Positions 1 to 64,000 of a DNA stretch of 64,000 nucleotides are shown here, piece after piece. The DNA comes from Chiloscyllium plagiosum. Taxonomy: Eukaryota. Made by a program: the position numbers and the translations under genes. Position 1 is the first letter of the stretch. The number at the start of each line of letters is the position of its first letter. The stretch lies in the NCBI RefSeq assembly GCF_004010195.1, contig NC_057752.1, positions 10,489,830 through 10,553,829 of the forward strand. The letters run 5' to 3'. The notes under the pieces are model-generated. The model did no database searches. It was not told the DNA's origin and was given only the letters and a program-made list of their open reading frames with translations.

Positions 1-260
1 ATGGGGAGAGACATAAAGGGAAATAGAGAGTGACAGAAACAGAGGGATGGGGAGAGACATAAAGGGAAAGAGAGAGTGACAAAGGGAAAGAGAGAGTGAC
101 AGAGACAGAGGGATGGGGAGAGACATAAAAGAGAAGAGAGAGTGACAGATACAGAAAGACAGAGTGGGAGGAGAGACAGGTAGAGGAATAGAGAGACAAT
201 GTGAAAGAGAGAGGCAGAGATACTGACAGGGTGAGAGAAAGTTTGTGTGAGGGTGAGAGA
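1..260. repeat. GA-rich low-complexity/degenerate tandem repeat
   Basis: Repeated ATGGGGAGAGACATAAAGGGAAAGAGAGAGTGACAGA-like units decaying into (GA)n-rich sequence. Confidence 0.85.
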
Positions 261-544
261 GATTCTCACATTTTTAGGGTCAAGCTTTACAGTTTAGAAT
301 GGAGGAATTGACAAATAATTAATCGAGTTCATAATAAAGATTGAAACTACAACAAAAAAGCAACACAACACACCTGCAATGAGAAATAATATATTTAAAT
401 GTTTTGACAATAACAACCCTTTATAAGAAATTAATGTTGATTGATAAACAGGGCCCTTTAGGAAGATTCCAAACAAAAGGACACACGGTGGATATTGTAA
501 TCACAGAAAGACTGAATTTCATCTACTAGAACTCAGCCCCCACA

Positions 545-1000
545 TTTTAAACAAAACCGAAAATGCTGGAGAAGCTCAGAAGATCTGGTACCATTTGTGG
601 TGAGAGGAAGAATTAACATCTCGAACTCTTGCTTCGAACTGTGAAAAGTGAAAGATGCAGTCACTTCAAAGCGAAGGTAAAATAAACAAAAGGAAGGTCT
701 GTGATGGAGGGCAGGAGAGATTAAAGGACAGAAGGTGCCAAGCCCAACGGAGTGGTAAAGAGACAAGAGACAAATGATGTCTCTCCAGGAGGCTGCCATC
801 TGAAAGCTAAAGGAGAACAAGAGTAAAACCTGGAAAGGAAAAGGAAGCAAAATGTTTGAACTCAGTGCTGAGACTGGAAGGCTGTAGAGTCTAAGTCCAA
901 GGTGAGATGTTGTCCCTTAAGCTTGTGTTAGGCTTCATTGAAACACACAGGCTGAGGATAGAGGGGCCAACATGACAGCAAGGTGGAAAATTAAATAAAT
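545..1000 (-). mobile_element. Degenerate Penelope-like element fragment (terminal repeat plus adjacent sequence)
   Basis: AAATGCTGGAGAAGCTCAGAAGATCTGG resembles the PLE terminal repeat at 55510-55660 and 25430-25610. Confidence 0.45.
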
Positions 1001-1548
1001 TTTCCAATCCACCTGCAAAAGCTCCTGAAGAGATTTTGTGCATATGATCATCCAACCATATGATTTAACCAACTCATCACATATAGCAAACATGATTGTC
1101 ACTGTCACAAAACGTAACCCTTCTTGTCATAATACTGTTGATTTATAATAAGTTCATTGTCATGGCAACATTTTTTGATTGGTTCAGAGTTATTCTGTTG
1201 CAAGACAGGCAACAAAGTTGAAAGTAAAACTGAAAAAGAAGGCTGATGATGTTTGCCAGCAGCAAGATTCAGTTACTAACCAGCAACATTTTGAACATGT
1301 TAGAGGGAATTGAAGAGGTTAATAGAGGAAGCAGAGAGAGTATGAGAAAAGATTAGCAGACAACATTAAACTGAACCCTAAAACATTTGCCACTTACTAA
1401 CCAATCAATACTTTCTTCTCAGGTACTACAAATTGTTGTTCCCTGTGATTGGCATTCTTGTGATTCTGCCCTGTTGAGTCAAAGATAGAAAGCTTCACTT
1501 GTACCTCTTTCTTTCAATAATACCTAACAAATTTTGCCCTTTACAATT

Positions 1549-1713
1549 ACAACATTTAAAAGGCATCTGGATGGGTACATGAATAGGAAGGGTTTAGAGG
1601 GATATGGGCCAAATGCTGGCAAATGGGGCTAGATTAATTTAGGATATCTGGTCAGCATGGATATGTTGGACCGAAAGGTCTGTTCACGTGCTGTACATTT
1701 CTATAACTCTGTG
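1549..1713 (+). mobile_element. CR1 LINE 3' end
   Basis: Near-identical to the CR1 3' ends at 5220-5385 and 41565-41730 (ACATTTAAAAGGCATCTGGATGGGTACATGAATAGGAAGGG...). Confidence 0.9.
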
Positions 1714-2560
1714 ACATTTTCCAAACATGAAAATGCAAGCAGTTAACTGGAGAGAATGTTGGACCTATTTAGAATCTCAGGTATAATGGTAGAGGCTGTG
1801 GTAAAGGTATTAAATTAATGTTTTGCATAAGTTTTCACAAAGGAAGTGGATGATAAAAAGTTTACATGAAAAGAGGGGGGCAAGTTTTGGACAAGATAAT
1901 AACAGAGACAGACGGTGTACTAAAATGCCTATTACTGAACGTTGGAATGCCACCTGGTCTGAATGGAATGCATCCCAGGCTCCAAAAAGAAGCAAAGGTA
2001 GACAGCACAGAGGCACTGGTCACAACCTTTCAGGCCTCATTGGAATCAAGAGCAGCGCTGGAAGAGAGGAGAATTGCTAATGTTATATCACCATTGAAGC
2101 AAGCAGAATAAACCAGGTAATGACATGCCAGTAAGCATCACATCAATGGGAGGAAAGTCATTGGAAATCATTATTTGGAACAAAATAAACTTTCATTCAG
2201 AAAATAATGAATTAATTGAGCATAATCAGCATGGATTTGTTCAATAAAAATTATGTCACACTTAATTGAATTCTTTGTTGGGGCAACACAGAAGGTTACT
2301 CAAGGTAGTGCAGTAGATGTTGCAAATCTGCACTTTTGGGAGGCATTTGATAGGAGGCGAATTAAGATGATGAAAGTCTTGACTAGGTTTGCTGAAAAAT
2401 CCGTGCTAAGGGACCTCAGCATTATGACAGGTAGTTAGAAAAATCTGGCCTGCTCTCCTTGGTACAGAAAAAGGGAAGAGCTGACGAAATTGAGCTTTTC
2501 AAGATGATGTTTGATGCGGTAAACAGTGAAAACCTGTTCTCTCTAGTATATAAGAACTTA
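1714..2560 (+). mobile_element. Old degenerate CR1 ORF2 fragments
   Basis: Remnant peptides PPGLNGMHPRLQKE...IANVISP and LIEFFVGATQKVTQGSAVDV match CR1 RT N-terminal motifs; many stops. Confidence 0.7.
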
Positions 2561-2867
2561 AGAAATTGGAACAGGAGAAGGCCGTCCAGCAAGATCATGG
2601 CTGATCTGCCACAGGCCTCAACTCTTCTTTGGGGCCAGCTTTTCATATTCTCCAGGCATGTAGGTATCCACTCCAATAGTTCAAAACTCAAACTCACCTT
2701 TCAATACTTTCAGTGATCTAGTCGCCACAACTCTCTGAGGTAGAGATTTTCATTCATTTACTATCCTCAGAGAGAAGAAATTCATTCGCATCTTTGTCTT
2801 AAATGAGTGTCCCTTTGTTCTGGAATTATTCCCTAGTTTGAGATTCTTCCGCTAGTGGAAACATTGT

Positions 2868-3772
2868 CAGTGAACTTCCCAACTTCTGACGTTGTGATGG
2901 AGGGCAAGTCATTGATGAAGCAGCTTGGGTCTAGGACACTACCTTGAGGAACTCCTGCAGAAATGTCCTGGAGCTGAGATGACTGAGCTCCAACAACCAT
3001 GACCATCTTCCTATGTACCAGGTATGACTCTGACCACTGGAGAGTTTGCCCCCGGAATCCCATTGACTCCAGGTTTTCCAGGGTTCCTTGATGCTGCACT
3101 CTATCAAATCTAGCCTTTTTGTCAAGGCTTGTCCCTCTCCCCTTTCCTCTGGAATTCAGCTCTTTTGTTCATGTTTGAACCAAGGCTGTAATGAGGTCAG
3201 GAGCTGAGTGACCCTGGTGGGACCCAAAGTGGGTGTCACTGAGCAGGTTATTGCTGAACAGGTGCTGCTTGATAGCACTGTTGGTGACACCTTCCATCAA
3301 TTTCCTGATGACCGACTGATGGGGCGGTAATTGGCCGGGTTGGAATTGACCTGCTTTTCATGTACATGACATGCCCAGACCAGTTTCAATTTTGTTGGAT
3401 AGATACCAGTGTTGTAACTGTGCTGGAACAGCTTGGCTAGGGAAGCGGTAAGTTCTGGAGCACAAGTCTTCAGTACTATTGCTGGAATGTTGTCAGGGCC
3501 CATAGCCTTTGCAGTATTCAGTATCTCTAACCATTTCTTGAAATCACATGGAGTGAATCAAATTGGGCAAAGACTGGCATCTGTGATGTTGGAGACCACT
3601 GGAGGAAGCCAAGTTGGATCATCCACTCAGCAGTTCTTGTTGAAGATTGTTGTTGCGAATGCTTCATCCTTATCTTTTGCACTGAAATTTTGGGCTCTTC
3701 CATTATTTGTGGAGCCTCCTCCTCCAGTGAGTTGTTTAATTGTCCACCACCATTCAGACCTGGATGTGGCTT
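2868..3772 (-). mobile_element. CR1-group LINE RT fragment (same family as 43690-44640 and 55860-62300)
   Basis: MGPDNIPAIVLKTCAPEL...NPANYRPIS and AGVPQGSVL...FINDLP RT motifs on the minus strand, frameshifted. Confidence 0.85.
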
Positions 3773-4165
3773 TACCTGTTCCCAAGGGTGCCTGACCTGC
3801 TCCCACCACCACAAAAGGATCCTTGATCCCATCCCAAGAGGATACAGGATACCCTCCCAAAGGATCCCCGAAAGCCAACCTTAAGGTATCTTGGAAACCT
3901 ATCTGCAAGGGTATCACAGCTCTCCAAAGGAGTACTCTGGTTGTCCAAAACAAAAAGTGCTAAAAACATGTCTACTCTTACCTGGTCTATTCTCCACATT
4001 CCAGACACCAGGAATTCCAAAGATCTATTTCTGTGGAGACAGATTAATAAACTTGTTTTTTAATCAAACCAGAAATATTCAATACACATGCAACAACTTT
4101 TTAACATACACAGTCAGTTATAAAGAAGTAATATTGTTTATCTCTCTTATATCCCAAAAGCAAAC

Positions 4166-5385
4166 ATGGAAGAACACATTGTTGAGATATTTGTATCATC
4201 GATAGTCACAGGTGAGGTGCCGGAAGACTGGAGGTTGGCTAACATGTTGCCACTGTTTAAGAAGGGTGGTAAGGACAAGCCAGGGAACTATAGACCAGTG
4301 AGCCTGACGTCAGTGGTGGGCAAGTTGTTGGAGGGAATCCTGAGGGACAGGATGTACGTGTATTTGGAAAGGCAAGGACTGATTAGGGATAGTCAACAAA
4401 TGGTTTGTGCATGGGAAATCATTTCTCACAAACTTGATTGAGTTTTTTGAGGAAGTAACAAAGAGGATTGATGAGGGCAAAGCGGTAGATGTGATCTATA
4501 TGGACTTCAGTAAGGTTCCCCNNNNNNNNNNNNNNNNNNNNNNNNNNNNNNNNNNNNNNNNNNNNNNNNNNNNNNNNNNNNNNNNNNNNNNNNNNNNNNN
4601 NNNNNNNNNNNNNNNNNNNNNNNNNNNNNNNNNNNNNNNNNNNNNNNNNNNNNNNNNNNNNNNNNNNNNNNNNNNNNNNNNNNNNNNNNNNNNNNNNNNN
4701 NNNNNNNNNNNNNNNNNNNNNNNNNNNNNNNNNNNNNNNNNNNNNNNNNNNNNNNNNNNNNNNNNNNNNNNNNNNNNNNNNNNNNNNNNNNNNNNNNNNN
4801 NNNNNNNNNNNNNNNNNNNNNNNNNNNNNNNNNNNNNNNNNNNNNNNNNNNNNNNNNNNNNNNNNNNNNNNNNNNNNNNNNNNNNNNNNNNNNNNNNNNN
4901 NNNNNNNNNNNNNNNNNNNNNNNNNNNNNNNNNNNNNNNNNNNNNNNNNNNNNNNNNNNNNNNNNNNNNNNNNNNNNNNNNNNNNNNNNCTGTTTTCCCT
5001 GGGGCGTCGGAGGCTGAGGGGTGACCTTATAGAGGTTTACAAAATCATGAGGGGCATGGATAGGGTAAATAGACAAAGTCGGGGAGTCCAGAACTAGAGG
5101 GCATAGGTTTAGGGTGAGAGGGGAAAGATATAAGAGACCTAAGGGGCAACTTTTTCACACAGAGGGTGGTACGTGTATGAAATGAGCTGCCAGAGGAAGT
5201 GGGGGAGGCTGGTACAATTGCAACATTTAAGAGGGATTTGGATGGGTATATGAATAGGAAGGGTTTGGAGGGATATGGGCCGGGTGCTGGTAAGTGGGAC
5301 TAGATTGGGTTGGGATATCCGGTTGGCATGGACAGTTTGGACCGAAGGGTCTGTTTTCATGCTGTACATCTCTATGACTCTATGA
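4166..5385 (+). mobile_element. CR1 LINE ORF2 and 3' end, spanning a gap
   Basis: TGEVPEDWRLANMLPLFKKGGKDKPGNYRPVSLTSVVGK, LTNLIEFFEEVTK...DVIYMDFSK; ends in CTATGACTCTATGA tail. Confidence 0.95.
4522..4989. other. Assembly gap
   Basis: Run of N. Confidence 1.
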
Positions 5386-5779
5386 CACTTCAGGAGAAGA
5401 TTTTAAAAAATGACTTGCCTGCAAAGATTAGCTTTCTGAAAAATCATTTTGACCAATGGGTTATTCTTGAAGACAAAAAGATAAAGGGTGGAATATTCTG
5501 AACCCTGTTGCTCATGTTTTCCAGGATGCTAAGTCACAAATTATACACAGTTGACTCTGGCATTATTCAGATAAAGAATGCTGAGGAAATACAATGTTGA
5601 GCAGTTAGTTCAATCATTCTTCCAAAAGAACAAACAGGACAGGGAACATGGACCATGTTTGGTGGGGTGTGAATGAGGACCTAAGACGGTGAGGGATGTG
5701 TGGATGATTTATTTTGTTTTGTTTAAAACTTCACCACATTGCTAGAGTTTTGAGGCAGGCATTCCAGCCAGCCCACCTC

Positions 5780-6330
5780 TGCACTTATTCTGGGGTTGCT
5801 CAGCCCAATTTCCCGAGAATCTGCTCTCGTCCTCCTGCCATGAGCAAGTGAGAACAGCTTTTCCTTGTCTAATGAATCAAAGCCTGTCATCAGTTTGTAC
5901 ACCTGTCAATCTGTCTCCTCTCAATGTCTTTAGTCTAAAGGCATAAACAACACCCAGTTTCTCTAACCTAATCTTGTAGCAAAAACACACCAATTTTGGA
6001 ACCATTCTGGTAAATTTTCTCTGCACTGTCTCGAGGACCCTCACCTCCTTCCTAAAGTGAGGTGACCAGAACTGCATATAGTTCTCTCGTTGGGGGGGGG
6101 GGGTCTAACCAGAGTTCGATAAAGGTTCAGCAACACTTCCTTCTGTATTCAATGCCGCTATTTATAAAGCCCACATGATTTGCTAACCACACCCTCAATA
6201 TGGGCTGTCCCTGCATACTCTTTAGAACGGTGCCTTAAGGCTATATTGCCTCTCCCCATCCTTTCTAACAAAATGCATCACCTCACACTTCTCTGTATTA
6301 AACCTCATCTGCCCATTCTGCTAGCCTACC
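5780..6330 (-). mobile_element. CR1 LINE fragment
   Basis: QFWSPHFRKEVRVLETVQRKFTRMVP is a CR1 ORF2 C-terminal motif. Confidence 0.8.
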
Positions 6331-6343
6331 ACTGGATAGCTGC

Positions 6344-6558
6344 AGAGTTGAAGAATGTGGTGTTGGAAAAGCACAGCCGGTCAGGCAGCATCCGAGGAGC
6401 AGGAGAATCGACGTTTCAAACATTAGCCCTTCCAATGAAGGGTTTATGCTTGCAACATCGATTCTCCTGCTCCTCGGATGCTACCTGACCGGCTGTGCTT
6501 TTCCAACACCACACTCTTCAACTCTGATCTCCAGCATCTGCAGTCCTCACTTTCTCCT
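6344..6558. mobile_element. Palindromic PLE terminal-repeat insertion with 13-bp TSD
   Basis: Inverted arms; ACTGGATAGCTGC flanks both sides (6331-6343, 6559-6571). Confidence 0.85.
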
Positions 6559-6793
6559 ACTGGATAGCTGCTGGCAATTTGTATCCCCTTTTTTTGCCAC
6601 CCACCCATATTTGGTATCACTGGCAAATTTTCAAGTTATACACTGAATTCCAAGATTCAATTTCGCTATATATAGCTAAAAAGAAGGCTCTTGCACTAGA
6701 CTTTAAGGAAGTTATCTGACTATTATTTATTAATCCTAAAACTAACCTACAGCGACTGTTGATTCAGAAGCATTACAATAAGAAAAAGAAGTA

Positions 6794-7010
6794 CAGTCAA
6801 TTCTGCTATAACGTGGTAGTTCCTTTCTCATGCGACCCCATGTTATAAGAAAATTGTGTAATAGCAGCACCATTTGAACTATTGGGGCCGGAAACGTGTT
6901 ATAACTAATACATGCTTTGAAACTTTGCGCTTTAGAAGGTGTTCCCAATTTGTCAATCGTGTTATAGTGAATTTGTGTTAATGAAATGCATGTTATAGCA
7001 GAATGACCTG
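6794..7010. mobile_element. Tc1/mariner-pogo-type MITE
   Basis: Imperfect TIRs CAGTCAATTCTGCTATAAC / GTTATAGCAGAATGACCTG, TA dinucleotide on both sides. Confidence 0.85.
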
Positions 7011-7083
7011 TATGTAGAACACATCATTGTTTTAAATTGTTTGAAATGTTGTGGTTCTGTTCGCCGAGCTGGAAATTTTTGTT

Positions 7084-7123
7084 GCAAACGTTTCGTCCCC
7101 TGTCTAGGTGACATCCTCAGTGC
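7084..7123 (-). ncRNA. Minimal type-I hammerhead ribozyme motif (PLE)
   Basis: Reverse complement of the motif at 7671-7710. Confidence 0.75.
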
Positions 7124-7670
7124 TTGGGAGCCTCCTGTGAAGCGCTTCTGTGGTGTTTCCTCCGGCATTTATAGTGGCCTGTCCCTGCCGCTTCCGGTTG
7201 TCAGTTTCAGCTGTCCGCTATAGTGGCCGGTATATTGGGTCCAGGTCAATGTGTTTGTTGATGGAGTTTGTGGATGAGTGCCATGCTTCTAGGAATTCCC
7301 TGGCTGTTCTTTGTTTGGCTTGCCCTATAATGGTAGTGTTGTCCCAGTCGAATTCATGTTGCTTGTCGTCTGCGTGTGTGGCTACTAAGGATAGCTGGTC
7401 GTGTCGTTTCGTGGCTAGTTGATGTTCATGGATGCGGATCGTTAGCTGTCTTCCTGTTTGTCCTATATAGTGTCCTATATATAAGAACAGCCAGGGAATT
7501 CCTAGAGGCATGGCACTCATCCACAAATTCCATCAACAAACACATTGACCTGGACCCAATATACCAGCCACTACAGCAGACAGCTGAAACTGGCAACCGG
7601 AAGCGGCAGGGACAGGCCACTATAAATGCCGGAGGAAAGACCACAGAAGCGCTTCACAGGAGGCTCCCAA

Positions 7671-7710
7671 GCACTGAGGATGTCACCTAGACAGGGGACG
7701 AAACGTTTGC
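7671..7710 (+). ncRNA. Minimal type-I hammerhead ribozyme motif (PLE)
   Basis: gca-CTGAGGA-t-GTCaCCT agac AGGgGAC-GAAA-CG-TT-tgc: catalytic core, stem II and 3-bp stem I. Confidence 0.75.
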
Positions 7711-7793
7711 AACAAAAATTTCCAGCTTGGCGAACAGAACCACAACAACGAGCACCCGAGCTACAAATCTTCTCACAAACTTTGTTTGAAATG

Positions 7794-8460
7794 GCTTTTA
7801 CGTGTTTGCATTGTGATGATGCTGCTCCTTTAACAAGGTTATGTTGTCCTTGGTTTTTTCAAGTGGGCTTGTAAAAGGCAGAGGTTCCGATATGTCTGGG
7901 TGAGCGATCTAACAGATACTGTCCAAGGCAACAATCAGGGAAAAGGTGTTTAGATTTTACTTTAAAAGAGTTGTACAATGAAAGGGGAGCAGTCAGTTCT
8001 CCCAGTTCAGGGACTTTCCTAGTTTGGTTTAGAAACTGCTGGGGACAGAGAAGCAGCTCAGTGGAAAGAAGGTCCATGCTTCAACAAATGATCCCTGGCT
8101 GATCCTTTCTCCCTCCCTCTCTCTCTGACATCTCTCCTGTAGGAACCTGTGTTTGATTTTATCTTTTTTGCCAAGGGGTGTGTTTATGGAGATGTTGCAG
8201 GAAATTGGAACAGCATCATTAAGTTACGATACAGTCGGTTGGGTTTTCAGATAGGTTAAGTTATTCTATATTCTGTTCTCTTTTGTTCGCGTCTTATTTG
8301 GTAGTCTGTAAATAAATTCTGTTTTGTTTAAAACTGAGTGGTTTGAGCAGTTGCATCACTCCTGGGATATCCACCTTACCTCTGCCTAAAACAACAAAAA
8401 ACGTTAGGGTCTGTGTTACCTTCTTAAAATGTTTTGAGGGGGTCTGGCCTGGTCCATAAT
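7794..8460 (-). mobile_element. Probable solo LTR or LTR fragment
   Basis: Non-coding segment whose minus strand begins ATTATGGACCAGGCCAGACCCCCTCAAAAC, LTR-like from recall; termini not fully verified. Confidence 0.45.
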
Positions 8461-8689
8461 AGAATCAATTGTGGAAGGATTAATTCTAATTTTCTTGGTT
8501 AAGAAGAAATGAAGATCCATATGAACTGGTTACCCTTGATCTGGAAGCAATACCAACAGGAAGGGAGTTAGGATACATAGACTGTGTCATTAGACACAGA
8601 TAAAACAAAGTTACTGTTTTTAAGTAGATCAGCGAGCTGGAGGGTGAAGGCAATCAGCACACAGACACACACAGAGAAAGCAGAGACAA

Positions 8690-9900
8690 AAGGAACTCAT
8701 CAAATTCTTGTGGCATGATTGTCTGCTCTGTTAGTTCCTCAAAAAATTCAGTAAGGTTAGTGAAGGAAGGCTTACCTTTTTGAAATCTACCTTGACAATT
8801 CATTCTAATATTCTTCAGATCGCAATGTTCCTCTGTTGTCTCCTTTTGTAAGAATTCAATTATTTTCCTGCCAATGGCATTAAACTGGCCTATAATTTCC
8901 TGGATTTTGTTGCCCTTCCTAAATATAGAAACTATATTAACTATCTGTAACTCCCCTGTTAGTACTTCTTTTTTGAACAATGTATTAAATATGATTAGTA
9001 AGATCTCTGCTTTCTTTTCCCCAGATTGTATTAAAATATGTAGATGCAATCCAGCTAGACAAAAGGTTTTCTCCTTTTCAAGTTTGTATAGGAATAAGTG
9101 GGACATTTTCAGGTTGACCAGCTGAAACTATTGTAATATCAGAAGGATCAGTACTTAGGGGCCTTAGCCATTTGGGATCTATATGCATAAATTAGATGAA
9201 GAAACCAAGTGTAACATATTTGAGTCTGCTGATGAAACTAAGTTGTGTGGGAAAGCAGAAAAATAGAAATATAGAAAATAGGTGTAGGCCATTTGACCCA
9301 TCAAGCCTGTTTCACCATTCTGAACAGTCATGGCTGATTCTTTATCTCTACGCTATACTCCTGCTCTGTCTTCCCATACCCTCAGCACCTTTAGCCTTTC
9401 GAAATCTATCCACTCCTTTCTTAAGTATATTTGATGACCTGGCCTCTAGCGCGTTATGTATTAGAGAGTTCCACAGATACACCACCATCTGAATGAAAAT
9501 CTTTTCTCCTTATCTCATTTTGAAATGGCCCACCCCATATCCTGAGGCTATGACCACTTACTCCAGATTTCCAAACTTCAGTGAATACATGGCCAACCTT
9601 TCCTCATACAACAATCCTGTCATCCCGGGAATCACTCTGAACCAGTGAGGAAGATGCAAAGAGGCTGCATATAGGCAGGTTGGGTACATGACCAATGGAT
9701 AATAATGTGGCAAAGACTGCAGTTATCCATTTAAGCACAATAAACTTTAAAAAAACAAAGTATTTTTGAATAATGAAAGACTGAGAAATGTTTACACACA
9801 GAGGAACCTGGGTGTCCCTGTATATGAATCACAGAAAGTTAACATACAAATACAGCAAGCAAATAGAAAGCAAATGGAATTATGCTTTTGTTACAAAGGG
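8690..9900. mobile_element. Nested degenerate CR1 fragments (both orientations)
   Basis: Minus: FQKGKPSFTNLTEFFEELT; plus-strand RT remnants at 9130-9255 and 9640-9900 split by a minus-strand CR1 tail at ~9270-9640. Confidence 0.65.
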
Positions 9901-12379
9901 ATCATAGTAACAGTAAAGAATTTGTACCACAATTTGGTTCAGCTCCATCACAAGAGAGCCATTTTCCCAGGCTTGCTTGAACTGCTGCCATTTTTCTGCA
10001 GCATTTGTTATTGTGGATTTTGAGAGCTAATAGTGATCTAGAGCATGTCTTGATGCCATAGTGTTCATGCTTCAGTTGTGTCACCAAAATCGCAAAAGTC
10101 ATTTTAAACAATCACAACCATCCCTGCCATCATATGTTCAGACTTTCTTAAAAAGTCAACATTATAGTGTGCTATTTTGCTCTGCAGTTAAAAAAATGTT
10201 AACTTACTGTAGTTTCAGGAGCTCCACAAGTCTGCTGCTTTACTGGACTGTGCACTGTCACACAGGAGAAAGGAATCATCTGAGGAATCACTCAAATGCC
10301 AAGAATACACAGGAAACATGTGCCCTGCATAACACACCTTTGTTAAAATAATTTTTAAAATGGTATCTGGTTACACTAAACATGTGTAATCTGTTTCACA
10401 TTGTAAGTTTGCTCCATTATTCCTTTCAGAGAAACTTTTCACATTTTAATTTATGCTTCTCCTTTTATGGGTACTCTTCGTACCAGTTGTTAAACACTGA
10501 CAGTGAGTGCTAGCTGGCAGCACAAAGTTGGCAGCGTACTCCACGGACATTACTGATGTCGCTTTTTCATCAACTGCAGGCCACTGATCACAATCCATAT
10601 TCCTTTCTCTGTGGTAGCACCTAATGGACTCCTCGGCCCCGCAGTGCCGGACTTGAGGACTCAGGCTGAGGAATTATTTAGGTTGGTTTGTATCTCTCGG
10701 CTGTGATGTGGCATCTTAGCGCACTTAAAAGAAAGCCTTAAATACGTTTGGACGTGCAGTAATGTAGGTTTAATTTAAAACATGAGGATTCCAATGTCCG
10801 AAATTCCACTGTGATCTCAGATTTCATTCAGGATTCCAGCTGCAAGCCCAGAAGCAACCCAGAAACAATTCCATCAAGGAATGTTTTCAGCAGAAATAAA
10901 AGACGAAAATTTATTGCAGCCTGCGAGATTTTATCGCACTGACCAGACACTTGAAAATGAATACAGGATAGATGATGCCATAAATCATTTCAAAGACTCT
11001 TTCGCTCTGATTTTAACTCACTCTACTGCTGTTCTCCAATTGAAATAAGCTGAAACAGGTTGAAGCCAACTCCTAGTGGATATACATCCATTGCATGCAA
11101 TCTACGCTCCTTGGACCTTCCCTAGAAGTAACAATCACCAGACTAGGAACCTGAGTCCCAGGCTACTGTTCTGTGGACAGAAGTATACATAGTAGCAGTG
11201 AAATAAATTGAAATAAAAAAAATAGAAGCCTTAACAAACTCTTAAAAATAAGAAAAAAAAATGATAAGAAAAAAAATTAAGTAAAATAGGATTTTGTTTT
11301 TAATTTTTTAAATAAAGTTGGCTTTACATTGCACGTGTGCATGTAGAAAGAAAAATCAGAGGTGAGCATGTGTAGTTGAAATTTATCATCGGGTAGTTGG
11401 TGTCAACAGACTCTCTCATAATCCTTAGATGAAAGGCGATTAGGAATGGGCAACAAATACTGGTCTTGCTGGCAAATCCCAAAAGCCATGAAAGAATACC
11501 TCAAATATTCTCAGATGACAAGTTTATTGTAGTGTGGCTATTCATTTAAGGAGATATTAAGATGAGCAGTGAGGTATCTCCCTCAACAAATCTCAGTGAA
11601 AGTTGACATGATATATTTCAAGGGGAAGAAATTATTGCCATAATTGCATTTTGGATCATCCCTCAGCTTCCACTGTGGAGCAGGTAGCCACGTTGCCTAT
11701 GCTGTTGTGTGGATTTGGATGAGTTTTGTTCACTGTCTTGAAGGGAGGTTGAAACCAAAGACCTTTACTGTTGGCTCTGTAATGTGGTGCTGGCGCTTAT
11801 GCTGCATCCAGTCATCCATTTCATCCACCAGACCATTGGTCCAAGTTAGCTGAATATCTAGTGATGTTCCTGAGAATGACCAATTACATTTTCTATTTCT
11901 TGTTTATTTCAAGCCTTGTGAATAGAAAGGTCAGTGTTTCCAATTCATGTTTTCATATCACAGGAGCACCGACTATCCCAGATTTTCTGGGATCATCCCA
12001 TAATTGAGTCTTTGATCACAGCTCCTGCCTCACTGGAATGAGTTTTGTGCTGAATTTCTTCTGTCTCTTCAGGCCTTGTTGCAATGGGTGGTTTTTCATT
12101 TTTGGGGCTTCCTGTGGGTGTGCTCAGGGGTAGGGTCCAAACTGGCCACACAATAATCAGGGTAGCCCTTCCAAGGGCTCACCAGCATTCATGCCCTCCC
12201 CTGTCCCCAGTCTCACGTTGAACCCTTCACAGTGAAGTGCCCCTTACCTTCTTCATCCAGACTTGGTCACTCTGATGAAAAGTAGGCAAGGCACATTTCT
12301 GCAGCACATTTCTCTAAGGCCTGGTTACAATGCAAAGTGTTTTACCTCTCCTCTATGACTACCCAGCCCAATTCTCACA

Positions 12380-12640
12380 GTATTGTAGTAATGTCAAAAT
12401 CTAATCCAGAGGCCCAGGATGATGCTCTGGATTCAAATCCCACTGTGGTACCTAGTGGAATTTAAACTTGATTCATAAAGATCTGGAATTGAGAGCAAAT
12501 CCCAGTAATAGTGACTGAGAACCTACCACTAGGGAAGGCAATCTGCTGCCCTTACCTGGTCTGACATCCATGTGACTCAAGGCCCTCACCAATGTGGTTG
12601 ATTCTTAGCTGCCCTCTGAAAGAAGTGAGCAAGCCCTGCC
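12380..12640 (+). mobile_element. SacSINE1-like Deu-domain SINE (degenerate)
   Basis: GGAAGGCAATCTGCTGCCCTTACCTGGTCTG...AATGTGGTTGATTCTTAGCTGCCCTCTGAA, shared with 43255-43345, 53440-53520, 55690-55780. Confidence 0.6.
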
Positions 12641-14349
12641 CAAATCCTGTGGAAGTGTAGATAAGGAAAATGTTCCACAGTTTGTTTGGGAAACTAAGTC
12701 AATAGGTGTGAGTCCTACCCAGGTAGGTTACATCCAGGTATTTTCGGATAAGTCACCTTCCACAGAAGGAAAGATTGCACACTTTTCCCTGCTGTTCTGA
12801 AGGAACATTAATGTAACTGGTTCCCTTGGATTTGGGTCACAATGACACTTTTGTTAGGTGTCACTGTCAAAGGCTTGTTCAGCAGTGGCTGTGCCAAACA
12901 GATGCAACAAACAGAGATGGTCAGTTGTGTAGAATGGCCAGGGATTAGGCAGCCTGTGTGCTGTGTGTTGCATGGGCCTGTGACCAATGTTCTTTCCTTT
13001 TAAAAGTCCTATGATTGATGTTTGCTGCAGCCTCCTCCCTCACAGGTTGAGTTGCTTACCCCACCTTTTCTGAGTGTGGTGCCAGCTATTTTCTTCTCTA
13101 TTGTACACTGTGGAGTTCCAGCATGATGGAAGGAGACAGTGAATGCTCCACTGCTAGTGGCGCAGAGTCTCTGTCTCTACGTGTCGATGAGCCCTTGAAC
13201 ATTCACACTGCCTTCCTAATAACCCTTCTGGTGATGCCCCATAGGCTTTAGATCTCCCCAAGTCAGCACCCAACTTGTCTACGTGCACCTACATTTGCTC
13301 ACCCAGCCCCTAGCATAAGAGGTGATAAGAACCAAGTGAGGCCACTTACTGGTCACCCCCTTGAAGCCAGAATACTACTGACTGTGAATGACCCCTCTTC
13401 CCACATTACAACCTTCCCAGTCATGCTTTACAGTATGACCCTCTTACAAATCCTGCTGCCCCTGCTGTCCCCTTCACAACTGTACTGTGTCCCTGCCCAC
13501 ATTCTCCTTCCCCTACTCCTGAAGATTAACCTGCTGAGGTTCAGTCCCATGACAGTGGTTGTATTTGCTCCTCACTCCAACATTCCCCTTAGTTTCTGTG
13601 GATGAACCAATGACCTCGACTGACATGGCCTGACAGCCCTGGACAAGAAGTGCCCAGACCCCTGACTGAAGGCTCTACATCTCCCTGACTATTTTAACCC
13701 TATTCCTTGGGTTGGCTGCAATGGAACCACAGGACAGAATGTGACCCACTTCCTGGTCCGATTTGTGAGCTGGGTGCCTGCCCTTGGGTGCAAACTGTCC
13801 CTATTGGAGACTTTCAATGCTAGTTGCAAGTCTGTGATTCAAGAATACACTGCCGGTCCATCAGAGAAATACCAGGATGGTCATGATGAGTTAGCAGATG
13901 CCAACATCCATGGATGAGTGGTACATTTGCCTGATGCCCATTGATTGTGCCTTGGGCTGCAGTTTGTTTGCAGGGACCAGAGGTTGTTCAGAGCAAACAG
14001 CAAGCTAATTTGGTCAGATACCTGTTTTGGTTTCCTTGTTGAGTTTTCCTGATGCATGGCTTGTTTTCAAGAGTTATGGTGTTAATAAGGGTTTAACAAG
14101 GGTTAATCCCTGACAACTGGAATCCCGCAGCTGGGCTAGCACGAATCTCGCCACATCACTTGAGAAAAACATAAAAGATGAAGAAAGGTGATCTCAAAGT
14201 CAAGATGGGGCAACAACTCTCTGATTGGCCCCTGGGCAGGTTGACAGCTTGTGTGTGAGTAATTGAGGTAGAAGGTCCCCAGATTACAAAAAACAGCAAC
14301 TCTTTTCTTTTCTCTTTCTCTCATTTGGCCCATATCCCTCTAAACCCTT

Positions 14350-15489
14350 ACAGAGTAAAGCTCCTTCCACACTGTCCCCCATCAAACACTCCGAGGACAG
14401 GGACAGCACGGGGTAAGATACAGAGTAAAGCTCTCTCTACACCATCCCCCATCAAACACTCCCAGGACAGGGACAGCACATGGTTAGATACAGAGTAAAG
14501 CTCCCTCTACACTGTCCCCATCAAACACTCCCAGGGACAGGAACAGCACGGGGTTAGATACAGAGTAAAGCTCCCTCTACACTGTCCCCATCAAACACTC
14601 CCAGGACAGGGACAGCACAGGGTTAGATACAGAGTAAAGCTCCCTCTACACTGTCCCCATCAAACACTCCCAGGGACAGGGACAGCACAGGGTTAGATAC
14701 AGAGTAAAGCTCCTTCCACACTGTCCCCCATCAAACACTCCCAGGGACAGTGACAGCATTGGGTTAGACACAGAGTAAAGCTCCCTCTACACTGTCCCCA
14801 TCAAACACTCCCAGGGACAGGGACAGCACGGGGTTAGATACAGAGTAAAGCTCTCTATACACTCTCCCCCATCAAACACTCCCAGGATAGGGACAGCACG
14901 GGGTTAGATACAGAGTAAAGCTCCTTCCACACTGTCCCCCATCAAGCACTCCCAGGGACAGGGACAGCACGGGGTTAGATACAGAGTAAAGCTCTCTATA
15001 CACTCTCCCCCATCAAATACTCCCAGGACAGGGACAGCATGGGGTTAGATACAGAGTAAAGATCCCTCTACACTGGCCCCAATCAAACACTCCCAGGGAC
15101 AGGGACAGCACGGGGTTAAATACAGAGTAAAGCCCCCTCTACACTGTCCCCCCATCAAACACTCCCAGGGACAGGGACAGCACGGGGATAGATACAGAGT
15201 AAAGGTCCCTCTACACTGTCCCCATCAAACACTCCCAGGGACAGGGACAGCACGGGGATAGATACAGAGTAAAGCCCTCTCTACACTGTCCCCCATCAAA
15301 CACTTCCACGGACAGGGACAGCACGGGGATAGATACAGGGTAAAGCTCCCTCTACACTGTCCCCATCAAACACTCCCAGGGACAGGGACAGCACGGGGAT
15401 AGATACAGAGTAAGGCCTTCTCTACACTGTCCCCCCCATCAAACACACCCAGGGACAGGGACAGCACAGGGATAGATACAGAGTAAAGG
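14350..15489 (+). repeat. ~70-bp tandem satellite, about 16 copies
   Basis: Unit GGGACAGCACGGGGTTAGATACAGAGTAAAGCTCCCTCTACACTGTCCCCATCAAACACTCCCAGGACA. Confidence 0.97.
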
Positions 15490-15499
15490 TGCTCCTACC

Positions 15500-17760
15500 T
15501 TTTTAAATGGAAAGTCAAAAAATAGTGGAACACCCCTTGCTGGGACACTGTATCAAAACACAAAGTAACAGTTGAATGGAACCTTGCAGAAAGAAACAGA
15601 AACTCACTCAGTTTTGGGGTGAGGATGCACCCCAGCTCCTGTGGTGCCCATTAATTTTGAAAGGCCTTGACCATGCTGATGAGCACCATGTGCTCCCTGT
15701 CCAAGGACTCCCGAGTGCGGATGTAACCATGAAAGTGGGGCAAATAGTCAGGATCAATGAGCCCCTGCATAGCCCGCTGGCTGGACCTATTGACGGCCAT
15801 CTTGGCCAAGTCCAGGTCTAGAGTCATGTGAAGGCCCATAGACTTGTCCGCCTTTCCCACACCAAGTGCCTGTAGATCAGGAGTGTGGGGCTGAAATGCA
15901 ACCAAAATTCGAGGGGCAGCCCTTTCCCAAAAACTTAAAAGAGATTACAAATGGAAACATTCTATGTATGTAGAAAAAACATTTCCTCCAGGCCACAAAA
16001 ACGACACATGGCCTGGCACCCAGTGAACTTACTGAACCTATGATTGCATGGGACCACCCTGTGGTCTCCCTGTGGTGTCCACCCAGATTCCCACTGGGAA
16101 TCTCCACCAGCAGAGGGCAAAACAGCATGCCATGGCATATCTGAGCAGTGGGTGAAGGTGGAAAGTTTGTCGCAACAGCCTGCACAGGAAACGCTTCTGT
16201 GCCTTTACAAAGGGCATGGGGAGGATTTCCCCGAGAAAGTTCAGTTTGTGGGACATTGTGTCACAGGAGTCAGTTTGTCCAGAAGCCCACCGCATGCAAT
16301 GGCGACCTCAATTTGACATGAGGCGTCAGGGCCAAGTGTCAGAGCTGTGCCAGCGCCCACAGCCCACTTCTCCGCCGTCCAGCATCCTGAGTCCTCAGCC
16401 CTCAGAGCAGCCAACAGAGACTGTGCTGACAGACGAACCTATTCCTGAGCAGTGGCTCCCTTAGGCGCGCATTCATTCCTGTCACGGGAGAGCTCTAGTG
16501 TGAGCTGACCGTGTCCCAGACTGTGATCAGGTCCAAGTAAAAGACGAGCGATTCCTGGAGGAAGCGCCAAGGATTGGGCAAGTCCGTGAACGGGAAGTGC
16601 TTGTCGTATCGGAGACTGCACACCTGATGGAAGATATACGCTACCAGGATGTGCCCTTGCACCCCCCTTGGAGGAGGCTCGATATAATGGTATCACTGCA
16701 GGGTCTGAAAGCAGAAAGTCTCTCTCTGGGTGTGAAGGCACACCAGTGCCTGACCACCCTCCTCAAGCCAGAGTTTCAGCAGTGACCCAGGGCTGCCTTT
16801 TGTCCCAGAAAACCCAACAAGTTTTTACTGGATACTCATGATAAATCCTGGGGGAGGAACCAAAGTGACCAGCCAGTATCACAACATGGCATCTGCCAGC
16901 TGATTCATGCCCAACACTTGGAGTAGTCCTGTCCAGTGCGCTAGGTGAGTGGTCACCTTGATTTCCAACTCATGCTAATCAGCTGGCCAGGGTTCCTCAG
17001 TCAGCTGAAGATGGACTCCCAGGTAGAGGAGGCCAGTGGTACTCCACAGGAGCACTAGAGCTCCTTAGGCAAGGGGTCCTCATGGGGGAGGCCACAGAGG
17101 CAGCAGCACGGTGGTTCAGGGGTTAGCACTACTGCCTCACATTGCCAGGACCTGAGTTCGATTCCACTGTGGGTGACTGCCTGGATGGAGTTGGCAAACT
17201 CTCCCCGTGTCTCTGTGGGTTTCCTCCCACAGTCCAAAGATGTGCAGGTCAGGTACATTAGCCGTGCTAAAGTGCCCATATTATCCAGGGAATGTGCAAG
17301 CTAGGTGGATTAGCTATGGGAAGTGCAGGGTTACAGGGATAGGTGGGTCTGGGTGGGATACTCTTCGCAGGATCATTTTGGACTTGATAGGCTGAATGGC
17401 CTGCTTCCACATTGTAGGGATTCGACGATTGAATTGACCTCCTGACATGCAGGCAACCTCTGCAAGGCAGCTGGGTCTGTGAACATGAGGGGCATGTTGT
17501 CAGCATATGCCGAAAGGACCACGTCCAGCCCCAGCCCACACAAAGCCAAACCTGACAGCTGCTTACACAAGAGGCGCAGGAACAGCTCCACACAAAGAGA
17601 ATACAGCTGGCTGGACAGGATCAGCCCTGAAACATTCCCCTCCCAAAACATAGGGACACTGTCAGGAACCTGTTAACCTTCACTAGACAGAAGTGGATTC
17701 TGGGCGACAAAGTGTGTTTGAACCTGATAGTGCACAAAACCCCGAGCTGGTACTCAATTT
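15500..17760 (-). mobile_element. Tx1/L1-clade LINE, ORF2 3' half, degenerate
   Basis: RT motif VVLSAYADNM (YADD-like) at ~17500; C-terminus LAKMAVNRSSQRAMQG...FHGYIRTRESLDREH homologous to 63746-63961. Confidence 0.85.
17098..17428 (+). mobile_element. HE1-type tRNA-derived V-SINE inserted in the Tx1 element
   Basis: GCACGGTGGTTCAGGGGTTAGCACTACTGCCTCAC head; V-domain GTTTCCTCCCACAGTCCAAAGATGTGCAGGT. Confidence 0.9.
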
Positions 17761-17779
17761 ACATGTTTACTCAATTCCA

Positions 17780-18750
17780 GCCCCATATTTTACCTGTCCT
17801 GTGAATGTTTGTTGAGGACACTGCAGGGGTTCTTTACTCTATCATGCCCTGCACTTTACCTGCACTTGGAGTGTTTGATAAGGACAATATAAAAGGAACT
17901 TTACTCTGTGCTTAACTTGGTGTTGTAACTGTTCTGGTAGCGTTTGGTGGGGACAGTGTAGAAGGAGCTTTACTCTCTGCTTAATTTGGTTTTGTAATTG
18001 TTCTGGTAGTGTTTGGTGGAGACAGTGTAGTGGTAGCTTTACTGTGTTGTAACCCAGTGGTGTCCTGAGAGTGTTTATCTAACTCTTTATCTAACCCTGC
18101 ACAGTACCTGCCTTGGGAGTTGGGTGGGGAAGCATTTGATGGGGAGAGTGTAGGGGGATCAACGTTTCGGGCATAAGCCCTTCTTCAGGCTTATGCCCGA
18201 AAAGTCGATTCTCCTGCTCCTATGATGCTGCCTGACCTGCTGTGCTTTACCAGCAACACATTTTTCAGCTCTGATCTCCAGCATCTGCAGTCCTCACTTT
18301 CTCCTAGCGTGTAGGGGGAGCTTTACTCTGTGTCTATCAATGTGCTGTCCCTGTCCTCACAGTGTTTTATAAGAACTGTGTAGAGGGATCTTTACTTTGT
18401 ATCTAATCCGTGCTGTACCTGTCCTGTGAGTGTTTTGCAGGGACAGTGGAGAGAGAGCTTTACTCTGTGTCTAAGCCTGTGCTGTACCAGTCCTGGTATC
18501 TTTGATGGGTACTGTGTCAATGAACCTTATCTACTTTACTTTCATTTTTAAAAGAATAAATGGAGCTTTATTTCAGTTTGAAAGAGTACAGCGATCTTTA
18601 CTTTCAGTTTAGAAGAGTAGAGGGAGCTTCATTGTGTCTAACCTTGTGCTGTGCTTGTCTTGGAAGTGTTTCAGGAAGACAATGTCAAGGGAGATTTATC
18701 TAATCCATGCTGTCCCTCCTTAGAGTATTTCAAGGGGACAGCGTAGGAAT
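17780..18750 (-). repeat. Degenerate reverse-orientation copies of the ~70-bp satellite
   Basis: GTGTTTGATGGGGACAGTGTAGAGGGAGCTTTACTCTGTATCTAA-like units, the reverse complement of the 14350-15489 unit. Confidence 0.85.
18159..18308. mobile_element. Short PLE terminal-repeat insertion with hammerhead motif and 11-bp TSD
   Basis: GTGTAGGGGGA at 18148-18158 and 18309-18319; minus-strand CTGAAGAAGGGCTTATGCCCGAAACGTT at 18161-18188. Confidence 0.85.
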
Positions 18751-19019
18751 TGGTGGAGTTCTACAAATCTGCAACTTCACACTTTCATAGGAGAAAAACG
18801 ACAAAGGAATCAGATTACAGTGAGTCAGATGGTATGCACATAATACAAATGTACAGTTTACGTCACATCTTTCTAGTAAAAGCAAAAGACAAACTGTCGA
18901 ACACTGTCAGTGCTATAAAAACACACACAAAGATTGTTTTGAAACTTTAACAGAATCAAAATGCACAATCAAAAAGCAGGTCGTTTAAACACTTCCAATT
19001 TTAATCTTTCAATTGAGAT

Positions 19020-19420
19020 GGAGACTGACCACACCTCTGCCTTAAAAATATTCAAGTACTCTGCTTCTACCAGTTTTTTCAGGGCAAGTATTTCAAAGAT
19101 TCACCTCACCTCTGCTAAAAATAGGTATCCCCTAATTTTTAAACGATGGCCCCTCATTCTAGATTTTCCCAGAAGAGCCACATCCACCTGATTAAGTCCC
19201 CTCAGGGTCTTATATGTTTCAATCAAGTTGCCCCGTAATCATCTGAACTTCAAAGGATACAAGCCTAGCCTGTCCGATCTTTCCTTATAAGACAACCCAC
19301 CCATTCCAGGTATTAGTCTGGTATTCCTTCACTGAACTGCCTCCAACATCATTTAAATAAGGAGACTGATACTGTGTGCAGTATTCCAGATGTGGTCTCA
19401 CCAGTTGCCAGACACCTGCA
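19020..19420 (-). mobile_element. CR1 LINE 3' fragment
   Basis: Reverse-complement similarity to the CR1 C-terminal region (ACTGTGTGCAGTATTCCAGATGTGGTCT). Confidence 0.7.
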
Positions 19421-20059
19421 GACGCAGCTCATGAGGGAGACCCTCACTGAAATAAGATCACTCGGAATTGCTCCTCCTGCTCTACCATCATAATTTTGGC
19501 CGTGAGAACATGCCAATTTTGTCGACTTGTTATGATGGAAGCTTTCACTGAATGTTTGCCAAATATTTTGCTGATAGAGTGGGGAGAGAAGCCCTGGGAA
19601 AATTGCTAGACAAAGCAAAAAAGTAAAGAATTGCCCCAACACAAAGGATGAAAACAAAATCAAAGTGCCAATTACAGAAATAATGATTGAAGCCTACAAA
19701 TGAAAAAAAAAATTAAACTGCAATTTTTTTTTTAAAAAAATGACTGAAAAGCTATGGTAACTGCGAACTCTCAAATTTGAGCACTTTAGACTGGGATGGG
19801 AACACCCAGTCTAATTCAAGTCAGTGAATGGAAAATAGCAGTAGATCTAATTTGAATGGAATATAATATTTAACGAAATTCATTCTTAGTTCAACATTTT
19901 AGTTTGGGCTCGTCTGGAACAACTTGAAAATAATTAAATCACAGAATTGGAACATGGTTGAAGGAGACTATTTAGCCCATTGTATCTGTACTGGCTCTCT
20001 GCATCAGCAATTCACTTTGTGATAAGAATCTCACTTTGTGGATTGTACAGGTAATTTTA

Positions 20060-20480
20060 AAATTTTGACTAATTAGCTTCAGGACTCTTTTTTTAAACCA
20101 GTGGCTTTCGTGCCCATGGGATAGATCTCCCAGTTCAAATTGCCTGGGTACAATGGACACAGGAACATTTAAGTCGTGCTGAAATAAAACATTTGATTGA
20201 AGCTTTCTGTCTTGCACTCATCAGGACATTTCGCACGAATACCAAGTCGAAGAGGAAACATTTATACTGCATAAGAAGAAAGTACGGATTGTTTGGCAAG
20301 AGAATTCTGATCGGCAAGGCATTGCCACGGAGAAAACAGCAGTTAGTGATGATTGACTGTTAACTGTGAAGCTTAATTGAAACAGACTCAGTGCATGTGC
20401 ATGTTTTTTCTGTGAAGAACATGGGCCTGTTTATTAATGCATGTAGATTTCAATACATGCAGTTTGACAAACTGTGAGCT
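20060..20480 (-). mobile_element. Probable PLE terminal repeat with degenerate hammerhead motif
   Basis: Minus-strand GTCCTGATGAGTGCAAGACAGAAAGCTT (20200-20227); related plus-strand copies at ~21502-21530 and ~1471-1497. Confidence 0.5.
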
Positions 20481-20487
20481 GTCATTG

Positions 20488-21100
20488 TCATAGAATCATA
20501 GACAATGGAAACAGACCCTTTGGTCCAACCAGTCCATGCCGACCATGCTCCCAAACTAAACTGTTCTAGCCTGCCTGCTCCTGGGCCATATCCCTCCAAA
20601 CCTTGCCTCTTCGTGAACTTATCCAAATGTCTTTTCAACACTGTAACTGTACCTGCATCCACCACTTCCTCCGACAGTTCATTCTGCACACTAACTACTC
20701 ACTGCATAAAACTATTGCCCCTCATGTCCTTTTTAAATCTTTCTCTTCTCATCTTAAAAATATACTTCCTAGTTTTGAATTGCCCCCCGCTTGGGAAAGG
20801 ATCCTTGTTATTCACCTTATCTATGCCCCTCATGACTTCATAAACCTCATTAAGTTCACTCCTCAACCTCCTACGCTCCAGTGAAAAAAATCCCAGCCTT
20901 TCCAGTCTATTTTTATATTTCAAACCCTCCATTCCCAGCAACATCCTGGTAAATCTTTTCTGAACCTTCTCAAATTTAATAATATCCTTCCTATAACTGG
21001 GCGACCAGAACGGTATACAGTACTCCAGAACAGGCCTTGCCAACATCATGTACAACCTTATCATGACGTCCTAACTCCTATACTCAAAGGTCTGAGTAAT
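20488..21100 (-). mobile_element. CR1 LINE 3' end
   Basis: LARPVLEYCIPFWSPSYRKDIIKFEKVQKRFTRML. Confidence 0.92.
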
Positions 21101-21589
21101 TAAGGCAATGACGTCTCAGCATAATTCCTCACACATTCAAGGTTATCCAGCAAATGTTTCTCACTTGCTGAATCACATGTAATGTTGGATATAGTGTTGA
21201 GAGTTTTGGGAGTGCTGGCTCATTGGGTATGGTCAGTAGCTTACTTGTTGCGAACAGCCAAAAGGATATATCATGAATCTTTGGGACATATAGTCTACAT
21301 ATCTGGCATCACATCGCACTGAAATTCATGTATCACATTACTCATTTGTGTTAACAGGCAGGATTTGCTTTTGGTTGATGATAGCCAGCCTGGTGGTGGC
21401 AAACTTATTGCTCCAGCATAGTAGCTGTGTGAAACAACTAGCTTCACCCATTGCTCAAATGTTTGAGGTACAAGGTCATCTTAGTATTCTTGTGAAAAAT
21501 CCTGATGAGTGCAAGATGAAGAACTTTGACAGAATGTATCCTTTTTCAACAATACTCAGGTTCTGTATTACCAAACAACTATCTGGACA

Positions 21590-21960
21590 CAGGCTTATAG
21601 AAGTTTATAAAATCAACTCAGGGGCATGGATCAGGTGAATAACCTCAGGGTAAGGAAGTCCAAAACTAGAGGGCATAGGTTTAAGGTTAGTGGGGAAAGA
21701 TTTAAAAAGGATCTAAGGGGCAACATTTTCACGCAGAGGGTGGTGCGTGTATGGAACAAGTCACCAGAGGAAGTGAAGGAGGCTAATACAACTACAACAT
21801 CTAAAAGGCATCTGCATGGGTATATGAATAGGAAGGGTTTAGGGGGATATGAGCGAAATGCTGGCAAATGGGATTAGATCAGTTTAGGATATCTGGTCGG
21901 TGCAGATGGGTTGGACCATAGGGTCTGTTTCTGTGTTATATATCCCCATGATTCTATGAA
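21590..21960 (+). mobile_element. CR1 LINE 3' end
   Basis: SKTRGHRFKVSGERFKKDLRGNIFTQRVVRVWN. Confidence 0.92.
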
Positions 21961-24302
21961 CATTGGGCCAGGAGGAGTGCATACCCTTAAGGGAGCTCAT
22001 TCGGAGCTAATTTGACTTTCAATCCATTTAAAACGGGGAATTGGAGAGGCTCCATTCAGGGCTTCTGAATGGCTCCTTTGATTTTCCTGTATTTTGAAAA
22101 ATTGCTGTGAGAGAGAGTAGGATCATCTCGACCTCTGTGCAACAGTAAACTCGTTTTTAGTGTGAATACCATATATTGTATTATTTGGCCACCAGGGGTA
22201 GCTGTGTTGCTCAGCTAACAAGAATATAACCAACAGCAGAAAGAGCTCCTTGATGAATGGTCTTTGTTTGCCTGAAAGGACTAACATTAGTCAAAACCCC
22301 TAGTGTTAAATGGTTTCTTAATAGATGCTGATTGTGCTTTTTCGTATCGATGAGTTGTCATTAGCTTTGCAATGAGACAGCCATCTAAGGACCATGTCAA
22401 CCATTGCATGTTTCCCCACTGTGCCTGACAGGTTCAGTGGAACATGGTGTGAGATGCCAAAATGTGGGCATATTCCGACATTCTTCACCTACCAGTTTGC
22501 AAAAGGTTGCAGGTTAAGTACTTTAATATGTTTAGTGCAGAAGTTTAGTTACTCTAATAAAGGAGTGAAAAGAGCCAATTAAAAGGATATTCAAATAATT
22601 CACTTGAACTTTGGTTCAATTGTAAGGTTCCATTTCAGGAACTGCGTGGGTGAATCAGTGTCCTAATGCTCACCCAGCTGAATAAATCTCATTTTTTGAA
22701 TTATGCTTTCCAGCTTGTCTTAGGGTGGAGGCAGTTGGGGTGTTGATGGGGTAGACTGCAGAACACCTTGCAGGCCACCATCAGACAACACAGAGCCCAG
22801 AAGGCTATGTTGTGTAAGGGCTTCAGGACCCCAGAGCAATCTTGCGATAATGTTACACATCTGCACAGCACTGAGCATAAATAACAGAGTGTGGGTGGAC
22901 TTAGAACATGCTACACTATATTCTGAAGTGAGAGTCTTCAGAGCAAATGGATATGAACACATGAAGGAGATAGTTACCAGAGGCAAGAGGTAATCTATAA
23001 GATCAGAGCCTGGTATCTATGATGACTGTGTTCAGCAATATTTAGTATCAATGTATAATAGACCTATTGAAGTGCCTGAAGACAGTCCTTGACTTTGTCT
23101 TCTCTACCAGTCTGTCTCAAATCTAAACTCTTACTGAGGCATCAAACTATACAATAAAAGAGGTCAGGCTTTAACCATCTTAGCATGGGTGCCAGCAGAG
23201 CGGGCTGACCTGCTAGCAGAGTGGTAGTGGTGGGGGCCAGAATACCACCATTTTGAGATAGAGCGTGTGCTCCAAGGAGCTGCAACCAATCCATAATCTT
23301 CAATCTGCGAAGAGAACCCACAAGCCGCTTTTGGTCATTGAGATCCACATCTATGAGAGCAGTCGTCTAAGTTGGAATGCAAAGCATGGGTCTCAGGACC
23401 ACGGCACAGCAGGTCCTCACCAGTGCTGCATTAGAAGCTGACACAGACACTCCATGCTGGCACAGTGTTTCTGTGGAGGTGTCCCACCACTTCCACACTG
23501 GAAATAATGGCCGCCAAAGCTGGCACCATGCTCTGTGCCATGTCGAGGCCAGACTCCTTCAGGAGAAAAATCAGAAGGGAAGGGCAAAGAATGGGGAAGA
23601 TGTATACCAAGAAATATATAGTAACAAGATCTATGGCTTGGACCTTGTGCCATACTGCAGTAAGATGGTGAGGTGGGAGTTATAAAGCAGGAACATAGCA
23701 ACAAATCTTCTTTAATAGCCTTGCCCTTTCCTCAATGGGGATTCATAGCTTCTCTCTCCCTGCCTACTTATGTAACAATGGACTCCAGCAAGATCTTGTG
23801 AACCATGCTGACCTGTATACGTTTGGCTGCTCAATTTTCTCTGCCCTAAACTGCTGTATGAAGACTCACTAGCTTCCTGTCAGTCAGTGCAGTTCCCCTT
23901 TAAAGGGACAAACTGCTGGAGATGAGCTGATCCCACACTTTGTTAGGAATTCAGCTGTGCCTGAGGAGGCGGTACAAAGTTGGCATGTTGTCTGCTTCAA
24001 CAGCCCTGGAAATTTAACTTTTCTTGAGGGGTTGGGGGGGGGGGAGTGTCGAGACCATCTATCACTGTTTTTTCTTTATTTTTCTCATTTTTGGTTTGGA
24101 ACTGAGAGCTTAAGTTGAGAACTAAACTTTGCACAGCAATGTCTTTTTCAAACAAGAATGAACAAACTGATGTTTACATGTGGGAACTGGTCTGGAAAGA
24201 TAATCGCAGGTTAATTATTATTCCAAGAACACTTCGAATGGCACCAGGGTGTGTTACAGTCAAAGACTGGCAGCTGGTTGAATGCTGCATTAATCAATTA
24301 CA

Positions 24303-24612
24303 GAATCATAGAATCCCTACAGGGCAGAAAAAGGCCATTTGACCTAAGACCACAGTGACCCTCCGAAAAGCATCTCACCCTGACCCTATCCCCATATTTC
24401 CCATGGCTAATCCACCTAGCCTGCACATCCCTGAACACTAGAGGCAATTTAGCACCGCCAACTCACCTAACCTGCACATCTTGTGACTGTGGGAGGAAAC
24501 TGGAGCACCCGGCAGGAACTCATGCAGACACAGGGAGAACGTGCAAACTCCACGCAATCACCTAAGGCTAGAATCAAGCCCGGGTCCCTGGCTCTGTGAG
24601 GAAGCAGTGCCA
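24303..24612 (-). mobile_element. HE1-type SINE
   Basis: Reverse complement of the HE1 consensus (GACTGTGGGAGGAAACTGGAGCACCCGG). Confidence 0.88.
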
Positions 24613-25429
24613 ATCGAGCAGTGAGGAAGCACTAAGCCAATCGAGGGGAGGGTGGTGCAGGCCAGCCAACCACTGGTAATGTTGACAAAGAAACAGAAAC
24701 CATAGACTGAAGTGGTTTTGACCATGGTTTCTGGGCAGAAGGTTGTGCACTTGGAAGCAGCTGGACAGGAAAGCTGTGTTTTTGAGTTGTACTCTCTCCA
24801 GTTTTATATCCAATAAAAGAATTGTTCAATGTTCTGAGAAAAGAATCCCAGATTTTTAAAAATAAGTGCATATTCCTTGGAGTTTGCTGGATGTTATTTG
24901 CATTGACTGGTGACTTTGGAATTCAAACAAGATACAATCCCATGTGCTTGGAATGCAACTCACCATTTAAGGATTCCATGAAGACCTGGTAGTCATCATT
25001 GGAATGATGACCCACTACAACTCTTATTTGCTTTCTAATTTATCCCTTAACTGTCTGCCAGTGTGGCAGTGGGTGTTATGATCAAGGAAGATTAGGTTTA
25101 AATCATAGACATTAATTAGATTACCTTGTTTTACTTTGCCTTAGTACAGTTATAATATTAATAATAAATTGTTAATTTCTGTTTCATTTATAAATGTGGT
25201 GTCTGACATCTGTTATTCTTACATTTTGGTGAGGAACAACTGAGCAATTTTGAGGGTCTTTGAAAGCTCTAATTTCATTGTGTCCAGTGTTATCAACTCT
25301 GATTTTTCTTGCTAGCTTTCCATGTCATATCCAGTGCCAAAGGCTGGGCGTGGGTCACACAGTGGTTCTTAAACATGGAACCACTGAGCTGCTTGTGCAG
25401 TGCTATACATTACGCAATGGTCAAAAATA

Positions 25430-25612
25430 AAAAATAAACTTTAAATGCTGAAGATCTGAAACAGCATGGAAATTGGGGGAGAAACTGAGCAGCTCTGGCA
25501 GCATCTGAACTGAAGAAGGGTTACTGGACTCAAAAACACTAATTTTGCTTTCCCTTCCAAGGGAAGGGAAGGATGTTGCTAGACCTACTGAGTTTCTCCA
25601 GCAATTTCTGTC
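25430..25612. mobile_element. Degenerate palindromic PLE terminal repeat
   Basis: GAGAAACTGAGCAGCTCTGGCAGCATC inverted with GATGTTGCTAGACCTACTGAGTTTCTCC. Confidence 0.65.
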
Positions 25613-27349
25613 CAAGTAATGATCAGCTGTTCTCAAGGCCAGTGCAGGATAATGGGGAAAGGGATACAGCAGAAAGAAACTGCATGCAACAACAATAATG
25701 AACAGGAGCAATAGCAGTGCTCTGGATTAACAATGGGTAGGTACAGTGTCAACAGTGCACAGTAACAACCAGCAGGTACAGCGTCAAAACTCCACTGCGA
25801 GAATGGGCAGGAACAATGCCATTGCAACACAGTAACAATGAGAAGAAACAGTGACAACACTGCACAGTAACAGTGGGCAGGAACAATGTTAGCAGCCCAC
25901 AGCAAAAATAGGCAGGAACAGTGGAAACGCTCCTCAGTACTGTGCCGCAGGAACTATATCCACACAGCACAGTGATAATGGGAAAGAACAGTTCCAAGAC
26001 TCCTCAGTAATAATGGCAGCACGAATGCCAGTGTTCCACAGTAACAGCAGGCACCAAGTGTTTCAATACTCCACTGTAACAATGGTCAGGAACAGTGTGA
26101 TCGCTCCTCAGTAACAATTAGCAGGGACAGTGCCCATCTGCCACACTAATAATGGGAGGGCACAGTGACAACACTCCACAGAAACAACGTAATGCAGTGC
26201 CAGTGCCTCCGAGTAACAACAGGCAGAAACAATGTGAGTGCTCCTCAATAACAGTCAGCTAAACAATGCCTGTCCTCCACAGCAATATTGGGAGGAACAA
26301 TGCCTGCATGCAACTGTAACAACAGGCAGGAACAGTGCCAGTGCTCCAGAGTGACAATGGGCACTAACAAGGCCAGCACTCCACAATAACAATCGGCAGG
26401 GCCAGTGCCAACAGTAGACCATACAATTGGCAGGAACAGTGCCACAACTCCACAGGAAGCATAGGCAGGAACAATGCCAGTGTTTCACAGCACCATTGGC
26501 ATGAACAATGACAACATTCTATGGTAACACCAGACTGGACGAATTGCCAGTGCAACACAGTAGCAATGAGCAAGAACATTACCAGTGCCAAACAGTGCCA
26601 ACAGGCAGAAACACTGCCAGTGGTCCAAAATGAGACTGGGCAAGGACAGTGTCAAACTTCCACAGTGAAAATGGGTAGGAAATGTGCTAATGCTCCACAA
26701 TAAAAATTGAAAGGTACAGTGACTATACTCCACAATAGTAATGGGGTAGATACAGTGCCAACACTCCACAGTAACACTGAACAGGAACAGTGCCAACATT
26801 GCACAGTAATAATTAACAGCAACTGTGCCCACGTGACACAATGATAATGGGAAAGAACAGAACCCAAGACAATTCACAACAATGGCAGCAAGAATGCCAA
26901 TGTTTCACAGTAACAATGGGCACCATCAGTGCAAATGCTCCAGAGTAACAATGGGCAGAAACAGTGCGACCAGTCCTCAGTAACAGTGAGCAGGGGCAGT
27001 GCCTATCTGCCACAGTGATTATGGGAAAGTACAGTGTCAACACTCCTCAGTGAAAATTGGCAGGACCAGCTAACAGTCCACAGTAAAAAAAATGGGAAGG
27101 AACAGTGCCAACAATCCACAGAAACAGCAGAAAGGAAAAGGGCCAGTGCCCCAGAGTAATGACAGGCAAAAAACAGTGTGAACGTTCCTCAGTAACCATC
27201 ATCTGAACAGCGCCAAAGCTCCACACAATGGGAGGGTCCCAACTGTAACAATGGGCAGGAACGATGCCAGTGCTCCACAATAACAATCAGGAGGGACAAA
27301 ACTCAACAGTAAGCATGAGAATGAACACGTGTAAAAGCTTCACAGTAAA

Positions 27350-29551
27350 AACCGCTCCATTCCCCCAGCCACACTTCAGAAAGTTAGATCATGGCGCTGT
27401 GTTCCTCCTCCCACCTTACAAGCAGAAGCTGAAAGGGGAGGAAGCTTCACACAAAGATGGATGGTCCGAAGCAGTGGAAGACTGTCTTTGGGACTGCTTG
27501 GAATCTGTGGACTGGACCATGTTCAAGTAGTCAGCGGAAAACCTAGACGAGTATGACACTACCGTCACAGATTTCATTAGTAAATGAGGTCTGTGTACCA
27601 AAGAGGTCAATCCGGGTGTTCCCCAATCAGAAACCTTGGATAAACCGGGAAATCCACACCTTACTGAAGACCAGACACGCAGCATTCAAAGTTGGACGAC
27701 CCAGACCTATACAGAAAATCCTGAGGTGACCTCCACAAAGCCATCAGGGATGCCAAGAGGCAGTACTGGACCGAGTTAGAGGCCCAAACCAACCAAACAG
27801 AAACCCATTGCCTGTGGCAAGGCCTAACTAACATAACAGGATACAAAATGAATCAGAGCAAGATAGAGGGCAAAGACACATCCCTCCCTAATGCGCTCAA
27901 CACTTTCTGTGCCTGGTTCGAGCAGAATGCCAGTGGCATGGTGTCACCTGCCCCGACAGCCTCGGACATACCTGTGCCCACACTCACTGCTGTTGACGTC
28001 AGTTTGGTCATCCTAGGAGTCAACCAAGGGAAAGTGACTGGCCTGGACACAGTCTCCGGCTGTGCACTTAGATCCTCTGCAGACCAACTGGCAGAGGTAG
28101 TCACTGACATCTTCAACCTCTCCCTCTGCAAGCCGAAGTCCCCACCTGCTTCAAGAAGGCCACCATCATCCCAGTACCTAAGAAAGCACATGCAACGTGC
28201 CTTAATGACTACTGTCCAGTGGCTCTAACCACCAAAAATCATGAAGTGCTTCGAGAGGCTGGTCATGGCCCACATCAGTTCTAGTCTTCCCAGCCTGCCT
28301 CCATCCCCTATAATTTGCCTACTGACGTAACAGGTCCTCAGCAAACACCATTATCCTTGCCTTATACTCATCCCTGGAACACCTGGACAAGAAGGACACC
28401 TACATCAGACTCCTGTTCATTGACTACAGCTCCGTCTTCAACACCATGATCCCCTTGAGACTGACCTTAAAACTCAGGCCTAGGTTTCAGTTCCACCCTC
28501 TGTAACTGGATCCTCAGCTTCCTGACCCACAGACCGCAATTCAGTGAGGATAGACAACAGCATCTCCTCCATGATAATACTCAATACTGGAGCCCCCCCA
28601 CCAAGAATGTGTTCTCAGCCCCCTACTGTACTCCCTCTACACCCACAACTGTGTTGCCAATTTCAGAATGAACGCCATCTCCAAGTTTGCTGATAACACC
28701 ACCGTGGTAGGCTGGATATTAAACAACAATGAGTCAGAATACAGGAAGGAGATAGAGGGCTTGGTGACCTGGTGCAATGATAACAATCTCTTTCTCAATG
28801 TCGGCCGAACTAAAGAACTGCTCACTGACGTCAGAAAGAGAGGAGGAGGACATGCCCTTATCGACATCAACGAAGCTGAGATTGAGAGGGTGGACAGTGT
28901 CAAGTTCCTTGGAGTGATGATAAACGAAAACCTGTCCCGGACTTCCCACGTAGATGTGATGGTCCAGAAGATACAACAATGCCTCTTCTTCCTTAGGTGG
29001 CTCAGGAAATTCGGCATGTCCACAAGGTCCCTCACCAACCTTTACAGATGTACAACTGAAAACATACTGTCCCGGTGCATAATGACCTGGTATGGTAACT
29101 GCTCTGCCCAGGACTGGAAGAAACTACAGAAGGTTGGGTGCACAGCCCAGACCATCACGGAGGCCAACCTTCCATCCATGGACTCCATATACACGGCTTG
29201 GAGCCACGGAAAGGCTGCCAACATCATCAAGCATCCATCGCACTCTGGTAATGCTCTCCTCCAACCTCTTCCATCAGGCAGAAAATACAGAAGCTTGAAC
29301 ACACGGACCAGCAGCTTCAGGAACAGCTTCTTCCCTGCTGTTGTTAGACTGATGAATGAACTCTCTAGCTTCAAATAATGCTGATCTTGTTCATGTGGAT
29401 CTTGCCTAGCGCTGCCCTGTGCAGTGTAACCTGTATGCCACTGTACATCCTTGCTCACTATGAACCACCTGTACTGCTCGTAAACAAAGCTTTTCATTGT
29501 ACGTGGGTACATGTCACAATAAATCAATCAAATCAAATCAAATCAAATCAA
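27350..29551 (+). mobile_element. Rex1/Babar LINE, 5'-truncated and frameshifted
   Basis: [60 protein letters not shown]; ends in (ATCAA)n at 29521-29551. Confidence 0.92.
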
Positions 29552-30437
29552 TACTGGCACAAAAAATGGTATTGCCTAACTATAACAGCAGACAAGATCA
29601 GTCTGAGTGCTCCACAGAAACAATGGGCCTGAATAATTCTTTATTGACAATGGTCAGAAACATTGTGAACATCCCACATATTTTTGGCAAGTACTGTGCC
29701 AACTTTCCCCGCTAATAATGTGGGGGAATCCTTCGATCACTCCGCAGAAACACTGGGCAGGAACAGTGCAAGTGCCTCACAGTAACAACGGGAGGAATAG
29801 TGCCAACACTCCGCAGTAACACTGGGCAAGTGAAGTTCCAGCAACACAGGGCCAGAACTGAGTAGAAATTCTGCAGTGACAATGCGCAGGAACATTGCAA
29901 ACATCCAATGTAACAGTGGGCAGCAACAGTGCCAACACTGCACTGGAGGAGGAAAAGTGACACTGCTCTGCAGTATAGGCCAGAACAGTATCACAATTCC
30001 ACAGTGATACTGGGCTGGAACGGTGCCAATGGTGCTTGGTAATAAGGTGAAGAAGTACTGCAAGCACTCTGCAGAAACAATGGGCAGGAAAAATGCCAAC
30101 ACTGCACAGTAACACTGAGGAGCAAAAGTGACAAAATCCCACAGTAACAATGGGCAGATGGAATCTCAAAGTTCCACAGTAAAAATGGGCAGGAGTAGTG
30201 CCAACACTTCACGGCAATACTGGGCATGAACAGTGCCAAGGCGCCACAGTAACATGTTGCAGGTTAAGTGCTAGCGCTCTGCAGAAACAATGGGCAGCAA
30301 CATTGTCAAGGTCCCACAGTAATAATGAAGAGGAAGCCAGTGAGGACTCTACAGGAACAAGGCCACAGTAATACAGGGAGGAAATTTGATCCACAGTAAC
30401 AATGGGCCAGAACAGCATCAACATTTGAATGGCAATA

Positions 30438-32437
30438 AGAGACATAAAATATAGGAGCAGGAGTAGACCATTTGGCCCTTTGAGCTTGCTCCTCCATTCA
30501 ATATGATCATCCAACTCAATCCGCTGTTCTTGCTTCCTCCCCACACCATTTGGTCCCTTTAGCCCTAACGTATAATGACCCTCTGACTCTAAATAGACCT
30601 ACTTCCTTCTTGAAAACATTCAGTGTTTTGGCCTCAATCACTTTCTTGGCAAAGACATTCCACAGGTGTACCACTGAAGAAATTTATTCTCATCTCTGTC
30701 CTAAAAGCCTGAACTCTTATCCTAAGACTGCCAGCCCTGGTTCTGGACTCTCAGGGAATCGAGAAAGTCCTTCCTGCATTTACTTTGTCCACTCCTGTTA
30801 GAATTTTATAGGTTTCTATGAGATTCTTCGAAACTCAAGTGAATCTAGTCTTAACTGATCCAGTCTCTCTTCATATGTCAGCCTCGCCATCCCAGGAATC
30901 AGTCTGGTAGACTTTCTTTACACTTCCTCAATAACCCAAACATCTTTCCTCTGGTAATGAGACCAAAACTGCATACAATACTTCAGGTGTGGTCTTACCA
31001 GTGCCCCGTACAACTGCAGGAAGACATCCCTGCTCCTGTACTATGATGGCTAACATACCATCTGCCTTTCTCGCCTGCTGCACCTGCAGGCTTACTTTCA
31101 GTGACTGATGTACAAGGACACCAACATCTCATTGAACCTCCATATTTCCCAATCTATCACCTTTCAGATAACAATCTGCCTGCTTTGCCTTTGCTACAAA
31201 AGTGGACAACCTCAAATTTATCCACACTGTACTGTATCTGCCATGTATTTGCCCTCTTCCTTAACTTGCCCAAATCATACTGAAGCTTCTCTGCATCATC
31301 CTCTCAGTTCATCCTCTCACCCATCTTTGTGACATCTGCAGACCTGGAGATATTATATTTAGTTCCTTCATCGAAATCATTAACAAATATTGTGACTAAC
31401 TGGGGCCCAAGCATTGATTCCTGCGGTACCCCACTTTATCTGCCACTCAGATAAAAACCTGTGAGTTCTGAGGAAGGGTTATTCAACCCAAAACATTAAC
31501 TATGATTTTTCTTCACAGGTGCTGCCAGACCTACTGAGCTTTTCCAGCGAATTCTATTTTTCTTTCTGATTTACAACATCCTCAGTTCTCTGGGTTTTTA
31601 CCTGTTTATTATTACTGTGTGTTTCCTGTCTGCCAGCCAGTTCTGTATCCATGTCAGTACATGACCTCCGACCCCATGTGCTTTAATTTCACATGCTAAT
31701 CTTTTATATAAGACATTATATGAAAACTTTCTGAAAATCCAAGTAAACCATATCCACTGACTTCCCTTTATCCACTCTCCTAATTACATCCTGAAAATAT
31801 TCCAGCAGATTTGTCAAGCTCAACTTCCCCATCGTACATCGATACTGAGTCTGTCCTATCTTATCATTATCTTCCAAGTGCTCCACTACTAAATCTTTTA
31901 TAATGGACTCCAGCATTTTCCCCACTATCGATGTCATGCCAACCAGTCTAAAATTTGCTTTTTTTTTCTCTCTCTGCCTACCTTCTGAAATACATTGTTT
32001 GACTTCCAATCCATAGCAACTGTTCCTGAGTCTACAGAATTTTGAAGGTGACCAATCGTGCAACTGCTATTTCTAGGGCCACTTCTTCAGGTACTCTGGG
32101 AAGTAAATTATCAGGCCCTAGGCATTTATCTGCTTTTAATCCCATTAACTTCCTCAACACAATTTCTCCACTGATATCTCTCAAATCTTCCTTCCTAATA
32201 GGTCCTGTATCCTCCCATATTTTTGGGATGGTATTGTGCCGTCCTTTGTGGAGACAGAACAAAACTATGTACTTAACTGGTCTGCCATCTCTTTGTTCTC
32301 CATTATAAAATGTCCCTGTTCCGGACTGGAAGGGAATATTTGTCTTTACTACAATTTTGTATGTTCCCTGGAAGCTGCCTCTCATACCCTATTTTCCCCT
32401 GCTTAATCAGTAACTTTGTCTCCCTTCCCTGGAACCT
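30438..32437 (-). mobile_element. CR1 LINE, degenerate, with small PLE insert at ~31465-31600
   Basis: LKADKCLGPDNLLPRV, NFRLVGMTSIVGKMLESIIKD, VDMVYLDFQK. Confidence 0.9.
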
Positions 32438-33702
32438 AAACATTGCCAACACATCACGGAAAACTGCACGGGAACTGTGCCAAACTCCCGTAGTAACAAT
32501 GGGCCAGAGCTGTATCACAATTCTGCAGTGATAATCGGAAGCAACATTGCCAACGTCCCACATAACAGTGGACAGGAACAGTGCCAAAATGGCAAATTAA
32601 TTTGTGAAAGAATCCTGCCGGTACTCCACAGCAACACTGGGCAGGAACAGTGTCAACAACACACAATAACACTGGGCAGGAACAGAATCATTACTCCACA
32701 GAACACAGGGCAGGAACAGTACTAACATTGCACAGGAACACTGGGCAGGAACAATGTCAACACTCCACAGTAAGACTGGGCACGAACAGACTCATTACTC
32801 CACAGTAACACTGGGCAGGAACAGCATTAACACCACACAGAGTAACACTGGGTAGGAACAGTATCAACACTCCACAGTAACACTGTGCATGGACAGTGTC
32901 AACACTCCACAGTAACACTGGGCATGGACAGTGTCAACACTCCACAGTAACACTAGGCAGGAACAGAATCATTATTCCACAGAACACAGGGCAGGAACAG
33001 TACTAACATCGCAGAGGAACACGGGGCAGGAACAAAGGCAACACTCCACAGTAAGACTGGGCACGAACAGACTCATTACTCCACAGTAACACTAGGCAGG
33101 AACAGTATTAACACCACACAGAGTAACACTGGGCAGGAACAGTATCAACACTCCACAGTAACACTGGGCATGGACAGTGTCAACACTCCACAGTAACACT
33201 GGGCATGGACAGTGTCAACACTCCACAGTAACACTGGGCAGGAACAGTGTCAACAGGCCACAGTAACACTGCGCAGGAACAGTATCAACACCACACAGTA
33301 ACACTGGGGAGGAACAGTGCAACACCCCACAGTAACACTGTCCAGGAACAGTATCAGCACCACACAGTAACACTGGGGAGGAACAGTGAAACACCCCACA
33401 GTAACACTGTGCAGGAACAGTATCACCACCACACAGTAACACTGGCAGGAACAGTATTTACTCTCCACAGTAACACTGGGCATGGACAGTATCAACACTC
33501 CACAGTAACACAGGGCAGGATCATTGCATCACTCCACAGTAACACTGGGCAGGAACAGTATGAACACTCCACAGTAAGACTGGGTTGGAACAGTACAAAC
33601 ACCACACAGGAACACTGGGAAGGAACAGTGTTAACACTCCACAGTAACACTGGGCAGGAACAGTATCAACACTCCACACTAACACTGGGCAGGAACAGTA
33701 TC

Positions 33703-34584
33703 NNNNNNNNNNNNNNNNNNNNNNNNNNNNNNNNNNNNNNNNNNNNNNNNNNNNNNNNNNNNNNNNNNNNNNNNNNNNNNNNNNNNNNNNNNNNNNNNNN
33801 NNNNNNNNNNNNNNNNNNNNNNNNNNNNNNNNNNNNNNNNNNNNNNNNNNNNNNNNNNNNNNNNNNNNNNNNNNNNNNNNNNNNNNNNNNNNNNNNNNNN
33901 NNNNNNNNNNNNNNNNNNNNNNNNNNNNNNNNNNNNNNNNNNNNNNNNNNNNNNNNNNNNNNNNNNNNNNNNNNNNNNNNNNNNNNNNNNNNNNNNNNNN
34001 NNNNNNNNNNNNNNNNNNNNNNNNNNNNNNNNNNNNNNNNNNNNNNNNNNNNNNNNNNNNNNNNNNNNNNNNNNNNNNNNNNNNNNNNNNNNNNNNNNNN
34101 NNNNNNNNNNNNNNNNNNNNNNNNNNNNNNNNNNNNNNNNNNNNNNNNNNNNNNNNNNNNNNNNNNNNNNNNNNNNNNNNNNNNNNNNNNNNNNNNNNNN
34201 NNNNNNNNNNNNNNNNNNNNNNNNNNNNNNNNNNNNNNNNNNNNNNNNNNNNNNNNNNNNNNNNNNNNNNNNNNNNNNNNNNNNNNNNNNNNNNNNNNNN
34301 NNNNNNNNNNNNNNNNNNNNNNNNNNNNNNNNNNNNNNNNNNNNNNNNNNNNNNNNNNNNNNNNNNNNNNNNNNNNNNNNNNNNNNNNNNNNNNNNNNNN
34401 NNNNNNNNNNNNNNNNNNNNNNNNNNNNNNNNNNNNNNNNNNNNNNNNNNNNNNNNNNNNNNNNNNNNNNNNNNNNNNNNNNNNNNNNNNNNNNNNNNNN
34501 NNNNNNNNNNNNNNNNNNNNNNNNNNNNNNNNNNNNNNNNNNNNNNNNNNNNNNNNNNNNNNNNNNNNNNNNNNNNNNNNNNNN
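33703..34584. other. Assembly gap inside the satellite
   Basis: Run of N. Confidence 1.
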
Positions 34585-37099
34585 GCAGGAACAGTATCAA
34601 CACTCCACAGTAACACTGGGCATGGACAGTATCAACACTCCACACTAACACTGGGCAGGAACAGTATCAATACCACACAGTAACACTGTGCAGGAACAGT
34701 ATTACTGGGCAGGAACAGTATTACCACCACACAGAGTAACACTGGGCAGGAACAGTATCAACACTCCACAGTAACACTGGGCATGGACAGTGTCAACACT
34801 CCACAGTAACACTGGGCATGGACAGTGTCAACACTCCACAGTAACACTGGACATGGACAGTGTCAACAGGCCACAGTAACACTGCGCAGGAACAGTATCA
34901 ACACTCCACAGTAACACTGGGCATGGACAGTGTCAACACTCCACAGTAACACTGGGCAGGAACAGTGTCAATAGGCCACAGTAACATGGCGCAGGAACAG
35001 TATCAACACTCCACAGTAACACTGGGCATGGACAGTGTCAAAACTCAACAGTAACACTGGGCAGGAACAGTGTCAACAGGCCACAGTAACACTGGGCAGG
35101 AACAGTATCAACACTACACAATAACATTGGGCAGGAACAGTATCAACACGCCACAGTAACACTGGGCATGGACAGTGTCAACACTCCACAGTAACACTGG
35201 GCATGGACAGTGTCAACACTCCTCAGTAACACTGGGCAGGAACAGTGTCAACAGGCCACAGTAACACTGCGCAGGAACAGTATCAACACCACACAGTAAC
35301 ACTGGGGAGGAACAGTGCAACACCCCACAGTAACACTGGGCGAGAACAGTATCAACACCACACAGTAACACTGGGCAGGAACAGTATCAACACTCCACAG
35401 TAACACTGGGCAGGAACAGTATTAACACTCCACAGTAACACTGGGCAGGAACAGTGTCAACAGTCCACAGTAACACTGCGCAGGAACAGTGTCAACACTC
35501 CACAATAACACTGCGCAGGAACAGTGCAACACTCCACAGTAACACTGGGCATGGACAGTATCAACATTCCACAGTAACACTGGGCAGGAACAGTATCAAT
35601 ACCACACAGTAACACTGGTCAGGAACAATGTTAACATTCCACAGTAACACTGGGCATGGACAGTATCAACACTCCACAGTAACACTGGGCAGGAACAGTG
35701 TCAACACTCCACAGTAACACTGGGCAGGGACAGTGTCAACACTCCACAGTAACACTGTACAGTAACAGTGTCAACAATTCACAGTAACACTGTGCAGGAA
35801 CAGTGTCAACAATACACAGTAACACTGGGCAGGAACAGTGTCAACACTCCACAGTAACACTGGGCAGGAATAGTACCAACACTCCACAGTAACACTGGGC
35901 ATCGATAGTGTCAACACTCCACAGCAACAGTGGGCATGGACAGTGTCAACACTCCACACTAACACTGGGCAGCAACAGTGTCAACATTCCACAGTAACAC
36001 TGGGCAGGAACAGTATCAACACTCCACAGTAACACTGGGCATGGACAGTGTCAACACTCCACACTAACACTGGGCAGCAACGGTGTCAACATTCCACAGT
36101 AACACTGGGCAGGAACAGTATCAACACTCCACAGAAACACTGGGCAGGAACAGTGTTAACACTCCACAGTAACACTGGGCAGGAACAATGTCAACACTGC
36201 ACAGAAAGACTGGGTAGGAACAGTACCAACTCCACACAGTAACACTGGGAAGGAACAGTGTCAAAACTCAACAGTAACACTGGGCATGGACAGTGTTAAC
36301 ATTCCACAGTAATACTGCGCAGGAACAGTATCAACACCACACAGTAACATTAGGCAGGAACAGTATCAACACTCCACAGTACCACTGGGCAGGAACAATG
36401 TCAACACTCCACAGCAACATTGCGCAGGAACAGTGTCAACACTGCACAGTAACACTGGGTAGGAACAGTACCAACACCATACAGTAACACTGGGAAGGAA
36501 CAGTCTCAACAGTCCACAGTAACACTGCGCAGGAACAGTATCAACACCACACAGTAACACTGGGCAGGAACAGTGTCAACACTCCACAGTAACACTGGGC
36601 AGGAACAGTATTATGACTCCATACTAACACTGTGCAGGAACAGTGTCAACACTCCACAGTAAGACTGCGCAGGAACATTGCAACACTCCACAGTAACACT
36701 GGGCAGAATAAGTATTAACACTACACAGTAACACTGGGCATGGACAGTATCAACACTCCACACTAACACTGGGCAGGAACAGTATCAACACTCCACAGTA
36801 ACACTGGGCATGGACAGTGTCAACACTCCACAGTAACACTGGGCAGAAACAGTATCAACACTCCACAGTAACACTGGGCATGGACAGTGTCAACACTCCA
36901 CAGTAACACTGGGCAGGAACAGTGTCAACAGGCCACAGTAACACTGCGCAGGAACAGTATTAACACTACACAGTAACACTGGGCATGGACAGTATCAACA
37001 CTCCACACTAACACTGGGCAGAAACAGTATCAATACCACACAGTAACACTGTGCAGGAACAGTATTACTGGGCAGGAACAGTTTTAACACCACACAGAG

Positions 37100-37599
37100 N
37101 NNNNNNNNNNNNNNNNNNNNNNNNNNNNNNNNNNNNNNNNNNNNNNNNNNNNNNNNNNNNNNNNNNNNNNNNNNNNNNNNNNNNNNNNNNNNNNNNNNNN
37201 NNNNNNNNNNNNNNNNNNNNNNNNNNNNNNNNNNNNNNNNNNNNNNNNNNNNNNNNNNNNNNNNNNNNNNNNNNNNNNNNNNNNNNNNNNNNNNNNNNNN
37301 NNNNNNNNNNNNNNNNNNNNNNNNNNNNNNNNNNNNNNNNNNNNNNNNNNNNNNNNNNNNNNNNNNNNNNNNNNNNNNNNNNNNNNNNNNNNNNNNNNNN
37401 NNNNNNNNNNNNNNNNNNNNNNNNNNNNNNNNNNNNNNNNNNNNNNNNNNNNNNNNNNNNNNNNNNNNNNNNNNNNNNNNNNNNNNNNNNNNNNNNNNNN
37501 NNNNNNNNNNNNNNNNNNNNNNNNNNNNNNNNNNNNNNNNNNNNNNNNNNNNNNNNNNNNNNNNNNNNNNNNNNNNNNNNNNNNNNNNNNNNNNNNNNN
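37100..37599. other. Assembly gap (exactly 500 N, probably a placeholder size)
   Basis: Run of N. Confidence 1.
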
Positions 37600-38613
37600 T
37601 TCTCGAGGACATTGAGCAATGGGGAACAAATGCTGGCCCAGGCAGCAACATTCACATCCCACGAAAGAACAAAAAAAACTTTCATGTGCAAGATTATAGG
37701 GAAAAGGCACGATATCGGACGTAAATCAAAATGCTCAGGGACCAATTGCAGATACAAAGGGCTGAATGGCCTCCTTCAGCACCATAACAAACCTGTGATT
37801 CTGTGCAGACTGAGGATTGAGCAAGCCTTGACTGTATGGTCAAGTGCCAAACCACAATATGTATTCATTCATACAGTTACATGGCTCATTTGGATTGGAT
37901 CAGTTGTAATGCTGGAGTCATTCACAAAGTCTATTCAAGTGTGAAAAGGGATTACGTGTGTGGTATTTACTGCCTCATTACTGTGAGTTTCCACTGTCTA
38001 ATTATGCTAATTGCCATGTTTAATCAGTGCAGCCTTTGGATTCTGCTTCACAGTTGGTTAATCAAAGCTAACCCCCAGAGCACCAGATTGCACCATTCTG
38101 CATCACTGTTGTTTCCCGTTACCCAGATTTTCAAGAGGCATGTCTACTCTCCCCTGTCTGATTGATTGCTGATCGCTACCATCAGCTCACTAACTCTTGG
38201 CTTTTGTCGATGGAAATGTCTGAAGCTCCTTCATTCTCTCGGGGGCATAATCACTGGCCCCTCGGCCAAACCAGAAAGTCCTGCACAATTCCGAATCGCA
38301 CAGCTCTGTCCGCAGTCAATGGTCAACTTGTGAACTATGCAGCATGGTAAAGCTTTCCTTGCCCATCTGTTGGCACCTGTCGAAAGGCTGAGCACTCAAG
38401 AAGGTGATGAATAATTTACTTCCACCCCTCCGATAGCATTGATTCTTCATGAGGGCCAGTGCAATACTAACTAAGTTGCCAACTTTCATGTCCGTGTCAC
38501 TGGCCATTGGACCACAAGTGGCATCTGAGCTCAGGCAAAACTTGGCCCTGTCCGTTGTTTAAGTGGGCTGCTGCATTTCTTGCAGGATTGGTTAATTAGT
38601 GGCCAGAATTTGT

Positions 38614-38933
38614 GGGCGGCACGGTGGCACAGTGGTTAGCACTGCTGCCTCACAGCGCCTGAGACCCGGGTTCAATTCCCGCCTCAGGCGACTGACTGTG
38701 TGGAGTTTGCACATTCTCCCCGTGTCTGTGGGGGTTTTCCTCCGGGTGCTCCGGTTTCCTCCCACAGTCTAAAGATGTGCAGGTCAGGTGAATTGGCCAT
38801 GCTAAATTGTCCCATAGTGTTAGGTAAGGGGTAAATGTAGTGGTATGGGTGGGTTGCACTTCGGCGGGTCGGTGTGGACTTGTTGGGCCGAAGGGCCTGT
38901 TTCCACACTGTAATGTAATGTAATCTAATCTAA
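38614..38933 (+). mobile_element. Young HE1-type SINE
   Basis: A-box TGGCACAGTGG, B-box GGTTCAATTCC, V-domain, (TAATC)n tail. Confidence 0.95.
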
Positions 38934-39324
38934 ATAGAATGTTCACACACCATCTAATAAAGGCCAGAGGCAGGCTTTCTTAATGAAAAGAGCAATTGGA
39001 GACCCTCTTGCACCCCAGGAGTTGGAGTCTGCCATTGTAGGGATGGGAAAGAGAGAGGAAACACGCAATGCGGGTGCCTTTTCTAGCACTTTTTACAAGA
39101 CTGAGGGAAAGAAATGACCCCCATATTGGGGGAACCGGTAGGAGAGCCAGAGAATCCAATTCTTCCTGAGGGACAGGTGGCTTTCCACATCCAATCCAAC
39201 ATCCAGGAAAATAGTCAGGGGTCAGGATCCTGGCGAGGACTGACACACCAGTTGGCGTCAGGAAATTTCCCACCCGAGCCTGCCTCCATCCTTTTTTATT
39301 TAATTCTGCCAGAGAATGTGGTCA

Positions 39325-39575
39325 CCAGGAGCAAAGCCAGCATTTGTTACCGTCCCAAATTGCCCTTGAGCTGAATGGCTTGTTTGGCCACTTCAGCATA
39401 TTCCTGTGGGTCGGAAATTCCCATGTGAGCCAGACCAGGTCAGGACGGAGGATTTGCTTCCCAAAAGGAGATGAGTGAACCAGCTGTCGTGGTGGGATTT
39501 GAACCAATGGCCCTAGTGCAGTAGCCTGGGCCTCTGGATTACTACTCCAGTGACATTGTCACTCCACTGCCATCT
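39325..39575 (-). mobile_element. Deu-domain SINE (degenerate)
   Basis: AGCCAGCATTTGTTACCGTCCCAAATTGCC and CCAGACCAGGTCAGGACGGAGGATTT are reverse complements of the SacSINE1-like tail and core. Confidence 0.6.
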
Positions 39576-39989
39576 CCAAATCTGCCTGTGGGAATGAAAA
39601 TCAGGTCAGTATTCACAGTGATGGACTCCCCGTGAGAGGATGAAATCTGTATTCCACAGGGGACAGTGTTACACTTCACTAGGTGGCACACTCTAAATCA
39701 AACTCTCCTATTCCAGGAGTCTCCACAAATATTAATGGTTCGAAACAAGTACCGACAATTCCCCATCTTTTAGAGCTATGTTGACAGAAAGCACAGACCA
39801 GGTTTCTGCACTGACCAAGAATCACTATTCCGTATAAATAAAAAGACTGTAGCTACAGGCTAATCAACTAGGAACAGTCAGCAAATAAATCTGCTAATTA
39901 AAACTCTAACCTTCTTATAAAATCTCTTTACACACACACACACAAAGAATGTGTGTTATGGGTGGAGGGACAATTGCAAAAGTACTTCA

Positions 39990-40296
39990 GTGGCATGGTG
40001 GCTCAGTGGTGGGCACTGTGGCCTCATAGTGCCAAGGACCTGGGTTTGATCCTACCCTCAGGGAACTGTCTGTGTGGAGTTTGCACATTCTTCCCATGTC
40101 TGCATGGGTGTACTCCAGTTTCCTCCCACAGTCCAACCAAAAATGCGCAGGTTAGGTAGGTTGGCCATACTAAATTACCTATAGGATTATCCATGGGAAA
40201 TGCAGGTTAGGGAGTGTCTGGGTGGAATATTCTTCAGAGGATCGGTGTGGACTTGATAGACTGAATGGCCTCCTTCCATACTGACAGGATTCTATG
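39990..40296 (+). mobile_element. HE1-type SINE
   Basis: GGCATGGTGGCTCAGTGG head; TGTGTGGAGTTTGCACATTCT V-domain. Confidence 0.88.
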
Positions 40297-40322
40297 AAAA
40301 TCTATAGTCTCTCCCTGCTCAC

Positions 40323-40429
40323 AGGATCTGTGGAGATAGGTCTTGTGGTTATCAGAACACTGCTTCATAATCTTCCTTCTGTGAACGTTCTCACTGGTTT
40401 GCAGGAGACACAAAGTGCCTGGTTCACAC
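40323..40429 (-). other. Candidate internal exon
   Basis: ttttcatag| ... |gtgagc; only the phase-2 frame is open (CEPGTLCLLQTSENVHRRKIMKQCSDNHKTYLHRS), phase-compatible with 41946-42063. Confidence 0.3.
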
Positions 40430-40974
40430 CTATGAAAAGGATTCTGATTTGTGAATCGGAAGTCATGGCTTACAGCTTACCACAGGTAGTAAAATAAATT
40501 GGATTTTTTGGGGCGTAAAGTGACTTTTTACTGCAAAGAAAAGAGACAGCACCTGAGCTGGCGAAGGCTTCTCCTTATGCTGTTCACAGCCCCAAACTGT
40601 TCAGCTACCTGAGAACCAGTCATATAGTTGTTGCTAGCGGAAGACCTTTGTCATTGGGTAACTAGTCACTGATCCACAGACCAATCAGCTACTTGTTACC
40701 AACCACAATTCCATTTGTACATAACCCTTGGGCTCCAGCTCGTCGACAAATCACACTTTCACTACTGTTGGGACCAGCGGCTGTGTAAACAGTGCTTCCA
40801 ATGAAGATTGCTTGCTTTCAAAACATGCAATAATCCAATAGCAATCCTTGGTTTTAACAGACAGTTCTTTTTTCCTGTTCCAGTCCCTAATAAAAAATAC
40901 TGAAACATAAAAAGATACAGTCTTTACAACAGTGCTGGACTCCAGCATGCTGATTGCTGGAAGACAATGTTGAT

Positions 40975-41168
40975 TTTTTTTGTCTTTTTTTTTCGACTCC
41001 TGTTTGTTTTTCCTTTACCCCCACACTACCGCCTAATTGCGGTAGTGCTTATATTTTCCCTAGCACCCATGTTAAGTGTGTAGGTGTGAGACACAGTGAA
41101 AGACACAAGGTGTACAAATCTTTATTCAATTTCCACCACCAGGAAGAAAGGAAACACCCGAGTGGCCA
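40975..41168 (-). mobile_element. 5'-truncated Tx1-type 3' end with TSD
   Basis: Matches units at 50097-50340; TSD ACAATGTTGAT at 40964-40974 and 41169-41179; poly(T) on the plus strand. Confidence 0.85.
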
Positions 41169-41363
41169 ACAATGTTGATATTAGAGATCAACACGTGACA
41201 TGTTTATGCTGTCTGCTTGAATACCAGTATTAAGCCATTTCAGCACCAACTGAACATTAGGCTCACCAGATCACAAAATGATAGCTATCAGAGACTATTT
41301 CAAATATCGATCTTGGTTTGAAGATGTTCGCCCCAACTCTTACGACTCTGGGGAACGTTGGTC

Positions 41364-41730
41364 GGTTTACAAAATTATGAGGGGCATGGATAGGGTAGAC
41401 AGGCGAAGTCTTTTCCCTGGGGTTGGGGAGTCCAGAACTAGAGGGCATAGGTTTAGGGTGAGAGGGGAAAGATATAAAAGAGATCTCAGGGGCAACTTTT
41501 TCACACAGAGGGTGGTGTGTGTATGGAATGAGCTGCCAGAGGAAGTGGTGGAGGCTGGTACAATTGCAACATTTAAAAGGCATTTGGATGGGTATATGAA
41601 TAGGAAGGGTTTGGAGGGATATGGAGTGGGTGCTGGCAGGTGGGACGAGATTGGGTTGGGGTATCTGGTCGGCATGGACGGGTTGGACCAAAGGGTCGGT
41701 TTCTGTGCTGTACATCTCTATGACTCCATG
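41364..41730 (+). mobile_element. CR1 LINE 3' end
   Basis: VYKIMRGMDRVDRRSLFPGVGESRTRGHRFRVRG. Confidence 0.95.
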
Positions 41731-41945
41731 GTCTGAATGATGTTAAACTTGCATCCCCATGTTAGTTAGTTATCGAATAATCAACTACTGACTCCCCTCC
41801 TTGGGAAGGAATTCTCCTTGTGTTCAGGTGGCTCCAGGATAATATGGTGGATGTTAGATGTTTGGAATTAGTTACACCCAGTGATAGATTTAGTGGTAAT
41901 CTGATACTTGAACCTAGTTTTCCAATGTCTGACAAAAAACCTCAC

Positions 41946-42063
41946 CCATTAACAGAGAAGTAAGATTTGTACCTGATTACAAGATTCTGACCATCTGGCT
42001 TCAAATACCCTGCAAGCACAACCGTAACGGACGCCATGTATCTGGACTCTTCCTGCAGAAAGC
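41946..42063 (-). other. Candidate exon of an unidentified transcript
   Basis: Strong acceptor ttccttttatttctctgtctcag and donor TGG|gtgagg; open frame FLQEESRYMASVTVVLAGYLKPDGQNLVIRYKSYFSVNG. Confidence 0.45.
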
Positions 42064-42967
42064 CTGAGACAGAGAAATAAAAGGAACTTTCATTTCTATA
42101 GCATCCACTTTCGACCCTCCTGAATGTCCCAAAGAATTTCACAACTGAGAAAGTACTTTTGAAGTGAGTTACTGTTGTAATGCCAGGGAATATGCAGCCA
42201 ATTTCTGTACTTTAAGGTGCCAAAAACAACAGATGAGAGGAATCACCAAATAACCTCTTTCGATGGAGGTAAACAAAAAAAATGGAGGTTTGTACACCAT
42301 GACAGCATGCCTGCTTTACTTCAAACTCCTGCATGCAGCACATTTTAACATCCATTTGAATGAAAACCAAGAGACGCAGCTTTCAAAGTCCCAAGCAAAA
42401 TACAGCCATTGCCAGCAGTTCAGCCCACTGTCCAGTGCACTGCACTGGAGGTTACACCACATCAATAATGTAATAGAATTCACAAAAGCAGACAAATGCA
42501 GCCATGCAAGAGCTGCCCTCATTCTATCGCTACAATCACAGAATCTTGTAGCACAGACAGAGGCCATTTGGCTCATTGTGTCTGCATCAGGTCTTTGAAA
42601 GAACTGACCAAACAATTCCATACCTTTTCTCTACAGATCTGTAATCTTCTTCCCTTTGATCCCCTTTTGAAATGACTGAATCCATGTCCAATTCCCCTTC
42701 CAGAAGTGCATTTAAGATCATAACAGCGCTCGGGATAAAACAATTACTGACCTTCCTGAATGGATGAACAGCTTCTCCCTATTTATCCTGTAAAACGCTT
42801 CAAAATTTTGAACACCTCTGTTAAATCTCTATGTAACTTTCTCTATTCTAAGACGAACAGATTGTGATTGTGCAGACTGCGATTGCACAGATTGCAAGGG
42901 GAAGTGAGGGCCGAGTGGTATTATCACTAGACTACTAATCGAAATAACTCAGTTAATGTTCTGGGGA

Positions 42968-43114
42968 TTCTGGATCAGTGGTGCTGGAAGAGCACAGCAA
43001 TTCAGGCAGCATCCGAGGACAGGCAAAATCGGATGCTGCCTGAATTGCTGTGCTCTTCCAGCACCACTGATTCAGAATCTGGTTTCCAGCATCTGCAGTC
43101 ATTGTTTTTACCTC
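42968..43114. mobile_element. Palindromic PLE terminal-repeat insertion with 14-bp TSD
   Basis: Near-perfect ~50-bp hairpin arms; TAATGTTCTGGGGA at 42954-42967 and 43115-43128. Confidence 0.88.
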
Positions 43115-43427
43115 TAATGTTCTGGGGACCCAGGCATGGCAGATGTGGAATTTGAATTCAATTTAAAAAACATCTGGAATTAAGAATCCACTGATCACCA
43201 TGAAATCATTGCCAATTGTCAGAAAAGTCCATCGGGTTCATTAATGTCCTTCAGGGAAGGAAATCAGCCATCCTTACCTAGTCTGGTCTCAACGTGACTC
43301 CAGTCCTATAACTATGTGGCTGACTCTCAAGTGCCCTCTGAAATGGGAAAACATTCAGTTGTACCCATTGCTACAAAGTTTAAAATCACACAACACCAGG
43401 TTATAGTCCAACAGGTTTATTGGGAAG

Positions 43428-43462
43428 CACTAGCTTTCGGAGCGCTGCTCCTTCATCAGGTG
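43428..43462 (-). ncRNA. Minimal type-I hammerhead ribozyme motif in a PLE fragment (~43380-43620)
   Basis: cac-CTGATGA-a-GGAGC agc GCTCC-GAAA-GC-TA-gtg: intact core, 5-bp stem II, 3-bp stem I, palindromic AGCT. Confidence 0.8.
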
Positions 43463-44651
43463 GTTGTGGAGAATCAGATTGTAAGACACAGAATTTATTG
43501 CAAAACTTTACAGTGTGATGTAACTGAAATTACACATTGAAAAAGACTTGGCTTGCTTGTTAAGTCGCTCACTTTTAACTTTGTACACCCCAATCCAACA
43601 CCAGCCTCTTCAAATCATAATAATCGCTACAATGTCTCAAAGAAATGGAAGCAGATGGATTATCTGGCACCAGAAAAAGCAATAACAGAAATAGCCTTGT
43701 CAACCCTGCAAAGTCCTCCTCATTAACATCTGGGGACTAGTGCCAACATTAGAAGAGCTGTCTCATTGACAAGTTAAGCAACAGCACATAAAAAAAATCC
43801 CAACATTGGGAGAGCTGTCTCACAGACTAGTCAACCAACAACCTGAACAGTCCTGCTCACGGAATCATACCTTCCAGACAATGTCCCAGACACCACCATC
43901 ACCATCCCTGGATACATCCTGTCCCATCGGCAGGACAGACCCAGCTGAGGTGGGGGCACAGTGGGATACAGTCGGGAGGGAGTTACTCTGGGAGTCCTCA
44001 ACATTGACTCTGGGCCCCATGAAGTCTCATGGCTTCAGGTTAAACCTGGGCAAGGAACCCTCCTGCTGATTCCCACATACCACCCTCCCTCGGCTGATGG
44101 ATCGGTACTCCTCCGTGTTGAACAACACTTAGAGGAAGCACTGAGGGTGGCAAGGCCACAAAATGTACCCTGGGTGGGGCATCTCAATGTCCACCACCAA
44201 GAGTGGCTCAGCAGCAGTATTACTGATCGAGCTGGTCAGGTCCTAAAGGACATAGCTGCTACCCTGGGTCTGCGGCAGGTGGTGGGGGAACCAACAAGGG
44301 GGAAAAACATACTCAACCTCATCCTTACCAATCTGCCAGCTGCAGATGTATCTGTTCACCACCACATGATCCTCATGGAGATGAAATCTTGCTTTCATAC
44401 TAAGAATACTCTCCATCGTGTTGTGCTAACACCGTGCTGAATGGGACAGACTTCAAACAGATTTAGCAATTCAACAATGGGCATCCAGGAGGCACTGTGG
44501 GCCATCAGCAGCAGGAGAACTGTACTCCAGCACAATCTGTAACCTCATGGCCCGGCATATCCCCCACTCAACCATTACCATCAGGCCAGGGGATCAACCC
44601 TAGTTCAATGGAGGGTGCAGGAGGACAAGCCAGGGCAGCATCAGGCATTCC

Positions 44652-45305
44652 TACACAGATCTCTGAAAGTTGCCACCCAGGTAAATAGTGCGGTGAAGAA
44701 GGCATATGGCGTACTGGCTTTTATTGGTAGTGGAATTGAGTTCCGGAGTCCTGAGGTCATGTTGCAGTTGTATAAGACTCTGGTGCGGCCGCATCTGGAG
44801 TATTGTGTGCAGTTTTGGTCGCCATACTATAGGAAGGATGTGGAGGTACTGGAACGGGTGCAGAGGAGGTTTACCAGGATGTTGCCTGGTATGGTAGGAA
44901 GATCATATGAGGAAAGGCTGAGGCACTTGGGGCTGTTTTCATTGGAGAAAAGAAGGTTTAGGGGTGACTTGATAGAGGTGTACAAGATGATTAGGGGTTT
45001 AGATAGGGTTGACCATGAGAACCTTTTTCCACATATGGAGTCAGCTATTATGAGTGGGCATAGCTTTAAATTAAGGGGTGGTAGGTATAGGACAGATGTT
45101 AGGGGTAGATTCTTTACTCGTGAGTCGTGAGTTCATGGAATGCCCTGCCAGTAGCAGTGGTGGACTCTCCCTCTTTATGGGCATTTAAACGGGCATTGGA
45201 TAGGCATATGGAGGATAGTGGGCTAGTGTAGGTTAGGTGGGCTTGGATCGGCGTAACATCGAGGGCCAAGGGGCCTGTACTGCGCTGTATTTTTCTATGT
45301 TCTAC
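44652..45305 (+). mobile_element. CR1 LINE 3' end (young)
   Basis: LQLYKTLVRPHLEYCVQFWSPYYRKDVEVLERVQRRFTRMLPG; TTCTATGTTCTA tail. Confidence 0.95.
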
Positions 45306-45324
45306 GACACTGGAACTGGGATAG

Positions 45325-45950
45325 GTGCATCCAAGGATTTAGAAGGAAGCAAGGGTAGACATTGCAGGAGACAGTGGCCACAATTGTTCAGTCTTCCCTG
45401 GACTCAGGAGAGGTGCATGAAAACTGGAGAATTGCAAACATTATGGCCTTATTCAAGAAAAGTTCTAAGAATATTCCTGGAAATTACAAATCAGTCAGTT
45501 TGGTGATAAGGAAGCTTCTAGAAACAATTATTGGGGCTAGAACTAATAGTCATATGAAAAAAAGGTAGATTGATTAGTAATAGCAGTATGGGTTTCTAAA
45601 GGGGAATCTGTGTTTCACTAAATTGCTGCAGTTTTAACAGAAATGCTTGATGAGGGTAACATTGTTGATGTGGTATACATAGATTTCCAGAAGGTGGTTG
45701 AGGCAGTGCCACACAACAGGCTTGTGAGTAAAGCAATAGGTCATGGTGCAAACCAGATTGAAACAAGATGGATATAAAATTTGCTGTGGTGGGAAATAGA
45801 GTAACGATCAATTAATTTTTTTGAGCTGGAGGAAAGCTGTGGATTTCCTGATCATATATAAGTGATCTAGATCTTGGTGTGCAAGGGACAACTTCAAAGT
45901 TTGCAAACGACACGAGTCTTGGGAGAACGGTAACCTGTGAGGAGGACATG
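45325..45950 (+). mobile_element. Old CR1 RT fragment
   Basis: SLDSGEVHENWRIANIMALFKK...PGNYKSVSL. Confidence 0.8.
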
Positions 45951-46084
45951 CAGGACAATCTGTTACAGACCTCCCCTTAAGGTCAATCATCTACCCACCA
46001 ATTCCCTGTCACATGGTCACAGTTTTCACACCTTTCCCTTCTGACGAAAGGGTTTCTGACCTGGAACATTGGACGGAAACTTGT

Positions 46085-46525
46085 TGAAGTGTTGGTGGGC
46101 ATGTCGAACCGTCACACCCGTTCGCGCGCGAAGGTCTTGCGGAATCACGCGGGCTCTCCATCTTCGGCTCCCGCCCAAATCAGCGGCGATTCCCGGGGAG
46201 ACTGGCGGCTTGCAAGGACATCATTCCTCTCAGCCCTTCCAAAGATTGGGAAGGGAGCTTGGCCATAGATAAATCATGGATGAGCAGAGGGAAAGTAGCT
46301 CGATTGGAAGCATCTAGTCCCTTGTTCTTGCTTTGAGTATAGAACAAAGTTAATCCCCGACATCTTCAGGATGAGGCCCTTCAGCGCATTGAGGGTCGCA
46401 ACCGTCGACGGAGTAGGACGGGCAATTACGGTCTCACAGGCCTGGACTTCATCCCGATGGAAACATGAAAGTGCCTTAAAACACTAACTCCGAAACTCTC
46501 CGGACAGATGCTACCGGACCTGCCG
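46085..46525. promoter_or_regulatory. CpG-rich promoter-like segment
   Basis: Dense CpGs (CGCGCGCG etc.) in a CpG-poor background; YY1-like CCATCTT and GC-box-like CCCGCCC at ~46158-46176. Confidence 0.55.
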
Positions 46526-47237
46526 ACTTTCTCCAGCAATTTCCGTGATTATCATTCAAGAACGTGGCAAAATAGGAAACACTCTTCCTAGCATCTCTCA
46601 TCTTTTCTTACAGTACAAAGGTACATTAATTCTTCTGTTTTATTATTATTTGTCTTGGGTTGTGGGTAACACCGGCAAGGCTGGAATTTTATTGCCCATC
46701 CTGAAATTAAAACCAATCGATGAGAATGTAATCACCAGGCCAGGTAGAGTTGGCAGGCTCTCTGAAGGCTTCAGTGAATCAATTGGATTATATTAACAAG
46801 TCTGGCATTTTTTAGAGCCATTTTAATGTAGTGCCAACCCACAAATGGCCAAATTTATGGGGTGACTAATCCAGTACCAAAACCACAAAACTGTAGTGCC
46901 AAATTACTTAGTATAGAATATCAAAATCCTTGCAGTGCTGTATCATTAGCATAGAACAATAACAAATCTTTTAAGTCCTAGCCTTGAACAAGTAGTGTCC
47001 TCTCAACACACTTTTGTAGAGGCTCACAGGATAATCCTGTCTCAACCATTTACTGTATTATCCCTCTTTGAATAATCTCAACAGTTTACTGTTCGGTTTC
47101 TCTACAGACCATCTCTACATAGATAATCTAAAATCACCGAGGCCCAACCATCTTCAGCTGCTTCATCAATGACCGTCGCCGCCACTCATAAGGTCAGAAG
47201 TGGGGAAGTTCATTGTGCAATGTTCAGCACCATTCAT

Positions 47238-47530
47238 GGTAAAAACAATGACTGCAGATGCTGGAAACCAGGGTCTAGGTTAGAGTGGTGCTGGAAAAGC
47301 ACAGCAGTTCAGGCAGGATCCGAGGAGCAGTAAAATCGACGTTTCGGGCAAAAGCCCTTCATCAGGAATACAGGCAGAGAGCCTAAAGGGTGGAGAGATA
47401 AGTGACCCTCCTCTCCACGCTTCAGGCTCTCTGCCTGTATTCCCGATGAAGGGCTTTTGCCCGAAATGTCGATTTTCCTGCTCCTCGGATGCTGCCTGAA
47501 CTGCTGTGCTTTTCCAGCAACACACTCTCA
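47238..47530. mobile_element. Inverted PLE terminal-repeat pair (~120-bp arms) inserted in a CR1-group LINE fragment
   Basis: 47285-47400 is inverted relative to 47410-47525; intact minus-strand hammerhead at 47338-47365, mutated plus copy at 47443-47470. Confidence 0.88.
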
Positions 47531-48410
47531 AGTGGCAAATAGTACTTGTGCCACACAAGTGCTAGGTAAAGAACATCTCCAGTAGAGATAATACAACCAA
47601 TGCCACTTCATATTCAATGGCACCACTGAATCTCCTACTTTCAACATTCTGGGAGCTACCATTGACAATAAACTGAACTGGACCTACCTCGACACTGTCC
47701 TACCCCCCGCTAGTCCAGGAACTCCCCACATACGTTCAGGACACCACCCACGCCCTCCACCTCCTCCAAGACTTCCGTTTCCCCGGTCCCCAACGCCTCA
47801 TCTTCACCATTGATATCCAATCCCTCTCCACCTCCATCCGCCATGACCAGGGCCTCCAAGCCCGTTTTTTCCTCTCCAGACGTCCCCAACAGTACCCTTC
47901 CACCGACACGCTCATTCGTTTGGCCGAACTGGTCCTCACCCTTAACAATTTCTCCTTTGAATCCTCCCACTTGCTCCAGACCAAAGGGGTAGCCATGGGC
48001 ACACGTATGGGCCCCAGCTATGCCTGTCTCTTTGTTGGCTACGTAGAACAGTTGATCTCCCGTAATTACACCGGCACCACTCCCAACCTCTTCCTCTGCT
48101 ACATTGATGACTGCATTGGCGCCACCTCGTGCTCCCACGAGGAGGTTGAGCAATTCATCAACTTCACCAACACATTCCACCCTGAACTTAAATTTACCTG
48201 GACCATCTCTGACACCTCCCTCCCCTTCCTGGAACTCTCCATCTCCATTAATGACGACCAACTTGACATCGACATTTTTTACAAACCCACCGACTACCAC
48301 AGCTATTTCGATTACACCTCTTCCCACCCTAACTCTTGCAAAAATGCCATCCCGTATTCCCAATTCCGCCGCCTCCGCCGTATCTGCTCCCAGGAAGACC
48401 AGTTCCACCA

Positions 48411-48975
48411 NNNNNNNNNNNNNNNNNNNNNNNNNNNNNNNNNNNNNNNNNNNNNNNNNNNNNNNNNNNNNNNNNNNNNNNNNNNNNNNNNNNNNNNNNN
48501 NNNNNNNNNNNNNNNNNNNNNNNNNNNNNNNNNNNNNNNNNNNNNNNNNNNNNNNNNNNNNNNNNNNNNNNNNNNNNNNNNNNNNNNNNNNNNNNNNNNN
48601 NNNNNNNNNNNNNNNNNNNNNNNNNNNNNNNNNNNNNNNNNNNNNNNNNNNNNNNNNNNNNNNNNNNNNNNNNNNNNNNNNNNNNNNNNNNNNNNNNNNN
48701 NNNNNNNNNNNNNNNNNNNNNNNNNNNNNNNNNNNNNNNNNNNNNNNNNNNNNNNNNNNNNNNNNNNNNNNNNNNNNNNNNNNNNNNNNNNNNNNNNNNN
48801 NNNNNNNNNNNNNNNNNNNNNNNNNNNNNNNNNNNNNNNNNNNNNNNNNNNNNNNNNNNNNNNNNNNNNNNNNNNNNNNNNNNNNNNNNNNNNNNNNNNN
48901 NNNNNNNNNNNNNNNNNNNNNNNNNNNNNNNNNNNNNNNNNNNNNNNNNNNNNNNNNNNNNNNNNNNNNNNNNNN
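48411..48975. other. Assembly gap
   Basis: Run of N. Confidence 1.
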
Positions 48976-49154
48976 NTGTCCGGACTTGTCCGACCTGCCT
49001 AGCTCCTTTTCCACCTATCCACTCCACCCTCTCCTCCCTGACCTATCACCTTCATCTCCTCCCCCACTCACTTATTGTACTCTATGCTACTTTCTCCCCA
49101 CCCTCACCCTCCTCTAGCTTATCTCTCCACGCTTCAGGCTCTCTGCCTTTATTC

Positions 49155-49182
49155 CTGATGAAGGGCTTTTGCCCGAAACGTA
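49155..49182 (+). ncRNA. Minimal hammerhead ribozyme motif in the PLE 3' terminal repeat
   Basis: CTGATGA-a-GGGC TTTT GCCC-GAAA-CG-TA. Confidence 0.75.
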
Positions 49183-49707
49183 GATTTTGCTGCTCGTCGG
49201 ATGCTGCCTGAATTGCTGTGCTCTTCCAGCACCACTGATCCAGAATCTGGTTTCCAGCATCTGCAGTCATTGTTTTTGCCTCATAAAAAATACTGTGGCT
49301 ATAAGAGCAGTTCAGAGGCTAGGAATACTCCATCAAGCAACTCAGGACCCACCCCGTCCACCCATTCCCCAGGTACAGTACCTGCAGAATTCACTTTACA
49401 TTCCATTGTTGCTTCATGCTAAAATGACCATTTATATCCATTTAAGTTTTACTGTTTGTTGAATCAGTATTCAATATTTGTTGGATGTTATGTTGTACTG
49501 TGTGTTTGCTGCACTAGGGGGCAGTATCTGCCATCAGTCTGTGATTGTGGAAGTAAAGAAATTAATCTTTCAGCTATGTTCTGTTTATTTTAGCTTCTTA
49601 ACTCAGATTTTCCTATTTATGTTGACTTTACACAATTTAGGTCAATATGAATTGATTTGATATTAAGTCTTCATAATTCATTGATCTGGAATGATCTAGA
49701 ACCATGT

Positions 49708-50780
49708 TGATGCGATTGTAATGAGGTCAGCTAGGTGAACCTCATAGAATGACATTGTTTTCTGATGAAGAGCTTATGCTCGAAACGTTGATTCTCCTGC
49801 TCCTCGGATGCTGCCTGACCGGCTGTGCTTTTCCAGCACCACACTCTTCATCCCTGTTTGGGGTTGTTAACCTGGTCCAATCAGGGACTGTTGGCTGACA
49901 GGTTTAAACAGGAGTGTCGTCCCTACCCTCCCCTTCACTGTTTTGATCACACAGCACTGCCCTTTGATGTGAAGGGCAGTGTTTGTCACTGGCCACCCGG
50001 GTGTTTTCCTATCTTCCTGGTGGTGGAATTTGAATAAAGATTTGTGCACTTTGTGCCTTACACTGTAAAAAAAAAGAAAAATTAAACAGGAGTGTCGTCC
50101 CTACCCTCCCCTTCACTGTTTTGATCACATAGCACTGCCCTTTGATGTGAAGGGCAGTGCTTGTTACTGGCCACTCGGGTGTTTTCCTATCTTCCTGGTG
50201 GTGGGAATTGAAAAAAGATTTGTGCACCTTGTGTCTCTCACTGTGTCTCACACCTGCACACACACACCATGGGTGCTGGGGAAAAAAATAAGCACTACCG
50301 CAGTTAGGCGGTAGTGTGGGGGTAAAGAAAAAGAAAAAAAACAGGTAAAAAAAAAAGAAGAGTAGGTGTGTCAAAGGCACTGCTTGTCACTGACCACTCG
50401 GGGGAAAAAAAAGAAAAAAAATTAAACAGGCGTGTCCCCTTCACTGTTTGATCACGCAGCATTGCCCTTTGATGTGAAGGGCAGTGCTTGTCACTGGCCA
50501 CTCGGGTGTTTCCTTTCTTCCTGGTGGTGGGAATTTGAATAAAGATTCATGCACTTTGTGTCTCACACCTACACACACACAACATGGGTGCTGGGAAAAA
50601 ATAAGCACTACCGCAGCTAGGCAGTAATGTGGGGGTGGAAAAAAAAATAAACATGAGTGTCAGAGGTTCTGTTCACTCTGATACCTGGCTCTAACGAAGC
50701 CGGACCAGTGTCAAGTACTATGCACATGTAAATAAAGAGTGACTTGGTGATGGGATACTGACTTCTATGGAGTTATTCCA
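49708..50780 (+). mobile_element. Gypsy solo LTR carrying a PLE insert and tandem Tx1 3' ends
   Basis: TG...CA termini, TSD CATGT (49703-49707, 50781-50785); homologous to LTR 56067-56300; CCAAT at 49877, TTTAAA at 49903, AATAAA at ~50731. Confidence 0.9.
49919..50647 (+). mobile_element. Tandem poly(A)-tailed Tx1 3'-UTR insertions (3-4 units)
   Basis: Units separated by TTAAACAGG(A/C)GTGTC; homologous to the 3' UTR following Tx1 ORF2 at 63590-63700. Confidence 0.85.
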
Positions 50781-51404
50781 CATGTTATCTTTATTTGAAT
50801 CCTTTGCCTAACCCTGAAAATGAGAGGTTGGAGGACAGGGCAGTTCCTGGTGTTGGGCCCTTCATGAAGCATTCTCTTGTGAATGTGCGCAATTTATAAA
50901 TCCAGGGAACAGCCGTTTCCTCATGAATGTGATCAGTCAGCTTGATCAACATGGTGAATGCCAATTAGTACCTGAACACCCTCCCTCACTTTTTGATGTT
51001 AGCATTTCCCTTAACAGACTTTGCTTGTAAATTTTGAATTGGCCACATGGGTGTTTTCTTGGTGGTGGAGAGAAAATATATAATAATGAACTCTATTTGC
51101 AACAGTATCTTCATTTTCTGTCTCGCTATTCTAAAAAAAAATAAGCAAATGGGTGATTTGGGGAAAATAAAAGGGGTAACAAGGAAGAAAGCAGACCCAT
51201 GGGCCCTCTTGTGGCATAGTGGTAGTGTCCCTACCCCAAGAAACGAATTAGCACCTCAGTTAAGATCTGTGCTCCTTATCCCAGGTGAGAAACAAATTGT
51301 CGCAGCTACTTGGTTCATATTCAAGGAAAGAACAAGGGGATGTCATTTGACAACACTGAAGCATTCAACATGTAAACCAGGAGAGTTTGAGGTGCGGAGT
51401 TTTC

Positions 51405-51945
51405 ACAGAATCACAGAAGCATTATAACTCAGAAGGATTCTGTTTGGTCCATCATGCCTGCATTGGATCTTCAAATGAGCATCGTTAACTATTGTACATC
51501 TTCCACTTGTGTCCTCACACCCTTGCAAACCTTCTGTCCAAATAATCATCCAAATCTCTCTTGGTTGCCTTATTTTTACCTGCCTGCCCCACATTTGCAG
51601 GCAGTGCATTCCAGACCCTAACTGCTTGCTGTGTGAAAAGTCTTTTTTTAATCTCACCTCACGTTTGCTCCTTTTTGAAATCATTTCCATCCATGCCCTC
51701 TGATTCTTGATCCTTTTTTCAGTAAGAACAACTTCCCGCTATCTCCTGCATCCAGCCTGCTCGTGATTTTGAAAACCTCTAACAAATCTCCTCTCAATCT
51801 TCTGTCCAGGGAGAACAGTCCCAATTTCTATACTCGTGTCTGAAGTTTCAAATTCCTAGAACTATTGTAAATTGCTCTGCACTCTCTCCAATGCATTCAC
51901 ATCTTTCCTATAATGTCACAAAACTCTGCATGATATTCCAACTGT
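51405..51945 (-). mobile_element. Degenerate CR1 3' end
   Basis: CACAGAATCACAGAA tail (reverse complement) and CR1-like C-terminal remnants. Confidence 0.7.
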
Positions 51946-52125
51946 GGTCCGTGTCTTTCATGAGCCCACTCGCGTGTCTTTTTTCCACATATCTGTTGAC
52001 TGCCTTACAGTGCATATTCTCCAGTTTCTCCTGAGAGTTTTCTCAACTTATGTTTATACTTTTGTTTCCATGCACAGTGCAGATAATGTCATTCAACAAT
52101 TAACTGCTGGCAATATGCAACCAAA

Positions 52126-52233
52126 GAACCAATATGCCTTCCTGAAGAAGGGCTTATGCTCGAAACATCTATTCTCCTGCTCCTTGGATGCTGCCTGACC
52201 TGCTGCGCTGTTCCAGCAACACATTTTTCAGCT
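52126..52233 (+). mobile_element. Short PLE terminal repeat with hammerhead-like motif and 15-bp TSD
   Basis: CTGAAGAAGGGCTTATGCTCGAAACATC at 52142; CAATATGCAACCAAA at 52111-52125 and 52234-52248. Confidence 0.8.
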
Positions 52234-53254
52234 CAATATGCAACCAAACTACCGATTACTAATGGTGAGACTGTCACCAAAATTTGGAAATTGTATTCAT
52301 GAGAGAAAAGGACATGGAAAGAGGAATTTTGATCAAAGTCTTTAAAATTATAAGAGGAGAATAGAGTTTATAGAAATATGTGGAGTGAATGTTAGTCTTC
52401 ATTACATCCATTTTTCAGGCAAAAAACTTGGGCTGTCGGTGTCAATTACATGTAACGATGTCTGAAATACCAAGCTGGGCAATTTCTTCGGTGACTTAGT
52501 GGCCACCTAAGACAAGTATTAGACTCCTCGGATGGGTCATTGAGTGGCTAAATATTTATTCTGCCAAATTGCCGGAAAAACAGCCAGGCAGAAATGGGCA
52601 TGGAGCCAGGCCAGGAGTGTGGGAATTGATCCTAGAGTGTCAATTGAAGATCATCGACAAATGAACCAACCACAGAGTTCAGATCACATCGACTGGCAGT
52701 CAAACAGAAGAACCACAGAATAGTGACAGCACAGGAAGAGGTCCTGTCCTGTGTATGCTGACCCTCTGCAAGAGCAACTCAGCTCATTCCACACCCCTCG
52801 CCTTTCCTTGCAACTCTGCAATATTTTTCTCATCACGGGCATGTCTATTGAAGGGCCATGATTGAAGTTGCTTCCACCACATCCCAAAGCAGTGCTTTCC
52901 AAATCCTAACCCTCACCACAAAAAAGGTTTGTTCTCATGTTATTGTTGCTTCTGTCAGTTGATGTAACCTGGTTCACAACTCTTTCAACTCAAGTTTTAA
53001 ATTTGTATCAATGAAACTCTTGAGCTTTCTAATTAATAGACAGACTAATAGGTCTGAAATATTAACTGAGGCCTGTTGTTTCTCCTCCACCCTCATTTCT
53101 CATTTGGACAGTCTGATAAAGGAATTTTTCCAACTATGTCATGCCAATGCTAATGAAGGTTCCCACTGAAGCATTGCAGTGGCTATTTTCCAGTCTCTTT
53201 CGGACATTGACTAGTCAACTGTCTATCTCAGCAAAGTCCAAATGGGGGCCTGAC

Positions 53255-53602
53255 AAAGGTAGTGGTGTTACTGGGCTAGTAATCTTGAGGCCCAAGCTAA
53301 TGGTATGGGGACATGGGTTCAAATCTTGGAATGGTATTAGATTTTCAACTCAGATAACAAATCAGCAATTTATTCTTTTCAGTCACAGCTGTTATTGTTT
53401 ATTGTGAAAACCCATCGAAGTCACAAATGCCCTTTAAAAAAGGAATTCTGCCCTCCTTACCTGATCTGGCCTTCCTGTGACAGCAATGTGGTTGACTCTT
53501 AACTGACCTCTGAAATGACTTTGTAAGTCACTCATTTTAAGGGCCATTAGGGATGGGCAACAAATGTTGGGCTTGCCAGTGATGCCCACAAGCTATGAAA
53601 GA
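53255..53602 (+). mobile_element. SacSINE1-like Deu-domain SINE
   Basis: Head, Deu core and TTAGGGATGGGCAACAAATGTTGG...GATGCCCACA tail. Confidence 0.7.
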
Positions 53603-54499
53603 GCATCCATTCTGACCTCACTGGAAATGATATTCAAGTGTAGAAGTCAAGATTTGCCCCTAAACTTAATTCCTTTTGGAGGTTGGGTTGAGGGATGGAA
53701 GGCAGAAGTGTCTTAATTTAGTGCAGGCATTAATCTCCATCTAGTGTGTCAATGGCCTCCACGTGTGCTGCGATTTATTCCTTCAAAGCGTTAAGTTTAG
53801 CCAGCTGTGGGTTTTCACTAGTATGACTCTGTCAGCAGCAGTACACTGGAGGCTACTGTTTTCAATCCAATGCCAGATCCTGTCGCAGTTTATTCCACTG
53901 AGCTCCCTGAATTGCAGCCCAGTTTTTAAGCTTATGTTGCCAAAAGCAGATTCCTCTCTTGCTGCAGTCAAACCTCCCTCTATTAAAGCAGGACTGACCA
54001 GGGTTCATTAGTGTTTTGTATCGCTGCACTGCACATTCTGTCACGCCTTTGCATTCAAAGAAAGCCGAGAGCAAGAATGAAAGAAACTCTTTACCACTTG
54101 ATAGGTGATCCCTGGCCCACCTCCAGCCCAACCTTTCTTGTCCCTCTTTCTCTCTCTAGCTGACTGAGAGAGTGATGCCTTAGCTCAGTAAATGCATTGC
54201 CTTGGAACAAACCTTCACAAACCTTGCATTGCCTTGGAATTTGATGGTACAGCATTGAATCCCTGCAAGCAGAGCTCCTGTTCTGAAATTTGGGCTGACA
54301 TCCAATGAGACATTTGTGTCTCTGGGTGTCTCCCACCTCAGCAGATGGGTTGGGGACTCTCCTGCCATTTTGGACTAACTACCCATATCAGCTGGAGTAA
54401 TAACAATATTATGGCCTGTCAGAACTGCTTATCATGTTGCAAATCCTACAGAGAATAACATAAAGGACATAAATTCTACTGTGAAAACTACCACTGTTT

Positions 54500-54845
54500 T
54501 CACAGTATCCCTACAGGATAGAAGCAGGCCATTCGGCCCATTGGGGCCACACCAACCCTCTGAAAAGCATCCCACTCAGACTCTTAACCGCTTATCCTAT
54601 AACCCTGTATTTACCATGGTTAGTCCACCTAGCCTGCACACCCCTAGGCACTATGGGCAATTTAGCATTGGCCAATCCATCTGACCTGCACATTTTTGAA
54701 CTGTGGGAGGAAACTGGAGCAGCCAGAGGAAACCCGCACAGACATGAGGAGAATGTGCAAATTCCATACAGACAGTCACCTGAGGGTGGAATTGAACTTG
54801 GGTCCCTGGCACTGTGAAGCACTACTGAGCCATCGAGCTGCCCCA
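54500..54845 (-). mobile_element. HE1-type SINE
   Basis: Reverse complement of the HE1 consensus. Confidence 0.88.
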
Positions 54846-55327
54846 CATTCCATTGCTCTTCTTGAACATTCTCTTGTCTTCCACATGCTCAGTATATCAG
54901 AATGAAAGGGTCAATTTGTGTTGCAGTGCTTTCCAGGAGAGTGACACGGACAGAGAGCAAAACTTTGTATCTCTTGGCCAGAGATTTTTTTGAAGACGCT
55001 CTCCATCATTGCCATGTGCTACAGGAAATCCCAAGCAATGTCACCAGTTCCGAAGACGCATTGCACCATTTCCTAATTTGACTCAACATTTTTCCGGGCC
55101 TCAAACACGTAGACCTTCTTACTGTGCCCAGTCTTCAATTCCTCACACAATCTACAGCCTGTTTAACCCAAGCATTAGAGTCATACAGGATTCAATGTTC
55201 ACGTCTCTCACCACAGATGCTGCCAGACCTCCTGAGTTTCTACAGTTAGTTCTGTTTTTATTTTAAACTTCCAACATCTGTGGTATTTTGCTATGATTTG
55301 AGTGCTTAACCTAAGCATGATGCACCA

Positions 55328-56066
55328 TGGGAGACAATGGCCTAGCGGTATTGTCGCTACACTATTAATCCAGAAACTCTGCTAATGTTCTGGGAACCTT
55401 GGATCAAATTGCACCATGGCAGATGGTGGCATTTGAATTCAAAAATATCTGGAATTAAGGATCTAATTATGACTTTGCTAATTGTTGGAAAAACCCATCC
55501 AGTTCACTATGAAATAAAAACCGAAAGAACTGTGGACGCTGTAAATCAGAAACAAAAACAGAAATTGCTGGAAAAGCTCATCAGATCTGGCAGCATCTGT
55601 GAAGAGAAGTGGAGGAAGGGCTGAGGAAGTGTCACCTGACTCAAAATGTTAACTCTGATTCCCCATCTGGTTCACTAATGTCCTTGAGGGAAGGAAATCT
55701 GGCAGCCTTACTTGGTCTGGCCTGTATGTTACTCCAGACACATAGTAACGTGGTTGATTCTCAACTGGCCTCTGAAGCGACCTAGCAAGCTACTCAGTTG
55801 TATTGATCACTATGAAGGAATGAAACAGGATGGGCCACTCGGCACTAACATAGGCACCTCTAGCCAAGCTGTTCCAGAACAGCTACTATATCAAAATAGT
55901 GATCTACCTAACCATGTGGCAAATTGCCAGGGTATGTCCTGTACATAAAAAGTAGAACAAATCCAACCCGGCCAATTACCACCCTCACAGTCTACTCTCT
56001 ATCATCAGTAAAGTGATGGAACGTGCCATGAATAGTGTTATCAAGCAGCACCAGCTCAGTGATGCC
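55328..56066 (+). mobile_element. Deu-SINE-like head fused to CR1-group LINE RT (left part; continues at 61786)
   Basis: Head GGAGACAATGGCCTAGCGGTATTG, Deu core, then CTAGCCAAGCTGTTCCAG...AATCCAACCCGGCCAATTACC (LAKLFQ...SNPANY); PLE insert at 55510-55660. Confidence 0.75.
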
Positions 56067-58029
56067 TGAAATAACTGCACAGAGGCTGGTATCCCGTCAC
56101 AAAATCATCCGTTATTTATTTGTTGAGAATCCTTGACACTGATCCAGTTCCCTCCTAGCCAGCTCTCAGAGTGAACAGGATGTTTGACACTCCTGTTCCT
56201 TTTTGTCAGCCAGGGCTCCCTAATTGGGGCTTTTAATCTGGTCCAATCAGGGAACTCATAATCTGAGGTCCACCTGGCTGACCTCGTTACAATCACTGCA
56301 TCCCTGGATCTAGGCTGTTTTTGTTTTGTAGCTCGTTTAGCACTGAGTCAGGTTCCTCCGACTCTGCCTCTGATACAGGCAGCGTGTATCGCATAGTAGC
56401 TTGCCTCTCGCACCCGGAATTCCTTGGAAGAAATTGATTCCCTTCAGGTTGCAAAGGTGGTAACATCCACTGAGTCCATCTCAGATTCCAAGGTATCTTC
56501 AACGCTTGACGGAGAGGGAGAACCTACGTGTTCCACAAAAGTTAGAAAGGCTATCAAAGAGCTGGGCATATTTTGTCCCACACCATTGCGAGTTTGCAGC
56601 TTTCATATGGTCCACGTTCACGACCATCTTACCTACCCAAGCCTTGTACATGACTGGACCTGACTTTGCGTCAACTGTGCCTCTTACCCACGCAGGGCCA
56701 TTCTCATGGTTCCTATACCAAACTTCATCCCCTGATGTAAACTGTCTCTCTCACATAGCAGAGTCTTGTGTCTGGAATTGGCGTTCTGCTTGCCGGTTCA
56801 CCCTCCCCTTCCCAGGTCCAGGAAAACCTGATTTAACCTGGTGTGGAGTCTTCTCCAACTCTGCTGGAGCTATCCCTGTAAATGCATGAGAGGTGGTCCT
56901 ATAATCAAATAGGAACGGGGACACTTTGGTATCTAGTGAAAATGTAGTCTGTTTCTTTAAGCCTGCTTTCAAAGTTTGGACTGTTCTTTCTGCCAGACTA
57001 TTGGATGATTGATGGTATGGAGCTGTCCTAGTCTGCCAAATAACATTCAACTTTAGGAAATACTCATATTCCTTGCTGGTAAACAATGGCCCATTATCTG
57101 TGGCTAACGCTTCTGGGAGTCCGTGTATTGCAAAAGACGTGTGCAGTTTTTCGTCAAACGCTGAGACAGTGATAGAATGAACTCTATGCATGTCCAGTCA
57201 CTTTGACTGGGTGTCCACAATGACTAAGAACATTGAGCCCATGAAAGGACCTGCATAATCAATGACCTGCATAACCATGAATGTGGGGGAGCTGCTGGTG
57301 GTAATTTTTGTCCTTGTTGGCACTCTGGGCACTTTCCCACCAATGTGGCTATGCCTGTACTCAATCCTGGCCACCAGACATAACTTCTCGCCAACATCTT
57401 CATTTTGGAAACTCCTGGATCACCCTGGTGGAGTGCAGGCAGTATCTGGCAGCAACCTTTGCTCAGGACAATCACCCTTGGTCCCCATAATAATATGACG
57501 TCCTCTACTGTGATCTGGTCTCTCTGGGTCCAAAAAGGTTTCAGTTCTGATTGTGACAAGCCTTTGGTATCCCCCATAATCCCCAGCTGTTTCAGTTTTG
57601 CCAGGACTGGATATTTCTGTGCCCAAAGTCTGATATTGTCAGCTGTGACTGGAAGTGTGTCCAGAAAATTTATAACAATTACGGACACTTCCAGTGGCAG
57701 TACCACTGGTGATGTATCTGCCAGTGAGAGGTATTGTCAGTTAGTGCAATTTTTCAGAGAACATTTTACAAGATTTACCCCAGGTCACCATTTATCTGAA
57801 TGATGCGCTAATAACATCAGTTATCCACTTTTGCTACTTGGCTTCCTGGATGGTGTTCCAACTTGCAATTACATGCCCTTATAGTTAGAGCCCATCACTG
57901 AATTCCATGTGAAGCTATGGGCAACATTGCCTTATCTTCTTTAAGCAGACCTTGCAGGGGTTTGTGGTCCCTTATTATTACAAATGTATATCCGTAAAAG
58001 ATATTGGTATAACCTCCTGACTCCAAATA

Positions 58030-58612
58030 GAACTTTAGTTAGGCCACACTTGGAATATTATGGACAGTTCTAGTCATCACACGACCAGAGGATGCGGATG
58101 CTTTGGAGAGGGTACAGAAAAAGTTTACCAGGATATTACCTGGTATGGGGGATTTTAGCTCTGAAGAAAAGTTGGCTAGACTGGGTTTGTGTTCACTGGA
58201 ACACAGGAGGTTGAGGGGCGACCTGATCGAAGTTTATAAGATTGTGAACGGCATGGATAGAGTGGGAAGTATGAGGCTTTTTCCCAGGGTGGAGGGATCA
58301 GTTACTAAGGGACACAGGTTCAAGGGATGAGGGGAGGGGTGGGGGTTTTTAAAAGAACTGTGTGAGGCAAGTTTTTCACACAAAGGCTGGCGATTGCCTG
58401 GAGCGTGTTGCCAGGGAAGATGGTGGAAGCAGACACAATAACAGCATTCAGGAAGCACCCGGACAAATACATGAATAGGAAGGGAATAGAGGGATATGGA
58501 TCCTGTAAATGAAGGCAGTTTTAGTATGGAAGGGCAACATGTGTCAGTGCAGGTTTGGAGGGCCAAAGGGCCTGTTCCTGTGCTGTATTATTCTTCATTT
58601 TCTTTGTTCTAT
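58030..58612 (+). mobile_element. CR1 3' end nested in the Gypsy RNase H region
   Basis: ERVQKKFTRILPG...LRGDLIEVYKI. Confidence 0.9.
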
Positions 58613-59289
58613 GACCGCCAAACCTTCCTTCTCTACCTGGGCATATTTACACTCTGCATTAGCTAAAGTCCTGGTTGCACATGCTATTGGGCTTTCCTTT
58701 CCATTGGGCCACCTATGAGCTAATATTACCCCGATGCCGTACAGGGAGGCATCACATGTTAATACCAGGTCTTGCTGGGGATCATGGTGTGCCAAGACCT
58801 TCGAGGATGTTTCTTCTCTTCCCTGTAGGCTATGACTTGGCTACATGACCATTTCCAAGTCTGACCTTTATTTTAAGAATTGATGCAAAGGATGGAGGCC
58901 AGGTTCTGTATGAACTTTCTGTAAGAATTCACCAGACCAAGAAAAAATCCTAGGCTCCAGTATAGACGTGGAAGCTAGGGCACCTTAGATTACCCTCACA
59001 TTATCTTCAAGTAAGTGTAACCCAATCTTTTTGGTTCTAGCCCAAGTAGATCACTTGGGGTGCCTGGAACACACATTAAGGCATACACCTGCCTGGGAGA
59101 AACATCTGTGAGAAAGTTCTCTAAGTGCTTCTTGTTGGTCTACCCTGTTATTAGCGCATCATTCAGATAAATGGTGACCTGGGGTAAATCTTGTAAAATG
59201 TTCTCTGAAAAATTGCACTAACTGACAATACCCCAAATGGCAGTTTGTATATTAGTACAAACCCTTATGGGTTTTAATTGTTGCACAGT

Positions 59290-59625
59290 AATTGGTGGTT
59301 AGCACTACTGCCTCACAGAACCAGGGACCTGGATTTGATTCCAGCCTCAGGCAGCTATCTGTGTGGAGTTTGCACATTCTCCCTGTGTCTGCGTGGGTTT
59401 CCTCCAGGTGCTCTGATTTCCTCCCACAGTCCAAGGATGTGTAAGTTAGGTGAATTGGCCATGCTAAATTGCCTATAATGCCAAGGGATATGCAGGTTAG
59501 GTAGATTAACCATAGGAAATACAGAGTTATAGAGTAAAGCGTTGTGAGTCTGGGTGGGATGCTTTTCAGAGGGTTGGTGTGGACTCAATGGGCTGAATAG
59601 CCTGCTTCCAAACTGTAGGGAGTCT
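59290..59625 (+). mobile_element. HE1-type SINE nested in the Gypsy element
   Basis: GTGGTTAGCACTACTGCCTCACAG head and V-domain. Confidence 0.9.
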
Positions 59626-61363
59626 TCTGTTCTGTAAGTAGTTCTATGAATCCACATCTAACTGCAATTGCAGATATGTGTGGCTTATGTTCAGCTTCAT
59701 GAAGGACAGTTCCCCCCACTGCCCCCCCCCCCCAACCCGCCAGTTTTGTGTGTCAGTCTTCTCCGCAATGGATTAGGTATCTATCCAGCTGTGAGAAAAG
59801 TGGTTTACTATTTGTTTAAAGTCCCCACAAAGGCGAATCAACCTGTTGGATTTCACAATCGATACAACTGATGCTGCCCTTTGCACAAACTGGACTGATT
59901 TGATGATTTCTCCGCTTTCCAACCTCCTGATTTCTGCCTCTACTTTTGCACTGGCTGGGTCTCACGGAATCGTGGAACTGCATCCTGGTCAAAATGCAAG
60001 GTTGGCACCTTTAATAGTCCCTAGACCTTCCCAAAAAAATTTGGATATTTAATTAGGACATCACTCAAACAGCCATTTTCTAATAGAAAAATGTTGAGCC
60101 AATGAAGGTGAATCTTTCTTAACCAATTTTGTCCCATCGAGCTTGAGCCCGAGCCTTTTACTACATTCAGTTGTAACTGAACCAGCTGCTTCTCATAAGG
60201 GACCAGAATGGAAGCTGAACCTTTAATCTGTAAAGGTTCCCTCATATAGGTTCTCAGTCTAGTGGAGGACGTGTACAAACTTAAGAATTGGAGTCCAGAG
60301 CAAATTTTGTTAAAGACTGGTTCTGTGATCATTGAAACAACCACGCTGGGTTAAAACTGGGTGACATTTACCCAGGCATTTATTTTAATTGGTTCTGATT
60401 TGGATGTTCCCTAGCAATTTAACTGTTCCAAAACAGATATAGATGAGCTTTCCAGGGTGTGCACTCTCCTAGATAACAGACTATGAGTTCTCTGACTCTA
60501 CTTAGGTCTAGTGGGATTCTTTTGCTTCCTCAAGTCCGCATACCCGCAGCAACTACAATGGCTTACTGGCTAGGAACCTGAAGAAAGTTTTAACGGTTTG
60601 GCCGAGGCTTGGCTTTCTTTTGGTGTTCTGCCATGGGCTGACCTAAAGTCCCTCTGTTCAGGATATGTCCTGAGTGAGGTTATGCATTTGTTTCCACTCT
60701 CAAGTGGTGTCCCCCAAGCTCAGTCAGACTGGTGAGGATGGTCCACTTCCATTGGAATACCCTGCAATTCAAATGCTCCACTTGCTACATTTTCCTATGA
60801 TAAAGCCAGTTGTAAGGCCTGTTTGAAGTCCAGCTGGGCTTCAGCTAGTAGGTGCTTTTGCACGGCTAAATCATTCATCCCACATACCAATTGGTCTCTT
60901 AGCATCTCATTAAGGGTTAAACCAAAGTCACGTGCCTCGTCTTAACCTTGTCAAAAATCCTGATATAGATTCCATTGGTTCTCAAATTGCTGAGTAAAAT
61001 CAATAGCATCTCAGAATAAGAGGAGGCTTGGGGTTGTAATATTCCTTAACTAAATCCATCAGCCCTTTAAAAGTTTTTGTATCTGGTGCCTTACGGGAAG
61101 TTAGGCTTCTAATAACTGAAAAATCTGTGGGTCCACACGCTGTCAGGAGAATTACCTGTTGCTTTTCATCTATCCCAACACATTCTTTTCACATACTGGG
61201 CCCAGTTTTTGATGACAGTATCGAATGAGTCAAGCTTCCCAAATAACTGCATGATGCCAGAAATGCTTACCCCAACTCAAAGACAATTGTTGAGAGTGAA
61301 TCCCTTCAGGAGCATGCTTTTCTCTCATCACCACGGAAATAACTCTTGTTAGACACTCCCTGT

Positions 61364-61668
61364 TCTTTATTTTTTCCTTTTTTTTATTAAACAGTACAAA
61401 ATACAGTTGTAGTTCACAGAAAAACACTATGTACAGGGGAAAGGCAGCAAAGCCAAACCCCAAACTCCACTGTTCAACCAGTTTTCAGGGAGATGAGGAC
61501 AAACCTCAAATCTCACTTCCATTCATCACAAAGGTAACAGTAACAAACACAGGCAAGATAGTGCAATCAAATGAAAAGCAGTGCATAGAACACAGACCCA
61601 ATATAGCCATAAAAAAAGACACCTGACACCAGTCCCTACCACATACTGACCAGACCGTCCTTGGCTAG
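61364..61668 (-). mobile_element. Poly(A)-tailed non-LTR 3' end inserted in the Gypsy 5' LTR
   Basis: Minus strand ends AATAAAAAAAAGGAAAAAATAAAGA; flanked by GACACTCC(C)TGT at 61352-61363 and 61669-61679. Confidence 0.75.
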
Positions 61669-61785
61669 GACACTCCTGTACTTATGTGTCAGCCAGGGCT
61701 CCATTATTGGACCAGATTAATGGCTCCAATCAGGAAACTCATATCCTGTGAGGTCCACCTGGCTGACTTCATTGCAATCATTACA

Positions 61786-62305
61786 AAGCCCAGTGTGTAT
61801 TTTGCTAGGGTCACTCAGCTCCTGGCCTTGGTTCAAATATGGACAAAAGGGCTGAATTCCACAGGTGAGGTGAGAGTGACAGCCCTTGGCATGAAGGTTG
61901 CATTTGACTGGGTGTGGCATCAAGTAGCCCTAGAAGTGGTTTGCCAATGTTTAGCACCATCCGCGACTCCTCGGATCCTGAAGCAATCCATGTTCAAATG
62001 CAACAAGATGTGAACAATATCCAGGCTTAGACTGAAAAGTGCTAAATAATATTCATGTCACACAAATGCCAGGCAATAACCATCCTAAATAAAAGGCAAT
62101 CTAACCACCAGCTCTTGACATTCAATCACTTTACCATCACTGAATCCCCCACTATCAACATCCTGGGGTTACCATAAACCAGAAACTCAACTGGATTTGC
62201 CACATACACAGTGAGTAGAAGAGCAGGTCAGAGGCTAGGAATACTGCAGTGAGTAACTCACCACCTGACTCCCCAAAGCGTGTCGCCCATCTAATGTCAG
62301 GAGTG
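61786..62305 (+). mobile_element. CR1-group LINE RT, right part (continuation of 55860-56066)
   Basis: ALVQIWTKGLNSTGEVRVTALGMKVAFDWVWHQ. Confidence 0.82.
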
Positions 62306-62320
62306 CCCACCTCTCTCTAC

Positions 62321-62518
62321 CTGTGGATTCCAGAACATTTTGTGCAGAAGGTGATGCCTAGATTGATGCTGGTCCATTCTGACTGGTGTTCATTGCAATC
62401 ACAGCAATGAATGTTCCCTAGGATGCATTGCACCTGGTATAGACCCTTTTCCTTTCCGGGTTTTTCCTTGTCAGGGAGATCCAAGACCCCTGTAGATATA
62501 GACAAGGTCCTTTCCAAC
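62321..62518 (-). CDS. Single exon of an ACAP/centaurin-beta-type ArfGAP gene (possibly pseudogenic); paralog not resolved
   Basis: LERTLSISTGVLD...VQCILGNIHCCDCNEHQSEWTSINLGITFCTKCSGIHR = CxxC-x16-CxxC-x4-R ArfGAP finger; phase-2 donor CACAG|gtagag; weak acceptor ttttccgaag|. Confidence 0.8.
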
Positions 62519-62764
62519 TTCGGAAAAGACACCAAGCTGAACACTAACAAATATAGATAACAACAGCAAGAAATTCTTTTAACAAAGTATAGTTCATAGC
62601 TCAGCAGAGTCAGGATAGGTTTCAGGAAGGATGCTGAACAGTTTCCCTGAAGCTGGTGACATCTGTTAATCTCGCAAGACCACGGATCTGCACCTGGGAA
62701 GTCTTGCTTCAATCTCTATTGGTAGAGCACTGTCTGTTGTAGCTGTAGAGGCCCACATGGGAGT

Positions 62765-63215
62765 GGCAGTCTCGGCTGTAGTCACTACACTTGAAGGCGC
62801 TGTCCTCCGGTGTTGTCTTGGTACTGTTTTTTCGCCGAGTGCGCTTTTCTTCAGTTAGCCTCAGCGTCTCTTCTCTTTTTCGAAGAGTGCATAATTCTAG
62901 CCTCCAGCAGAGCGATCACTTGCAATGTCCTCCCAGCTCTCCACATTCATGTTCAGTGACTTCAGGTCTCTCTTGCAGACATCTTTGAGACGAAGATGGA
63001 GCTGCCCTTGTGCTCTCTTGCCAGAGGCCAGTTCCCTGTATAGCAGGTCTTTCGGGATCGTTCCGTCTGACATGGCCCAGCCAGTAGAGGCAGCATCGTT
63101 GGAGCACTCTGAAAAGGCTGGGCATCTGGGCGCAGACCAGGACCTCGTTATTGGTGACTTGGTCAGTCCACTTGATGTCCAGGCTGTGAGGAGTCAGTGC
63201 CTTCACAACCTGGAA
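62765..63215 (-). mobile_element. RTE-clade LINE 3' fragment
   Basis: LDIKWTDQVTNNEVL...LYWLGHVRR. Confidence 0.85.
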
Positions 63216-63404
63216 GTCACTGGGCATTGAACCACACAAACCAAATTCCACCCTCTGTCTGATCATTGATTTCGATTTGGAAGAGGGTAATCAAGGGACC
63301 ACAATTAAATTCTTGCAAAGAGAAGTGTAAAAACCAGCTGGGTTACCGTTTCTGATCACAGGCCAATAGTCACTATGGAAATGTACAGCTGTGTAATGTC
63401 AGGC

Positions 63405-63531
63405 TGAAATAACTGCACAGAGGCTGGTATCCCATCACCAGGTCACAGTTTATTTACATGTGCATAGTACATTGGCTGTGGCCAGCCAACTCGGAGTCAG
63501 TCCCCTGAACTGACAGGATTCGAAATTCCCT

Positions 63532-63540
<9 letters not shown>
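63405..63540 (-). mobile_element. Gypsy LTR 3' half (related subfamily)
   Basis: TGAAATAACTGCACAGAGGCTGGTATCCC matches the start of LTR 56067; ends at CCCTGTTTATA (TATA region). Confidence 0.82.
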
Positions 63541-63568
<28 letters not shown>

Positions 63569-63581
63569 TATTATATATATA
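63535..63581. repeat. (TA)n microsatellite
   Basis: Direct reading. Confidence 0.95.
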
Positions 63582-64000
63582 TTTTCTTTTTTACAATCCA
63601 CCACCAGAAAAGGCACCCGTGTGACCAATGAACTAGTGACAAGCAAAGCCCAGAGCGAGCAGTGCTTACGTGAAGAAGGAGAGGGTAGGGACTCAATCAA
63701 AATAGAATTGAAGGGGGAAATAAAACATTTCATGTTCTGTGGTGCTCATCTCTCCCTGAGAACCTTGAGGGTGTTGGTGCACACCGCGTGATCCTTCTGC
63801 AGAGACACCCGGGCTTGAACATTAACACGGAAGAGGGGCAGGCAGTCAGCCAGAATGACCCCCTCCACAACCTGCTGCGTGGACCTGTTAATGGTCAGCC
63901 TGGTCAGGCCCAGAGGCAGACCCGTGAGGAGATCCTCTGACCTGCCCTCTCCCCTCTGCACTGGGATTTATTTTTTTTCCCCATCTTTCCTACACTACCA
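63582..64000 (-). mobile_element. Tx1/L1 LINE 3' end (ORF2 C-terminus, 3' UTR, A-tail), with the tail of a second unit at the window edge
   Basis: LGLTRLTINRSTQQVVEGVILADCLPLFRVNVQARVSLQKDHAVCTNTL; second T-run plus CCTACACTACC at 63967-64000. Confidence 0.87.

Follow-up and report, generated by a model that had tools for sequence, protein, structure and literature searches.

Two related Tx1-type LINE families (A and B) and a noncoding family (C) of Chiloscyllium plagiosum insert repeatedly, in the sense orientation, at the TATA box of a Gypsy-type long terminal repeat (LTR); we think it probable that they use the LTR promoter and join their 5′ ends by pairing with the target.

A solo LTR with five insertions at its TATA box

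The window analyzed here, a stretch of 64 kb, contains a solo Gypsy-type LTR in which the motif TAAACAGGAGTGTC occurs at 49905, 50083, 50423, and 50648, the last two copies each with one mismatch (Table 1). With up to two mismatches allowed, the motif has five matches in the window, compared with 0.53 expected, and none of 100 shuffles gave five or more; the fifth match is the diverged site of an empty LTR (56186 to 56199). The preliminary description of this DNA had listed the four copies (as 49904, 50082, 50422, and 50648), which are indeed there, and a partial copy near 50363, which we found at 50362; it had missed another partial copy at 50339. The CCAAT box that it placed upstream of the motif and the A-tailed units that it saw between the target copies are also present. 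Because empty relatives of this LTR carry GATATAAACAGGAGTGTCAGA at the insertion place, the target word overlaps the TATA box.

Between the target copies lie four 3′ UTR pieces and one insert consisting only of an A run. The solo LTR has therefore received five insertions, and the target copies are their target-site duplications. Units 1 and 2 have a common 5′ start and different poly(A) sites, and unit 1 adjoins the promoter; the two units fit a scheme in which the cDNA anneals to like sequence behind the nick. Inserts made up of an A run alone, between copies of the duplication, were seen at loci L004 and L010 and, in the window, at 50339 to 50361. The units are copies of the 3′ UTR that lies behind the ORF2 stop codon of family A. 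They had been described as having sequence in common with the Tx1 element at 63590 to 63960; short words are shared, but the likeness ends there, because that element (63590 to 63965) belongs to family B, an older sister of family A.

Table 1. Features of the window, with positions counted from its first nucleotide
Feature	Position	Strand	Remarks
Solo Gypsy-type LTR, five insertions at TATA box	49708..50780	+	5-bp flanking duplication CATGT, 49703-49707 and 50781-50785
Dispersed repeat fragment, unrelated, within LTR upstream half	49759..49856	.	85-90% matches at 6343, 6435, 47282, 52139
CCAAT box of solo LTR	49877..49881	+	28 bases 5′ of motif
Left target copy; overlaps TATA-like box, LTR promoter still attached	49905..49918	+	
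Unit 1: family-A 3′ UTR +1 to +143, A tail	49919..50082	+	Ends 27 nt past AATAAA (50033)
Target copy 2	50083..50096	+	
Unit 2: entire family-A 3′ UTR (+1 to about +223), A tail	50097..50338	+	
Partial target copy, A-run-only insert, degenerate target copy	50339..50372	+	
Unit 3: short family-A 3′ UTR piece (+50 to +83), A tail	50369..50422	+	
Target copy with 1 mismatch	50423..50436	+	
Unit 4: family-A 3′ UTR, +11 through end, A tail	50435..50647	+	
Right target copy (1 mismatch, 50648) and LTR R/U5 half	50648..50780	+	AATAAA at 50731
Broken Gypsy-type element	56067..61785	-	5′ LTR 61335-61785, RNase H then integrase pieces, empty 3′ LTR 56067-56300; flanks GGCTT / GGCAT
RT_RNaseH_2	58598-58840	-	Gypsy-type element
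Integrase_H2C2	57224-57733	-	Gypsy-type element
rve, weak	56754-57197	-	Gypsy-type element
Family-C 3′ end with A tail, at TATA site of 5′ LTR 61335-61785	61362..61668	-	
Right half, LTR of second subtype (R2)	63405..63540	-	Left half about 500-600 bases beyond window end (locus L091)
Family-B Tx1: ORF2 C terminus, 3′ UTR, A/AT tail	63541..63965	-	
Family-A stub, non-LTR site, own 11-bp duplication	40983..41168	-	Tail bears LTR target word copy
Family D, separate old Tx1 family, used as control	15500-16400	-	Loci L251-L279

The other LTRs of the window are largely as first described. The 5′ LTR of the broken element and the LTR of the second subtype are interrupted at the equivalent site and the 3′ LTR of the broken element is empty, but the insert in the 5′ LTR belongs to the third, noncoding family C. 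This 5′ LTR additionally lacks most of its right half. The count of three filled LTRs in four holds in the window but not genome-wide, where occupancy is about 14 to 20%. The host has TG..CA LTRs and 5-bp flanks, and it is of Gypsy type, as had been proposed, because RNase H precedes integrase and the flanks are 5 bp long; its RT piece was recognized by eye alone. The same element contains an 87-nt perfect inverted repeat (57730 to 57816 and 59146 to 59232; spacing, 1,329 nt).

Elsewhere in the window are a 265-nt inverted repeat with 97% complementarity (7047 to 7311 and 7483 to 7747), near-adjacent inverted pairs at 6343 to 6526 and 47282 to 47526, and, from 25600 to 37000, several blocks of a long 35-bp tandem satellite, along with assembly gaps. 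In the family-A stub near 41010 to 41168 (minus strand), the LTR target word sits between two A runs of the tail. Such stubs, with the target word in the tail, could seed fresh target sites outside LTRs.

Identity of the inserts and their genome-wide target

Full-length family-A elements are about 7 kb long and run from a head through a repetitive 5′ region, ORF1, ORF2, and the 3′ UTR to an A tail. Pieces of the family-A ORF2 scored 28.9 bits for Exo_endo_phos (cutoff, 24.5) and 115 bits for RVT_1, with a weak zf-RVT below the cutoff, and the endonuclease region matches L1 endonuclease structures. A zf-CCHC match below the cutoff was obtained in one of three ORF1 pieces (E = 0.0014; 19.1 bits against a cutoff of 20.8) and none in three pieces of another run. 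The best named full-length relative of ORF2 is Tx1L (YTX2_XENLA), with 51% identity over the entire 948-aa query, 61% in the RT region, and 42% in the endonuclease region. An RT tree of 25 rows (midpoint root, no L1 outgroup, two short rows excluded) placed the element in a clade with proteins of Xenopus (Tx1L), turtle, and sturgeon and one further protein, with support of 100/99. Domains, the likeness to YTX2_XENLA, and the tree thus agree with the Tx1 assignment that had been claimed, and the copies carry the poly(A) tail and target-site duplication. Close ORF2 relatives (proteins P0009 and P0024) have many intact-length copies in sea turtles, in a cluster of 403, and a relative with 62% identity comes from a sturgeon record flagged as possible contamination.

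A single Tx1 family had been proposed, but at least three families (A, B, and C) use the LTR site. Family C, about 1.8 to 2 kb long, is noncoding (the longest stop-free frame in 1.8 kb at L235 is 105 aa) and A tailed, and it has the same LTR target as Tx1 families A and B. At L064 (700 to 1100), a family-C copy is joined behind Tx1 ORF2 sequence, and L126 ends partly in family-C-type 3′ sequence. The 3′ ends of family D lie mostly within a 70-bp satellite, which occurs at 14.3 to 15.5 kb of the window too. Family D is a second target-specific Tx1 family of this genome.

We assessed targeting at the loci of the best 30 matches to each family's 3′ part, with the window's own locus and overlapping duplicates removed. 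In the first round, an LTR half in the sense orientation was present at 14 of 26 best-match loci for family A, 20 of 28 for family B, 25 of 28 for family C (where downstream matches include R-derived heads), and 2 of 29 for family D. Refetching 11 of the 12 LTR-negative family-A loci at 10 kb gave one more positive, and seven of nine further family-A matches lay in LTRs, so that 22 of 35 best-match loci of this family are in an LTR, in sense. An antisense LTR was found at two loci only, both family B. The remaining 13 family-A loci comprise six or seven lone insertions with unrelated duplications, the rest being motif arrays in which no LTR was seen. LTR specificity is strong yet leaky, with lone family-A insertions elsewhere at about 1 in 5 loci. 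Compared with the control, these counts bear out the claimed genome-wide preference for the LTR site, with sense orientation and repeated insertion.

The 3′ flanks, which the preliminary description had named as a check, were enriched for the target word. It stood directly after the tail at 15 of 26 loci for family A, 16 of 28 for family C, 6 of 28 for family B (a strict word pattern applied to old copies), and none of 29 for family D, compared with 3 of 86 background A-runs. In their share of loci with an LTR flank, families A, B, and C all exceed 20%, a criterion for a target-specific family (PMC4494074). The word is not the element's own 3′ end, a candidate that we rejected because off-target copies have different duplications, although the word does occur in the tail of one copy.

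Four of 29 other LTRs, selected by their right half, were filled. A count of filled versus empty LTRs, also suggested at the outset, was made by exact words and gave 132 filled and 526 intact junctions (one array may count repeatedly), in agreement with the preference but not with an occupancy of three in four; all 30 intact junctions inspected by eye ran on as LTR. Pairwise identity was 94.5% for family A, 88% for family C, 85% for family B, and 76% for the LTRs, rough values from sets chosen differently. A primer-binding-like sequence was present behind 3 of the 41 right halves from filled LTRs and behind 5 of the 30 LTRs that were empty. Family A hit mostly old solo LTRs. The idea that insertion disables the host element is unsupported, because most filled LTRs are old and solo. 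Single host elements can be damaged, since the 5′ LTR of the one in the window is filled by family C.

Array growth and the 5′ ends of full-length copies

The short target duplications are about 10 to 16 bp long and begin within TATAAAC. Adjacent family-A units have a common 5′ start in 37 of 69 cases, compared with 3.2% of between-array pairs; 16 of the 37 same-start pairs end differently at the 3′ side, and 32 of the 69 neighbors differ in start. Same-start neighbors are 96.6% identical over the first 60 nt and 93.9% identical beyond (p = 1.5e-4 for the 23 pairs of sufficient length; 12 of 14 arrays), and unrelated family-A copies are about 94% identical along their whole length. At L091, the upstream unit, which lies mostly beyond the window, starts at exactly the base at which the resident family-B copy starts; its first 42 nt are identical to that copy and the rest is family A. 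The start of this chimera matches the resident B copy at 40 of 40 positions versus 28 to 31 of 38 to 39 for four A copies; further on, it is 92 to 97% identical to family A and, at 160 to 240 nt, 70 to 78% identical to family B. The head of a full-length copy at L365 begins at −180, as does the stub directly behind it. Because neighbors have common 5′ ends and the L091 chimera unites two families, 5′ joining appears to be guided by homology; the simplest reading of these sequences would be a pairing of the cDNA with DNA of matching sequence behind the nick, which would leave a long duplication.

For the 5′ ends of full-length copies, we examined 30 ORF1 loci, of which 17 had a readable head junction and 13 had none (gaps, truncation, contig ends, or no anchor). 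The 17 heads were R of the second LTR subtype in two cases, R of the first in three, a 3′ UTR piece in nine, and an ORF2-end piece in two; one copy began directly behind the LTR upstream half. Family-C heads, aligned to LTR R, are of the same R2 and composite R1+R2 types. The Tx1 and C families appear to swap parts. In many head copies, poly(A) follows after 40 to 100 nt. Such head-only inserts, made of the 5′ head and 40 to 100 nt of 5′ UTR followed by poly(A), were seen at the same target at L361, L370, L371, L373, L378, L379, and many of L380 to L409.

The word across the UTR-head junction occurred 34 times, and the head ended at +92 in 27 of 30 loci (BLAST; two pairs of these loci represent identical or duplicated places). 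The starts of these heads step down (+1, +11, +22 to +27, +33 to +45, and +60), which would fit a loss of 5′ bases in each round. At L364, the promoter is followed by a 15-bp duplication, a head starting at +22, and a full Tx1 with its tail; behind these come the second copy of the duplication and the right half of the LTR. Since no resident stub is there, this head came with the RNA.

The R-head word occurred 77 times, and in 25 of 30 loci examined it was preceded by the target word and the LTR stretch from the TATA box to the initiator. The predicted initiator is the A of TCACTCT, 29 nt past the TATA T, and this word of the LTR presumably fits the initiator consensus. In the five loci without matching target DNA, the head started at about −9, −3, +1, +2, and +15 from the predicted initiator, as judged by eye. 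The first 30 nt of composite heads were closer to the local LTR than to LTRs from elsewhere (n = 7; first 15-nt bin, p = 0.001; second, p = 0.016; noisy anchors), and R2 heads had no greater likeness to the local LTR R (n = 6; noisy anchors). We infer that the TATA-to-initiator stretch is probably derived from the target and the remaining head carried by the RNA, whose 5′ end would lie near the expected start of the LTR transcript. Because RNA-borne heads begin near this start, promoter capture, as the preliminary description had envisaged it, is indirectly supported by the heads of full-length copies, but R-heads were directly behind the promoter in only 1 of 30 loci (ORF1 lay within 1.5 kb in only 2). 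One lone full-length copy at an off-target site, L203, has a head reaching −190, longer than an initiator start easily explains, and two family-C heads (L220 and L124) contain LTR sequence upstream of the TATA box.

RNA reads came from one poly(A)-primed, 3′-biased single-cell run with the same species label. There were 209 LTR reads, mostly sense, and 16 of them ended in an A run just past the LTR AATAAA, which fixes the direction of the LTR. Reads on full-length Tx1 were concentrated on the 3′ UTR and A tail, a pattern that internal priming could also yield. A Tx1 or LTR start site was sought in this 3′-biased poly(A) run and none was seen; RNA run X3 gave zero reads.

Could the arrays have formed from a single insertion per LTR, multiplied by tandem duplication or unequal exchange, or could the units be a native LTR repeat? 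The common 5′ starts within arrays would suit such a history, as would the 97 to 98% likeness of some neighbors at the 3′ end, a higher-order repeat at L007, and the precedent of R1 tandems, described as having grown likewise (PMC5932611). At the 3′ end, too, same-start neighbors have a slight excess of identity (93.8% versus 91.9%; 18 pairs, p = 0.01), so plain duplication contributes some units. We nevertheless hold this explanation to be very improbable, since empty LTRs, which lack the units, reject a native repeat, and one local duplication as the main cause is rejected by arrays that mix A, B, C, head-only, and A-only inserts, by the neighbors that differ in start or in 3′ end, and by the L091 chimera. 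The preliminary description had itself named both histories as alternatives to its claim; both fail as the main cause, duplication being refuted in that role and a minor contributor.

An L1-like endonuclease of loose specificity, with a hot spot at the T/AAA junction of an accessible promoter reinforced by earlier A tails and duplicated targets, strikes us as unlikely. Lone off-target copies with unrelated duplications starting TAAAG or ATCAAC (L006, L008, L026, and the window copy at 41 kb) speak for it, as do junction shifts of a few bases, but the word after the tail is much longer than T/AAA and seldom follows background A-runs, the filled LTRs are mostly old solo copies, and family D in the same genome targets the 70-bp satellite. 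Slightly more credible, though still improbable, is real targeting by a Tx1 with an internal promoter, its heads being one-off template switches onto LTR or Tx1 RNA that aid 5′ joining alone. The U1/U2 heads of Tx1-Mar and SINEU are ascribed to template switching in the main text of one study (PMC4494074), the R-derived head has an initiator-like word that might work alone, full-length off-target copies occur (L203), and R-head copies are seldom directly behind the promoter. Against this, a head that reaches 34 or 77 sites requires a transcription start at or before the head, and the head type consisting of 3′ UTR sequence is an unlikely promoter. All readable head types, moreover, match sequence behind the TATA box of empty or filled LTRs, and R heads at unmatched sites end near the predicted initiator. 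We therefore prefer transcription from the LTR promoter with 5′ joining by target pairing.

A proposed mechanism and its relation to known systems

The proposed mechanism starts from the observed site, orientation, duplications of 10 to 16 bp, and stacking. The APE endonuclease of ORF2 would cut in or beside TATAAAC on the T-rich strand, and reverse transcription on the poly(A) tail would then be primed from this nick; poly(A)-tail priming at a specific nick is established for Tx1L. The left target copy is seen to keep CCAAT and TATA and each event to leave a new target, so that arrays grow. Where the cDNA matches the DNA behind the nick, whether LTR R or a resident stub, the 5′ part of the insert is a local copy in sequence, and such local copying would account for duplications whose lengths range from about 30 to at least 270 bp. 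Transcription of a copy lying behind the promoter would begin at the LTR initiator about 29 nt past the TATA box, and target-derived sequence would thereby become the 5′ head, which may guide the next 5′ joining and restore the initiator behind the TATA box. Heads would have been exchanged several times. Short polyadenylated transcripts of filled LTRs may be copied back too, from which the many stubs and head-only inserts would follow.

A bolder version, to which we give somewhat less than even credence, is that the Tx1 lineage described here lacks any promoter of its own, cuts Gypsy LTRs at the TATA box, and lives as an obligate promoter parasite. Its disposable, target-derived head would serve base-paired integration and TATA-initiator spacing, the lineage would have followed a change of LTR subtype by head swaps, and each filled LTR would be a small source of polyadenylated stubs returning to the identical site.

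The targeting itself is of a known kind; the novelty lies in heads taken from the target, in 5′ ends whose joining is guided by homology, and in the likely reliance on the LTR promoter. Crocodilian Tx1 families (Tx1-8_Crp and Tx1-4_AMi) prefer LTR retrotransposons, like A, B, and C here, and the main text of that study also describes inserts in tandem, snRNA heads that recur, and possible transcription out of the flank (Kojima 2015, PMC4494074). The same main text gives neither a position inside the LTR nor a link to the TATA box, and its Tx1-Mar and SINEU heads are U1/U2 snRNA, whereas those here are target derived (PMC4494074). Family C resembles a SINEU-type partner in being noncoding and A tailed and in having the target of Tx1 (25 of 28 best-match loci in the LTR site), but its head aligns to LTR R and is probably not derived from U1/U2 snRNA. 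Tx1L also inserts into another transposon by means of a sequence-specific endonuclease, which nicks its own site in Tx1D specifically (PMC1950540). Its target, however, is the DNA transposon Tx1D, and the accessible Tx1L sources contain no account that we found of target-derived heads or deep stacks. The alligator protein in the RT tree falls outside the clade of the family-A element.

R2 has a restriction-like endonuclease and an HDV-like ribozyme and resides in an rRNA gene of the host, whereas the elements described here have an APE domain and another transposon's Pol II-type promoter. Elements of the restriction-like endonuclease class are described in PMC4640811. R2 is cotranscribed with its 28S rDNA target from the target's promoter (Eickbush et al. 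2013, PMC3774820), and target sequence carried by the cDNA is proposed there as the primer for the second strand; in earwig R2, the 5′ end bears 22 bp of target from downstream, and repeated duplications are proposed to lengthen that end (PMC3774820). The likeness lies in target-derived sequence at the RNA 5′ end, which in our case is deduced from DNA copies; the difference is that pairing here would involve downstream DNA, earlier inserts included. HeT-A and TAHRE of Drosophila likewise form head-to-tail non-LTR arrays, and the HeT-A promoter lies upstream of the copy transcribed, but that promoter is the element's own 3′ UTR in a telomeric neighbor (PMC2615633), whereas here it belongs to another element. 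R1 forms tandems with target duplications between the units (PMC5932611). Within the literature covered by our search, outside which lay Repbase, Dfam, and most subscription journals, we found no description of a TATA-box target or of LTR-derived heads.

If the proposed mechanism is correct, what would be new is the reason for the site, namely, a LINE living off the Pol II promoter of another transposon, whereas R2 relies on transcription of the rDNA. The completion of LINE 5′ ends is described as poorly understood (PMC6895275). The arrays would constitute a large natural record of this step for APE-type LINEs, with the homology-guided long duplications and the two-family chimera as a direct trace, and an endonuclease that reads a word of 10 to 14 bases, together with homology-guided joining of full-length copies, may provide a testable model for targeted RNA-templated insertion.
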